58,755 nucleotides of DNA, taken from positions 1 through 58,755 of the forward strand of contig JAUCBJ010009003.1 in the NCBI GenBank assembly GCA_032718475.1, written 5' to 3'. The stretch comes from Nemertoderma westbladi (lineage: Eukaryota > Animalia > Xenacoelomorpha). A program made the translations under genes and the position numbers. The notes beneath the pieces were generated by a model. That model ran no database searches. It saw only the letters and a program-made list of their open reading frames with translations, and had not been told where the DNA came from. Shown one piece after another: positions 1 to 58,755 of this stretch (position 1 is the stretch's first letter; each line of letters starts with the position of its first letter).

Positions 1-1
1 C

Positions 2-550
2 GACGCCACATTTACTACACATCGTATTGGCAGGGTACCACACTCGTTCGTATATAAGATCTCCAATCGGTCGAGCGCTTCCTCCCATACTATAATCGTA
101 ATCATCTGGGTCTATGGGTTGGTAGGTTTCTGAAGGTTGTATACAAACTATAGCATCTGTTGCTTCAAGTTGTCGAATCTCCGTCTGAGATTTCTTCGGG
201 AGGTTCCTTTCTATCTCAAGAAGTTCCTCTAAAGGATCGTCGGTGATCGTAGTAGTTACTTCGAAATCATCACCAAGGTGACCGATAGGCGCGCGCGTCT
301 GCCGTGATTCATCCATAATCTCCACGATACGTTCTCCTTCATAGGGTAACAATGTAAACATAGATGGTCTTTCGATAAGAGATCCCGCACAGCGAAGATA
401 CACGTCTCGAAATATACTAAATCCTGCTCGAGTAAAGGCATTGCTGTCTTTGCGAGCTTCGCTGTACTTTCTGATAATTCCTTTATACCAAATATAGTGT
501 AGTCCTTGGCTCCAAATCTTTCGAATGGCGCTGCTGCCTCCTCTTGGATA
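2..550 (-). CDS. Putative accessory ORF B, overlapping ORF A in another frame and running off the window edge
   Basis: Manual translation: 183 stop-free codons, first ATG at 361, ending ...RVWYPANTMCSKCGV. Absent from the ORF track because it has no stop in the window. Confidence 0.4.
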
Positions 551-591
551 TCATATCCCCATCTCGGCTCTCTTTGTATCCCTTTCTCCAT
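256..591 (-). CDS. Putative accessory ORF A downstream of BEL pol (111 aa from ATG 591; frame open from 699), function unknown
   Basis: ORF track 256..699; lies in the element's post-pol region; no family recognised. Confidence 0.3.
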   Translation of the reverse strand: MEKGIQREPRWGYDIQEEAAAPFERFGAKDYTIFGIKELSESTAKLAKTAMPLLEQDLVYFETCIFAVRDLLSKDHLCLHCYPMKENVSWRLWMNHGRRARLSVTLVMISK

Positions 592-1254
592 AATTAGAGG
601 TGTAGTTACATAATCATTACTACTAGAGGGAATACAACAGAGTTTGTGGTTAGTTGTGAGGAGACGTGAGAGTTTCGTCTGCCTTTTGGGCTTCGACAAC
701 GCTCTAACCTCCTACCCATAGCCTAAGATCTAGGGTTTCTTTAATGACACGCTGCTTCTTATCTAAAATTTTTTGCCGAAATAAAAACGAATTTGGGCTA
801 AACTGGCCGTGAGTCTAAAATACTCACTTTTTGATCCCAAACTATTATCAGAAAATAAGCAGTCAAGAATTAGTAATAAATATAGGGGAGTCTATTTATT
901 GACGTAACTTATTGAAACAAGACCGTGTAAAATTTAATTAAAAATTTTAAGAAAGGCTCGCAAGTCTTCCTCTCTTGTTTCTCTAATTTTAAGTTCCACC
1001 CGACTGTACCCTGAAATCTATTCACTGGAGAAAATTTTAAAAATTTTTCAAATCCAAATGGATTGTCTAAAATTTCGAAAATGTCTCAATATTGTGAGTT
1101 CCAAGTAGAATTCCATTTCTTATACCTACAAATCCCGCTCCTATGTGACACATAAGGGTACTACCCTCAATGTTCACATATAAAGACAATGGAATTCTAC
1201 CGCTGTCCTTACTACGGTGTACAGGTACGTGGAAATCTATTTGTAAACTCCTAA

Positions 1255-4200
1255 TTATTTACTAGTATTAGGTGGAGATTTGTAATCTCCAGACTCGTTA
1301 CGAGTCTCTTCAAGAAGTACGAGACGTTGAGTCGGTCTGTCTACTGTACGACCGTCAATTGTCCGTACCGTCACAGTTCTTGTCACTCCATCCATAGATG
1401 GATGTGTGGCTAAAATTACACCTGTTATCCAGAAGCGTCTTTTTAGATTCACTTCCGCTAACAGCACGTGATCTCCCGGCTTTAATGCGCGGGTGTTATT
1501 GTACCAAGTTGTTCTGGCAGAAATAGAGGGCAAATAATGGTTTTGCCATATTTCCCAGAATTTGTTAGCCAGTAGTTGCGTGATTTTCCACGCTTTTCTA
1601 CCGTAGCTGTCGCTTTCTATTGGAATAGAAATAGGTATTAATGTGGTCGGTGCCTGCATAAGCAGGTGTGCCGGTGTCAAAGCAAACTGAGATTGTTTGT
1701 CATCGGGTACTAATACTATTGGTCTAGTATTTAGTATTGCCTCGATTTCAACAAACAATGTTGTCAGTTGGTCGTCTGTCAGTATGTGGTTTACTGGAAT
1801 GACCTTTGCCATGGCTGTCTTGATAGATCTAATCAGTCTCTCCCAGACTCCGCCTCTCCATGGACTATCTGGAGGATTAAACTTCCAAACAATCTTGTGA
1901 GGTTGTAGTTCGTTCGAGATTTGATCGTGATCTAATTTCTTAAAGGCTCTAGCAATCTCATTCCGAGCACCAACAAAGTTTGTCCCTTGGTCTGAGTACA
2001 AGCATTTTACTAATCCGCGTCTAGCGATAAATCGCCGCAATGCTAGTATAAACGCGTTGGTGGAAAGATCCATCACACGTTCAATGTGAACTGCCCTACT
2101 GGACATACATGTGAAAATCAGTCCCCAACGTTTTACTAGTATACGTCCACGTTTCGTATGTATGGGACCAAAGCAATCAATTCCAGTCTCTGTAAAAGGT
2201 GGTCTGAATGCTTGAAGTCGTGCTTGTGGTAATTCACTCATTTCTTGGGTACCTATTCTAGAATGTACCTTTTTACAAATAATACACGTACGTGTCACTG
2301 AACTTAATGCTTTACTGGGTCTAATTAATACAAATCTAGTACGTAAGTAGGAAAGACAGTGGTGTCTTCCAGCGTGTTTCAGATGTAAATGTGCGTCCAG
2401 TATCATTGCACGTTGTAGTTCGTGATGTTGCGGTATTATTATTGGGTACCTAAAGTTTGTGTTAAAGTCAATGTTTTGAAGCCGAGATTTATGACAAATT
2501 AAGCCATTATAAATAATCGGACTCCAACTCAGTATTGGTGACGACTTGATTGGTTGACCTTGATGTATAGATGTGAATTCGCGCGCGAAATATCGCAGTT
2601 GGTAATGGCGAATTAATTTAATCTCACACCTGTCAATCTCAGCCAATGTAAGTCGACGTGTAAAGTCACGTTTGCCTTTTACGTATTGTACAAAACGTAC
2701 AATCCACGCTAATTTTCGGCAAGCGTTTGTCCAAGAATCTGTTAGGTTTACAATCCGGTCGACGTGAGTATTTGTGACGTCATCAGGTAAGTCAATGGAG
2801 ATTTTGGAAGGTTTTGAATTACTAGAAGGGCCCACGGGTCCGCCGGTAAGTATTCCCTTGTTGACTGTTGATCCGTCCGGGTCTACAAGTAATTTGTTCT
2901 TCTTCGTCTTCTTACCTTGATCGTTAGTACTTTGTAAGTCGATCGTTAATGGTGGTTTGAACTCTATGGGGTCAGCAGGTTTCGGTAAACTTATTTTCCT
3001 GCCGACATTAATCCCAGGTCTCACCATAGGTTGCAAGTTTGGTATGTCTCTTGAGCGCAAAGTAACACCTGTATTTACATTAGCGTAGGTACTACCCACA
3101 TCTGTAATACATGAGGTTTCACCGTGCTTATGGTTGCTCAAGCGTGTCAAAATTGGTAGTTTGTCGATACAAGGCCGCTCCAATAGAGAAACTGCGGCTT
3201 TACTGTTTGTCAATACATTACTAATGTCCGGTAGAACATTTTGTGATGTTTCTGACAAAATGTCTAGTCGACTGTCTAGTAATGTGTCTGGCGATACGTC
3301 TGGTAACGTATCTGGTTGTTTGTCAATAGAAGGCCGCTCCAATAGGGAAACTGCGGCTTCACTATTTGTCAGTACGTTACTAATGTCTAGTCGACTGTCT
3401 AGTAATGTGTCTGGCGATACGTCTGGTAACGTATCTGGTTGTTTGTCAATAGAAGGCCGCTCCAATAGGGAAACTGCGGCTTCACTATTTGTCAGTACGT
3501 TACTAGTGTCTAGTCGACTGTCTAGTAATGTGTCTGGCGATACGTCTGGTAACGTATCTGGTTGTTTGTCAATAGAAGGCCGCCCCAATAGAGAAACTGC
3601 GGCTTTACTGTTTGTCAGTGTGTTACTAGCGTCTGGTAGAACATTTTGTGATATGTCTGGTAAAATGTCTGGTTGGCTGTCTAGTAACGTGTCTGGTTGA
3701 CCGTCTGGCGATATGTCTGGTGTAGAAAGGCTCGCAAGTCTTCCGGCGTTATCATCTGTCGTCGATGGAATCTCTGGCTGACTCGCCTTCTTCCCAAGTT
3801 CTAAACTCCGCTGGTGGATTAGCTGCTTCTTGCGACTTATCATACTAGTTACACGTCTGTCATGTTTTGTCGAATGTAGTGTAGTATGGTCCACGTCGCG
3901 TGAAAAGGAATGAATTGAATTTGTAGTTAATAAACTACATGTACTCTGTACATCGTCTTCCTCGTCACTTACGTCTAGTGTGCGCACAGGCGCTCGAGTA
4001 TACCACCCTATCGGCGTTCTGCAGGCGTATGCGTTTCCCGCTACAACTGCCGATGGTCTGGTTTCCCACACCTGATGTAGGTTGAATTGGTCTGTCCCGA
4101 TCAGCATGGCTACCGATCTATAATTGACTGGACATTCGGGTACACCTAGGTGTCTGAAATACTTACGGTCCTCTAGAGATTGTTTCGGCACTGGACCTAG

Positions 4201-6815
4201 TAGATTACTAAAGTCCTTCGTGGCCGCAAAGGTTAGATCTTTAAAGGGCAACAAAGACCTCTCCCTCTCGCTGTGCTGCGATTTCGGAAGAAGAGAGTCT
4301 AAGTCCAACTTAACTCGTGTCACTGGTATTGCACGCTGTCCGTGCATACTACTTACGGTATAACTGACGTGCTTACCTTGTTTAAGATCCGTCACTACGT
4401 CAGCTATCTTTTCATCCACGTAGCTATGAGATGAGGCTGAATCTAGAATAGCGTAGATTCTTTTACTCCCCTTTGTGCCGGTGATCTTAATCGGGATTAC
4501 ACTGAATCCCTTCAGTTGGTCAGTGGTCAGAAGCGCGATCGACGGTTGTTCGTCTCCATTGGAATATTCGTCGTCTTCTGATTCTTCGTCCGACGATCCG
4601 GATTGTTCTGAGAAACAATCCTCAATATGGGTCACGAAGGTTGGAGTCGTTTTCGATTCTCGTTTTCGGTAAGCCGCATCACATCTCGCTGCTGCTTCCG
4701 GGTGTTCCCTGGCGAAGCGTTTTGTCGGCGTGTGGCTGTCTGTGTGGAGCAGACCGTCGTGGTTGCGTCCACAGGATGGACAAGTGTCGGTATTTGGGCA
4801 ATCTTTACGGACGTGTCCGTGTCGCGTACACCGCCAACAAGAGTCCAATGGCCGTATTTGCAGCCGTCGTTCTTCCGAGTTCAACTCGCGAAATTGTCGA
4901 CAACCTCGTAACTTGTGACCGATATACCGCTTGCCTAGATGCTCGCAGTATTGGCAGCCGCTGAAGTCGGTACTGAGTTGTTGTCTCGTCTGTTTTGTCC
5001 CAATGGGCGCAGATACCCTACTACCGTCCGAGAATTGTCGTGATTCCGTCGGTGTGGTGTAAGTGGCCGTCTTAGTGGATGTTGTCTGGGGTTTTTGTCG
5101 GTTGGAGGATGGCAATGTGATCCCTTCTGCCACGATGTGCTGGTCGGTGTAGTTAGATCGAGTTTCTACTACCGCCTCCCTGGATATTAAAAGGTACACA
5201 TCTTCTAATTTTAAGAATCCTCCCCGCTCTTCTCGCTGGTATTCGACCTTCCTCCACTCCCGACGAAGTCGATGGTGGAGTCGTCCTATGATCTTTAATA
5301 GGACTGTAGGGGTATTCCCGTAATCAAGTTGTCCAATGGATCTTAAAGTTGTGATAGCGTTCTTGATCTCGTCAGCTAGTTTTAATAAGTCGACGGGTTT
5401 AGTGATAGCCCCTCCCTTACAGAGTTCCTCTATTACTGACCTGGCCATACTAACTGTACCTCCGTATATCGAAGTTAAACGATCGTACGCTAGTTCGAAG
5501 GCGTCCGGTACACCAACGAAGGTCTCTGCCAAACGTTTAGGTTCTCCTGACAACGTTTGAAGCAGGTAATTGAACTTCTCCCGTGATGTAAAGGCGCACA
5601 CGGCGATCTGGGATTCGATATAGTCTACGAAAGTATGCCAGTGTTTTGAGCTACCGGAAAACTTCGGTGGTTGTTGTACCGGCAATCCCTGTCTGGCTGC
5701 GAATTTCGCTATCTCCTCGGCAACGTTCAGAGTTTCGCGTCCTTGGTTGGTAACTTGGTTGATATCCCTTCTTGGCGCTTTTCCCTGATACGATGTGGGG
5801 TTTGAAGGTACCGGTCTTTGTGGATCCTTCGGGTGGCTATTGTGTTCAAATTCGGTGTTCCTCGAACTATCGGTTTCAACTTCCTCCAAGCGTTCCTCAA
5901 TCTGGGCCAACTTATTGACAACTGGTCGCAGAATGTCGGCGAATTGTTGTGTACTGATCGCGTCTGTTGGTTGTAACGCCTTTTGTGTTGGTGTACTCTG
6001 TGGAGGATTGTCGATAAATGAATTATCCGAACGCTCACGTTTACATTTGTCGGCCGCTCCTGTTCTAAATACCTCGCGTTCCGGGTAATCCGACTCGCTC
6101 GAAGTACTACTGTCACCTGGATACGGTGGTCGACGTGCTCGAGTCCGTTGCGCCGTTCGAATCCTAACATTCCGTTTCGGAACATCGTCTACTGGTTTCC
6201 GTTGCTCGGTAGGCTCACAAGTCTTCCTCGAAGTCGTAGATTGCAATGTAAACTGGTTAAACGATCGCGTATCCACTGGTCTCCGTTGTTCGGTAGGCTC
6301 ACAGGTCTTCCTCGAAGTCGTAGATTGTGATGTAAACTGATTAAACGGTCGCGTATCCACTGGTCTCCGTTGTTCGGTAGGCTCGCAGGTCTTCCTCGAA
6401 GTCGTAGATTGCGATGTAAACTGAACCGGTGGTCGTGTGACAGCGTTTGAATCTAAAGGCCTTGTAGGCCTAAACGTCATTGGGTAAGCGTAGTGCATAA
6501 CGGGTTTTGGTGTCGAAGGTGGACTCACCTGTTTTGTCGTTAGTAGTGCAGGTCCGGTCAATAAACTACTACGATCGGTAATCGGTGGGTTACTTACCTT
6601 GACTTTCGGAATAGGCGACGACGTTGCTCTTGGCGGTGTAAACTCGTCCGGAATAACAAACCTGTGTTCCGTCGCACCATGGATAGGAGAAATGTTACTA
6701 CTACCCGCAATCGAAACAGGTTCCTTAGTCGTAACCGGTGCAAACATATGAGTTACCTGTGGGAATCGTTGACACAAGTCCTTTACTAATTGTCGTTCCC
6801 GTCCGGGTGCTCCTA
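1255..6815 (-). CDS. BEL Gag(C-terminal part)-protease-integrase polyprotein, uninterrupted, with no RT or RNase H
   Basis: ORF 1255..6840. Its first ~9 codons come from the rearrangement junction. The post-protease linker ...DDNAGRLASLST joins directly to PDISPDGQ..., which in copy B follows RNase H. Confidence 0.88.
3170..3720 (-). repeat. In-frame ~123-bp (41-aa) tandem repeats upstream of integrase in copy A (~4 units)
   Basis: tggtaacgtatctggttg at 3301, 3424, 3547; peptide SNVLTNSEAAVSLLERPSIDKQPDTLPDVSPDTLLDSRLD. Confidence 0.9.
6190..6425 (-). repeat. Three 84-bp (28-aa) tandem repeats in BEL gag (also at ~13945-14180 in copy B)
   Basis: QFTSQSTTSRKTCEPTEQRRPVD x3; period 84 nt (6211, 6295, 6379). 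Confidence 0.9.
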
Positions 6816-7174
6816 GACCGTGTAAAACCGTGTAAAACAAGACCGTGTAAAATTTAATTAAATTTTAAGAAAGGCTCGCAAGTCTTCCCTTCTTGTTTCT
6901 CTAGTTTTAAGTTCCACCCGACTGTACCCTGAAATCTATTCACTGGAGAAAATTTTTTAAAAATTTTTCAAATCCAAATGGATTGTCTAAAATTTCGAAA
7001 ATGTCTCAATATTGTGAGTTCCAAGTAGAATTCCATTTCTTATACCTACAAATCCCGGTCCTATGTGACACATAAGGGTACTACCCTCAATGTTCACATA
7101 TAAAGACAATGGAAATCTACCGCTGTCCTTACTACGGTGTACAGGTATGTGGAAATCTATTTGTAAACTCCTTA

Positions 7175-10100
7175 CTATTTACTAACATTTGTTGGAGACT
7201 TGTTTCGTCCAGACTCGTTTCGCGTCTCTTCAAGAAGTACGAGACGTTGTGTCGGTCTGTCTACTGTACGACCGTCAATTGTCTGTACAGTCACAGTTCT
7301 TGTCACTCCATCCATAGATGGATGTGTGTCTAAAATTACACCTGTTATCCAGAAGCGTCTTTTTAGATTCACTTCTGCCAACAGCACGTGATCTCCCGCT
7401 CTTAAAGCGCAAGTTTTGTTGTACCAAGTTGTTCTGGCAGAAATAGAGGGCAAATAGTGATTTTGCCATATTTCCCAGAATTTGTTAGCCAGTAGTTGCG
7501 TGATTTTCCACGCTTTTCTACCGTAGCTATCGCTTTCTATTGGAATAGAAATAGGCGTTAATGTGGTCGGTGCCTGCATAAGCAGGTGTGCCGGTGTCAA
7601 AGCAAACTGGGATTGATTGTCATCGGGTACTAATACTATTGGTCTAGTATTTAGTATTGCCTCGATTTCAACAAACAATGTTGTCAGTTGGTCATCTGTC
7701 AAGATGTGGTTTACTGGAATTACTTTTGCCATGGCTGTTTTTATAGATCTAATCAATCTCTCCCAGACTCCGCCTCTCCATGGACTATCTGGAGGATTAA
7801 ACTTCCAAACAATCTTGTAAGGACGTAGTTCGTTTGAGATTTGATCATGATCTAATTTCTTAAAGGCTCTAGCAATTTCATTTCGAGCACCAACAAAGTT
7901 TGTACCTTGGTCTGAGTACAAGCATTTTACTAGTCCGCGTCTAGCGATAAATCGCCGCAATGCTAGTATAAACGCGTTGGTGGAAAGATCCATCACACGT
8001 TCAATATGAACTGCCCTACTGGACATGCATGTGAAAATCAGTCCCCAGCGTTTTACTAGTATACGTCCACGTTTCGTATGTATGGGACCAAAGCAGTCAA
8101 TTCCAGTCTCTGTAAAAGGTGGTCTGAATGCTTGAAGTCGTGCTTGTGGAAGTTCACTCATTTCTTGGGTACCTATTCTAGAGTGTACCTTTTTACAAAT
8201 AATACACATACGCGTCACTGAACTTAACGCTTTACTGGGTCTAATTAATACAAATCTTGTACGTAAGTATGAAAGACAGTGGTGTCTTCCAGCGTGTTTC
8301 AGATGTAAATGTGCGTCCAGTATCATTGCACGTTGTAATTCGTGATGTTGTGGTATTATTATTGGGTACCTAAAATCAGTATTAAAGTCAATGTTTTGAA
8401 GCCGAGATTTATGACAAATTAAGCCATTATAAATAATCGGACTCCAACTCAATATTGGTGACGACTTGATTGGTTGGCCTTGACTTATAGATGTGAATTC
8501 GCGCGTGAAATATCGCAATTGATAATGGCGAATTAATTTAATTTCACATCTGTCAATCTCAGTCAATTTGAGTCGACGCGTAAAGTCGCGTTTGCCTTTA
8601 ACGTATTGTACAAAACGTACAATCCACGCTAATTTTCGGCAAGCGTTTGTCCAAGAATCTGTTAGGTTTACAATACGGTCGACGTAAGTATTTGTGACGT
8701 CATCAGGTAAGTCAATGGAGAATTTGGAAGGTTTTTGTTTTACTAGATGGGCCCACGAGTCCGCCGGTAAGTATTCCCTTGTTGACTGTTGATCCGTCTG
8801 GGTCTACAAGTAATTTGTCCTTCTTCGTCTTCTTACCTTGATTGTCAGTACTTTGTGCGTCGATCCCTAATGGTGGTTTTAACTCTATGGGATCACTGGG
8901 TTTCGGTAATTTTGTTTTTCTGCCGATATTAATCCCAGGTCTCACCGTAGGTTGTAAGGTTGGTATGTCTCTTGAGCGTAAAGTAACACCTGTATTTACA
9001 TTAGCGTAGGTACTACCCACATCTGTAATACATGAGGTTTCACTGTGCTTATGGTTACTCAAGAGTGTTAATTTTGGTAGTTTGTCAATACAAGGCCGCT
9101 CCAATAGGGAAACTGCGGCTTTACTGTTAGTCAATACATTACTAATGTCTGGTAGAACATTTTGTGACATGTCTGGTAAAATGTTTCGCGGAACATCTGG
9201 CGAAATATCTAGTGACATGTCTGGCAAAATGTCTAGTTGACCGTCTGGTAACGTGTCTGGTTGTTTGTCAATAGAAGGCCGCTCCAATAGAGAAACTGCT
9301 GCTTTACTATTTGTCAATATGTTACTAGTGTCTGGTAGAACATTTTGTGACATGTCTGGTAAAATGTTTCGCGGAACATCCGGCGAAATATCTAGTGACA
9401 TGTCTGACAAAACGTCTGGTTGACCGTCTGGCGATATGTCTGGTGTAGAAAGGCTCGCAAGTCTTCCGTTCTTGACTTTGGAAGTTATATCTTTCCATTT
9501 CGCCTTCGGTTTTTTCTAGAGTTTAGCCGCCATCCTTTTCTTTGCTTTCCCTTTCTTTGGTTTTTTAATTTCGGCGTCTTTAGGGATAGTGTTAGTACTG
9601 GTTTGTACTGATCTTTGCAAGAATTGTGGTCCGTGTTGCCAAAATTCTTTGTTCTCCGGTTTACAGAATTCCTCAGGCATCATTCCTCGCGACGCAATAT
9701 CAGCTGGATTTTGTGGTCCGGGACAATGTCGCCAATCTTCCTTTATTGAACGGTCCAAGATTTCCGCACGACGGTTAGCCACAAATGTCTTGAATTCAAG
9801 TGTGTCGTTGTTTATATAAAACAAAACTAACGTCGCGTCAGTCCAATAAAATATCTGTAAACTTGACTGTAATTCTGTCTGTATAAGGTTTACAATGGTC
9901 GTTGACAGAGTTGCGGCTTGTAGCTCAGCGCGTGGTGTCGTCATATACTTAGTAGGCATGGTCTTAGCCTTAGAAGTAATGAGCGAAACATCAAACTCGT
10001 CTGAATCTACTTGTCTGCGCAAATACGCTGTCACACCAAAGCCGTTGTTGCTGGCGTCTGAAAAACAATGTAATTCTAAGTTGTCAGGAAATGTCGTTTG

Positions 10101-13100
10101 TAATGGAAAGTACACTCGGGGTATGGAATAATCTTCTAGCGAAGATAATTGCGCCTCCCAAGTCTTCCATAACTCCACTTGTTCGGATGAGATCGGTTCG
10201 TCCCATGTCAGTCCATCTTTCCAAATACTGCGCATATATATTATTGCTTGCAGTATTATTGGGCTGATGAAACCTAAAGGGTCAAACAGTCTGCTTAGTT
10301 TCGACAAGCAAGACCTCTTTGTCAGATAATCCCCTTCAGCGTCCAGTTTTACCTTCACTCGAAAGTTGTCTGTGTTCGGGTCCCAAAATAGTCCCAACAC
10401 CTTGGTCGTCGGCAGTGGTTCGAACTCTAAGTCAATGTCCCCACCCCCACGTTCAGTCGTTTCGAATGAATTTACTAATTCGGTGCTGTTTGAGGCGAAC
10501 TTGGTGAGGTTAAAACCTCCGCCCGCTAAGCAGTCCCGTAATTGATGTGCTACTGTGATAGCACGTTCTACTGTATCACAACTTTGTAACCCATCGTCTA
10601 CGTAAAAGTCTCGTTCTAGGATCTGGATTATCTCTGGGTCATACATATGTTTCTGGTCCCTAGCGGTCTGCTTTAGGGCGTACATAGTACAGTTTGGGCT
10701 GTCTCTGGCACCGAAAACCCGAACTTGCATTTGGTAAGTCGCCGGTGGTAGACTTAAGTCTACTTCCGGGTACCAGAGGAACCTCAAACTGTCTCTGTCT
10801 CGCTCTAACGCTCGCACTTGGTGAAACATAGCTTCGACGTCACAAGTAAAGGCTACCTGGCGTTGACGGAAGCGCATAATCACCCCCATGAGATAATTAT
10901 TCATGTTTGGTCCATCCATCAACTCACTGTTGAGAGACATTCCTTCAAACAGGGCCGCGCAGTCGTTAACTACGCGTACTTTATCAGGTTTGTCGGGGTC
11001 TCTCACGTAGTGATGTGGCAAATAGTATGTCTGGTCTGTCACAATCTCTGGGTTTGTCATCCTGATAGCGTACCCTTTTGTCAAATACGTCTCCATCTGA
11101 GTATTGTACTGCAGATGGGCTTTCTCGTCTTTCAATAAACGTTGTCGTATTGAGTGTAGACGTCTTAAGGCTAGCGGATAATTATTGATAAGTTTAGGGC
11201 TTTGGCTACGCCATAGCATCCCTACCTCATAATGTCCGTCTTTCGTCTGGCGGATAGTATCTTCCATGATCTTCAAAGATTGTTTCTCTTGTTCCGACAT
11301 ACACGGTTCGTAACTACCGGGTTCTGCTGTATCTTGTTCTAACCACCTGATAGTTTTCTCTGTTAATTCTTTGTCTAGTTCAGCTTGTTCCACTTGACAA
11401 TTCTTTAATGTGTCGACATCGATATCGACGGGCATCGTTAATGTTATTGTAGATAGACTCGCAAGCCTTCCGGCGTTATCATCTGTCGTCGATGGAACCT
11501 CCGCTTGACTCGTCTTCTTCTCACGCTCTATACTAACCTTATGGACAGGTTGCTTTCTGTGACTTATCGTATTCGCTACACACGTCGTACCTGTAACGTT
11601 GTCGTGTTTTGTCGAACGTAGTGTAGTATAGTCTATGTCAGGTGAAAAGGAATGAATCGAAGTTGTAGTTAGTAAACTACATGTACTTTGTACATCGTCT
11701 TCCTCATCACTTATATCCAGTGTGCGCACAGGCGCTCGAGTATACCACCCTATCGGAGTTCTACAGGCGTAAGCGTTTCCCGCTACGACTACCGATGGTC
11801 TGGTTTCCCACACTTGATGTAGGTTGAATTGGTCCGTCCCGATCAGCATTGCTACCGACCTATAGTTGACAGGACATTCAGGTACACCAAGGTGTCTGAA
11901 ATACTTACGGTCCTCTAGGGATTGCTCCGGCACTGGACCCAGTAGGTTACTAAAGTCCTTGGTGGCCGCAAAAGTCAAATCCTTAAAGGGTAACAAAGAC
12001 CTCTCCTTTTCGCTATGTTGCGATTTCGGAAGAAGAGTGTCCAAGTTTAACTTAACTCGTGTCACTGGTATTGCACGTTGTCCATGCATACTACTCACAG
12101 TGTACTTAACGTGCTTACCTTGTCTAAGGCCCGTCACAACGTCAGCTACCTTCTCATCCACGTAGCTGTGAGATGAGGCTGAATCTATGATAGCGTAGAT
12201 CCTTTTGCTCCCTTTGGTGCCAGTGATCTTAATAGGAATTACGCTGAAACCTTTTAGTTGATCAGGCGTCAGAAGAGCGATCGATGGTTGTTCGTCTTCA
12301 TCCGAATATATGTCTTCGTCTTCAGATTCTTCTCCAGAAGAACCGGATTGTTCTGGGAAACAATCCCAAATATGTGTCACAAAGGTTGGCGTTGTTCTCG
12401 ATTAGCGTGTTTTGTATGCGCTATTGCATTTTGCTGCAGCTTCCGGGTGTTCCCTGGTGAAGCGTTTGGTCGGCGTATGACTGTCTGTGTGGAGCAGACC
12501 GTCATGGTTGCGTCCACAGTAAGGACAGGTGTCCGTATTTGGGCAGTCCTTACGGACATGTCCATGTTGTGTACACCGCCAACAAGAATCTAACGGTCTT
12601 ATTTGAAGCCGTCGTTCCTCTGAGTTTAATTCACGGAATAGTCGACATCCCTTTAAGTTGTGGCTAGTATGTCGCTTACCAATCCGTTCGCAATATTGGC
12701 AACCGCTGAAGTCGGCAGTTAGTTGTTGTCTGGTCTGTTTGGTCCCTATAGGTGCAGACACTTTACTACCGTCTGAAAATTGTCGGGTTTCGGTCGGTGT
12801 AGCGTAGGTGACCGTCTTTGTGGATGTCGTTGGTGGTTTCTGTCTGTTTGATGAAGGTAGGGTGATTCCTTCGGCTACGATGTGTTGGTCCGTGTAGTTC
12901 GAACGAGTCTCCACTACTGCCTCTCTAGATATTAATAAGTACACATCTTCTAGTTTTAAGAATCCACCTCTCTCTTCCCGCTGATATTCGATTTTTCGCC
13001 ACTCCCGACGAAGTCGATGGTGCAATCTTCCTATTATTTTCAATAGGACTGTGGGAGTGTTCGCGTAGTCAAGTTGTCCAATTGAGCGTAGTGTAGTAAT

Positions 13101-15916
13101 GGCGTTTTTAATCTCGTCAGCCAATTTCAGTAAGTCAACGGGTTTTGTAATAGCCCCCCCCTTACAGAGTTCTTCTATCACTGACTTAGCCATACTTACG
13201 GTGCCTCCGTAAATCGATGTTAAGCGATCGTACGCTAATTCGAAGGCATCTGGTACACCGACAAAAGTCTCCGCTAGACGTTTCGGTTCTCCCGTCAGCG
13301 TTTGTAGCAGGTAGTTGAACTTTTCTCTCGATGTAAAAGCACACACAGCAATCTGAGATTCAATGTAGTCTACGAATGTTTAGAATGTTTAGAATGTTTA
13401 GAGTTACTGGAAAACTTAGGTGGTTGTTGCACCGGTAGTCCTTGTCTCGCTGCGAATTTCGCTATTTCTTCGGCAACGTTCAAAGTTCCGCGTCCTTGGT
13501 TGGCAACCTGTTTGATGTTCTCCCTTCTTGGCGCTTTTCTTTGATACGATGTATTCCTCAAAGGTGTCGGTCTTTGCTGAATGTTCGGGTGTCTAGAGTG
13601 TTCGAATTCGGTGTTTTTCGAACTATCGGTTTGAACTTCCTCTAAACGTTCCTCGATCTGGGCCAACTTGTTGACAACTGGTGTCAGAATGTCGGCGAAT
13701 TGTTGTGTACTGATTGCGTCTGTTGGTTGTAACGCCTTTTGTGTTGGTGTATTCTGTGGAGGATTGTCGATAAAGGAGTTATCTGAACGCTCACGTTTAC
13801 ATTCGTCGGCCGCTCCTGTTCTAAATACCTCGCGTTCCGGGTAATCCGACTCGCTTGAAGTACTACTGTCACCTGGATACGGTGGTCGACGTGCTCGTGT
13901 CCGTTGCGTCGTCCGAATTCTAACGTTTCGCTTCGGAACATCGTCTACTGGTCTCTGTTGTTCGGTAGGCTCGCAGGTCTTCCTCGAAGTCGTAGATTGC
14001 AATGTAAACTGGTTAAACGATCGCGTATCCACTGGTCTCCGTTGTTCGGTAGGCTCACAGGTCTTCCTCGAAGTCGTAGATTGTGATGTAAACTGATTAA
14101 ACGGTCGCGTATCCACTGGTCTCCGTTGTTCGGTAGGCTCGCAGGTCTTCCTCGAAGTCGTAGATTGCGATGTAAACTGAACCGGTGGTCGAGTAACAGC
14201 GTTTGAATCCAAAGGCCTTGTTGGCCTAAACGTCATTGGGTAAGCGTAGTGTGTAACAGGTTTTGGCGTCAGAGGTGGACTCACCTGTTTAGTCGTCAGT
14301 AATACAGGTTCGACTAATAAACTACTACGATCTGTAATCGGTGGGTTACTTACCTTGACTTTCGGAATAGGCGACGACGTTGCTCTTGGCGGTGTAAACT
14401 CGTCCGGAATAACAAACCTGTGTTCCGTCGCACCATGGATAGGAGAAATGTTACTACTACCCGCAATCGAAACAGGTTCCTTAGTCGTAACCGGTGCAAA
14501 CATATGAGTTACCTGTGGGAATCGTTGACACAAGTCCTTTACTAATTGTCGTTCCCGTCCGGGTGCTCCTACGCTTCCTTCCTTCTTCCGTTCCTGAATT
14601 TGGCGATGTCTTACCTCTATCTGGTCCAAGTCATGTCCGTCTCGAGATCTCATCGATCGATCGCGGGCTTGTAGATCCAGATCTTCCTTGGCGTTGGCTA
14701 ATTCTCTCGCCTTCCTCCCGAGTTCGAAATGAAGTTTAACTTCCTTCTCGCGTTGTTCCGTCTGTCGTTGTTGCGCCTCGAACTCTGCTTGTCGTATAGC
14801 TGACTGAGCCTTTATTTGCCGTGTTTTCATTTCGGTTCTCGCTTCTGAAGCTAACCTTTGTCGCTCTAACTCGGCCGCAGCTGTTCGTTGCGCTAACTCG
14901 GCCGCTGCTGCTTGTTGTGCAATGTCCAATTCTAACCTTTCCATCTCAGCCGCTTCCAACTCGGCTTGTTCTTGCAGATGGGAGATTCTTGCTATATTTG
15001 CAACGCGTAGCTTCTCTTCCTCTGCAGCTGCTTGTAGCATTAGAAGTTGAGTTTGTTCCTCCCACTCCTGTTGTTGTCTGTAGAGCTGTTGTTGTCGAGC
15101 AATTTCTGATGTAGCCATACTTCCCTCGCCGATTTCGCTACGAATACTCACCAGAGATTGATCCAGTATTCCCGGTGCCGATTCGATTCGTACGGGTGAA
15201 GTTTCCCTCGTATATTCCGGTACGGTTTCCGAATCGCCGACGTCTTCGCCGCACATACGTAAGTGGTCCGTCAGATGTTTCAATTGTCCATCCAGTCGGT
15301 ACAGTTCCTGTTCTTCCTCGGGCTGTAATAATTCGTCCGAAACTGACTCACCTAACAACTGGTCCGCTTGTTCCTGTTGTATGTGTCTAATCGTCGACTT
15401 AAACTGAATCAGTTTCTCTCTAGCGATCATTAGTTTCTCGAGGATTCTAAGTTGAGTATCCATGTCCTGTCTCTGTCTAGCTAGATCTTGTAGGCCAACT
15501 AGATTATCTACGGACTTATATACTTTACTCTGTACTCTAACCTGGAGGGTGTAGAATTCGAATCGAGACATCGGAGCGGTCAACCCGTCTAATATGCGTT
15601 GGCCTTCTCCAATACTCCTGGTAATATGCGCCATATAACCACCGACGCTCCTAACAACGCTTTCCTGACTTCCTACTGAACTTACCATGTCCGTTTCCCT
15701 ATATCTAGGTTGCGGAACAGTTAGAAAGTCCTCGGTCCTGCCGTCGCCTCGTACTACGGCATCCGGTACTCCCGTTGGATGTACTGGTGACGCACACGGT
15801 GTAGGTTCGGTAGGCTCGCGAGTCTTCCCCTGTTGTTCTTCCGCTGCTGACTTATCCGCGTCACATGAGTCATAGTCGGTTTGTGTATTTTTCGTATAGT
15901 CTTGTTTGTCACTCAT
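7175..15916 (-). pseudogene. BEL gag-pol of copy B, originally one ORF, now with 2 frameshifts and 2 nonsense codons
   Basis: Frameshift at ~13375-13400 ((gaatgttta)x3 replacing WHT); in-frame TAA at 12402-12404 (GAA in copy A); in-frame TAG at 9516-9518; +1 frameshift at ~8735. Confidence 0.9.
9085..9440 (-). repeat. In-frame ~183-bp (61-aa) duplication between RNase H and integrase in copy B
   Basis: ggccgctccaatag at 9094 and 9277; built from the same D/P/S-rich subunits as the copy A repeats. Confidence 0.85.
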
Positions 15917-16007
15917 TTCGGTAGTTGTAAGTCAAGTAAAGTGAGTGTCAAAGTATCAAACTTACCGTATTTTATCTAAACGGCTGAACGGTACTAATTA
16001 CAGTCTT

Positions 16008-16140
16008 ATAAAATTAGCCTACCGGCCGATTTTATAGCAGATGGATAAAATTAGCCTAAACGGCCAATTTTACAGCAAATAAATGTCACGGAATAAGTAT
16101 ATAATAAAATTAGCCTAGCGGCCAATTTTATAACAAATAA
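16008..16140. repeat. Three short direct repeats in the BEL 5' leader
   Basis: taaaattagccta..cggcc(g/a)atttta..ca.at occurs three times. Confidence 0.7.
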
Positions 16141-16839
16141 ATCAGATAACGATATGCGTTATCAAAAGGTAAATTAAATACAATAATACGGACTAATTCA
16201 GCAATGAACAAAGAAATCATACGGAATGCATAAATACTTGAGACAGTGGAACCCACAATAATTTTAACTAATACGGTAATGCCTAACTTATTTATGCAAC
16301 TTTTCGAACTCACCCACTCCAATAATTCTCCAGAAAAACAGATTCCCAGATACAAACCGGACGTGAACCTTTCCGTTTTTAACGTTGCGGACGAAACGCG
16401 ATTTTCCCAACCAAAGTTGTTGAGTTATCTATCTCCCAAACTTGCTAAACACGGTCTTGCTCCCGTTACAGTCTAGAAATGAGTTCTGAATCCTGAAAAA
16501 CAAAAGAGTTAGGTTTTACTTTTCGAAAATTTTGTACCGGTACAATATGGTATTTAAACCCTTTTAAACACCGGTATTCAATTCCAAAATATTTTACACG
16601 CGGTTCAAATCAAATTTTTATTTCAAAAAATTAGCTCTTAGCTAATCAAATTCAAATTTTTACCTCAAAATACAGAATTTTCAAATAACTTTAGTCCTAC
16701 CGAACCGTAGTTCAGTAAAACATATTCCTACTAATTGAAGAGATACGCCTATTCCTACTATTGGAAGAGACGGTAACAATACCTGCAATATCTTACTGTA
16801 AAGTTTGTAAATCAAATCATAAATCCGACCTTCTCACCA

Positions 16840-17625
16840 AAACAGTAAACTCTAAGTAAGCGAATATATTGCAGTATCGATCTCTTATAACCGGTGAGGC
16901 AGAAAACAGTCTACGAGCAGACAAACTTCGATGAAACAAAATCCCGCGCAGCGAATCCTAAAATCAGGCTGACTCACTGACGGACTAAGGGGCTCGTATA
17001 CTTTGCCGCGGTGTGATTTATATGGTTGGGCAAAGGGACGCTAGCTAGGTACAGAGGCAGATATTTGGAGATGTCTAACTAGCGAGCAAAGTGCAGTAAG
17101 GACGAAAGTTAATTTTATATATTTTGAGGTGTAAATAATTTCTAACGCGCGTGTGTTAATTCTGAACGGTCAAAAGCAGTTTTGCTCCTTCACATATATA
17201 ATTACTGGGTACGGTGTGCATTTTACGAATATTCTAATTTTATAACTTGTAGGTCCAATACTCACGAATGATAAGGTTCCTTCCCCTCTTGCGTATTTCC
17301 AGGACTCAAATTCAGGCATAAGGTTAATACTACGCCCAGAATTCGGCAATTTTAGGTACCAGGTCCCTGATACTAAGAAGAGATGTGTTAGTTTACTACT
17401 GTAGGCGTACAGGTACTAATAGCTATCCTGGCTCCTATCTAGAATTTTAGTCACCCAGGTAGTCCGGGTAACTTCCTATTAGGGCGTTGGCGGGGACACG
17501 GTAGATGTTAGTATCCCTCCCGGGTTGAGATTCTTAGTATATTTCCTAAGTTCTAAACAAGTCTGCTTAGAAAGGCTTAGAACGCTTAGCAACGCTGGTG
17601 CAAAGGGTGAGTAAAGTACTTAACA
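16840..17625 (-). promoter_or_regulatory. Candidate 5' LTR of BEL copy B (boundaries uncertain)
   Basis: Minus strand begins TGTTAAG at 17625; TATA-like runs at ~17110-17200; PBS-like TTTTGGTGAGAAGGTCGGAT at ~16823-16842. No partner LTR in the window and no canonical CA end. Confidence 0.35.
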
Positions 17626-19080
17626 AATTTTCCAATTTCATAAAAATGACATTGCAAGTTTATAATGTTTAGTAAGTTGTTGCTATGTGACTGACAAGTA
17701 TTACAGGATATATAAACGTGCTTTATATGTAACCGATGATATATGCAAGCACTTTGCAAGTGTAATGAACTAATAACATGCGCATTACAAATCTAGCATA
17801 TATCTGTAACCTATATATTCCCGGCACTAGTTCGAACCTGCGTCGCAAATTTTTTTAAGTAATAATTATTTTTGAAAAATAAATGTTGTGGGAAGAGTGG
17901 CGGTTAGCTTTCGAATGAAAGTAAATGATGACCCCCCCCCCCCCCCTCTGAGACAAGAGAAACAACACACGGAACATCATAGTGAGTGATGTACTGTATG
18001 CTATGCACTTGTGTTTGGTTTGATACTCTTTGTTGCAACCCCCCCCCCCCCTCCCCTATGACATATGTAAACAAATTAATACCGAGACTCAATGTTTTTA
18101 ATATAAACAACATATAAACAAACATATTATTACTGTACGTTACATACACATCAGATCTAAACGCGTAAATACTGTAGGTCTACACTAAAACACAGTTACG
18201 TCGGAAAAATTTATCCAAAAAGTTCAAAAATGGTATTCCTCATTTCTGTTTATGCAATAATACTATTTAATTCAAATTTGTAATCTTATCAAGCGCTACA
18301 GTAGATTACGATTTGAGCACGAAATAAAATAGAAAATTTATCACCCGTCATATAAAGTTACCAATAACATCATCATATTATATTATAACTATATGGATTG
18401 CAGCAATTGTATTTTGAACATTAGGGTTAACTTTTCCCAACGAAAATAGTGGTTCAATGAATACATTAAAATTAGAAATACATACACAGAAACATTAAAA
18501 ATGATTTTAGACATGTTCAAAATCATTAATACAAGGAATTCCAAATAATGAAGTGCTACGGCTACCATTCATAGTACTGGTATTGTAGATATAGATATAA
18601 GGTTATTATTGAGATTAGATGCAGGATAACTAGCGGTTCATTGTGGTGGTCCAGTTGAATTTTAGAGCATTTTTTTTACAATTTCGTTACCGGTACTACC
18701 CGGTGTCTGTGAGAAAAGACGGTTTCCTTGGGAAAATGTCTGGAAAACACAGAATAAAAAATCAGGGAAAATATTTTTAAAGTAGGCCTACTTTTTTATC
18801 TTCATTTTGTTATTTTTTATTGGGAGCTGCCGCTCCCATACCCCAGACCCCCGTTTAGTACAATGAAACAGCTTTAACAATAATATAATATAAAGCAAAA
18901 TTACAATTAATATTATACTCTGAGAGTTTTACAAGAACCTACAGTAACTATAATGCCAAATAGATAACACAGATACAAATAAGAGAAAGCACAACACAAC
19001 ATAGTTTACAGATTCAGTTTACAGCGTCAGACGAGTGGAGTGATCGGCAATCCATCCTCCGTACCCAGACCACTGTGCCA

Positions 19081-19580
19081 CTATAGCCTCGACTCCCTGA
19101 TGCAATGAGAAGCCCCTCGAACTATGGCGAACTGCACACGGCGGCGAACCCACTCCATGACGGTGCTATAAGGTCTGTCCCAGTTGTGGTGTAACCTATC
19201 AGCGAAGATACTCGGGAGCTTGTTGGCATGCGGTGCCAGAACTCCATTCTACGGAGAGACAAGAGACTACGAAGGGTGCAAAAGTCCGCTCTCCTCTGTC
19301 TCGCTGGTTCCACATATAGTGCGGTTTTAGCGTCCTCCACAGATTCTAGGACCCTCATCGGGGGGCGTCCCGCATATGGCTCGGCGTCATCGGTTTACGA
19401 CCCTGATATCTAACAACGCCTGAGTCTGCCGGTTGAATGCCCCCCGAACTCATACATCACACCAAGTCCTGCCTCTCCACTTAATCCAGGCTGGTCTCTG
19501 ACTATGGGTTCCGACTGTCACGTTTCGTGGTCCAAATGCTAGAGAGGCCAGATCCCCAACAACATCACGGAGTTCAATAT
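19081..19580 (-). mobile_element. Degenerate 3' fragment of a CRE-clade-like non-LTR retrotransposon (restriction-like endonuclease domain)
   Basis: Frameshifted translation EPIVR..VRGAFNRQTQALLDIRVVN..DAEPYAGRPPMRVLESVEDAKTALY..RRADF/APFVVS..NWDRPYSTVMEWVRRRVQFAIVRGASHCIRESR*. Matches the remembered C-terminus of CRE-type ORFs. Confidence 0.7.
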
Positions 19581-20160
19581 ATGTCTTTGGATTATGAGGC
19601 CTTTTTTAAATTCCAATTCTTCCAAAGTCAATTGTTATTAATCAAATTTCACTAACATTCAAATAACTTGAATTTTAATTGTATCAATTAGGCATTAATT
19701 CAATTAAATTGTCAATTAGCAACAATCGGACAATTAGGCAAACCATAAATATTTCATTAACGATATAGACAGTACAAACAAAACAAATAAACAATAAACA
19801 AAACAAGTATACAAAAGGCACTAAACAATTAAAGATTACAAAACTCTATAAATAATAACAAAATTAAAGAGTACAAAATACAATAAACAATTGAATTGAA
19901 GTAAACAAACAGCAATAAAGCTACCAGTATAAATTAAAGTAACAAAACGCTATACACTATTTATTAAAGTAAGCAAAACTCATTAAACAATTAAACGTAA
20001 ATAAAGAAAACTCAATAAACGCAACTCTGCAGTTCAGCAGTAGGCCTACTGACCACAAAATGACTGAATGAGTCATTTATTGGCGGTGGATCATGTGACT
20101 GATTTTTAATTGCAATGCGTGTCAAGCACCACTAAAGTTCTTATTAAATTTTTGTCAAGT

Positions 20161-20300
20161 TATAAAGTCAACGAAAGTATGTTCTAGGTATACAAAATTT
20201 GTTAAAAATTTGCTAAGTGCATTGCATGATTATAAAGTCATCGAAATTATATTCTAGGTATACAAAATTTGTTAAGAATTTGTTAAGTGCATTGCATGAT
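20161..20300. repeat. ~70-bp direct tandem duplication
   Basis: tataaagtca.cgaaa.tat.ttctaggtatacaaaatttgttaa.aatttg.taagtgcattgcatgat twice. Confidence 0.85.
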
Positions 20301-21430
20301 AAGTGCCCACCCAAATATTTCTTAAAATCTATACTGTACTTGGCAAGTATTTTTTAATTCCTTAACAAATAATGCAAAATGTGGTAATTGTAAAAATTTA
20401 GTAAAATTATCATGCCAGTACCTTGCCATTAGGTAGTACTTTACTAATATGATAAGATTCTCAACCCGGGCTGATAGCCTCAATTTATTTGCGCCTAGTG
20501 TAAACTGCCCTACCGCCTGAACGGTACAATCCCAATTCAGGTGAAAACACAGCAACCCCCCTAGCCTACAAGTTCTAATGCAATGGACACCGTTGCACGG
20601 CAAATAGTCACAGACGCACCTGTACTTAGCAAGAGTTAAGCGTACAGTTTGCTGCACCCTAACCAATGTGTATGCCTTGTACCGGTGTGCCTACGTCCTA
20701 TCTGCGTACTAGTATCTGCCTGCGCTCTCCCCCCCCCCCCCCCCCGTAGGAATATGAAGGTCTACTGCGGTTTTTCCTGAATCAAGACAGTACAGTCCCT
20801 TTTGATGTAATTTTAGGCTTACAGCGTGTCACTACGTCTACCTTTTGATCTTTTGGTCTTATACTTAGGTAGCAAGGATCGAACGCTGTCTAACCTTTCA
20901 GGCGATGGGCGAATAACTCTAAATGGTATTGCGGGTTGTCTCTCGTCTACATTCCCGTGATGTTCCCGTTCATTGCTGCGGCCCGATCTCTAGCCGGCCA
21001 TCCTGTCCCTGAGTTTGTTCACCGTAGTGAATCCATAGTAAAACAGATAGAAAAGCTGAGAGAATATTCTGACTTTATTACAGAAGATACAATTATAATA
21101 CAATGTAATCTGAGAATAAACTAAGCACGACAGAATATTGATAAGATAATCTGAGAAAGATTGAGATATAAGATATAGTGTTGAGAGATTGATAACTAAT
21201 GAACAAATCGCACCTTTATATAGCAAATTTGTGCCGCAATCAATCGAGAAAATTCTCGATTGTTCTATGGGTTCTAACGGGGTTTTAAAGATAGCTATTG
21301 GTCCAGCTAATATATAACTTGCACGACATTGGTTACAATCAAATAACTACAGTCTCATTGGTACAGATAAATGCAATTAATTTGTAGCGGTTAATTTAAA
21401 TGAGTTGAAATTCTGTACAAAAAATAATTC

Positions 21431-21505
21431 GCACTTACTAGGATTCGAACTCAATACCTACTACACATATAATTTCCAACGCTCTACCGACTGAGCTACT
21501 GAACC
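21431..21505 (-). mobile_element. tRNA-derived SINE head or tRNA pseudogene
   Basis: Minus strand GGTTCAGTAGCTCAGTCGGTAGAGCG..GAGTTCGAATCC carries A and B boxes; acceptor and anticodon stems do not pair. Confidence 0.6.
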
Positions 21506-21631
21506 ACTTGACCGATAGATGTACAAATGATAGAACCAATACGAATGAGAACTTAAAGCAATCTTTACAAAGTTAATCCGAATAAAATAAAATTTTGAAA
21601 ATCCACGGCATTTAGGGAATATAATTCTATA

Positions 21632-24600
21632 TAATTATTTAATGTTGCTACTAATTATGTAAGTTTGTAATTATTTAATGTTGCTACTAATTATGTAAGT
21701 TTGTAATTATTTAATGTTGCTACTAATTATGTAAGTTTGTAATCATTTAATGTTGCTACTAATTATGTAAGTTTGTAATCATTTAATGTTGCTACTAATT
21801 ATGTAAGTTTGTAATTATTTAATGTTGCTACTAATTATGTAAGTTTGTAATTATTTAATGTTGCTACTAATTATGTAAGTTTGTAATTATTTAATGTTGC
21901 TACTAAGTATGTAAGTCTAAGTATGTAAGTTTGTAATCATTTAATGTTACTACTACGTATGTAAGTTTGTAACATGTAATGTTGATACTAATTATGTAAG
22001 TTTGTAATCATTTAATGTGCTACTAATTATGTAAGTTTGTAATCATTTAATGTTACTACTACGTATGTAAGTTTGTAATCATGTAATGTTGATACTAATT
22101 ATGTAAGTTTGTAATAATTTAATGTTGCTACTAATTATGTAAGTTTGTAATTATTTAATGTTGCTACTAATTATGTAAGTTTGTAATTATTTATTTAATG
22201 TTGCTACTAATTATGTAAGTTTGTAATCATTTAATGTTGGTACTACGTATGTAAGTTTGTAATCATGTAATGTTGATACTAATTATGTAAGTTTGTAATT
22301 ATTTAATGTTGCTACTAATTATGTAAGTTTGTAATTATTTAATGTTGCTACTAATTATGTAAGTTTGTAATTATTTATTTAATGTTGCTACTAATTATGT
22401 AAGTTTGTAATCTTTTAATGTTGGTACTAATTATGTAAGTTTGTAATCATTTAATGTTACTAACTAATTATGTAAGTTTGTAATCATTTAATGTTACTAC
22501 TACGTATGTAAGTTTGTAATCATGTAATGTTGATACTAATTATGTAAGTTTGTAATCATTTAATGTTACTACTACGTATGTAAGTTTGTAATCATGTAAT
22601 GTTGATACTAATTATGTAAGTTTGTTTAAAGGCGGGGTAGCTCATTTGGTTGAGCGCCGGGCCTGCAATCTAATGGTTGTAGGTTCAGCCCCGCCAGGGT
22701 CCACTCAGCCTTTCATCCACTGGGGTCGATAAAATGAGTACCAGTTAAATAACTGGGAGCAAAACTTGGGATAGGAGTAGCGCCCACCCCTACCCTCGGG
22801 TAGCAGCTATCGAAAGAGGAGCCTTCGGGTCGCCTCCGGCTTCGGCCGACTGTTTGCTTTGCTTTTTGCTTTTTGCTTTTACTACGTATGTAAGTTTGTA
22901 ATCATGTAATGTTGATACTAATTATGTAAGTTTGTAATCATTTAATGTTGCTACTAATTATGTAAGTTTGTAATCTTTTAATGTTGCTACTAAGTATGTA
23001 AGTTTGTAATCATGTAATGTTGCTACTAATTATGTAAGTTTGTAATTATTTAATGTTGCTACTAAGTATGTAAGTTTGTAATCATGTAATGTTGATACTA
23101 ATTATGTAAGTTTGTACTCATTTAATGTTGATACTAATTTATGTAAGTTTGTAATCATTTAATGTTGATACTAAGTATGTAAGTTTGTAATCATTTAATG
23201 TTGCTACTAATTATATAAGTTTGTAATCATTTAATGTTACTACTAATTATGTAAGTTTGTAATCATTTAATGTTGCTACTAATTATGTAAGTTTGTAATC
23301 ATTTAATGTTACTACTACGTATGTAAGTTTGTAATCATGTAATGTTGATACTAATTATATAAGTTTGTAATCATTTAATGTTGCTACTAATTATATAAGT
23401 TTGAAATCATTTAATGTTACTACTACGTATGTAAGTTTGTAATCATGTAATGTTGCTACTAATTATGTAAGTTTGTAATCATTTAATGTTGCTACTAATT
23501 ATGTAAGTTTGTAATCATTTAATGTTACTACTACGTATGTAAGTTTGTAATCATGTAATGTTGATACTAATTATGTAAGTTTGTAATTATTTAATGTTGC
23601 TACTAATTATGTAAGTTTGTAATTATTTAATGTTGCTACTAATTATGTAAGTTTGTAATTATTTAATGTTGCTACTAATTATGTAAGTTTGTAATCTTTT
23701 AATGTTGGTACTAATTATGTAAGTTTGTAATCATTTAATGTTACTAACTAATTATGTAAGTTTGTAATCATTTAATGTTACTACTACGTATGTAAGTTTG
23801 TAATCATGTATTGTTGATACTAATTATGTAAGTTTGTAATCATTTAATGTTACTACTACGTATGTAAGTTTGTAATCATGTAATGTTGATACTAATTATG
23901 TAAGTTTGTAATCATTTAATGTTACTACTACGTATGTAAGTTTGTAATCATGTAATGTTGATACTAATTATGTAAGTTTGTAATCATTTAATGTTGCTAC
24001 TAATTATGTAAGTTTGTTATCTTTTAATGTTGCTACTAAGTATGTAAGTTTGTAATCATGTAATGTTGCTACTCATTATGTAAGTTTGTAATCTTTTAAT
24101 GTTGCTACTAAGTATGTAAGTTTGTAATCATGTAATGTTGATACTAATTATGTAAGTTTGTACTCATTTAATGTTGATACTAATTTATGTAGGTTTGTAA
24201 TCATTTAATGTTGATACTAAGTATGTAAGTTTGTAATCATTTAATGTTGCTACTAATTATATAAGTTTGTAATCATTTAATGTTGCTACTAATTATATAA
24301 GTTTGTAATCATTTAATGTTACTACTACGTATGTAAGTTTGTAATCATTTAATGTTACTACTACGTATGTAAGTTTGTAATCATGTAATGTTGATACTAA
24401 TTATATAAGTTTGTAATCATTTAATGTTGCTACTAATTATATAAGTTTGTAATCATTTAATGTTACTACTACGTATGTAAGTTTGTAATCATGTAATGTT
24501 GCTACTAATTATGTAAGTTTGTAATCTTTTAATGTTGCTACTAATTATGTAAGTTTGTAATTATTTAATGTTGCTACTAATTATGTAAGTTTGTAATTAT

Positions 24601-24740
24601 TTAATGTTGCTACTAAGTATGTAAGTTTGTAATCATGTAATGTTGCTACTAATTATGTAAGTTTGTAATCATTTAATGTTGCTACTAATTATGTAAGTTT
24701 GTAATCATTTAATGTTGCTACTAAGTATGTAAGTTTGTAA
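21632..24740 (+). repeat. 36-bp tandem array (~80 units), consensus aattatttaatgttgctactaattat-GTAAGT-ttgt; probably derived from the preceding ACE exon end plus donor
   Basis: Direct inspection; interrupted by a SINE at 22631; ends ~100 nt before the acceptor at 24839. Confidence 0.95.
22631..22880 (+). mobile_element. tRNA-derived SINE inserted in the 36-bp array
   Basis: Head GGCGGGGTAGCTCATTTGGTTGAGCG..GGTTCAGCCCC; central CCACTCAGCCTTTCATCC..GGGGTCGATAAAATGAGTACCAG (resembles, from memory, the Meta-type SINE domain); GC-rich hairpin region; (TGCTTT)n tail. Confidence 0.85.
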
Positions 24741-24839
24741 ACCATATTGTTACTATACTCTGCGTATTAGTTTGAAAATTGTTATTGATGCTTCTATTAA
24801 AGTAAGTTTGTACTTATTAACACACTTGTATTATTATAG

Positions 24840-24988
24840 GCCGGGACTTACACACTGAAACCGCTGAAAACGTGGGCTGACTATTGGATTTCTTTGTACG
24901 ACGAGGAAGATCTAGAAAATACAGTTATGAGTCTCTGGGAGGATATTAAACCCGCATACCTCGAACTACATGCCTATACTCGGAATAA
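24840..24988 (+). CDS. ACE: ACE-like (peptidase M2) gene, first exon visible in the window
   Basis: tatag|GCC..AATAA|gtaagt; AGTYTLKPLKTWADYWISLYDEEDLENTVMSLWEDIKPAYLELHAYTRN aligns with ACE ..GDSWRSMYE..LQPLYLNLHAYVR; phase 2 joins 43422. Confidence 0.92.
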
Positions 24989-27900
24989 GTAAGTACCTCG
25001 AACTTAATGCCTATACTCGGAATAAGTAAGTACCTCGAACTATATTCCTTTACTCGGAATAAGTAAGTACCTCGAACTACATGCCTATACTCGGAATAAG
25101 TAAGTACCTCGAACTAGATGCCTATACTCGGAATAAGTAAGTACCTCGAACTACATGCCTATACTCGGAATAAGTAAGTATACCTCGAACTACATGCCTA
25201 TACTCGGAATAAGTAAGAACCTCGAACTACATGCCTATACTCGGAATAAGTAAGTACCTCGAACTATATTCCTTTACTCGGAATAAGTAAGTACCTCGAA
25301 CTACATGCCTATACTCGGAATAAGTAAGTACCTCGAACTACATGCACGTACTCGGAATAAGTAAGTACCTCGAACTACATGCCTATACTCGGAATAAGTA
25401 AGTACCTCGAACTACATGCCTATACTCGGAATAAGTAAGTACCTCGAACTATATTCCTTTACTCTGAATAAGTAAGTACCTCGAACTACATGCCCATACT
25501 CGGAATAAGTAAGTACCTCGAACTACATGCCTATACTCGGAATAAGTAAGTACCTCGAACTACATGCCTATACTCGGAATAAGTAAGTATACCTCGAACT
25601 ACATGCCTATACTCGGAATAAGTAAGAACCTCGAACTACATGCCTATACTCGGAATAAGTAAGTACCTCGAACTACATGCCTATACTCGGAATAAGTAAG
25701 TACCTCGAACTAGATGCCTATACTCGGAATAAGTAAGTACCTCGAACTACATGCCTATACTCGGAATAAGTAAGTATACCTCGAACTACATGCCTATACT
25801 CGGAATAAGTAAGAACCTCGAACTACATGCCTATACTCGGAATAAGTAAGTACCTCGAACTTAAGTAAGTACCTCGAACTACATGCCTATACTCGGAATA
25901 AGTAAGTATACCTCGAACTACATGCCTATACTCGGAATAAGTAAGAACCTCGAACTACATGCCTATACTCGGAATAAGTAAGAACCTCGAACTACATGCC
26001 TATACTCGGAATAAGTAAGTACCTCGAACTATATTCCTTTACTCGGAATAAGTAAGTACCTCGAACTACATGCCTATACTCGGAATAAGTAAGAACCTCG
26101 AACTACATGCCTATACTCGGAATAAGTAAGAACCTCGAACTACATGCCTATACTCGGAATAAGTAAGTACCTCGAACTATATTCCTTTACTCGGAATAAG
26201 TAAGTACCTCGAACTACATGCCTATACTCGGAATAAGTAAGTACCTCGAACTACATTCCTATACTCGGAATAAGTAAGTACCTCGAACTACAGCCTTTAC
26301 TCTGAATAAGTAAGTACGTCGAACTACATTCCTTTACTCTGAATAAGTAAGTACCTCGAACTACATTCCTATACTCGGAATAAGTAAGTACCTCGAACTA
26401 CATTCCTTTACTCGGAATAAGTAAGTACCTCGAACTATATTCCTTTACTCGGAATAAGTAAGTACCTCGAACTACATTCCTTTACTCGGAATAAGTAAGT
26501 ACCTCGAACTATATTCCTTTATTCTGAATAAGTAAGTACGTCGAACTACATTCCTTTACTCTGAATAAGTAAGTACCTCGAACTACATGCCTATACTCGG
26601 AATAAGTAAGTACCTCGAACTACATGCCCATACTCGGAATAAGTAAGTACCTCGAACTACATGCCTATACTCGGAATAAGTAAGTACCTCGAACTACATG
26701 CCCATACTCGGAATAAGTAAGTACCTCGAACTACATGCCTATACTCGGAATAAGTAAGTACCTCGAACTACATGCTTATACTCGGAATAAGTAAGTACCT
26801 CGAACTACATTCCTATACTCGGAATAAGTAAGTACCTCGAACTATATTCCTTTACTCTGAATAAGTAAGTACGTCGAACTACATTCCTTTACTCTGAATA
26901 AGTAAGTACCTCGAACTACATGCCTATACTCGGAATAAGTAAGTACCTCGAACTACATGCCTATACTCGGAATAAGTAAGTACCTCGAACTACAGCCTTT
27001 ACTCGGAATAAGTAAGTACCTCGAACTACATTCCTTTACTCGGAATAAGTACGTACCTCGAACTGTATTCCTATACTCGGAATAAGTAAGTACCTCGAAC
27101 TACATGCCTATACTCGGAATAAGTAAGTACCTCGAACTATATTCCTTTACTCTGAATAAGTAAGTACGTCGAACTACATTCCTTTACTCTGAATAAGTAA
27201 GTACGTCGAACTACATTCCTTTACTCTGAATAAGTAAGTACGTCGAACTACATTCCTTTACTCTGAATAAGTAAGTACCTCGAACTACAGCCTTTACTCG
27301 GAATAAGTAAGTACCTCGAACTACATTCCTTTACTCGGAATAAGTACGTACCTCGAACTGTATTCCTATACTCGGAATAAGTAAGTACCTCGAACTACAT
27401 GCCTATACTCGGAATAAGTAAGTACCTCGAACTATATTCCTTTACTCTGAATAAGTAAGTACGTCGAACTATATTCCTTTACTCTGAATAAGTAAGTACC
27501 TCGAACTACATGCCTATACTCGGAATAAGTAAGTACCTCGAACTACAGCCTTTACTCGGAATAAGTAAGTACCTCGAACTACATGCCTATACTCGGAATA
27601 AGTAAGTACCTCGAACTACAGCCTTTACTCGGAATAAGTAAGTACCTCGAACTACATTCCTTTACTCGGAATAAGTACGTACCTCGAACTGTATTCCTAT
27701 ACTCGGAATAAGTAAGTACCTCGAACTACATGCCTATACTCGGAATAAGTAAGTACCTCGAACTATATTCCTTTACTCTGAATAAGTAAGTACGTCGAAC
27801 TATATTCCTTTACTCTGAATAAGTAAGTACGTCGAACTATATTCCTTTACTCTGAATAAGTAAGTACCTCGAACTACAGCCTTTACTCGGAATAGTAAGT

Positions 27901-30900
27901 ACCTCGAACTACATGCCTATACTCGGAATAAGTAAGTACCTCGAACTACAGCCTTTACTCGGAATAAGTAAGTACCTCGAACTACATTCCTTTACTCGGA
28001 ATAAGTACGTACCTCGAACTGTATTCCTATACTCGGAATAAGTAAGTACCTCGAACTACATGCCTATACTCGGAATAAGTAAGTACCTCGAACTATATTC
28101 CTTTACTCTGAATAAGTAAGTACGTCGAACTACATTCCTTTACTCTGAATAAGTAAGTACGTCGAACTACATTCCTTTACTCTGAATAAGTAAGTACGTC
28201 GAACTACATTCCTATACTCGGAATAAGTAAGTACCTCGAACTACATGCCTATACTCGGAATAAGTAAGTACCTCGAACTACAGCCTTTACTCGGAATAAG
28301 TAAGTACCTCGAACTACATGCCTATACTCGGAATAAGTAAGTACCTCGAACTACAGCCTTTACTCGGAATAAGTAAGTACCTCGAACTACATTCCTTTAC
28401 TCGGAATAAGTACGTACCTCGAACTGTATTCCTATACTCGGAATAAGTAAGTACCTCGAACTACATGCCTATACTCGGAATAAGTAAGTACCTCGAACTA
28501 CAGCCTTTACTCGGAATAAGTAAGTACCTCGAACTACATGCCTATACTCGGAATAAGTAAGTACCTCGAACTACAGCCTTTACTCGGAATAAGTAAGTAC
28601 CTCGAACTACATTCCTTTACTCGGAATAAGTACGTACCTCGAACTGTATTCCTATACTCGGAATAAGTAAGTACCTCGAACTACATGCCTATACTCGGAA
28701 TAAGTAAGTACCTCGAACTATATTCCTTTACTCTGAATAAGTAAGTACGTCGAACTACATTCCTTTACTCTGAATAAGTAAGTACGTCGAACTACATTCC
28801 TTTACTCGGAATAAGTACGTACCTCGAACTGTATTCCTATACTCGGAATAAGTAAGTACCTCGAACTACATGCCTATACTCGGAATAAGTAAGTACCTCG
28901 AACTATATTCCTTTACTCTGAATAAGTAAGTACGTCGAACTACATGCCTATACTCGGAATAAGTAAGTACCTCTAACTACAGCCTTTACTCGGAATAAGT
29001 AAGTACCTCGAACTACATGCCTATACTCGGAATAAGTAAGTACCTCGAACTACAGCCTTTACTCGGAATAAGTAAGTACCTCGAACTACATGCCTATACT
29101 CGGAATAAGTAAGTACCTCGAATTACAGCCTTTACTCGGAATAAGTAAGTACCTCGAACTACATTCCTTTACTCGGAATAAGTACGTACCTCGAACTGTA
29201 TTCCTATACTCGGAATAAGTAAGTACCTCGAACTACATGCCTATACTCGGAATAAGTAAGTACCTCGAACTATATTCCTTTACTCTGAATAAGTAAGTAC
29301 GTCGAACTACATTCCTTTACTCTGAATAAGTAAGTACGTCGAACTACATTCCTTTACTCTGAATAAGTAAGTACGTCGAACTACATTCCTTTACTCTGAA
29401 TAAGTAAGTACCTCGAACTACAGCCTTTACTCGGAATAAGTAAGTACCTCGAACTACATTCCTTTACTCGGAATAAGTACGTACCTCGAACTGTATTCCT
29501 ATACTCGGAATAAGTAAGTACCTCGAACTACATGCCTATACTCGGAATAAGTAAGTACGTCGAACTACATTCCTTTACTCTGAATAAGTAAGTACCTCGA
29601 ACTACATGCCTATACTCGGAATAAGTAAGTACCTCGAACTACAGCCTTTACTCGGAATAAGTAAGTACCTCGAACTACATTCCTTTACTCGGAATAAGTA
29701 AGTACCTCGAACTACATTCCTTTACTCGGAATAAGTAAGTACCTCGAACTACATTCCTATACTCGGAATAAGTAAGTACCTCGAACTACATGCCTTTACT
29801 CGGAATAAGTACGTACCTCGAACTGTATTCCTATACTCGGAATAAGTAAGTACCTCGAACTACATGCCTATACTCGGAATAAGTAAGTACCTCGAACTAC
29901 AGCCTTTACTCGGAATAAGTAAGTACCTCGAACTACATTCCTTTACTCGGAATAAGTAAGTACCTCGAACTACATTCCTTTACTCGGAATAAGTACGTAC
30001 CTCGAACTGTATTCCTATACTCGGAATAAGTAAGTACCTCGAACTACATGCCTATACTCGGAATAAGTAAGTACCTCGAACTACATTCCTTTACTCGGAA
30101 TAAGTAAGTACCTCGAACTACATTCCTTTACTCGGAATAGGTAAGTACCTCGAACTACATTCCTATACTCGGAATAAGTAAGTACCTCGAACTACATGCC
30201 TTTACTCGGAATAAGTACGTACCTCGAACTGTATTCCTATACTCGGAATAAGTAAGTACCTCGAACTACATGCCTATACTCGGAATAAGTAAGTACCTCG
30301 AACTACAGCCTTTACTCGGAATAAGTAAGTACCTCGAACTACATTCCTTTACTCGGAATAAGTAAGTACCTCGAACTACATTCCTTTACTCGGAATAAGT
30401 ACGTACCTCGAACTGTATTCCTATACTCGGAATAAGTAAGTACCTCGAACTACATGCCTTTACTCGGAATAAGTAAGTACCTCGAACTACATTCCTTTAC
30501 TCGGAATAAGTAAGTACCTCGAACTACATTCCTTTACTCTGAATAAGTACGTACCTCGAACTGTATTCCTATACTCGGAATAAGTAAGTACCTCGAACTA
30601 CATGCCTATACTCGGAATAAGTAAGTACCTCGAACTATATTCCTTTACTCTGAATAAGTAAGTACGTCGAACTACATTCCTTTACTCTGAATAAGTAAGT
30701 ACCTCGAACTACATGCCCATACTCGGAATAAGTAAGTACCTCGAACTACATGCCTATACTCGGAATAAGTAAGTACCTCGAACTACATGCTTATACTCGG
30801 AATAAGTAAGTACCTCGAACTACATTCCTATACTCGGAATAAGTAAGTACCTCGAACTATATTCCTTTACTCTGAATAAGTAAGTACGTCGAACTACATT

Positions 30901-33900
30901 CCTTTACTCTGAATAAGTAAGTACCTCGAACTACATGCCTATACTCGGAATAAGTAAGTACCTCGAACTACATGCCTATACTCGGAATAAGTAAGTACCT
31001 CGAACTACAGCCTTTACTCGGAATAAGTAAGTACCTCGAACTACATTCCTTTACTCGGAATAAGTAAGTACCTCGAATTACATTCCTTTACTCTGAATAA
31101 GTAAGTACCTCGAACTACATGCCTATACTCGGAATAAGTAAGTACCTCGAACTGTATTCCTATACTCGGAATAAGTAAGTACCTCGAACTACATGCCTAT
31201 ACTCGGAATAAGTAAGTACCTCGAACTACAGCCTTTACTCGGAATAAGTAAGTACCTCGAACTACATGCCTATACTCGGAATAAGTAAGTACCTCGAACT
31301 ATATTCCTTTACTCTGAATAAGTAAGTACCTCGAACTACATTCCTTTACTCTGAATAAGTAAGTACCTCGAACTACATTCCTTTACTCGGAATAAGTAAG
31401 TACCTCGAACTACATTCCTTTACTCTGAATAAGTAAGTACCTCGAACTACATGCCTATACTCGGAATAAGTAAGTACCTCGAACTACATGCCTATACTCG
31501 GAATAAGTAAGTACCTCGAACTACAGCCTTTACTCGGAATAAGTAAGTACCTCGAACTACATGCCTATACTCGGAATAAGTAAGTACCTCTATCTACATT
31601 CCTTTACTCGGAATAAGTAAGTACCTCGAACTATATTCCTATACTCGGAATAAGTAAGAACCTCGAACTACATGCCTATACTCGGAATAAGTAAGTACCT
31701 CGAACTACATTCCTTTACTCGGAATAAGTAAGTACCTCGAACTACATTCCTTTACTCTGAATAAGTAAGTACCTCGAACTACATGCCTATACTCGGAATA
31801 AGTACGTACCTCGAACTGTATTCCTATACTCGGAATAAGTAAGTACCTCGAACTACATGCCTATACTCGGAATAAGTAAGTACCTCGAACTACAGCCTTT
31901 ACTCGGAATAAGTAAGTACCTCGAACTACATTCCTTTACTCGGAATAAGTAAGTACCTCGAACTACATTCCTTTACTCTGAATAAGTAAGTATCTCGAAC
32001 TACATGCCTATACTCGGAATAAGTAAGTACCTCGAACTACAGCCTTTACTCGGAATAAGTAAGTACCTCGAACTACATGCCTATACTCGGAATAAGTAAG
32101 TACCTCTATCTACATTCCTTTACTCGGAATAGGTATGTACATCGAACTATATTCCTTTACTCTGAATAAGTAAGTACGTCGAACTACATTCCTTTACTCT
32201 GAATAAGTAAGTACCTCGAACTACATGCCTATACTCGGAATAAGTAAGTACGTCGAACTATACAGCCTTTACTCGGAATGAGTAAGTACCTCGAACTACA
32301 TGCCTATACTCGGAATAAGTAAGTACCTCGAACTACATGCCTATACTCGGAATAAGTAAGTACCTCGAACTACATGCCTATACTCGGAATAAGTACGTAC
32401 CTCGAACTGTATTCCTATACTCGGAATAAGTAAGTACCTCAAACTACATGCCTATACTCGGAATAAGTAAGTACCTCGAACTACATGCCTATACTCGGAA
32501 TAAGTAAGTACCTCGAACTACATGCCTATACTCGGAATAAGTACGTACCTCGAACTGTATTCCTATACTCGGAATAAGTAAGTACCTCAAACTACATGCC
32601 TATACTCGGAATAAGTAAGTACCTCGAACTACATGCCCATACTCGGAATAAGTAAGTACCTCGAACTACATGCCCATACTCGGAATAAGTAAGTACCTCG
32701 AACTACATGCCTATACTCGGAATAAGTAAGTATACCTCGAACTACATGCCTATACTCGGAATAAGTAAGAACCTCGAACTACATGCCTATACTCGGAATA
32801 AGTAAGTACCTCGAACTACAGCCTATACTCGGAATAAGTAAGTACGTCGAACTACATTCCTATACTCGGAATAAATAAGTACCTCGAACTAGATGCCTAT
32901 ACTCGGAATAAGTACGTACCTCGAACTACATTCCTATACTCGGAATAAGTAAGTACCTCGAACTACATTCCTATACTCGGAATAAGTAAGTACGTCGAAC
33001 TACGTTCCTATACTCGGAATAAGTAAGTACGTCGAACTACGTTCCTATACTCTGAATAAGTAAGTACCTCGAACTATACAGCCTTTACTCGGAATGAGTA
33101 AGTATCTCGAACTACATTCCTTTACTCGGAATAAGTAAGTGCCTTGAACTACATGCCTATACTCGGAATAAGTAAGTACCTCGAACTACATGCCTATACT
33201 CGGAATAAGTAAGTACCTCGAACTATACAGCCTTTACTCGGAATGAGTAAGTATCTCGAACTACATTCCTTTACTCGGAATAAGTAAGTACCTTGAACTA
33301 CATGCCTATACTCGGAATAAGTAAGTACCTCGAACTACATGCCTATACTCGGAATAAGTAAGTACCTCGAACTAGATGCCTATACTCGGAATAAGTACGT
33401 ACCTCGAACTACATTCCTATACTCGGAATAAGTAAGTACCTCGAACTACATTCCTATACTCGGAATAAGTAAGTACGTCGAACTACAGCCTATACCCGGA
33501 ATAAGTAAGTACCTCGAACTACATTCCTTTACTCGGAATAAGTAAGTACCTCGAACTACATGCCTATACTCGGAATAAGTAAGTACCTCGAACTACATGC
33601 CTATACCCGGAATAAGTAAGTACCTCGAACTACATTCCTTTACTCGGAATAAGTAAGTACCTCGAACTACATGCCTATACTCGGAATAAGTAAGTACCTC
33701 GAACTACATTCCTATACTCGGAATAAGTAAGTACCTCGAACTATACAGCCTTTACTCGGAATGAGTAAGTACCTCGAACTATATTCCTTTATTCTGAATA
33801 AGTAAGTACGTCGAACTACATGCCTATACCCGGAATAAGTAAGTACCTCGAACTACATTCCTTTACTCGGAATAAGTAAGTACCTCGAACTACATGCCTA

Positions 33901-36900
33901 TACTCGGAATAAGTAAGTACCTCGAACTACATGCCTATACCCGGAATAAGTAAGTACCTCGAACTACATTCCTTTACTCGGAATAAGTAAGTACCTCGAA
34001 CTACATGCCTATACTCGGAATAAGTAAGTACCTCGAACTACATTCCTATACTCGGAATAAGTAAGTACCTCGAACTATACAGCCTTTACTCGGAATGAGT
34101 AAGTACCTCGAACTATATTCCTTTACTCTGAATAAGTAAGTACGTCGAACTACAGCCTTTACTCGGAATAAGTAAGTACCTCTAACTACATTCCTATACT
34201 CGGAATAATTACGTACGTCGAACTGTATTCCTTTACTCGGAATAAGTACGTACCTCGAACTGTATTCCTATACTCGGAATAAGTAAGTACCTCGAACTAC
34301 ATGCCTATACTCGGAATAAGTAAGTACCTCGAACTATATTCCTTTACTCTGAATAAGTAAGTACCTCGAACTACATGCCTATACTCGGAATAAGTAAGTA
34401 CCTCTAACTAAATTCCTATACTCGGAATAAGTACGTACCTCGAACTGTATTCCTATACTCGGAATAAGTAAGTACCTCGAACTACATGCCTATACTCGGA
34501 ATAAGTAAGTACCTCGAACTATATTCCTTTACTCTGAATAAGTAAGTACCTCGAACTACATGCCTATACTCGGAATAAGTAAGTACCTCTAACTAAATTC
34601 CTATACTCGGAATAAGTACGTACCTCGAACTGTATTCCTATACTCGGAATAAGTAAGTACCTCGAACTACATTCCTATACTCGGAATAAGTAAGTACGTC
34701 GAACTACGTTCCTATACTCGGAATAAGTAAGTACGTCGAACTACGTTCCTATACTCTGAATAAGTAAGTACCTCGAACTATACAGCCTTTACTCGGAATG
34801 AGTAAGTATCTCGAACTACATTCCTTTACTCGGAATAAGTAAGTGCCTTGAACTACATGCCTATACTCGGAATAAGTAAGTACCTCGAACTACATGCCTA
34901 TACTCGGAATAAGTAAGTACCTCGAACTATACAGCCTTTACTCGGAATGAGTAAGTATCTCGAACTACATTCCTTTACTCGGAATAAGTAAGTACCTTGA
35001 ACTACATGCCTATACTCGGAATAAGTAAGTACCTCGAACTACATGCCTATACTCGGAATAAGTAAGTACCTCGAACTAGATGCCTATACTCGGAATAAGT
35101 ACGTACCTCGAACTACATTCCTATACTCGGAATAAGTAAGTACCTCGAACTACATTCCTATACTCGGAATAAGTAAGTACGTCGAACTACAGCCTATACC
35201 CGGAATAAGTAAGTACCTCGAACTACATTCCTTTACTCGGAATAAGTAAGTACCTCGAACTACATGCCTATACTCGGAATAAGTAAGTACCTCGAACTAC
35301 ATGCCTATACCCGGAATAAGTAAGTACCTCGAACTACATTCCTTTACTCGGAATAAGTAAGTACCTCGAACTACATGCCTATACTCGGAATAAGTAAGTA
35401 CCTCGAACTACATTCCTATACTCGGAATAAGTAAGTACCTCGAACTATACAGCCTTTACTCGGAATGAGTAAGTACCTCGAACTATATTCCTTTATTCTG
35501 AATAAGTAAGTACGTCGAACTACATGCCTATACCCGGAATAAGTAAGTACCTCGAACTACATTCCTTTACTCGGAATAAGTAAGTACCTCGAACTACATG
35601 CCTATACTCGGAATAAGTAAGTACCTCGAACTACATGCCTATACCCGGAATAAGTAAGTACCTCGAACTACATTCCTTTACTCGGAATAAGTAAGTACCT
35701 CGAACTACATGCCTATACTCGGAATAAGTAAGTACCTCGAACTACATTCCTATACTCGGAATAAGTAAGTACCTCGAACTATACAGCCTTTACTCGGAAT
35801 GAGTAAGTACCTCGAACTATATTCCTTTACTCTGAATAAGTAAGTACGTCGAACTACAGCCTTTACTCGGAATAAGTAAGTACCTCTAACTACATTCCTA
35901 TACTCGGAATAATTACGTACGTCGAACTGTATTCCTTTACTCGGAATAAGTACGTACCTCGAACTGTATTCCTATACTCGGAATAAGTAAGTACCTCGAA
36001 CTACATGCCTATACTCGGAATAAGTAAGTACCTCGAACTATATTCCTTTACTCTGAATAAGTAAGTACCTCGAACTACATGCCTATACTCGGAATAAGTA
36101 AGTACCTCTAACTAAATTCCTATACTCGGAATAAGTACGTACCTCGAACTGTATTCCTATACTCGGAATAAGTAAGTACGTCGATCTATATTCCTTTACT
36201 CTGAATAAGTAAGTACCTCGAACTACATGCCTATACTCGGAATAAGTAAGTACCTCTAACTACATTCCTATACTCGGAATAATTACGTACGTCGAACTGT
36301 ATTCCTTTACTCGGAATAAGTAAGTACCTCGAACTATATTCCTTTACTCTGAATAATTAAGTACCTCGAACTACATGCCTATACTCGGAATAAGTAAGTA
36401 CCTCTAACTACATTCCTATACTCGGAATAAGTACGTACCTCGAACTGTATTCCTATACTCGGAATAAGTAAGTACCTCAAACTGCATTCCTATACTCGGA
36501 ATAAGTAAGTACCTCTAACTACATGCCTATACTCGGAATAAGTAAGTACCTCGAACTATATTCCTTTACTCGGAATAAGTAAGTACCTCGAACTATATTC
36601 CTTTACTCTGAATAAGTAAGTACCTCGAACTACAGCCTTTACTCGGAATAAGTAAGTACCTCGAACTATATTCCTATACTCGGAATAAGTAAGTACCTCG
36701 AACAATATTCCTTTACTCGGAATAAGTAAGTACCTCGAACTACATGCCTATACTCGGAATAAGTAAGTACCTCTAACTACGTCCCTATACTCGGAATAAG
36801 TAAGTACCTCGAACTACATTCCTTTACTCGGAATAAGTAAGTACCTCGACCTACATGCCTATACTTGGAATAAGTAAGTACCTCGAATTACATTTCTTTA

Positions 36901-39900
36901 CTCGGAATAAGTAACTACCTCGTACTAGATGCCTATACTCGGAATAAGTAAGTACCTCGAACTACATGCCTATACTCGGAATAAGTAAGTACCTCGAACT
37001 ACAGCCTTTACTCGGAATAAGTAAGTACCTCGAACTACATTCCTTTACTCGGAATAAGTAAGTACCTCGAACTACATGCCTATACTCGGAATAAGTAAGT
37101 ACCTCGAACTACAGCCTTTACTCGGAATAAGTAAGTACCTCGAACTACATTCCTATACTCGGAATAAGTAAGTACCTCTAACTACGTCCCTATACTCGGA
37201 ATAAGTAAGTACCTCGAACTACATTCCTTTACTCGGAATAAGTAAGTACCTCGAACTACATGCCTATACTCGGAATAAGTAAGTACCTCGAATTACATTC
37301 CTTTACTCGGAATAAGTAACTACCTCGAACTAGATGCCTATACTCGGAATAAGTAAGTACCTCGAACTACATGCCTATACTCGGAATAAGTAAGTACCTC
37401 GAACTACAGCCTTTACTCGGAATAAGTAAGTACCTCGAACTACATTCCTATACTCGGAATAAGTAAGTACCTTGAACTACAGCATTCACTCGGAATAAGT
37501 AAGTACCTCGAACTACATTCCTATACTCGGAATAAGTAAGTACCTCGAACTACATGCCTATACTCGGAATAAGTAAGTACCTCGAACTACATGCCTATAC
37601 TCGAAATAAGTAAGTACCTCGAACTACAGCCTTTACTCGGAATAAGTAAGTACCTCGAACTACATTCCTATACTCGGAATAAGTAAGTACCTCGAACTAC
37701 AGCCTTTACTCGGAATAAGTAAGTACCTCGAACTACATTCCTATACTCGGAATAAGTAAGTACCTCGAACTACATTCCTTTACTCGGAATAAGTAAGTAC
37801 CTCGAACTACATGCCTATACTCGGAATAAGTAAGTACCTCGAACTACATTCCTATACTCGGAATAAGTAAGTACGTCGAACTACATGCCTATACTCGGAA
37901 TAAGTAAGTACGTCGAACTACATTCCTATACTCGGAATAAGTAAGTACCTCGAACTACATGCCTATACTCGGAATAAGTAAGTACCTCGAACTACATTCC
38001 TATACTCGGAATAAGTAAGTACGTCGAACTACATGCCTATACTCGGAAGAAGTAAGTACCTCGAACTACATGCCTATACTCGGAATAAGTAAGTACCTCG
38101 AACTACATTCCTATACTCGGAATAAGTAAGTACGTCGAACTACATGCCTATACTCGGAATAAGTAAGTACGTCGAACTACATGCCTATACTCGGAATAAG
38201 TAAGTACCTCGAACTACATTCCTATACTCGGAATAAGTAAGTACCTCGAACTACAGCCTTTACTCGGAATAAGTAAGTACCTCGAACTACATTCCTATAC
38301 TCGGAATAAGTAAGTACCTCGAACTACATGCCTATACTCGGAATAAGTAAGTACCTCGAACTACAGCCTTTACTCGGAATAAGTAAGTACCTCGAACTAC
38401 ATGCCTATACTCGGAATAAGTAAGTACCTCGAACTACATGCCTATACTCGGAATAAGTAAGTACCTCGAACTACATGCCTATACTCGGAATAAGTAAGTA
38501 CCTCGAACTACATTCCTATACTCGGAATAAGTAAGTACGTCGAACTACATTCTTATACTCGGAATAAGTAAGTACCTCGAACTACATTCCTATACTCGGA
38601 ATAAGTAAGTACGTCGAACTACATTCCTATACTCGGAATAAGTAAGTACGTCGAACTACATGCCTATACTCGGAATAAGTAAGTACGTCGAACTATATTC
38701 CTATACTCGGAATAAGTAAGTACGTCGAACTACATTCCTATACTCGGAATAAGTAAGTACGTCGAACTACATTCCTATACTCGGAATAAGTAAGTACCTC
38801 GAACTACATTCCTATACTCGGAATAAGTAAGTACGTCGAACTACATGCCTATACTCGGAATAAGTAAGTACGTCGAACTACATTCCTATACTCGGAATAA
38901 GTAAGTACCTCGAACTACATTCCTATACTCGGAATAAGTAAGTACCTCGAACTATATTCCTATACTCGGAATAAGTAAGTACCTCGAACTACATGCCTAT
39001 ACTCGGAATAAGTAAGTACCTCGAATTACATTCCTTTACTCGGAATAAGTAACTACCTCGAACTAGATGCCTATACTCGGAATAAGTAAGTACCTCGAAC
39101 TACATGCCTATACTCGGAATAAGTAAGTACCTCGAACTACAGCCTTTACTCGGAATAAGTAAGTACCTCGAACTACATTCCTATACTCGGAATAAGTAAG
39201 TACCTTGAACTACAGCATTCACTCGGAATAAGTAAGTACCTCGAACTACATTCCTATACTCGGAATAAGTAAGTACCTCGAACTACATGCCTATACTCGG
39301 AATAAGTAAGTACCTCGAACTACATGCCTATACTCGAAATAAGTAAGTACCTCGAACTACAGCCTTTACTCGGAATAAGTAAGTACCTCGAACTACATTC
39401 CTATACTCGGAATAAGTAAGTACCTCGAACTACAGCCTTTACTCGGAATAAGTAAGTACCTCGAACTACATTCCTATACTCGGAATAAGTAAGTACCTCG
39501 AACTACATTCCTTTACTCGGAATAAGTAAGTACCTCGAACTACATGCCTATACTCGGAATAAGTAAGTACCTCGAACTACATTCCTATACTCGGAATAAG
39601 TAAGTACCTCGAACTACAGCCTTTACTCGGAATAAGTAAGTACCTCGAACTACATTCCTATACTCGGAATAAGTAAGTACCTCGAACTACATTCCTTTAC
39701 TCGGAATAAGTAAGTACCTCGAACTACATGCCTATACTCGGAATAAGTAAGTACCTCGAACTACATTCCTATACTCGGAATAAGTAAGTACCTCGAACTA
39801 CAGCCTTTACTCGGAATAAGTAAGTACCTCGAACTACATTCCTTTACTCGGAATAAGTAAGTACCTCGAACTACATGCCTATACTCGGAATAAGTAAGTA

Positions 39901-41888
39901 CCTCGAACTACATTCCTATACTCGGAATAAGTAAGTACCTCGAACTACAGCCTTTACTCGGAATAAGTAAGTACCTCGAACTACATTCCTATACTCGGAA
40001 TAAGTAAGTACCTCGAACTACATGCCTATACTCGGAATAAGTAAGTACCTCGAACTACAGCCTTTACTCGGAATAAGTAAGTACCTCGAACTACATGCCT
40101 ATACTCGGAATAAGTAAGTACCTCGAACTACATGCCTATACTCGGAATAAGTAAGTACCTCGAACTACATGCCTATACTCGGAATAAGTAAGTACCTCGA
40201 ACTACATTCCTATACTCGGAATAAGTAAGTACGTCGAACTACATTCTTATACTCGGAATAAGTAAGTACCTCGAACTACATTCCTATACTCGGAATAAGT
40301 AAGTACGTCGAACTACATTCCTATACTCGGAATAAGTAAGTACGTCGAACTACATGCCTATACTCGGAATAAGTAAGTACGTCGAACTACATTCCTATAC
40401 TCGGAATAAGTAAGTACGTCGAACTACATTCCTATACTCGGAATAAGTAAGTACGTCGAACTACATTCCTATACTCGGAATAAGTAAGTACCTCGAACTA
40501 CATTCCTATACTCGGAATAAGTAAGTACGTCGAACTACATGCCTATACTCGGAATAAGTAAGTACGTCGAACTACATTCCTATACTCGGAATAAGTAAGT
40601 ACGTCGAACTACATTCCTATACTCGGAATAAGTAAGTACCTCGAACTACATTCCTATACTCGGAATAAGTAAGTACGTCGAACTACATGCCTATACCCGG
40701 AATAAGTAAGTACCTCGAACTATATTCCTATACTCGGAATAAGTAAGTACGTCGAACTACATTCCTATACTCGGAATAAGTAAGTACGTCGAACTACATT
40801 CTTATACTCGGAATAAGTAAGTACCTCGAACTACATTCCTATACTCGGAATAAGTAAGTACGTCGAACTACATTCCTATACTCGGAATAAGTAAGTACCT
40901 CGAACTACATGCCTATACCCGGAATAAGTAAGAACCTCGAACTACATTCCTATACTCGGAATAAGTAAGTACGTCGAACTACATTCCTATACTCGGAATA
41001 AGTAAGTACCTCGAACTACATGCCTATACCCGGAATAAGTAAGAACCTCGAACTACATTCCTATACTCGGAATAAGTAAGAACCTCGAACTACATTCCTT
41101 TACTCTGAATAAGTAAGAACCTCGAACTACATTCCTATACTCGGAATAAGTAAGTACGTCGAACTACATTCCTATACTCGGAATAAGTAAGTACCTCTAA
41201 CTACATTCCTATACTCGGAATAAGTAAGTACCTCGAACTACATGCCTATACCCGGAATAAGTAAGTACCTCGAACTACATTCCTATACTCGGAATAAGTA
41301 AGTACGTCGAACTACTTTCCTATACTCGGAATAAGTAAGTACCTCGAACTACATTCCTATACTCGGAATAAGTAAGTACGTCGAACTACATTCCTATACT
41401 CGGAATAAGTAAGTACCTCGAACTACATTCCTATACTCGGAATAAGTAAGTACCTCGAACTACATTCCTATACTCGGAATAAGTAAGTACGTCGAACTAC
41501 ATTCCTATACTCGGAATAAGTAAGTACCTCGAACTACATTCCTTTACTCGGAATAAGTAAGTACCTCGAACTACATTCCTTTACTCGGAATAAGTAAGTA
41601 CCTCGAACTACATTCCTATACTCGGAATAAGTAAGTACGTCGAACTACAGCCTATACCCGGAATAAGTAAGTACCTCGAACTACATTCCTATACTCGGAA
41701 TAAGTAAGTACCTCGAACTACATTCCTTTACTCGGAATAAGTAAGTACGTCGAACTACAGCCTATACCCGGAATAAGTAAGTACCTCGAACTACATTCCT
41801 ATACTCGGAATAAGTAAGTACCTCGAACTATATTCCTTTACTCGGAATAAGTAAGTACGTCGAACTACGTTCCTATACTCGGAATAAG
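24958..41888 (+). repeat. 37-bp tandem satellite (~460 units, 16.9 kb); unit = last 31 nt of the exon + GTAAGT donor
   Basis: Consensus acctcgaactacatgcctatactcggaataa-gtaagt; the first unit is the real exon end. Confidence 0.98.
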
Positions 41889-42969
41889 AGAGGATCAAAG
41901 AGAGGGAACCCCCCCCCCCCCCCAACCCGAAGGCGGACACAGGATTGATGGAATTTGTGTTTTAAAAGTAATATGTTATATTTATTTTTAATATAACACA
42001 AAATACAACTGAAAGCGATTCACAAATACAAACATCACAAATTTCTAGCAAAAATAATTAAAGATCGCATATTATTTAATTTATATTTTTAATACAAATT
42101 TAATTTAACTAACAAAGAAATCAATAAACTCGGTTATTGTTAACATGTTAAACCCTTAAAGTAATATATTAAATATTTTAGGCGTGGAGGCGACCCAATT
42201 TGTAAGAAATATAAAACTTACCGTATGCCGATAGTATTGATACTGGTATATTAATTTATCATGTCAACGCCTCAACGAAATTATTTAGCTAATTATTCTA
42301 AAGAATCATGATTAAGTACTCGGCCAATCATTTTGCAAGCTAAACACAATAACCAAGCTGGCTTATTAGTCTGGCTCATTACAATGCTGCCTTTGAGTAG
42401 TGATGAGGTGGTTGGACTGGTTTCCCTTGCAAGCTAGGCTAGCTGGGAAGGCTAGCCTTCCCAGCTAGGCTAGCAAGCATGCCAAAGGAATGAGGGAGCT
42501 ATGGAAGTATTGCTGGAGACAGGGGATTTTAATAAGTTAATTACCTTTAGATCAATTAAAAACACGTTTCTTAAAGCAAATCTCTTAAACTAATTAAAAA
42601 CTATAATGGAATGGGGTATGGGAAATACAGCTGTATAATTGTTAAGTATAATTATTTAAATCTTATTCTAGAAAAAAATTTACTATCCTTTACGAGGCAG
42701 GTTGAAAATGCTGTTTTTACCCTAATCAACTTAATTAACTAATTAACTGCTATTATCTTAGCTTCTCAAAGGCCACACGGAAATTCAACTTGGAAAATTG
42801 CTAATATTTTGCCAGACTACATGTGTACCTAGTTTGGATAGATTTCATTAAGATTTGGCTGAGTTATTAACGTTTAAAATGGGACACAACAGATCGACAG
42901 AACAACAGACATACCGATTGAGTTAGTGGTACCTGTATGCTAAGCTCGCTTACTTTAGTGGCTCGCCCC
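41889..42969. other. ~1.08 kb insertion splitting the end of the 37-bp array (unclassified, probably a non-autonomous TE)
   Basis: Satellite resumes at 42970; contains a 42-bp palindrome and ends in gctcgct..gctcgccc. Confidence 0.5.
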
Positions 42970-43048
42970 ACTACATGCCTATACTCGGAATAAGTAAGTA
43001 CCTCGAACTAGATGCCTATACTCGGAATAAGTAAGTACCTCGAACTAC
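42970..43048 (+). repeat. Detached terminal ~2 units of the 37-bp satellite
   Basis: actacatgcctatactcggaataagtaagtacctcgaactagatgcc...cgaactac. Confidence 0.95.
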
Positions 43049-43421
43049 TATATTTGCAAAATGAAATAGTCATAGAAGGGGTAACGCCCCTCCCTTAACC
43101 TTATACATGAATTGTCGGTACAAGTATGTACAAGTAATCATATCCAATATACTCGCTAAAAATCAAATATAACAATTATATATTGTAATCAACTTAATTA
43201 ACTCTAAGTACAAAAATGTAATGATATTAAATTATTGAATTATTTTTAAGAAATTGATTTTATAAATTTTAACATTTTATAATAAAATTTCATACTAGAG
43301 ATCCTAAGGTAGATAAAGACTATTGTCTTCTCTATTACAATACCCAGAACAGTAATCCTATAAATTGCTCATTATATTATGACTTGTAACTGTGGTTATA
43401 TAACTTCTTTCACTTTTTTAG

Positions 43422-43553
43422 ATTAAACAAACTTTACGGGGATGATATTGTGAATAAGAAAGCGCCGATTCCAGCCAACTTGCTAGGCGATATGTGGGCG
43501 CAGTCGTGGATACCACTGTTGGATATACTGAAACCATACCCTGATGCAACTGA
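43422..43553 (+). CDS. ACE: ACE-like gene exon
   Basis: ttttag|A..GA|gtaagt; (K)LNKLYGDDIVNKKAPIPANLLGDMWAQSWIPLLDILKPYPDAT matches ACE GPIPAHLLGNMWAQTW. Confidence 0.95.
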
Positions 43554-44036
43554 GTAAGTTGGAAGCCGTTATTCCATTACCCAATAATATTTTAATTTCG
43601 TCATTATCTGTACATAATATACTATTAGGTATTGGCTACAGCTTAGAAGTCCGGCCTGACATTCGGGTGGGATCGAACTAGTGATATATGTGATAGAAGT
43701 CTGGCTGTGTAACCATAACAACCATTCCATTATCAGGACAAACAAAAGGACCTGGTTTATTTTTAATATCGAATGAAGTGCGAATTTTGCACTGCACTGA
43801 TCTGAGATAGTGGAACACACAGTTTGAAAAAATGATCTCCAGCGCAAATTGGTCGCATATTGAATACAATTTTGTTTATTGTTTTTGTTTGAAAACACCG
43901 CTCCATCGTAACGTGCTCCTTTCCCATTGTTTTAAATTAATTAAAAATAATTTAAACAGTAATAATAAATCTAAATAATAATTATATAAGAGTTTAGTTA
44001 GTTATATTATATTATATATTTTTTGTTTCCTTTCAG

Positions 44037-44187
44037 TTACAGCGAAATCGCCGAAGAGAATGTTCCCCTTTCAGTAGATCCGGATTTCTTCACATTTTTA
44101 ACGAATAAATTGTTCCTTGATTTAGAATTAATTAAAATCGGTATTCCTAACACGAATTCAGTGTTTCAGAGGATATTAAATGTTGAT
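44037..44187 (+). CDS. ACE: ACE-like gene exon (divergent)
   Basis: cctttcag|T..GAT|gtaagt; (D)YSEIAEENVPLSVDPDFFTFLTNKLFLDLELIKIGIPNTNSVFQRILNVD. Phases (2 in, 0 out) and length fit the gap before VCHASAW. Confidence 0.82.
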
Positions 44188-44204
44188 GTAAGTTTAATCA
44201 CAAC

Positions 44205-45040
44205 GGTCTCCGGACAATTCATACCCGGACAATTCGTACCAGACAATTCGTACCCGGACAATTCGTACCCGGACAATACGTACCCGGACAATTCGTACCA
44301 GACAATTTGTACCCGGACAATTCGTACCAGACAATTCGTACCCGGACAGTTCGTACCAGACAATTCGTAACAGACAATACGTACCCGGACAATTCGTACC
44401 AGACAATTCGTACAAGACAATTCGTACCAGACAATTCGTACCAGACAATTCGTACCAGACAATTCGTACAAGACAATTCGTACCAGACAATTCGTGCCCG
44501 GACAATTCGTACCAGACAATTCGTACCCGGACAATTCGTACCAGACAATTCGTACCAGACCGGACAATTATTACCAGACAATTCGTACCAGATAATATGT
44601 ACCAGACAATACGTATCCGGACAATTCGTACCAGACAATTCGTACCCGGACAATTATTACCAGACAATTCGTACCAGACAATTCGTACCTGGACATTTCG
44701 AATTCGTACCAGACAATACGTACCCAGACAATTCGTACTAGACAATACGTACCCGGACAATTATTACCCGACAATTCGTACCAGACAATACGTACCAGAC
44801 AATACGTACCCGGACAATTCGTACCAGCCAATTCGTACCCGGACAATTCGTACCAGCCAATTCGTACCCGGACAATTCGTACCCGGAAAATTCGTACACA
44901 TCATAAAAAAAATTTCAGGTACGAATTGTCCGGGTACGAATTGTCCGGTACGAATTGTCCGGGTATGAATTGTCCGGTACGAATTGTCCGGGTATGAATT
45001 GTCCGGTACGAATTGTCCGGGTATGAATTGTCCTAACTTC
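44205..45040. mobile_element. Non-autonomous foldback element (Mutator/Phantom-like) with inverted arrays of ~15-bp repeats and a 9-bp TSD
   Basis: (gacaattcgtacc[c/a]g)n then inverted (ggtacgaattgtcc)n; aatcacaac at 44196-44204 and 45041-45049. Confidence 0.75.
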
Positions 45041-46609
45041 AATCACAACTGTAACGAGACCAATAAGATTCCCGGTATTCTAACTATGTTTAAATGCGTT
45101 AAGCAGAAGTCTTAGCGGTTCGGTATTTCTCTGTTAGAGACTTTCGTCGATGGTGAGAATATCGAAAGTCTCTAATCTTATTCCTGAGTGTCCTTCTAGT
45201 TGAATATCTACTTCCCTTCTCACTACACCTCTGGGTTCGGACTGTTGTAACACATCAGCTGGCGATATTGCCTCCACTGAAATCCAAATATTACAATTAG
45301 GAGTTCTCAGCTGGGAGCCGAGTCACTGATTGGTTGGTTGTAAATTGGTAATGTAATAAATTTACTGTAGGGAAACCTCTCGTTATCACCAAATTCAATC
45401 AGCTGATTGATACTCAGATTTCCTGTGACTTTATTAATACCAATCAGTATTCCATTACTATTAGTGTATTGCCCTGCGCTTACATTTGTATTTATTCATC
45501 TATCATCCATAATATTTATGTTATGTTCTTTCAATTAACTGCCAGGGAACTTCGAACTCATTAAATGTACTTTATAACTATTATAACATTGAAACAATAA
45601 ACTGACATTGTATTCCACATAGAACAATGTTTTTTCCAACAATATAATCGAAAGCCAGCCGCAACTTCTGGCTTTACACGGACAGGGATCCTGCTGTCGG
45701 ATATTCCGGTCTAGCGATTTGTATGGAAACCAGAGGAAGTGTCATAATACTCAATAATCAATTTTGTCATACAATGTGTATTGTTCTGATATCAACTAGT
45801 CTACAACTATATACAATCTCAACGAAGTGTTATCGCCAGTACGTTGCCCTGCGTATACGCCATATATACGTATACACCAATAAATTACCAATATTCAAAT
45901 ATCAATAAAAGAGTAAAGAGGTTGATATTTGATGTAGAACTACACTCAAGAATGAAGTTATCCGCACCCAATATCGACATGTTAAATACACCAAATAATC
46001 ACTAATAACTACCAACATCTGGTCACTCTACTATTAGCACTTTAATCACCTCTACTGTAAATTAGGGCACTAATTACAGATAAACTCATCTCAGGCATGA
46101 AGGCTCCTTTACTTCTAACACCCAACACAATATTGTTCCTCTTCTTGTACCACCCAATTACCGGATGAATACTATTTTTCTATTGTACAATACCCGACCT
46201 ATCACCATATAATCATTGCACATTGCTTGGGCTTTTACTAATATGCAGTGTTTAATTTGTCTTTGACACTCTATATTGCCCTCTCACTGTTTACTCACCC
46301 AATAATATGACACACCTCTAACGTCGTACCATATCTCACATGGGCCCAATATTACATCTGTTTTGTTACTCATCTAATAATATCCTTTATTGGTTTTGGT
46401 AATATCACTCGCATTATCAGATTTAACTATGTGGAAGTCTAGAATGCAGCATTAGACCAAGACGTTGCATGCCAATAAGCGATCACCTGGCGGCATTAAA
46501 ACTGACGTATAGAAGTCTCGAAAAATGTTTACCTGTAAAAAAAAAAGAACTCTATTGCCATTGGTACATTCGCATCTGCCTGGTCACGCCATATATCCAT
46601 ATATATAAT

Positions 46610-47090
46610 GGCAGATCCCAAATTCCATACTCCCAAATCCCAAATACCTTAATCCCAAATACCTTATTCCAAAATCCCAAATACCTTATTCCCAAATCCC
46701 AAATACCTTATTCCCAAATCCCAAATACCTTATTCCCAAATCCCAAATACCTTATTTCCAAATTCCAAATACCTTATTCCCAAATCCCTTATTCCCAAAT
46801 CCCAAATACCTTATTCCCAAATCCCAAATACCTTATTCCCAAATCCCAAATACCTTATTCCCAAATCCCAAATACCTTATTTCCAAATCCCAAATACCTT
46901 ATTCCCAAATCCCTTATTCCCAAATCCCAAATACCTTAATCCCAAATACCTTATTCCCAAATCCCAAATACCTTATTCCCAAATCCCAAATACCTTATTT
47001 CCAAATTCCAAATACCTTATTCCCAAATCCCAAATACCTTATTCCCAAATCCCTTATTCCCAAATTCCTTAATCCCACATGGTATTTGAG
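46610..47090. repeat. Tandem repeat (cccaaatcccaaataccttatt)n, ~22-bp period; possibly one arm of another foldback element
   Basis: Direct inspection; short inverted copy (atggtatttgag) at the right end. Confidence 0.85.
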
Positions 47091-47249
47091 TCCAGTTCCC
47101 CCCCCCCCCCCCCCCTGTCTCTTTTTTTATATATTCAACTTATTATACTGTATATTATAATAATGCATATTTTTATATGACGGTGTCTGTCGAAACTGGT
47201 GGAATGTTTTACGTAATTTTATACAGTACAAGTTTATTTATATTTTTAG

Positions 47250-47543
47250 ATGGTTTGTCACGCATCTGCCTGGTATATTCCCATCACACGAGACCAAGCT
47301 GAATACCGGGTAAAGATCTGCATGTCTAACCAAAGTATAGATGATGTATACACGCTATTCCACGAATCCGGCCATATTCTCTACTACTACTTCATGCAGA
47401 CGAATCAAAACAACGTCGCATTTCGTCAACAACCAAGTCCGGCGTTTCAGGAAACCGTAGGATATACCGTGAATCTACTCGCCAATAACCCAGCTTATCT
47501 CCAATCTATTGAATTTCTACCAAACGATTTTAAATATACAAAA
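47250..47543 (+). CDS. ACE: ACE-like gene exon with zinc-binding motifs
   Basis: ttttag|ATG..AAA|gttagt; MVCHASAW..TLFHESGHILYY..PSPAFQETVG (HEXXH plus downstream Glu ligand). Confidence 0.95.
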
Positions 47544-48223
47544 GTTAGTATTACAGTACTTTCCATAGGTTGAGGGGTGTGGGGGGGGGGGGGGGGGTGT
47601 TTGTACAGGAAACTGTAATCTCTTCCATTGACTCTCACGTTTATTATTTTGGTTATAATAACATGTATTTATTATTAACATCGTCAATACATCGAGAGCA
47701 GTAACTAACCATTTATGGATTAGCGTAAATCCCCCCACCTCCTTGATCTCTCACTGTGTCTCTTGGCTTTTTCTGTAAATCCCCCCGACTGTCTGTCATC
47801 TGTTTGTCTGTCTGTCAATCTCTCTCTCTCTCTCTGCTGTCAGCCTGTCTATCTTGGAGCTTGTACGATGGAGCTGGACTATGGAGTTCATGCTAAACAC
47901 ATCCCCTCCCCTGCCCCGCTGGGAACAGCACATTGAATAAAATTTTTAAAATTCTAATTCGTTTTTGGTATGACGTCACCCACCCCCTATTCGTTTATTT
48001 TTGGTCCAAAATAGATATACATTTACTTATTTATTACATAATCACTATATAAAATCTTACATTATATTATTGTGCTATTTATGTCTGTCTAACTGTACGT
48101 GCATAATTATTTCTTATTCACTGTACGATAATAACAATAATAATAGTGAACTTATCCACCACGCCAGGATTGATATCACAAACCGCGTTCGATGAAACCA
48201 ACTGAAGTTTCTTTGTCTTTCAG

Positions 48224-48383
48224 GAAATTGAAACCAACTCACTTATGCGGAACATGCTATCGAAGTTGGCCTTTATGCCCTACGCCTTACTTCTCGATCT
48301 ATACAGATGGAAGTTGTTCCGGGGCGAAATTCAACCGGAAAATATCAACTCGGAATATTGGAAAATGCGGCGAGATTTCCAAG
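48224..48383 (+). CDS. ACE: ACE-like gene exon
   Basis: ctttcag|GAA..CAAG|gtataa; EIETNSLMRNMLSKLAFMPYALLLDLYRWKLFRGEIQPENINSEYWKMRRDFQG. This frame is not in the ORF track. Confidence 0.93.
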
Positions 48384-49430
48384 GTATAACAGTAGCTACT
48401 TTTTATTTGTAAACAACATTAATTGTTTAGGTGGTCACCGTGATGTTTAATAATTTCCTTCTTAATATAATTACTAATTTTATTGAGATTATTTTTATCT
48501 ACAGTTTATTTTACTAATATAGAGAGAGGCCTCTATAATAATTATTATTGTTATTTAATAATTGAAATATTATGACTACTATATCAACTTAACTACCAGA
48601 CCGGGTTTTTACAAAATTCTATAAACTTCACTGCTAATATTTTCCCATTTAAGGCTCTATACAGTTTCATACTAACAAATTTGAAAATTCGCCAAAAATG
48701 TTACACTTTTTATGAAAAAGTTTTAGATGCATCATTTCTATATGTTACTATTCCAAAATAAAATTACATTCTAGTTTCAAGGGAATGTAGGAAGTAGACT
48801 AATAATCGTTTAATATAGATAATCAAATTATAAATGTACCAACTTAAATAAATACTAATTAATTATTAATTACGATATTTGAAATCCTAATTACAATTGA
48901 TTGCAACAATTGGAAACAAGTACTATTGGCATCAAAGAGTTGTTTCAATGTATTTCATTTATTTTTGAGTAAATAATTTTAGATTTGCCAAATATGGCTT
49001 GTCGGCATGGTCGCTACAACTTTACGTCATGACATCACTTGTAGCAAAATCAATTAGTTAAATGTCCTGTATGTGTCACATGAAAGGCAGGTAGATTGAT
49101 ATTTAGTTTGGATATTTTGTTAAAAATATCTATAGTACAAACACAACAAGTCTGGAGTTCTGTAGGTTTTATTCATCAGCGAACAACAGCATTATAGTAG
49201 GGTAATTATTATTGGATTCCGACACGTAAAGACATTCGTAAAACCGCCCTAGTATTATTATTATATCAGCAAGCAGCCGGTCTTTGTCGGCTTACTGTTT
49301 AGAGTCAACCAACATAAGAAATGGAACAAAGTGACTGCTGACCATATTTTGTACAAAATTCTTACATTACGTGACGGTATTGTTTGTTTATTTCATTCCA
49401 ACTTTACATATTATTATTATCGACTTGCAG

Positions 49431-49606
49431 GTGTTATGGAACCAGTATACAGAGAGGAAGGAGACTTCGATCCCGGTGCCAAGTTCCATGTTGTCACGCA
49501 TCAGACTTACCTTCGGTACTTCCTAGCCGAGATTCTACACTTCCAAGTTTATAGTAACATGTGTAAAAGGAGTGGACAGGAAGTTGATAACTGTACAGTA
49601 ACTAAG
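49431..49606 (+). CDS. ACE: ACE-like gene exon
   Basis: ttgcag|GT..AAG|gttagt; VMEPVYREEGDFDPGAKFHVVTHQTYLRYFLAEILHFQVYSNMC. Confidence 0.95.
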
Positions 49607-49752
49607 GTTAGTTACCGATCGATACGTGGTTTTAGTTACCGATACAAACGTTGTTTTTTTAACGTCCTCAACGTGGTTAGTTACGTATGTCAATATTCCA
49701 CAATATAGTCTATTTCACTAATAATCCTTCCAGTTTCCGTTTTTCCTTCCAG

Positions 49753-49924
49753 TATGCCGTTAAACCGTTTAAGGAGATGATGGAGGCTGGAGCCTCTAAG
49801 TCCTGGAAGGTAGCGATAGCGGAGGCATTGGGTGTGAAAGATATCGAACAGGTGAAGTTGAGCACAGAGCCAATGCAAAAGTATATGGAGCCATTAGTAA
49901 ATTGGTTGAAAAAGGAGAATAAAG
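49753..49924 (+). CDS. ACE: ACE-like gene exon
   Basis: ttccag|TAT..AAAG|gtattg; YAVKPFKEMMEAGASKSWK..PMQKYMEPLVNWLKKENK. Confidence 0.92.
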
Positions 49925-50656
49925 GTATTGTAGAGTAATTATATGGGATATTAATTATTAATAGTCGATATTACCTTCATTGTGATTCACCCTGCCGTCT
50001 AGAGTATCTAATTACCCATTGCTAAATATCATTGTATGAAATTTCAACAATTCTTAGTTATATGTTTGGTGCGTAAAAATAAATGTTTGGCTAGAAATAG
50101 TTCGATATGGGCTAAGTAACAAGGTGCCCTGCCCTGAATGGCGGAGTGGCTCTGTGTATTTCTTAATGTTTTGAAATGAGGGAACGAATGGAGTAGCTCG
50201 TGAAAGAGTTAAGGGCACGAGTTTGTCCATAAATTTGACTATTAAGCTTACGTACCTCTTCTGAGGAATTGGTTCAACAGAATGGCTCGAAATTTGGAGT
50301 TGAATTAATTTTGCATGTGTCTCAGACGTGGTAGCAGAATAAATAAACAGAATAAATAAAAAAAAATGATTGTGATCACCAGAAATTTTCAAAGTGAAAA
50401 ATGTTATTTGCAAAAAGTGAAAAAAACACGTATTTTGGCCATTTTTTGAGATGTAAATTTCTAACCCACATGCCTAAATGTGCTACCACCTATAAAGGAT
50501 TAGTAGAAGAACATATACTGAAAATGTCATGCAATTTGGTCCAGTAGTTCCAGAGAAACAGGTACATAAGTGAAAAATAAAAGTGAAAAATAAAATTCTG
50601 AGATAAAGCCATTTAAAGTTTTTAAACCTTCCCGCCATTTTATGTTAAATGGAGGG

Positions 50657-50896
50657 TATAATGTTCTTAATCTCCGGATATATAATCGGCAGATATAGCA
50701 TTACATATAATCGGCAGATATACATATAATACGTGAGTCAACAGTACAGTAGTATTCCCTAAATGCTGCTCTGCAGCGGTACCGGTATGTGGACTATAAT
50801 CCCTAAAGTAATACCTCACTAGTCCCCTAGGGTATATATCCCCGTCCTCCTTTCAGTTTTGAATCTCCCTCCACCTGTATATTCTACAACACTATA
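50657..50896 (-). repeat. Gypsy 3' LTR
   Basis: Matches 55571-55810; preceded on the minus strand by PPT AAAAAAAAAAGGAAGGGAGAGA (50897-50918). Confidence 0.95.
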
Positions 50897-51108
50897 TCTC
50901 TCCCTTCCTTTTTTTTTTACTTTGATATTCCCTGCAAAAATCTAAGTTCATGAACAGTTAGCACCATCTTATAGTCAATTTCTACCGGATTGTAAAATTT
51001 ACTAGGGTTTCTTCCGTTTTGTTGTCAGTATATTCTCAGCCGATAGATTGCACCAAGATCCACCGCTTGAACCCATTAGCGGTTGTTTGAGTGGAGGTCC
51101 ACTGGCAC

Positions 51109-54100
51109 TCAACTGGTGATGGCTACTATTTTTTCGTGATTCTCCATTGTCTCTGGGCCGAATAGTGCTATGGTCATTAGCGATGTCGGCTCCTGTTCCT
51201 TTTTCTTCTTCCAGACCAATTTCTTCACGCTGCTCCAATTCATCCTCTCGTTGGATTCCTGTCTTTTCAGTTTCCTTGTTGGAATGGTCCCATAATCTAT
51301 ATCTTCCTCTTGTCTTGGTATTGTACCCCCTTGTATTGGAACTTTCTGACAGCAGTAAGAATTCCTCATGATCGTCTTGTCGCCTCGTCTTGCCCAAATA
51401 GCATTTCCATTACACCTTATAACTGTATATATATCACTGCTATAAGGAGTACTGAACTTGTTCACCTTCTTCTGTCGTATTAATATTCTGTCACCGACTT
51501 GGATGCCATGGGGTTTCACACTATTTCTTCTATCAAAGTCATTCTTCATTTTGGTTTTCTGAATCTCGTCGAAATATTGTGCTTTAGCAAGTATGGCTCG
51601 TTGATCCATTAAGTTTATTGCTGGAATCTTTGTTCTTACTCTTCGACCCAATAAGAGCTCAGCTGGTGGTACCCCTGTCATCGAATGTTGAGTATTTCGG
51701 TACATAAACAGAAATTTCTGTAGTGCTTTGGACAATGGAATTTGCTGTAACTTTGCTGCTTTCAGTGATTTCATCATTGTCCTAAAGAACCGCTCAATCT
51801 CTGCATTGGCTTGAGGATAATATGGTGTTATTTTACGATGATGAATCCCCCGCTCTTGACAAAACTCCTTCATCTTCTTACTTCTAAATTGTGGGCTATT
51901 GTCCGAAATTATTGTCACTGGTACACCATGAGTGGCAATTGACTGTTCTAGGCAAGTAAGGACCACATCAGTCTCAGTGGAGTTAACCAAATAGCAATCA
52001 GGCCAACGACTTGATGCATCAATTATACCTACTATATATTTCCCATTTCCATTTGGAAGTGGACCACATATATGCACATTCAGTTCTTGCCATGTATCTT
52101 GCATTTTAGTTGGTATGAGAGGTTCAAATATTGTTCTGGTATTCTGTGCAACGCATTGTATGCAGGATTTAATAGATTCTTCAATTTCCTTGTCCATTTG
52201 GGGCCACCATACCTTTGTTCACAGCAGAGACTTGGTACGCACAATACCTTGATGGCCTTCATGGGCAATTTCAATAATTCGTTTACGTAATTTCTGTGGA
52301 ATTAATATTCTGGATTCTCTGATTATTAGACCTCTTTTATTTGTTAATTCATTCGAGATTGTCTTATATCGTTTTACTTTCTCACTGGACCAGTTATTAG
52401 TGGATAGCGCATCCTGCAGGTCCAAAATTTCTTCGTCTTCTATAGAATATTTAATGAGTTCTTGAAGCGTAATTGCCCGTGGTACAGAATTGCTTATAAT
52501 ATAACTTACATAAGATTCAGCAATTTCTTGTTCTACAGATACATTTCCAACTGATTCAATTGGTTTTCGAGATTGCATATCCGATGGATTAGTTTTACCC
52601 GGCATATATTTCAATTTGAATTTATATTGCTGTGTTTTCATGCACCAGCTAAGAATGCATGCATTTGGTTTTCCTTTGGGGCTAAACAACACCTCTAATG
52701 GTTTATGATCAGAATAGATGATGAATTCTTGGCCATAGATGTATATGTAAAACCTTTCACATGCCCAGGCAACTGCCAATGCTTCTCTTTCAGTTTGTGA
52801 ATATCTTCTTTCTGTAGGTGTAAGAGATCGTGAAGCATACATTATGCTTTGGAGCTTATTGCCTCCACTATCCTGCATAAGAATTGCTCCTAGACCAACT
52901 GGGCTTGCATCCACTATTAGAGATGTTTGGGGTGAAGTGTCCCACTAGCGTTTCATCTGTAATGATATCTTTCAATGTTTGGAAACAGTTTTCCTCTATT
53001 TTTGTCCATTGCCATTTCTGTTCCTTCCTAGTGAGCTTTTTAAGAGGTTCACTAACTGTTGCGAGGTTTGGTATAAATCGGGACAGAAACCCAATTAATC
53101 CTAAGAAACTTCTAACCTCTGCGACAGTATTTGGTCGTGGGAAAATCTTAATAGCCTCTACTTTTGACTGAGATGGTGAAATTCCCTTCCTTGATATCTT
53201 ATGGCCATAAAATTCAACTTCTCTTGCTGCAAAGGTGCATTTCTCCAGTTTAAGTGTTAGATTGTTTTCATCCAGTGCTTCCAAGACTCTTTTCATGATC
53301 ATGTAATGATTTTCCCCATATAATAATATCATCTGCTATATTTCTACTTTGAGGACAGTTTATTAATATTTGACTGAGGATTTTCTGTCCTTCCTCAGAT
53401 GCTGAGGTTATTCCCATAACCAATCGTTTATATCTGTATAGCCCCTGATGGGTTGAAAATGTTGTTATTTCTCTGGATTCTTCATCCAGTTCTATTTGGT
53501 GGTAGTAACTCCTCAAGTCAAGTTTCGTGAATACAGTTGCCCCATTAATGTTTTCTAGAATTTCCTCGAAAGTCGGTATTGGATATCGGCTGCGTACTAT
53601 GGCTTGATTGGCTTGTCGAAGATCTACACACATGCGTAAATCTCCGTCTGGTTTAGGGGCTGTAATTAATGGGGATATCCATGGTGTTGGTCCCTCGACT
53701 CTTTCAATTATTCCCTCCTTTAGCATTTCTTGAATTTTACGTTCCACTTCTCCTCGAATATGGAAAGGGACCCTCCTGTATTGTTGAGCCACTGGTGGAT
53801 AGCTCATGTTGATGTTGAGCTTGACTTTAACCCCTTTCAAATGACCCAAACCTTCAAAAGTGCTGGCATGTTCTTTGATTATTTGGTTTGTTGATTCCGG
53901 GATTTTGTTTCCTTTTGATGTTATTGAATGGATATCTGTGCCCAAACTGTGCTGGTTGTTTATTATAATTAGTCCGAGTTTCTGTGCTATTTTGCTAGAT
54001 AAAATATTTCCAGCAAATTCAGATTCAGTAACTAACACCCTATCAATTTCCCGATGCCCATTCACCTCTATTACTGATAAATACTCACCCTGCAATGGTA

Positions 54101-55430
54101 TCGATTATGTACATCCATAGGCTTGGGGTTTGGCTGTTGTTGGTTGTAACGTTATATTTCTCTGCTGTTGAATTATATAATTGAAAGTTGATCCATCAAT
54201 CATTGTTACAGTTGACCCTGAGTCAGCTAACATCTCAGTTTTTATTCCATCTAACTGTATAGTACACATTTCTTTCTTTCCCACTCGATTAATAGAAGTG
54301 TTATCAATGTGGAAAACAAATGTATCATCTTCATCATCTAAATACTCTATCTGATGATTGGTATTATTGTAGGCTTCTATATTCTCATTCTCCCAGATCT
54401 CCCTGACTCTGGGTTGGTTACTATTACTATTGTTGTCGTTTGATTTCCGACGGCAAGCAATTGCAATGTGATTTTGAATTCCACAATAGTTGCAGGTTTT
54501 TCCTACAGCCGGGCATGAGCGATCACCAAATGCATGATCTGTCCGCGTACATCCATAGCAAAAATAGGTTCCAGTCCCATTATTTGAAAAACGTTGAGGT
54601 TGTGTATTGTTTTGTGATTGAGCAGATTGTGTTGTCTGTGGACGAACACTGGCTTCTCCTTCCCATCGTCGTGGTTGGAATCGCGGTTGGAGTTGTGGAT
54701 GTTGACGTAGTTTGCCTGCTGTTTGAGGTGGATTTCTCCATTGTTCCCTTCCGGATTGATTTCTCCAATGTTCCCTTCCGGATGTTGGCACTGTGGCTTG
54801 CCTCCTTTCGGCTATGCCTATTCGATTTACTTTGAGACTACTCTGATTAGGTGTTTCTGATTCGATCTCTGATGCCTGTTTCTCAGCTGATTCGAAGGTA
54901 TAGGCAATCTGTTTCATTTTAACTAAAGTTAAATCAGTTTCTTTTAAAAATGCTCTCCTAAGTTTATTTGAGCAAGTTTTTTCGATTACTTGATCAACTA
55001 TTGCTTTTTCTGTATTGTAATTTTCGAAATTACAGTCCACCGATTTGTTCTTTAGGCGAGTTACATATCGACCAGTAGCCTCCCCTTCTTCTTGTCCCAT
55101 AGATCGGAATTTGTGTCGTTCAAATGTTTCGTTTCGTTTTAATTGAAACTGTTCGTCTAGAGAAACAATAATTGATGGGTAGTCTTTTGTTTGTTCTTCA
55201 GTGAGTGTGTCAGTTATGTCCCGGAGCTGTTCGCCACCAGTATAAAGTAATAGTCCTCGTTTCTGTATTTGGTTGGTTACATTTGACGCTATGATGAATA
55301 ATTCGAAATTTTGTTTCCACTTCTTCCAGGTCGTTGTTTGATCGACCTCTTCGGAAGCGAGATTTAGTGGATCTGGCTGGTTAATGTTCGTTAGTGGTTG
55401 TTGATTGTTTGGCAGAGGTGGTGGATTCAT
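51109..55430 (-). pseudogene. Gypsy gag-pol with 2 nonsense codons and 2 frameshifts
   Basis: Two CCHC knuckles, LADSGS protease, IADD RT, DASPVGLG RNase H, SDNSPQF integrase. In-frame TAA at 54105, frameshifts at ~53300 and ~52920, in-frame TGA at 52219. Confidence 0.92.
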
Positions 55431-55551
55431 TTTGTAATTGTGTTAGGACTGTTGTTTGGTTGTATCGAAACGGAATTCTGAAAGTGTTGTTTCCTTATTT
55501 CTGTAGTTTGTTAGTTATTTAATGTAGATGTCGGTTATTCAATTCGTTTTG

Positions 55552-55569
55552 ATCCCATCCTCGTCGCCA
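55552..55569 (-). promoter_or_regulatory. Primer binding site complementary to the tRNA-Ser(GCU) 3' end
   Basis: TGGCGACGAGGATGGGAT, 1 nt after the 5' LTR; tRNA identity from memory. Confidence 0.85.
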
Positions 55570-55570
55570 T

Positions 55571-55810
55571 TATAATGTTCTTAATCTCCGGATATATAAT
55601 CGGCAGATATAGCATTACATATAATCGGCAGATATACATATAATACGTGAGTCAACAGTACAGTAGTATTCCCTAAATGCTGCTCTGCAGCGGTACCGGT
55701 ATGTGGACCATAATCCCTAAAGTAATACCTCACTAGTCCCCTAGGGTATATATCCCCGTCCTCCTTTCAGTTTTGAATCTCCCTCCACCTGTATATTCTA
55801 CAACACTATA
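55571..55810 (-). repeat. Gypsy 5' LTR
   Basis: 240 bp; minus-strand termini TATAGTGTT...AACATTATA. Confidence 0.95.
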
Positions 55811-56955
55811 GAGGGATAATTCAAATTGTATTGAAAAATAAGGAAGAATCCTTCTTAACTAAAATTTTCGATATGGGGGTTTTCTGGGATGGTGATTGCA
55901 TTTCCGGTGTCAGTTTTGACGTTTGATGAATTCCAGTCTGTCAGTCTATCTGTTTGTCGGGCAATCTGCCTGTCTGTCAGTCAATAATTAAGGAAACGCA
56001 CTACCGAACTGAAATTTAGGTTATGGGGGTTTTCCTGGTCGGTGATTTCAATACCGAAGGTAGTTTTGACGTTTGATGAATTCCAGACTGTCTAACTGTC
56101 AGTCTGTCTGTTTATCAGACAATCTGTCCGTCTGTCAGTCGAAATTTAGGAAAGGACACGACATCGCTAAAAATTGATTTCAAGGGGTTTTAGTGGACGG
56201 TGATTCCATTTCTGATGTCAATATTGAAATATAATGGCTTTGTGTTGGGTCTGTATTCATGTCGGTCTCTGTCCGTCAAAATATAACAGACAGACAGACA
56301 TCCTAATACCATCTAGAATCCTTTAACCGTTAAAACGGACATAAGTAATGGAATCATAGACCAGGAAAACCTCTACAATAATATTTTCAGTTGTGTATTT
56401 CATTCATTACTTTTTGACTGACAGACAGGCCAACAAACAGAAAGACAGACAGACAGACAGATAGCAAAATTCCTACAGTATGGCAAAATTGTACATTGCA
56501 TGTGTTTCTTAAATTTTGTCAGACTGACCGACTGACAGACAAACAGACAGCTATAACTCGAGAACTAAAAGAGATCTTGCATTGTCGGATCCAGAATCCG
56601 TAAAAAAAATTTTTTGATTTTTTTAAACTTTGACCACAAACACGTGCCCTTAATAATTCAGGTTACAGTTTTACCTTTATCTCACTTAAAGTGCTTCTTT
56701 TCAATATTTGACTTAATCGTTCAAAATTATACTTTATAACATTGTATGCTGGAATAATTACTATCTATATTATGCACTTTACAGAGGACAATTTAGATGA
56801 ACAACCTAAGACAACTCCAATCAGTGGAGCATTGCGTCATCCTATTTACCTAAATAAATGATTTTAATAAACTATTATTATTATTTTAAGTTACTTAAAT
56901 TTAAAATTGATAATTTAATTATTGTAATAATATAATATTTTATAATGTGTTTCAG

Positions 56956-57257
56956 AGTCTGGATCAACTGTCGGCTGGCCGGAGACGGAGTGGGAACCGA
57001 AGGGTTACTTCCGGTACTTCCATGAGTCGGAGACCGGAAAGCAACTGAAAGCGCAACGTCGTCGGATAATCATCGGGATCTGCGCGGTCATCGGGTTCGG
57101 TATACTCGTGCTCATCGTGTACCTCGTCATCAGATTCCGAAACAAACGGAAAGCCGGTGCCTACCAGACCAGGGAGGCTGAGGACACCGATAAAACATTC
57201 GATATAAAAACCGCGGATGGGAAACTCAACGACCAATACCAGGAGCATTACGCCTGA
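56956..57257 (+). CDS. ACE: ACE-like gene terminal coding exon: stalk, transmembrane helix, cytoplasmic tail
   Basis: tttcag|AG; phase 1 gives ESGSTVGWPETEWEPKG (cf. ACE LGWPQYNWTP)..RRRIIIGICAVIGFGILVLIVYLVIRFRNKRK..QEHYA*. Not in the ORF track. Confidence 0.9.
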
Positions 57258-57984
57258 AAGATTCAATTTTATTCGTTTATTTTTTACTTAAACAGGAAAC
57301 ATTGTTCCCAAATATTTTCCTGTTTGTTGCCAAGGTCGCATATTCGACTAGTTTTTATAATTTTTTAGTCTTGCTTCCTCCTTCCACATCTAGAATTTCC
57401 ACTAAGTAAATATGTAACTTATTATTCGGGCCATAGAATCTTTCGGCAGTCAAAAGAACAGCAATTAATTGCCTTTGTGAATTCGAGTCACAGATTGTTT
57501 CACAACTTATTTATCTTTTAATTGTTATTTTAATAATTTTCTCCGAAAGATATAGTTTCCCTTTAATTTACTTGGAGTCAAATACAACCATGAGTTTGCA
57601 AATGGTCATGTATTTATACTTTGGTGTTCCAGAATTCTAAGATCCCTGACTTTGGGATGTTCGACTTTGATGTTAGGCTTTATACTTTGGACATATTTAC
57701 AACTCACTTCTATTAAGTGGTTGTTCACAAACAAATTTTTATTGCTAATATGCCGAAATATTTATCTGTCTTTGTTTGTAATATTATATTATTTAGTTGT
57801 TTTTATTGTTAAACAAACATTGCAATATTTTACGATTTATTTTTTTACTATTTTCAAAGTGCGTGCTTCAATATTGGTGCCGTGCAGTGCACTGGTATGG
57901 TAAAGGATTTCTCAATGTAGAACCTGTAGTTTTGTGTTTGTGGCAATTGATTTAATCATCACCCATTAATCATTACTAGAAGCC

Positions 57985-58050
57985 GAGCCCAACCCTGGCT
58001 TTCATCCTTAACTGGTCGATAAATGGGAACCAAGGCGACTTGGGAAACAG
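57985..58050 (+). mobile_element. Degenerate SINE central-domain fragment related to the SINE at 22631
   Basis: caaccctggctttcatccttaactggtcgataaatgggaaccaag resembles cactcagcctttcatccactggggtcgataaaatgagtaccag. Confidence 0.5.
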
Positions 58051-58755
58051 AGTGGAAGGGTTTACTGTGGAATATCACCCATCATGGTGGTGGACAGGAA
58101 TTCATTAGCTTAATGAGTAAAAAGATTCTCCCATTAATTAATCATTAATTATATTAAAATTTAGTTAATCAAGAGAAGTAATCGCAATATTGTATATAAT
58201 GTATACTGAACTCCTTAAATACATAAAACATTATTTTATTATTTCGAATTGTTGAGATCCTGTTGAGATCCTAATTTATGGTCATCAATGGATTTGTCCC
58301 CCCCGACTGTGTTATTGTTTTAGAATAGCCTTCATTAACTACATCACATCAGTAGTACAACAAACATTAGTATTTGTTGCTTCTAAAAGCGAATTTCCAT
58401 AAAAATTGTTTCACTTTATGTTCTTTTTCTATTAAATATATAATTATGTTTTCCGTTTCGCTAATCTGCGGCTATATTGTAGTTTGTGATCAGTAATTAT
58501 CACTAACTACTAACAGTTTAAATGTTTCAATTCTTATATTGCAATGTATTGGGAGGGGGTTGTAGTTGGCTGCAACCACAAACTCCCCTATAATATTTTT
58601 TAGATTTTCTCAACACCAGGTAAACCGTTATGTTTGTTATTTACGCTGCCGTTATTTTGCCTTAGACCAAAACCACGATATATATTTTAATTAATTCATT
58701 ATAGTTGGAGTATTACTCATATGTGTAATTCGGTTTTTTCTTTGTCTTTCTGGGT

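Follow-up and report, generated by a model that had tools for sequence, protein, structure and literature searches.

An ACE gene with donor-bearing tandem arrays

The window (the whole stretch of 58,755 nucleotides of Nemertoderma westbladi DNA analysed here) carries on its forward strand exons of an ACE (peptidase M2) gene: all five exon pieces that were scanned scored above the Pfam cut-off for Peptidase_M2, and the exon near 47.3 kb holds the HESGH zinc motif. The coding exon at 24840–24988 (plus strand; Pfam PF01401, E = 2.8e-9) is entered in phase 0 and left in phase 2. The earlier note on this DNA had it start in phase 0 with A-G, and this is how it opens, after a TAG acceptor and as part of Peptidase_M2. 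In an RNA contig (see below) it is joined straight from 24988 to the next ACE exon at 43422–43553 (plus strand). Relative to other ACE domains the first of these exons has a short insertion of about six residues at 24846–24870, within TYTLKPLK, and its intron lies before A-G, whereas the apparent start of several predicted ACE fragments is within the G codon. At 47340–47470 the HESGH motif and the downstream E are intact, and the usual D after E-x-x-G is Y (ETVGY). An ACE protein of the organism itself was not found, the best of 19 matches being 35–59% identical over parts, and none of the eight candidate proteins scored in a search with the 47.25-kb exon.

The exon at 24840–24988 runs into a 37-bp tandem array made of its own end and donor (24957–41888, plus strand), which is attached to the exon and nearly identical to it. 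Among about 460 units, 423 were scored, of which 101 are identical to the exon over 32 bases and 375 agree at 27 or more. It is the first donor of this array that the RNA contig uses. The array measures 16.9 kb, its unit consists of the exon end (YLELHAYTRN) followed by GTAAG, with 397 intact donor contexts, and a two-unit piece has been split off at 42970–43048.

A 36-bp array of exon-end-like units with splice donors

Upstream of the exon at 24840–24988 lies a second, head-to-tail tandem array within the gene (plus strand), with a period of 36, in two blocks that flank an insert at about 22626–22880. Its unit joins bases that are probably derived from an exon end to a GTAAGT donor. A pattern scan returned 80 donor-like sites, spanning 21659 to 24802, with GTAAGT intact in 72 of them; 79 lie within 21632–24740, and a further donor-like site at 21911 was missed by the pattern. 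TAT stands immediately 5′ of the donor at 79 of the 80 sites, and the AT content of the unit is about 78%. The unit had been described as encoding LFNVATNY up to a phase-0 GTAAGT. Such units exist, but the 24 bases 5′ of the donor encode this peptide at 14 of the 80 sites only, and SFNVATNY (13), SFNVTTTY (13) and SCNVDTNY (12) are about as common; in nearly all units an in-frame TAA directly precedes these codons. The ratio of depth on this array to that on the 37-bp array differs more than 10-fold among runs, contig depth not being copy number. The insert that breaks the array (plus strand), seen by eye, is presumably SINE-like, judging by sight; Rfam, searched over 16000–25100, and ARAGORN, run across the whole window, gave no match.

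At its left edge the array begins in mid-unit with no exon attached, as had been noticed, and the base just before it is the last one of a high-copy interspersed repeat (20471–21631, no strand assigned), recognised by depth and by contig exits. When contigs from four public runs were mapped over 20310–21740, summed contig depth was near 1e5 over about 20471–21631 in three DNA runs, compared with a few thousand within the array, and contigs from other copies of the repeat diverged exactly at 21631, from which we conclude that the array starts where the repeat ends. A further 280 loose ends of these contigs fell outside the listing, and an exon–array junction may lie among them. No terminal inverted partner of this left-edge element was found. 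By sight, a tRNA-like stretch with A and B boxes lies within it on the minus strand, at about 21435–21500.

At its right edge the array does extend to the 24740 given for it, but decayed units run on to about 24820. There are roughly two such units (24741–24820, plus strand), and from their final donor-like GTAAGT, at 24802, it is 38 bases to the next exon. The copy at 24783–24818 matches the unit at 29 of 36 positions, and the 111 bases from the last intact donor (24729) to the acceptor align as decayed units with a score of 91 (best of 2000 shuffles, 84), so that decayed units reach to within about 20 bases of the acceptor. We rejected 24771–24801 as a genuine small exon (LKIVIDASIK), since its score against the ACE profile described below is −0.4, it aligns as a decayed unit and it is absent from both RNA branches listed at 24840. 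That 24751–24834 has no cover in any run carries no evidential weight. In each of the three DNA runs (X1, X3 and X4) a contig placed at 24658 joins 48 array bases to a flank missing from the window, and there is therefore at least one further array boundary elsewhere; three loose-end sequences were sought in the window, and none occurs there even with 3 mismatches allowed.

The upstream ACE exon in RNA

To the left of 24855, tblastn with 7 ACE homologs out of 48 proteins, the arrays being masked, gave no match at E values up to 1, so that no upstream ACE exon was found within the window. A contig of 2346 bases from the fourth run (X2) covers 24840–24988 and continues directly at 43422, spanning an 18.4-kb GT-AG intron, and the intronic parts of both arrays are without cover in this run. 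Because of this precise join and the lack of cover on both arrays we take X2, which the tool labelled ‘DNA?’, to be RNA; all the RNA evidence thus comes from one run, in the form of contigs, and contig assemblies may drop rare variants.

Two branches joining 24840 were listed in X2. Branch (a), of 685 bases, ends in V-E-L-S-N-V-A-A-E-K and continues with A-G at 24840. Its VELSNVAAEK fits the ACE motif VELSNKAARLNG, with a profile score of 21.8 as against 5.5 for the unit, a value reached by none of 4905 background peptides (the profile was built from 52 segments of 34 of the 48 proteins, of which 30 were left after removal of near-duplicates and 28 after 2 more had been dropped as misaligned). 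The normal message thus runs from an authentic upstream donor, with the NVAAEK exon joined to 24840 and 24988 to 43422, in this one run. The earlier note had predicted a spliced LFNVATNY|AG junction; this junction is absent from the two branches listed, and the exon ends in NVAAEK instead. Its placing of the parent exon outside the window was borne out, the exon sequence being absent from the window and the tblastn result blank. So was the ACE likeness of LFNVATNY, which goes beyond chance: among the 4905 window peptides encoded before a GT, 4 match or beat it with the 28-segment profile.

The 36-bp unit is a diverged relative of the upstream exon end

With the register set by the donor, the unit agrees with the end of branch (a) at 21 of 29 bases, which none of 500,000 composition-keeping shuffles achieved. 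Over 24 bases the agreement is 17, the best of the 36 rotations (the next best gives 12) and more than at any of 76,876 other 24-mers in the window (best 16); the similarity extends to −29 rather than stopping at −24. Its strong part lies at −29 to −10, where 17 of 20 bases match, as opposed to 4 of 9 at −9 to −1, a chance level (28,810 of 200,000 shuffles). The codons for L, N, V and A are identical in unit and exon. Three codons, those for E, S and the second A, give the commonest residue of the ACE family in the exon but not in the unit, which makes the repeat the derived form, with the direction of change from exon to repeat. The unit is thus homologous to the end of the adjoining exon in donor register, in diverged rather than identical form. 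Could the likeness to an exon end plus donor have arisen by chance in an unrelated AT-rich satellite? The AT content of about 78% and the chance-level match of the last 9 bases would suit such an origin, but the match over 29 bases was unmatched in the shuffles although its register was preset by the donor and by the phase of the next exon, and we regard a chance origin as extremely improbable.

How far the exon-derived part of the unit reaches bears on its polarity. Bases −29 to −19 might be derived from the intron and resemble the exon by chance or through an older likeness, in which case the E and S codons drop out as evidence of polarity and the A codon alone is left; even so, the shortest parse retains a match at 13 of 18 bases (7 of 200,000 shuffles). 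On the intron-derived parse the 38-base piece before the acceptor could be the old intron.

Changes between exon and unit lie nearer the donor in tendency (5 of 9 positions as against 3 of 20; p = 0.067, not significant), and they fall on G more often than on other bases (5 of 8 as against 3 of 21; p = 0.019). This loss of G fits AT-biased drift as well as it fits selection. Selection against perfect decoy donors is possible, and the tests run do not separate it from such drift. Three authentic donors of the ACE gene are also without G at −1, and TAT|GTAAGT is for this reason not clearly a weak donor here; its copies likely remain usable. At the right edge the decayed unit has AAA before its donor, where the upstream exon has AAG and the main array TAT; it thus retains AA at −3 and −2, like the exon, as expected if the edges of an array escape homogenisation.

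These comparisons bear on a second possible parent, namely another copy of the upstream exon (duplicated, dead or alternative), already NVATNY-like when it was amplified. The uniformity of the units at diverged positions, as with the nearly invariant TAT, would be simple if the parent had them, and the predicted junction could then exist as a rare isoform of the kind that contigs drop. But neither of the two branches listed at 24840 ends in a whole unit, nearly all units have TAA opposite the codon for the conserved E, and at −3 the decayed edge unit resembles the exon more closely, suggesting that drift took place within the array. We consider a parent of this kind quite improbable.

We favour an origin of the 36-bp array by tandem duplication of the end of the upstream ACE exon together with its splice donor, followed by loss of contact and drift, and judge this to be very likely from sequence comparison. 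In the earlier note the array had been read as the amplified end and donor of the upstream exon, and the origin stands, with 21 of 29 bases in register; what the units preserve is an old copy, about 28% diverged, and not the present exon end. The 37-bp array of the next ACE intron, which has the same build and is still attached, also counts in favour, and the 36-bp array has the look of an earlier result of the process behind the 37-bp array, one that has become detached from its exon. Against this origin stand the chance-level match at −9 to −1, the flank at the sole junction between array and other sequence listed from DNA runs, which differs from the exon end, the possible intron derivation of −29 to −19, and the single run behind the RNA evidence.

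Mobile elements to the left of the array

To the left of the array, nested frames of BEL/Pao-type retrotransposons occupy 1255–15931 on the minus strand (Peptidase_A17, DUF1759, DUF5641; long repeats). The earlier note had ascribed the separation of the array from its parent exon to transposable-element insertions in 1–21.6 kb. In favour of this, the array edge is a repeat end, with the BEL/Pao elements further left; against it, the elements in 1–16 kb retain long open frames, and are hence likely too young to explain the divergence of 28% alone, so that they can account for the separation only in part, if at all. Exchange between the array and its exon, we infer, had probably ceased before the insertions in 1–16 kb. 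Between these elements and the array, an element with inverted ends lies at 17525–20466 between two copies of CCCGGG inside the high-copy repeat, and an X2 contig joins 20471 to sequence like that at about 17490–17520, consistent with a nested insertion.

A second RNA entry into the exon through bases equal to a unit end

Branch (b) is a 71-base contig of X2 that enters 24840 through 41 unaligned bases, of which 30 were displayed. The last 11 bases are identical to the end of a TKY-type unit and stop exactly where GTAAGT follows in the array, a match present at 6 of the 80 listed sites and at 7 by direct search; its chance is about 1e-5 per place, any of the 12 unit 11-mers being found at 1 of 76,914 other places. 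Since branch (b) enters through bases identical to a unit end, one array-type donor likely works, used by foreign upstream sequence, as judged from this one contig in one run. For the first 19 displayed bases the window offers no match (13 of 19 at best), and they end in what may be a TG...CA-type terminus like that of an LTR. One of the seven sites, the last intact unit end with its donor (24718–24734, plus strand), is a candidate site only, whose donor would make a 111-base GT-AG intron. Branch (b) has a TGA in the ACE frame, the ATG that straddles the joint starts a frame of just six codons, and no ATG in frame occurs until 24927; judging by the reading frame, such a message would be unable to encode full-length ACE. 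Its contig depth of 180 is of the same order as the 108 of branch (a), and contig depth does not rank expression.

On the simplest reading, a mobile element has inserted 11 bases short of an array donor, from which it is spliced to the ACE exon; the insertion would lie beyond the window in this intron, or else in another haplotype. Chimeric exons started by an LTR or transposon can use a donor in flanking DNA. Branch (b) resembles these in that foreign sequence ending in CA is followed by 11 flank bases and a splice into a host exon; it differs from them in that the donor would come from the host gene itself, as a fossil and amplified form of one of its donors.

Alternatively, branch (b) might not reflect cis-splicing from an array donor at all and might instead be a trans-spliced leader, an unrelated exon or an assembly path. 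That it is a single 71-base contig from one run, with 30 of its 41 unaligned bases displayed and the first 19 of these without a match in the window, would be compatible with such a source, but the sequence at the joint is, for 11 bases, that of an array unit end and stops exactly at the position of GTAAGT. As for a leader, trans-spliced leaders are generally known to end in G, as opposed to the T at the joint, and a full-text search with 12 letters of the branch (b) sequence found no published text printing it. We regard this alternative as unlikely.

A further possibility is that the exon behind branch (b) is the true parent of the array, the unit being its last 11 bases plus 25 bases of intron and the ACE likeness secondary. 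The exact match of all 11 bases next to the donor is what this predicts, but the 17 of 20 matches to the ACE exon at −29 to −10 would be left unexplained, most units are not of the matching TKY type, and there is the stop in the ACE frame. Such a parentage appears very improbable.

A route from exon end to detached array

Under the favoured origin from the upstream ACE exon end, the first extra copy would have arisen by slippage or unequal exchange over a 36-base step, perhaps helped by microhomology between exon and intron, and unequal crossing-over would then have amplified it. Insertions would move the array away from its exon, and concerted evolution would fix new variants within it, so that the units would become far more like each other than like the exon. 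Full-length message leaves out the entire array, being spliced from the authentic donor furthest upstream, which is also the pattern in human F7. Most likely the array is neutral repeat DNA that now and then affects splicing as a side effect. Going further, the fossil donor array might act as a landing pad, in which an inserted mobile element borrows an array donor and yields a substantial non-productive ACE transcript, the loss of AAG|GT reflects selection against decoys and the two introns represent an early and a late stage; we offer this as a tentative proposal, possible though rather doubtful.

Comparison with known exon-boundary minisatellites

Minisatellites at exon boundaries are a known kind in human and amphioxus, and the ACE array is a further case. 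The 37-bp VNTR of human F7 intron 7 is listed alongside 6-16 intron 2, CBS intron 13, lamin B2 and PDGF intron 4 in the pertinent passage of Borensztajn et al. (2006; PMC1557585). According to passages of the same paper, arrays of the F7 type mainly use the most upstream donor, with extra donors also used in 6-16 and CBS, and the pseudo-sites of F7 drew splicing only at a perfect consensus. Akin to this class as outlined there, the tandem unit of the ACE array probably spans an exon–intron boundary, and it repeats the donor. As opposed to the 5–25 units with an authentic exon end as the first unit that are given there for the F7 class, the ACE array has about 80 units, no exon attached and about 28% divergence, with a second array of about 460 units in the next intron.

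In amphioxus, ‘mirage’ minisatellites are reported in Adh3 and in the globins BflGb6 and BflGb9 (Ebner et al., 2010; PMC3087553). In the parts of that study concerned, they are described as short (3–6 units in BflGb6), adjoining their exon, evolving in concert inside with the exception of the edges, and leaving splicing undisturbed. The likeness lies in exon-boundary repeats of an invertebrate; the differences lie in the apparent detachment by mobile elements and in an RNA branch that apparently uses a repeat donor. The Rogers model, in which an intron is gained when an AG|GT site is tandemly duplicated, as given in a section of the same paper, would have a unit that is wholly coding around the present junction, whereas the 36-bp unit continues with GTAAGT and the next exon starts with GCCGGG.

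What the ACE case adds is a time series in one gene, with a young attached array of about 460 donors, ignored by RNA, beside an old detached one whose ancestry can be read only against the transcript. If branch (b) is what it seems, it would be a natural case of a detached pseudo-donor that becomes active once its upstream competitor is far away, in keeping with the F7 rule that the most upstream donor wins, which could thus be tested in an invertebrate.

Other features downstream in the gene

A probable ACE exon at 44039–44188 was without a tblastn match among the 7 homologs; its end and donor (AATGTTGAT|GTAAGTTT) are somewhat like a shortened 36-bp unit (22 of 36 positions, within the range of chance). 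Further intronic tandem arrays lie at 44213–45033 (14/15-bp units, with an inverted block at 44911–45033) and at 46615–47065 (11/22-bp units). The last ACE intron contains a gypsy-like retrotransposon on the minus strand (50660–55810; RVT_1, rve) with two LTRs and several frameshifts or stops; the end of the left-edge repeat of the 36-bp array (21608–21621, minus strand) has a 14-base word common to both of these LTRs (at 50753 and 55667). The ACE gene ends in a transmembrane tail at 56956–57257.

What the first reader, a model, noticed from the sequence alone, without database searches (positions are those of the whole stretch)
21632..43048. Candidate system: recurrent amplification of exon/5'-splice-site junctions at consecutive introns
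Seen: two unrelated satellites of almost equal period (36 and 37 bp) share only a sense-strand GTAAGT and sandwich one 149-nt exon. Both have the architecture ~26-31 nt exon end + 6-10 nt intron start (certain for one, inferred for the other). Two independent events at neighbouring donors suggest either a donor-linked mutational process (pausing, R-loops, slippage) or a selective filter/benefit. Copies downstream of the first donor are spliced out, and dense U1 sites could suppress premature polyadenylation in TE-laden giant introns (U1 telescripting is established; its role here is inference).
Basis: partly seen in the sequence, partly recalled or inferred. Interest (0 to 1): 0.85.

Follow-up and report, generated by a model that had tools for sequence, protein, structure and literature searches.

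The report
Giant splice-donor minisatellites in ACE gene
In an animal's angiotensin-converting-enzyme-like gene, the end of one exon with its splice signal is repeated about 460 times in the next intron, and a second, older repeat just upstream likely arose the same way; this is an unusually large case of a repeat type already known from human and lancelet genes, and is likely tolerated junk rather than a regulatory system.

Summary
The 37-bp array is confirmed: its unit is the last 32 nt of a 149-nt exon of an ACE-family (peptidase M2) gene plus GTAAG, about 460 copies, 92% of an 18.4-kb intron. The 36-bp array (about 79 copies) is real, but its parent exon is not in the window and it ends 100 nt before the acceptor. 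Exon origin is likely (about 0.8): read back from its GT, the unit and a decayed last copy fit the missing ACE columns (P 0.0008 to 0.04, partly post hoc). An inverted look-alike 1.75 kb upstream counts against. This architecture is published: human F7 and CBS repeats and lancelet 'mirages', where the first donor is mainly used. No sign of function: donor positions vary as much as the rest of the unit, a downstream donor would add an in-frame stop at once, and the arrays are badly placed to shield the transposon pile by U1. A small acceptor-spanning duplication in the same gene shows the process is not donor-only. Only the size is unusual. The scan noted this repeat type before in other genomes. 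No genome, RNA or close relative was available, so splicing and genome-wide enrichment are untested.

The parts
21632..24740 (+). 36-bp minisatellite, about 79 copies, 72 GTAAGT; likely the end of the upstream ACE exon plus its donor; abrupt 5' edge
22626..22879 (+). 254-bp insertion that splits the 36-bp array; looks SINE-like by eye (tRNA-like head, repeat tail; label recalled, ARAGORN and Rfam found nothing)
24729..24801 (+). Two decayed last copies (A 24729-24765, B 24766-24801); B reads as an open, ACE-like 10-codon stretch ending in phase 0 at a GT
   Evidence: A vs unit variants P 0.003 (P 0.09 with the first boundary tried); B vs consensus 23 of 36, P 0.006; B vs ACE columns 190-199 P 0.004
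24802..24839 (+). Last donor-like GTAAGT plus 27 nt of non-array sequence ending in the acceptor AG (38 nt); likely the remnant of the original intron
   Evidence: remainder not similar to the unit, P 0.18-0.71
24840..24988 (+). 149-nt ACE-family exon, phase 0 to phase 2; its last 32 nt are the source of the 37-bp unit
24957..41888 (+). 37-bp array (32 nt exon end + GTAAG), 458 units in 77 variants, with internal block duplications up to 1546 bp exact at offset 1704
41889..42969 (.). 1081-bp unrelated insertion that cuts off the last two copies
42970..43048 (+). Last two copies of the 37-bp unit, close to the exon sequence
43422..57257 (+). Seven further exons (43422-43553, 44037-44187, 47250-47543, 48224-48383, 49431-49606, 49753-49924, 56956-57257); with 24840-24988 they give one open frame of 511 residues with HESGH and GT-AG at all 7 introns
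49607..49752 (+). 146-nt intron with a donor-proximal intronic 24-bp repeat and a 19-bp duplication that spans the acceptor (AG at 49733 and 49752; the frame needs the second)
1255..15931 (-). Nested BEL/Pao LTR-retrotransposon copies in the intron upstream of the 36-bp array
   Evidence: Peptidase_A17, DUF1759, DUF5641
19824..19877 (-). Inverted look-alike of the 36-bp array, about 80% over 53-64 nt, inside a T-rich decayed repeat; lacks the GTAAG

Best explanation
The 37-bp array is a tandem amplification of an ACE-family exon's last 32 bases plus its splice donor, the 36-bp array likely arose the same way from the previous exon, and both likely persist because the extra copies are predicted to be spliced out with the intron, not because they do anything. 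Shown: unit anatomy, copy number, intact reading frame, and block duplications inside the array. Inferred: a first short tandem duplication crossed the donor, and ordinary slippage or unequal exchange expanded it. The spliceosome would take the most upstream donor, as shown for human F7. Any use of a later donor would put a stop codon right after the exon and so would feed nonsense-mediated decay (established pathway, not tested here). The 36-bp event is older, and later insertions of at least 21.6 kb likely separated most of it from its parent exon. If the ancestral introns were short, as the 38-nt remnant suggests, surviving duplications would touch a donor by geometry alone.
For: Unit = exon end + GTAAG; 101 of 458 units identical to it and 400 sites with the authentic -3..+6 sequence. 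Eight exons give an open frame with HEXXH. The frame hits a stop one codon after the exon if a later donor is used. No excess conservation of donors: 9 distinct substitutions at 9 donor positions vs 34 at 28 others, P 0.72; in the 36-bp array 2 at 9 vs 14 at 27, P 0.39. No coding constraint: 10 of 22 possible silent vs 28 of 74 possible replacement alleles seen, P 0.62. Exact internal repeats of 378-1546 bp. 36-bp unit: first copy fits ACE columns 192-199 at P 0.04; decayed copy B fits columns 190-199 at P 0.004; the pair P 0.0008, or 0.007 allowing 7 registers. Geometry: 48% of placements of a 36-bp duplication touching a 38-nt intron span the donor, 92% if acceptor-spanning ones are removed, against 6-7% for a 500-nt intron. 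Precedents: PMC1557585, PMC3087553, PMC3902484, PMC2630376.
Against: No RNA, so first-donor use is not shown here. About 400 identical donors is far beyond the 3-25 copies in the papers read. The 36-bp unit alone is not significant once frame and register are free (P 0.48); the B and best-of-two tests were chosen after seeing the sequence, and another register (195) scores almost as well (9.5 vs 10.5). The unit's supposed exon part is 16% G+C, against 24-48% in six real exon ends. An inverted look-alike at 19824-19877 beats 200 of 200 permuted arrays. The conservation tests have low power (43 and 16 alleles), and copy-weighted change is lower at donor positions (7.0 vs 26.4 per position, P 0.52; GT lost in only 5 of 458 units). 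The short-ancestral-intron step rests on one remnant that could have been trimmed, and the other intron sizes are 146-7031 nt.
Confidence: 0.75

Rival explanations
1. The 36-bp array is an unrelated AT-rich satellite, perhaps carried by a transposon, that grew next to the acceptor; only the 37-bp array is donor-derived, so there is one event, not two.
For: Parent exon absent from the window; array ends at the acceptor side; 16% G+C; inverted look-alike 1.75 kb upstream, score 57 vs at most 47 in 300 dinucleotide shuffles and 0 of 200 permuted arrays reach 51.
Against: Sense-strand GTAAGT by chance 0.015; ACE-like codons in the frame and register forced by the downstream exon (P 0.004 and 0.0008). 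The look-alike could be a displaced old piece of the same array, or low-complexity chance that the permutation null underestimates.
Confidence: 0.17
2. Segment B is a live 31-nt micro-exon (24771-24801) followed by a 38-nt intron, and the 36-bp array is a dead, amplified copy lying upstream of it.
For: B is open and ACE-like in the needed frame and is preceded by TAG with 65% pyrimidines, within the 60-85% of the eight real acceptors.
Against: B lacks the Asn kept in 64 of 73 homologues while the array keeps it; its score lies near the 5th percentile of true homologues. Segment A before it is itself a decayed unit. The shortest other intron is 146 nt. Array edges are known to escape homogenisation (PMC3087553).
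Confidence: 0.1
3. A donor-linked mutational process (pausing, R-loops or slippage at 5' splice sites) preferentially duplicates exon ends.
For: 2 of 7 donors in the window carry a local duplication (24989; 49607, intronic part only, P 0.0065 uncorrected), plus likely the upstream one; both big units break right after GTAAG. Scan notes list similar arrays in other genomes (unchecked).
Against: 1 of 8 acceptors also carries a junction-spanning duplication (P 0.001), and lancelet mirages occur at both boundaries. Other arrays in these introns are not junction-derived. Survival bias predicts the same pattern.
Confidence: 0.12
4. Dense U1-binding sites are kept by selection because they suppress premature polyadenylation in transposon-laden introns.
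For: U1 telescripting works from cryptic as well as authentic donors (PMC5499120); the arrays hold 482 GTAAGT and only 1 AATAAA.
Against: Range about 0.5-1 kb. The 21 AATAAA and 19 ATTAAA in 1-21631 lie upstream of the 36-bp array. The 37-bp intron has only 1533 nt of other DNA with 7 such hexamers, so the array mostly covers itself. The 7-kb retrotransposon-bearing intron at 49925 has 7 AATAAA and no array. No excess donor conservation.
Confidence: 0.05

Closest known systems
Human F7 intron 7 37-bp VNTR and the class listed with it (6-16, CBS, LAMIN B2, PDGF); PMC1557585, part 1 of 6 and 12 passages read
   Same: First unit spans the exon-intron boundary, so the donor is repeated identically in the intron; same period of 37 bp.
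   Different: F7 unit has 4 exon + 33 intron bases and 5-9 copies; here 32 + 5 bases and about 460 copies. First-donor use was shown by experiment there, not here; 6-16 and CBS also use two nearby pseudo-donors.
Human CBS intron 13 31-bp VNTR, c.1444_1467+7(16_21); PMC2630376, 12 passages read
   Same: By its variant name the unit is 24 exon + 7 intron bases, the same mostly-exon architecture.
   Different: 16-21 copies, against about 460 and about 79 here.
Lancelet 'mirage' minisatellites (Adh3, globins, TnC, PGBD5); PMC3087553 six passages, PMC3902484 one passage
   Same: Tandem copies of exon-intron boundaries in an invertebrate, at both 5' and 3' boundaries; edge units escape homogenisation; reported not to disturb splicing.
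   Different: 3-6 copies of 150-160 bp in the globins (Adh3 units 10-72 bp); here a 17-kb array with higher-order blocks and insertions.
Intron gain by tandem duplication; PMC4974935 part 1 of 5, PMC2812944 part 1 of 6 and six passages
   Same: Duplication across an exon-intron boundary turns exon sequence into intron.
   Different: No new intron is made here; an existing intron is enlarged.
Satellite-filled gigantic introns of Drosophila kl-3 and kl-5; PMC6508621, search listing only
   Same: Most of an intron is tandem repeat.
   Different: Megabase scale there; no sign in the listing that those repeats derive from splice junctions.

Membership tests
Donor-spanning minisatellite / mirage (37-bp array) | First unit spans an exon-intron boundary | tested here: met
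   32 exon bases + GTAAG, exon matches Peptidase_M2 and is in frame with the next exon
Donor-spanning minisatellite / mirage (37-bp array) | Donor sequence reiterated in tandem in the following intron | tested here: met
   400 sites with the authentic -3..+6 sequence
Donor-spanning minisatellite / mirage (37-bp array) | Splicing uses mainly the first donor | not testable with these tools
   no RNA holder listed; the frame allows only the first donor
Donor-spanning minisatellite / mirage (37-bp array) | Copy number varies between alleles | not testable with these tools
   one haplotype only; internal block duplications show past instability
Donor-spanning minisatellite / mirage (36-bp array) | First unit spans an exon-intron boundary | tested here: inconclusive
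   parent exon not in window; ACE-like codons before the GT, P 0.0008-0.04 at fixed register, 0.48 for the unit alone with free frame and register
Donor-spanning minisatellite / mirage (36-bp array) | Array ends in a last donor followed by non-repeat intron | tested here: met
   27 nt after the last GTAAGTTTGTA are unrelated to the unit; a partial last satellite unit would look the same
Peptidase M2 (ACE) host gene | PF01401 match and HEXXH in an open frame | tested here: met
   5 of 6 exons tested match PF01401 above the cut-off; HESGH and no internal stop
Selected U1 decoy / telescripting element | Donor motif conserved above background within the array | tested here: not met
   P 0.72 and 0.39, low power
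Selected U1 decoy / telescripting element | Suppresses premature polyadenylation in vivo | not testable with these tools
   needs U1 occupancy or 3'-end sequencing

The most novel reading that the evidence does not exclude
In this animal, exon ends plus GTAAG are duplicated preferentially by a transcription- or splicing-linked process, at consecutive introns, and the resulting carpets of hundreds of U1 sites are kept because they help the polymerase through introns swollen by transposons.
Probability: 0.07. Interest if true: 0.75.

Novelty: new member of a known kind. Interest (0 to 1): 0.25.

Why it matters
As read here it is an extreme instance of a known oddity: about 460 donor copies over 17 kb, against 3-25 copies in the papers read and 9-63 in the scan's notes. 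If the gene is spliced correctly, it is a natural stress test of first-donor selection and shows how a short intron can become an 18-kb one from its own splice junction. It does not point to a new system. Only a genome-wide excess or a functional effect would raise it.

Tried and rejected
No whole genome is held, so the genome-wide test could not be run. No RNA holder listed for 47200-49950; this is no evidence on expression. Two word-indexed protein searches among longer proteins found nothing. The best relatives by phmmer are 30-49% identical; the named ones are shrimp, lancelet, cuttlefish, snail and ostracod proteins, so the animal was not identified and no orthologous locus could be compared. 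A metagenome scan gave one 17-residue match (L001) in a contig whose ORFs look bacterial, rejected as chance. ARAGORN (whole window) and Rfam (16000-25200) found nothing. Rejected: the 36-bp unit as a whole short intron minus its AG, because the 38-nt remnant is not similar to the unit beyond 11 nt. Rejected: an older 73-bp exon-plus-intron duplication (A vs C remainder P 0.27). Rejected: array as coding repeat (stop in every unit, no silent bias). Rejected: recursive splicing as a design, since AGGT occurs at only 2 places in the 37-bp array and 1 in the 36-bp array proper. A collapsed-assembly artefact is unlikely given 77 unit variants and nested blocks, though copy number cannot be checked. 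Nine paper searches listed no genome-wide test of donor-spanning arrays; the library lacks most subscription papers. Scan look-ups for this genome, this sequence and very large arrays were blank.

Full report
The window holds the 3' two thirds of an animal ACE-family (peptidase M2) gene on the + strand. Eight exons from 24840 to 57257 join, by script, into 511 residues without an internal stop, with HESGH and GT-AG at all 7 introns. Five of 6 exons tested match PF01401, and the first matches solved ACE chains. A local profile built from 40 of the 150 homologues fetched (those of 550-800 aa) places the first exon at columns 203-243. No earlier exon was found in the window. Upstream DNA is mostly nested BEL/Pao elements, so the previous exon likely lies more than 21.6 kb before the 36-bp array. 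The animal was not identified.

The 37-bp array. TRF gives 24957-41888 and 42970-43048. The unit is the last 32 exon bases plus GTAAG. There are 458 units in 77 variants before a 1081-bp insertion and two more after it; 101 of 458 are identical to the exon end. The array is 92% of the 18,433-nt intron. It contains exact internal repeats of 378-1546 bp, the usual trace of block-wise expansion. 400 sites carry the authentic -3..+6 donor sequence. Reading on past the first donor meets a stop after one codon, so only the first donor gives protein, and leaky use of others would feed nonsense-mediated decay (general knowledge). Distinct substitutions are no rarer at donor positions (9 at 9 vs 34 at 28, P 0.72) and show no silent bias (P 0.62). 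Copy-weighted change is lower at donor positions but not significantly, and power is low.

The 36-bp array. About 79 copies at 21632-24740, split by a 254-bp insertion, with 72 GTAAGT. Its 5' edge is abrupt and not exonic. Its 3' end decays through two diverged copies (A, P 0.003 after moving its boundary by 2 nt, 0.09 before; B, P 0.006) into a last GTAAGTTTGTA and 27 unrelated bases ending at the acceptor. The 149-nt exon starts in phase 0 at the only AG between 24807 and its first conserved residues, which fixes frame and register for any upstream exon end. I scored the codons before the GT against 73 distinct homologue rows (75 of 178 domain hits covered these columns). The first unit matches the conserved Leu, Asn and Ala but scores weakly overall (P 0.04; 0.48 with free frame and register). 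Copy B scores P 0.004, and the better codon of the two at each position gives P 0.0008, or 0.007 over 7 registers. These two tests were chosen after inspection, and register 195 scores nearly as well. Against exon origin: 16% G+C and an inverted look-alike at 19824-19877 that beats 300 of 300 shuffles and 200 of 200 permuted arrays. I put exon origin at about 0.8. The 33% divergence of B, against about 2 differences per 37-bp unit, makes this the older event.

Is it donor-specific? Of 15 junctions tested for a local copy (7 donors, 8 acceptors; one donor was centred 2 nt off), three stood out: donor 24989, donor 49607 (intronic bases only, P 0.0065, not significant after correction) and acceptor 49753 (P 0.001). 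At 49753 a 19-bp duplication gives two AGs and the frame needs the second. Other arrays in these introns (periods 14-29 and 22) are not junction-derived. A simple count shows that in a 38-nt intron 48% of placements of a 36-bp duplication span the donor, 92% if acceptor-spanning ones are removed, against 6-7% at 500 nt. This null was prompted by scan note e1-7880540 and depends on the ancestral introns having been short, which is inferred from one remnant.

U1 telescripting. The reported range is about 500 nt in fly and 1000 nt in mammals (PMC5499120, passages). The 36-bp array lies after the 40 canonical hexamers of 1-21631, the 37-bp intron has only 7 outside the array, and the 7-kb intron at 49925 has 7 AATAAA and no array. 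A benefit is not excluded, but nothing here favours it.

Known cases. Human F7, CBS, 6-16, LAMIN B2 and PDGF carry minisatellites whose first unit spans a donor, and F7 minigenes show the most upstream donor is chosen (PMC1557585, part 1 of 6 and passages). The CBS unit is 24 exon + 7 intron bases by its variant name (PMC2630376, passages). Lancelet 'mirages' duplicate both kinds of boundary, exclude edge units from homogenisation and are reported not to disturb splicing (PMC3087553 and PMC3902484, passages). No supplements were read. The scan's notes list eight related cases in other genomes (unchecked). The nine paper searches listed no genome-wide test.

Verdict. Real arrays, known kind, unusual size. 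One is certainly and one likely donor-derived. Neutral expansion under a survival filter is the best explanation (0.75). Splicing, copy-number variation and genome-wide enrichment remain untested because no genome, RNA run or close relative was available. Interest 0.25.

Noticed in passing
window 49607-49770: A 146-nt intron with repeats of its first bases (period 24) and a 19-bp duplication across the acceptor; the first AG (49733) must be skipped to keep the frame.
   Followed up: yes
window 44197-45049: An 840-bp element of 14/15-bp repeats in two inverted blocks sits 17 nt after a donor, flanked by a 9-bp direct repeat; the 17 nt at its right end match the first 17 intron bases at 14 positions.
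   Followed up: partly
window 50657-55810: LTR retrotransposon on the minus strand with two long terminal repeats identical over 240 nt but several in-frame stops; RT, RNase H and integrase domains.
   Followed up: partly
window 1255-15931: Two related BEL/Pao elements on the minus strand, one with a 1869-codon open frame, sharing internal 84-bp and 123/183-bp tandem repeats.
   Followed up: partly
window 19770-20030: T-rich decayed repeat on the minus strand that resembles the 36-bp unit without its donor; origin unresolved.
   Followed up: partly
window 24986-24991 and all 37-bp units: Each unit carries AATAAG overlapping the donor (440 copies); one G-to-A change both destroys the donor and makes AATAAA, seen in 1 of 458 units.
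   Followed up: partly
window 30139 and 32131: Two array units have mutated to AG followed by GT, a recursive-site-like motif behind a weak pyrimidine run.
   Followed up: no
window 46615-47065: 22/15-bp C-rich tandem array ending 185 nt before an acceptor, unrelated to any junction.
   Followed up: no
window 24840-24875: The exon has about five more residues between the conserved Gly and the YW motif than the homologue consensus.
   Followed up: no
window 21400-21520: tRNA-like stretch on the minus strand, by eye, in the DNA that abuts the 5' edge of the 36-bp array; not detected by ARAGORN or Rfam.
   Followed up: partly

Follow-up and report, generated by a model that had tools for sequence, protein, structure and literature searches.

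A 459-copy mirage minisatellite in an ACE-like gene of Nemertoderma westbladi, likely grown neutrally and tolerated through choice of the first donor

How can a gene still be spliced correctly when the end of one of its exons, complete with its splice donor, is repeated hundreds of times in the following intron? The question is raised by a window of 58,755 nucleotides, the whole stretch of DNA analysed here. The best answer, to which a probability of about 0.7 is given, is that a 459-copy mirage minisatellite lies in an intact ACE-like gene, that it likely grew by neutral unequal crossing-over, and that it is likely tolerated through choice of the first donor. The observations that carry this reading are the anatomy of the array, the open frame of the gene, a first-donor junction in one sequencing run, donor positions that are not significantly more conserved than the rest of the unit, and an array devoid of acceptors with a pyrimidine tract.

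The host is an intact, divergent gene of the peptidase M2 family. Its frame remains open across 8 exons (511 aa, no internal stop), and the N-terminal part falls outside the window. Six of the seven exon pieces score 33.5-66.9 bits with PF01401, against a cut-off of 23, and the HESGH sequence (the HEXXH zinc motif) and a downstream Glu align with human ACE. These residues and a predicted C-terminal membrane anchor are shared with the M2 family (ACE, PF01401), and over ~420 aa the protein has 34-36% identity with proteins named as ACE-like in a sea cucumber, moths and lancelet. It is divergent: an HMMER search with exon D gave 217 matches, with identities of at most 48% among the 150 matches listed. 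A word-indexed protein search with the same exon gave 9 candidates, all of them weaker than E 0.001, and when 150 homologs were compared by tblastn with the part upstream of 24840, no match had an E below 0.1. A pseudogene reading is ruled out by the open frame together with a spliced contig. Exons B-F have five donors, and none of these shows a duplication comparable to the 37-bp array. A weak 24-bp twofold repeat opens the intron at 49607-49752.

Table 1. Positions in the window of the gene's exons, its two donor arrays and associated features.
Feature	Position	Strand	Details
Second array, 36-bp unit (27 nt + GTAAGTTTG)	21632..24740	+	79 anchored units
255-bp insertion within the 36-bp array	22626..22880	+	
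Degenerate 36-bp unit	24775..24810	+	GTAAGT at 24802, 38 nt upstream of the acceptor of exon A
Exon A, 149 nt	24840..24988	+	PF01401 E 6.7e-9; X4 contig 26 covers it exactly; its final 31 nt belong to unit 1
37-bp array of exon end + donor	24958..41890	+	459 units (31 exonic nt + GTAAGT); mean pairwise identity 0.93; 46-unit higher-order period
First (authentic) donor GTAAGT	24989..24994	+	in-frame TAA 24990-24992 upon read-through
1.08-kb non-array insertion	41891..42969	.	separates the last 37-bp units from the array
Two detached 37-bp unit copies	42970..43048	+	beyond the 1.08-kb insertion
Unique intron remainder	43049..43421	+	pyrimidine tract + acceptor (13/14 pyrimidines)
Exon B	43422..43553	+	its first 30 letters follow 24988 in an X4 contig; PF01401 E 3.1e-12
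Exon C (predicted)	44037..44187	+	frame stays open; no Pfam match alone
Exon D	47250..47543	+	HESGH; downstream Glu aligned to the ACE third zinc ligand region
Exon E	48224..48383	+	PF01401 E 9e-16
Exon F	49431..49606	+	PF01401 E 2.2e-15
Exon G	49753..49924	+	predicted donor at 49925; read-through would stop at 49936-49938
Predicted terminal exon	56956..57257	+	transmembrane segment + cytoplasmic tail; 21-residue hydropathy peak 3.06; tblastn E 4.7e-4

An earlier note on this DNA had described a 17-kb array of ~460 copies whose first unit is the real exon end, coding YLELHAYTRN, within an 18.4-kb intron, and the anatomy bears this out. The 459 units (396 of 37 bp, 46 of 36, 9 of 38, 5 of 39 and 3 others) comprise 80 distinct monomers, and the intron at 24989-43421 measures 18,433 nt. 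Unit 1 (24958-24994) straddles the real exon-intron boundary 24988/24989, and reading past it gives AAT AAG TAA, the in-frame stop that the note had pointed out. TRF concurs; with up to 3 mismatches allowed, a 15-mer of the unit has 437 matches versus a mean of 1.03 in 100 shuffles, and the window contains no N. The unit belongs to the minisatellite size class (10-160 bp in published mirage cases). Higher-order structure is evident from a peak of monomer autocorrelation at 46 units (0.225 versus 0.086 expected) and from a run of 41 consecutive monomers at 32955 that recurs identically at 34659. Unit 1 and the intron-side copies each have a T just before them and each start with ACC. No second copy of the 1.08-kb insertion was found within the window.

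Two other identities for the array were rejected. Folding of the first units as RNA is not more stable than that of shuffled sequences (z +1.55) and an Rfam search of 21500-25400 gave no match, which disposes of a structured RNA. An array of spliced-leader RNA genes fails on the same absence of Rfam match and folding signal, and on a unit that is only 37 bp long and copies a coding exon; the units of such arrays (e.g., Meloidogyne MelSat01) contain a leader of ~90 nt in which SL exon, donor and Sm site are all conserved, according to part of PMC9673304. Along its 17 kb the array yields weak, spurious ACE matches in tblastn, a warning for annotation.

The repeated donor had been called perfect. 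This holds over +1..+6 and fails beyond, as position -1 is A and 8 of 11 positions pair with the U1-complement consensus, no better than at two other donors of the gene. Among the 457 full units, 452 retain GT, 409 retain GTAAGT and 397 are identical to the first donor over -3..+6; a transcript would thus carry ~450 U1-pairing sites, 388 of them with the real donor's 8/11 match to that consensus. Variation had been placed in the formerly coding part, and unit positions 11-19 do hold 65% of the differences (396 units of 37 bp), but 76% of all differences fall on 5 unit positions and the donors are not significantly more conserved. The donor hexamer has 7% of the differences on 16% of the length (raw counts), the direction expected under selection but not significant. 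Extra donor conservation within the array was found neither by rank tests (p 0.23, 0.31, 0.36) nor by allele counts (p 0.39-0.45), so that selection on the donors finds no support in this check by position. The same tests within the array (p 0.23-0.45) show no conservation of an alternative signal beyond its surroundings, as a poison switch would have. None of the 67 YAG sites in the array has 10 or more pyrimidines in 14, which rejects self-contained cryptic exons.

Which donor is used can be read from X4, a public sequencing run from another sample (S3), in which the array may be short or absent and which was seen as assembled short-read contigs, a form that loses rare transcripts. Although the automatic guess was "DNA?" and no matching run was labelled as RNA, X4 appears to be RNA holding exonic words only: 0.24 of the sampled words of 47200-49950 occur in it, and exonic 31-mers make up 682 of 2721 (0.251) there. 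A 2346-nt contig of depth 546 spans 24840-24988 without differences and continues into exon B. The proposed junction 24988^43422 is therefore present in spliced form, the first donor is functional, and normal mRNA is still made from the authentic site in this one contig from another sample. Use of the internal donors, as the earlier note envisaged it, is unsupported: none of the 3 X4 contigs there lies on units 2-3, in contigs that lose rare and degraded forms. Because rare forms are dropped, a low level of internal-donor use may nevertheless occur, and every such choice would include the in-frame TAA, i.e., a premature stop. Exon definition, also put forward earlier, is the likely explanation of the choice of the first donor. 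Runs X1-X3 give no cover over 24752-24946, a hole that proves nothing.

The previous intron harbors a second array, with a 36-bp unit, that is more diverged than the 37-bp array. The earlier note mentions neither this array nor the two detached 37-bp units. Its unit matches the end of the previous coding exon at 18 of 27 positions, in donor register, and judging from sequence the array likely derives from that exon end and its donor. The 255-bp insertion within it, which by eye resembles a tRNA-derived SINE, had no match with ARAGORN or Rfam. In an X4 contig of depth 180, exon A is preceded by another sequence, the final 11 letters of which are those of the 36-bp unit just before the donor; donors of this type are therefore apparently not always silent. 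In this contig a stop codon lies seven codons before the junction with exon A. Neither the upstream coding exon end nor the 41-nt alternative 5' sequence of X4 has a match in the window at up to 3 mismatches.

The two arrays likely have similar histories. The first duplication in the 37-bp array would have arisen by slippage on a short microhomology (the T before and the ACC at the start). Repeated unequal exchange may then have driven growth, amplifying a few early variants as well as whole 46-unit blocks. The 149-nt exon would be committed through its acceptor and the nearest donor. The other donor copies, lacking an acceptor upstream with which they could pair, would leave with the intron, and the array would be tolerated because under exon definition the donor chosen is the first one that follows the exon's acceptor. 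The previous intron likely underwent the same process earlier, leaving the 36-bp array, which would since have drifted to ~67-70% identity from its source exon end; the two would now lie >21 kb apart, with retrotransposon sequence in between.

The array could instead modify expression according to its length, with rare skips to internal donors or slowed transcription cutting productive mRNA by copy number and the products passing to NMD via TAA 24990. The stop included at every internal donor and the retention of GT in nearly all units are consistent with such a modifier, as are the apparent use of a 36-bp-type donor in X4 and the human CBS 31-bp VNTR, listed in the part of PMC1395315 consulted as raising homocysteine and lowering CBS. 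Furthermore, the depth ratio of the 37-bp to the 36-bp array is 7.7-11 in X1 and 0.8-1.7 in X2 and X3, which come from one sample; summed contig depth is not copy number, and the ratios give a weak hint of length variation. On the other side stand the absence of an X4 contig on units 2-3, which weighs little because NMD-degraded forms are invisible in contigs, the lack of excess donor conservation, and the pseudo-sites of human F7, which are functional yet do not compete (PMC1557585, in part). The length rheostat of the earlier note is thus unlikely. Broader still is the idea that the gene repeatedly turns exon ends into donor satellites by which splicing can be tuned: the copy number of the 37-bp array would set the output of ACE-like peptidase by way of rare mis-spliced products bound for NMD, and an abundant alternative 5' exon would already take its donor from the older 36-bp array. 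This is quite unlikely; if true, a mirage repeat would have been caught creating a new transcript form.

The array may also be real and its 17-kb length inflated by assembly, e.g., by a false duplication of a 46-unit block. The exact 41-monomer repeat would fit this, and no read or contig spans the array among the runs placed on the stretch, all of which are short-read contigs. Yet the 80 distinct monomers follow regional gradients without any N, and X1-X3, from two studies, carry the 37-bp unit at high depth. Depth per window copy is 29-54 in 4 of 8 listed X1 pieces and 1.4-1.9 in 5 of 6 checked X3 pieces (post-hoc best-fitting assignments), the X1 array ratio is near that of the window (5.7 by unit count, 2.3-8.5 simulated), and one false block would account for only ~10% of the length. 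Inflation of the length is very unlikely. Least probable, to the point of being hardly credible, is a selected role of the array as a U1 snRNP sink or protector of nascent RNA, titrating U1 or shielding the long intron from premature cleavage. The many U1-pairing sites per transcript speak for it; the donors carry no signal of selection, and the array contains only one AATAAA and therefore has little of its own to shield. U1 also far outnumbers the transcripts being made at any single locus.

In this gene ~450 intact competing donors stand behind one 149-nt exon, versus at most 25 pseudo-donors in the published cases compared, as far as the parts consulted go, making the array a strong natural test of 5' splice site choice. 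The depth ratios hint weakly that its length differs from animal to animal; if so, alleles of small and large size would offer a ready dose series. As consecutive introns hold arrays that have diverged to different degrees, birth, homogenisation, interruption by insertion and possible reuse of a repeated donor can be followed in one gene.

The kind of array is already known, and the novelty implied by the earlier note is not upheld: exon-intron-boundary ("mirage") minisatellites of the same architecture occur in human F7, CBS, IFI6, LMNB2 and PDGF and in lancelet genes (PMC1557585, PMC3087553, PMC3902484; sources seen in part). The present case differs in scale, with 459 copies versus 3-26 in the published cases compared, and in the second array of the previous intron. 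In the literature covered, mostly titles and abstracts with few subscription journals, no boundary minisatellite with hundreds of copies appeared (the supplements of PMC2812944 and PMC3087553 could hold larger ones), and at mostly that same level nothing appeared on the present ACE-like gene.

The closest parallel is the 37-bp VNTR in intron 7 of human F7 (Borensztajn et al., 2006, PMC1557585), with 5-9 copies of 4 exonic and 33 intronic nt. There too, according to the parts consulted, the unit is 37 bp, the first monomer straddles the boundary, identical donors follow and the most upstream donor alone is used. In contrast, the present array has 459 copies of 31 exonic and 6 intronic nt and a higher-order structure; no sequence relationship is claimed. 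The same source lists pseudo-sites in IFI6 (6-16) intron 2 (25), CBS intron 13 (15-20), LMNB2 (10-15) and PDGF intron 4 (16-18), where the donor is likewise repeated in the following intron, but in ~18-fold or more fewer copies. The first donor is used in F7, LMNB2 and PDGF, and splicing of IFI6 and CBS also draws on the one or two pseudo-donors that come next (PMC1557585), whereas no such use was seen for the present 37-bp array in X4 contigs, which drop rare forms. Human genes in segmental duplications have internal tandem repeats at exon-intron boundaries (mean 30-bp units x4, De Grassi and Ciccarelli, 2009, PMC2812944), a similar boundary minisatellite expansion that lengthens introns.

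Among invertebrates, lancelet mirages are described in Adh3 and the globins BflGb6 and BflGb9 (Ebner et al., 2010, PMC3087553) and in PGBD5 and troponin C (PMC3902484). They leave splicing undisturbed (PMC3087553, PMC3902484), and in these partly seen accounts somatic instability is reported for lancelet Adh3 only. Like the present array, they are tandem boundary copies (units of 10-160 bp) with splice signals in many units, normal splicing and concerted evolution. Unlike the lancelet globin case with its 3-6 units, the ACE-like gene combines an array of satellite scale with a more diverged one in the previous intron.

The 37-bp array comprises 459 units when split by dynamic programming (24958-41890), matching the roughly 460 copies of an exon end plus its splice donor described in the earlier note: the final 31 nt of exon A followed by GTAAGT constitute unit 1. 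Most units are 37 bp long (396), the others measuring 36 (46 units), 38 (9), 39 (5), or 19, 34 and 35 bp (one each). There are 80 distinct monomers, the commonest of which (105 copies) is unit 1 exactly. TRF also recovers the array, split into two pieces, and a 15-mer of the unit has 437 matches at ≤3 mismatches, against 1.03 expected. Two further units occur at 42970-43048, separated from the array by a 1.08-kb insertion, and the array-bearing intron extends over 18,433 nt (24989-43421). Monomers recur with a 46-unit period (0.225 vs. 0.086 expected), and the stretches at 32955 and 34659 share 41 consecutive monomers without a difference; together these point to block duplication within the array. 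Reading through the first donor gives AAT AAG TAA, the in-frame stop that had been noted previously.

The host gene encodes an ACE-like protein. For exon D, the best match among human and insect ACE structures has E 1.7e-22, and HESGH and the downstream Glu align. Taken individually, six of the seven exon pieces score above the cut-off of PF01401. Joined, the eight exons give 511 codons with no internal stops. The best of the 150 homologs compared shares 34-36% identity with the product over ~420 aa, and those relatives that carry a name are ACE-like proteins from a sea cucumber, moths and lancelet. The gene's 5′ portion was searched for within the window and is absent from it.

Exons of the ACE-like gene carrying the 37-bp array.
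Feature	Coordinates	Remarks
Exon A	24840-24988	AG/GT-flanked
Exon B	43422-43553	AG/GT-flanked
Exon C	44037-44187	AG/GT-flanked; below PF01401 cut-off alone
Exon D	47250-47543	AG/GT-flanked; HESGH
Exon E	48224-48383	AG/GT-flanked
Exon F	49431-49606	AG/GT-flanked
Exon G	49753-49924	AG/GT-flanked
Predicted last exon	56956-57257	Eighth exon; predicted transmembrane segment at protein end

Other elements surround these exons. The inferred upstream intron includes retrotransposon-like coding on the minus strand (1-16000, by eye Bel/Pao integrase-like); blocks recur within it, as 84-bp repeats at 6191 and 13947 and in related form at 3261 and 9075. Two 37-nt inverted repeats 2.9 kb apart (17519-17555 and 20434-20470, 78% complementary) are possibly DNA transposon ends. 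Just past the exon C donor, a 14/15-bp tandem repeat of ~47 copies gives way to inverted copies of its unit (44213-45033), flanked by a duplicated TTxAATCACAAC-like stretch (44194 and 45037); this looks like a foldback-type element. A strand-biased 9-13 bp repeat (ATCCCAAAT/ACCTTATTCCCAA, GC skew -0.55) occupies 46615-47065. The predicted last intron holds a minus-strand LTR retrotransposon (50657-55810, gag/pol-like coding by eye) that is a recent insertion, since its 240-bp LTRs (50657-50896 and 55571-55810) are 99.6% identical.

The run finder lists six public sequencing runs, four of them containing the query. One, X4, comes from a sample other than that of the window; we infer that it is RNA or cDNA, though the automatic guess is DNA, because intronic words are missing and exons are joined. 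Its share of sampled words (0.24) matches the exonic share (0.251). Three X4 contigs are placed on 24700-25068. A 2346-nt contig (depth 546) carries all of exon A without differences and then the first 30 letters of exon B, bearing out the junction 24988^43422, and none of the three lies on units 2-3. The first donor is therefore the one seen spliced, in one run from another sample, whose array may differ in length, and in contigs, which lose rare forms; for the latter reason, the lack of internal-unit junctions among these three contigs concerns common forms. All 67 YAG sites within the array lack a pyrimidine tract, which makes it unlikely that units are recognised as separate exons. Folding of the first units' RNA is no better than that of shuffled sequences.

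A second array, of 36-bp units, lies at the end of the previous intron (21632-24740); its link to this repeat type is absent from the earlier note. It contains 79 anchored units, broken by a 255-bp SINE-like insertion, and with a degenerate unit (donor at 24802) 72 of the 80 carry GTAAGT. In X4, exon A has two 5′ partners. The first, 685 nt long at depth 108, keeps the reading frame and resembles the preceding ACE helix. Its terminal 27 nt match those before the 36-bp array's GTAAGT at 18/27 positions, ungapped, and two common variants at 19/27 (binomial p 3e-5 to 8e-4); one of its 16-mers has five matches in the array at 2 mismatches, against 0.01 expected. This agreement in donor register, together with the 16-mer matches, suggests that the 36-bp array also derives from an exon end plus donor, formed earlier and later parted from its exon. 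The second partner (record 27, 71 nt, depth 180 vs. 108 for the coding partner) is joined at 24840, and its frame is closed by a stop seven codons upstream of the junction. Its last 11 letters also precede the donor in 6 of the 80 units, the last full unit among them; the remaining shown letters were searched for in the window and not found. The simplest reading would be a splice from a 36-bp-type donor just behind other sequence, which would fit the first-donor rule again and hints at a reused repeat donor. Other possible origins of this partner are an alternative first exon, a cryptic exon, a paralog or a trans-spliced leader. Elsewhere, a weak 24-bp duplication from the exon F donor (49607-49690, with a third donor-like GTTAGTTAC at ~49676) may be a third boundary repeat, either nascent or decayed.

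Donor-biased conservation, as previously claimed, is present in raw share only. Among the 457 full units (2 partial units left out), GT is kept in 452, GTAAGT in 409 and the entire -3..+6 of the real donor in 397, and the hexamer takes 7% of differences on 16% of unit length. This skew is driven by five positions, which hold 76% of all differences in the 396 units of 37 bp, a concentration as expected from amplification of a few early mutations. Most non-donor positions are as invariant as the donor; when the 37 circular windows are ranked, the 9-nt one over the donor comes 5th and the hexamer comes 10th. Neither rank tests (p 0.23, 0.31 and, on 77 distinct types, 0.36) nor counts of distinct variant alleles (p 0.45, 0.39) detect extra donor conservation, and an array selected as a U1 sink, despite its many intact donors, is very improbable.

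The array is real, but its 17-kb length is not proven, as no contig or read crosses it. Both repeat units are present at high depth in three DNA runs: X1, from study P1 and possibly the source of the window, and the pair X2 and X3, which share one sample of study P2. Inflation of the length by assembly is improbable, though less so than a U1 sink. With window variants assigned post hoc, four of the eight listed X1 pieces give 29-54 depth per copy, and five of six checked X3 pieces (8 listed) give 1.4-1.9; no such value fits the other pieces. The 37-bp/36-bp depth ratio is 7.7-11 in X1, 1.3-1.7 in X2 and 0.8-1.6 in X3, where 5.7 is expected by unit count and 2.3-8.5 in simulations from the window. 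Relative array lengths may thus differ between the two samples, a weak hint only, because summed contig depth is not copy number. That the array is a length-dependent modifier is unlikely, if the least so of these alternatives. The best explanation (probability about 0.7) is growth by slippage and unequal exchange, with exon definition at the nearest donor. Slippage would have duplicated the exon end and donor, unequal exchange would have enlarged and homogenised the array, and insertions would have interrupted it. The 149-nt exon would be defined by its own acceptor and the closest donor, the other copies being without an upstream acceptor partner. With a slip to an internal donor, the TAA at 24990 would become part of the spliced product, which would likely be degraded, keeping the cost of the array small. 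The array is most likely neutral.

Arrays whose first unit spans an exon-intron boundary are a known kind. Human F7 intron 7 has a 37-bp VNTR with its first unit across the boundary, whose pseudo-donors are functional, yet the most upstream donor alone is used (PMC1557585). The same source lists IFI6, CBS, LMNB2 and PDGF as similar cases, with ≤25 pseudo-sites, two being in use in IFI6 and CBS (PMC1557585). The invertebrate counterpart is found in lancelet, where Adh3, globins, troponin C and PGBD5 contain "mirages" that leave splicing undisturbed (PMC3087553, PMC3902484). Boundary repeats average 4 units in PMC2812944, and passages of PMC10078293 describe repeats altering splicing by other routes, with nothing on donor arrays. 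Within the limited literature covered, no boundary minisatellite with hundreds of copies was found. Of other systems compared, a poison-splicing switch is not supported by the donor conservation test, and a spliced-leader array is rejected on its own tests. The 37-bp array resembles a boundary minisatellite, a very large one, in its working and in defining features such as a first unit across the boundary, the unit size, the reiterated donor and mRNA made from the authentic site, and the interest of the case lies in its scale, in the paired, more diverged array and in the hint of a reused donor.
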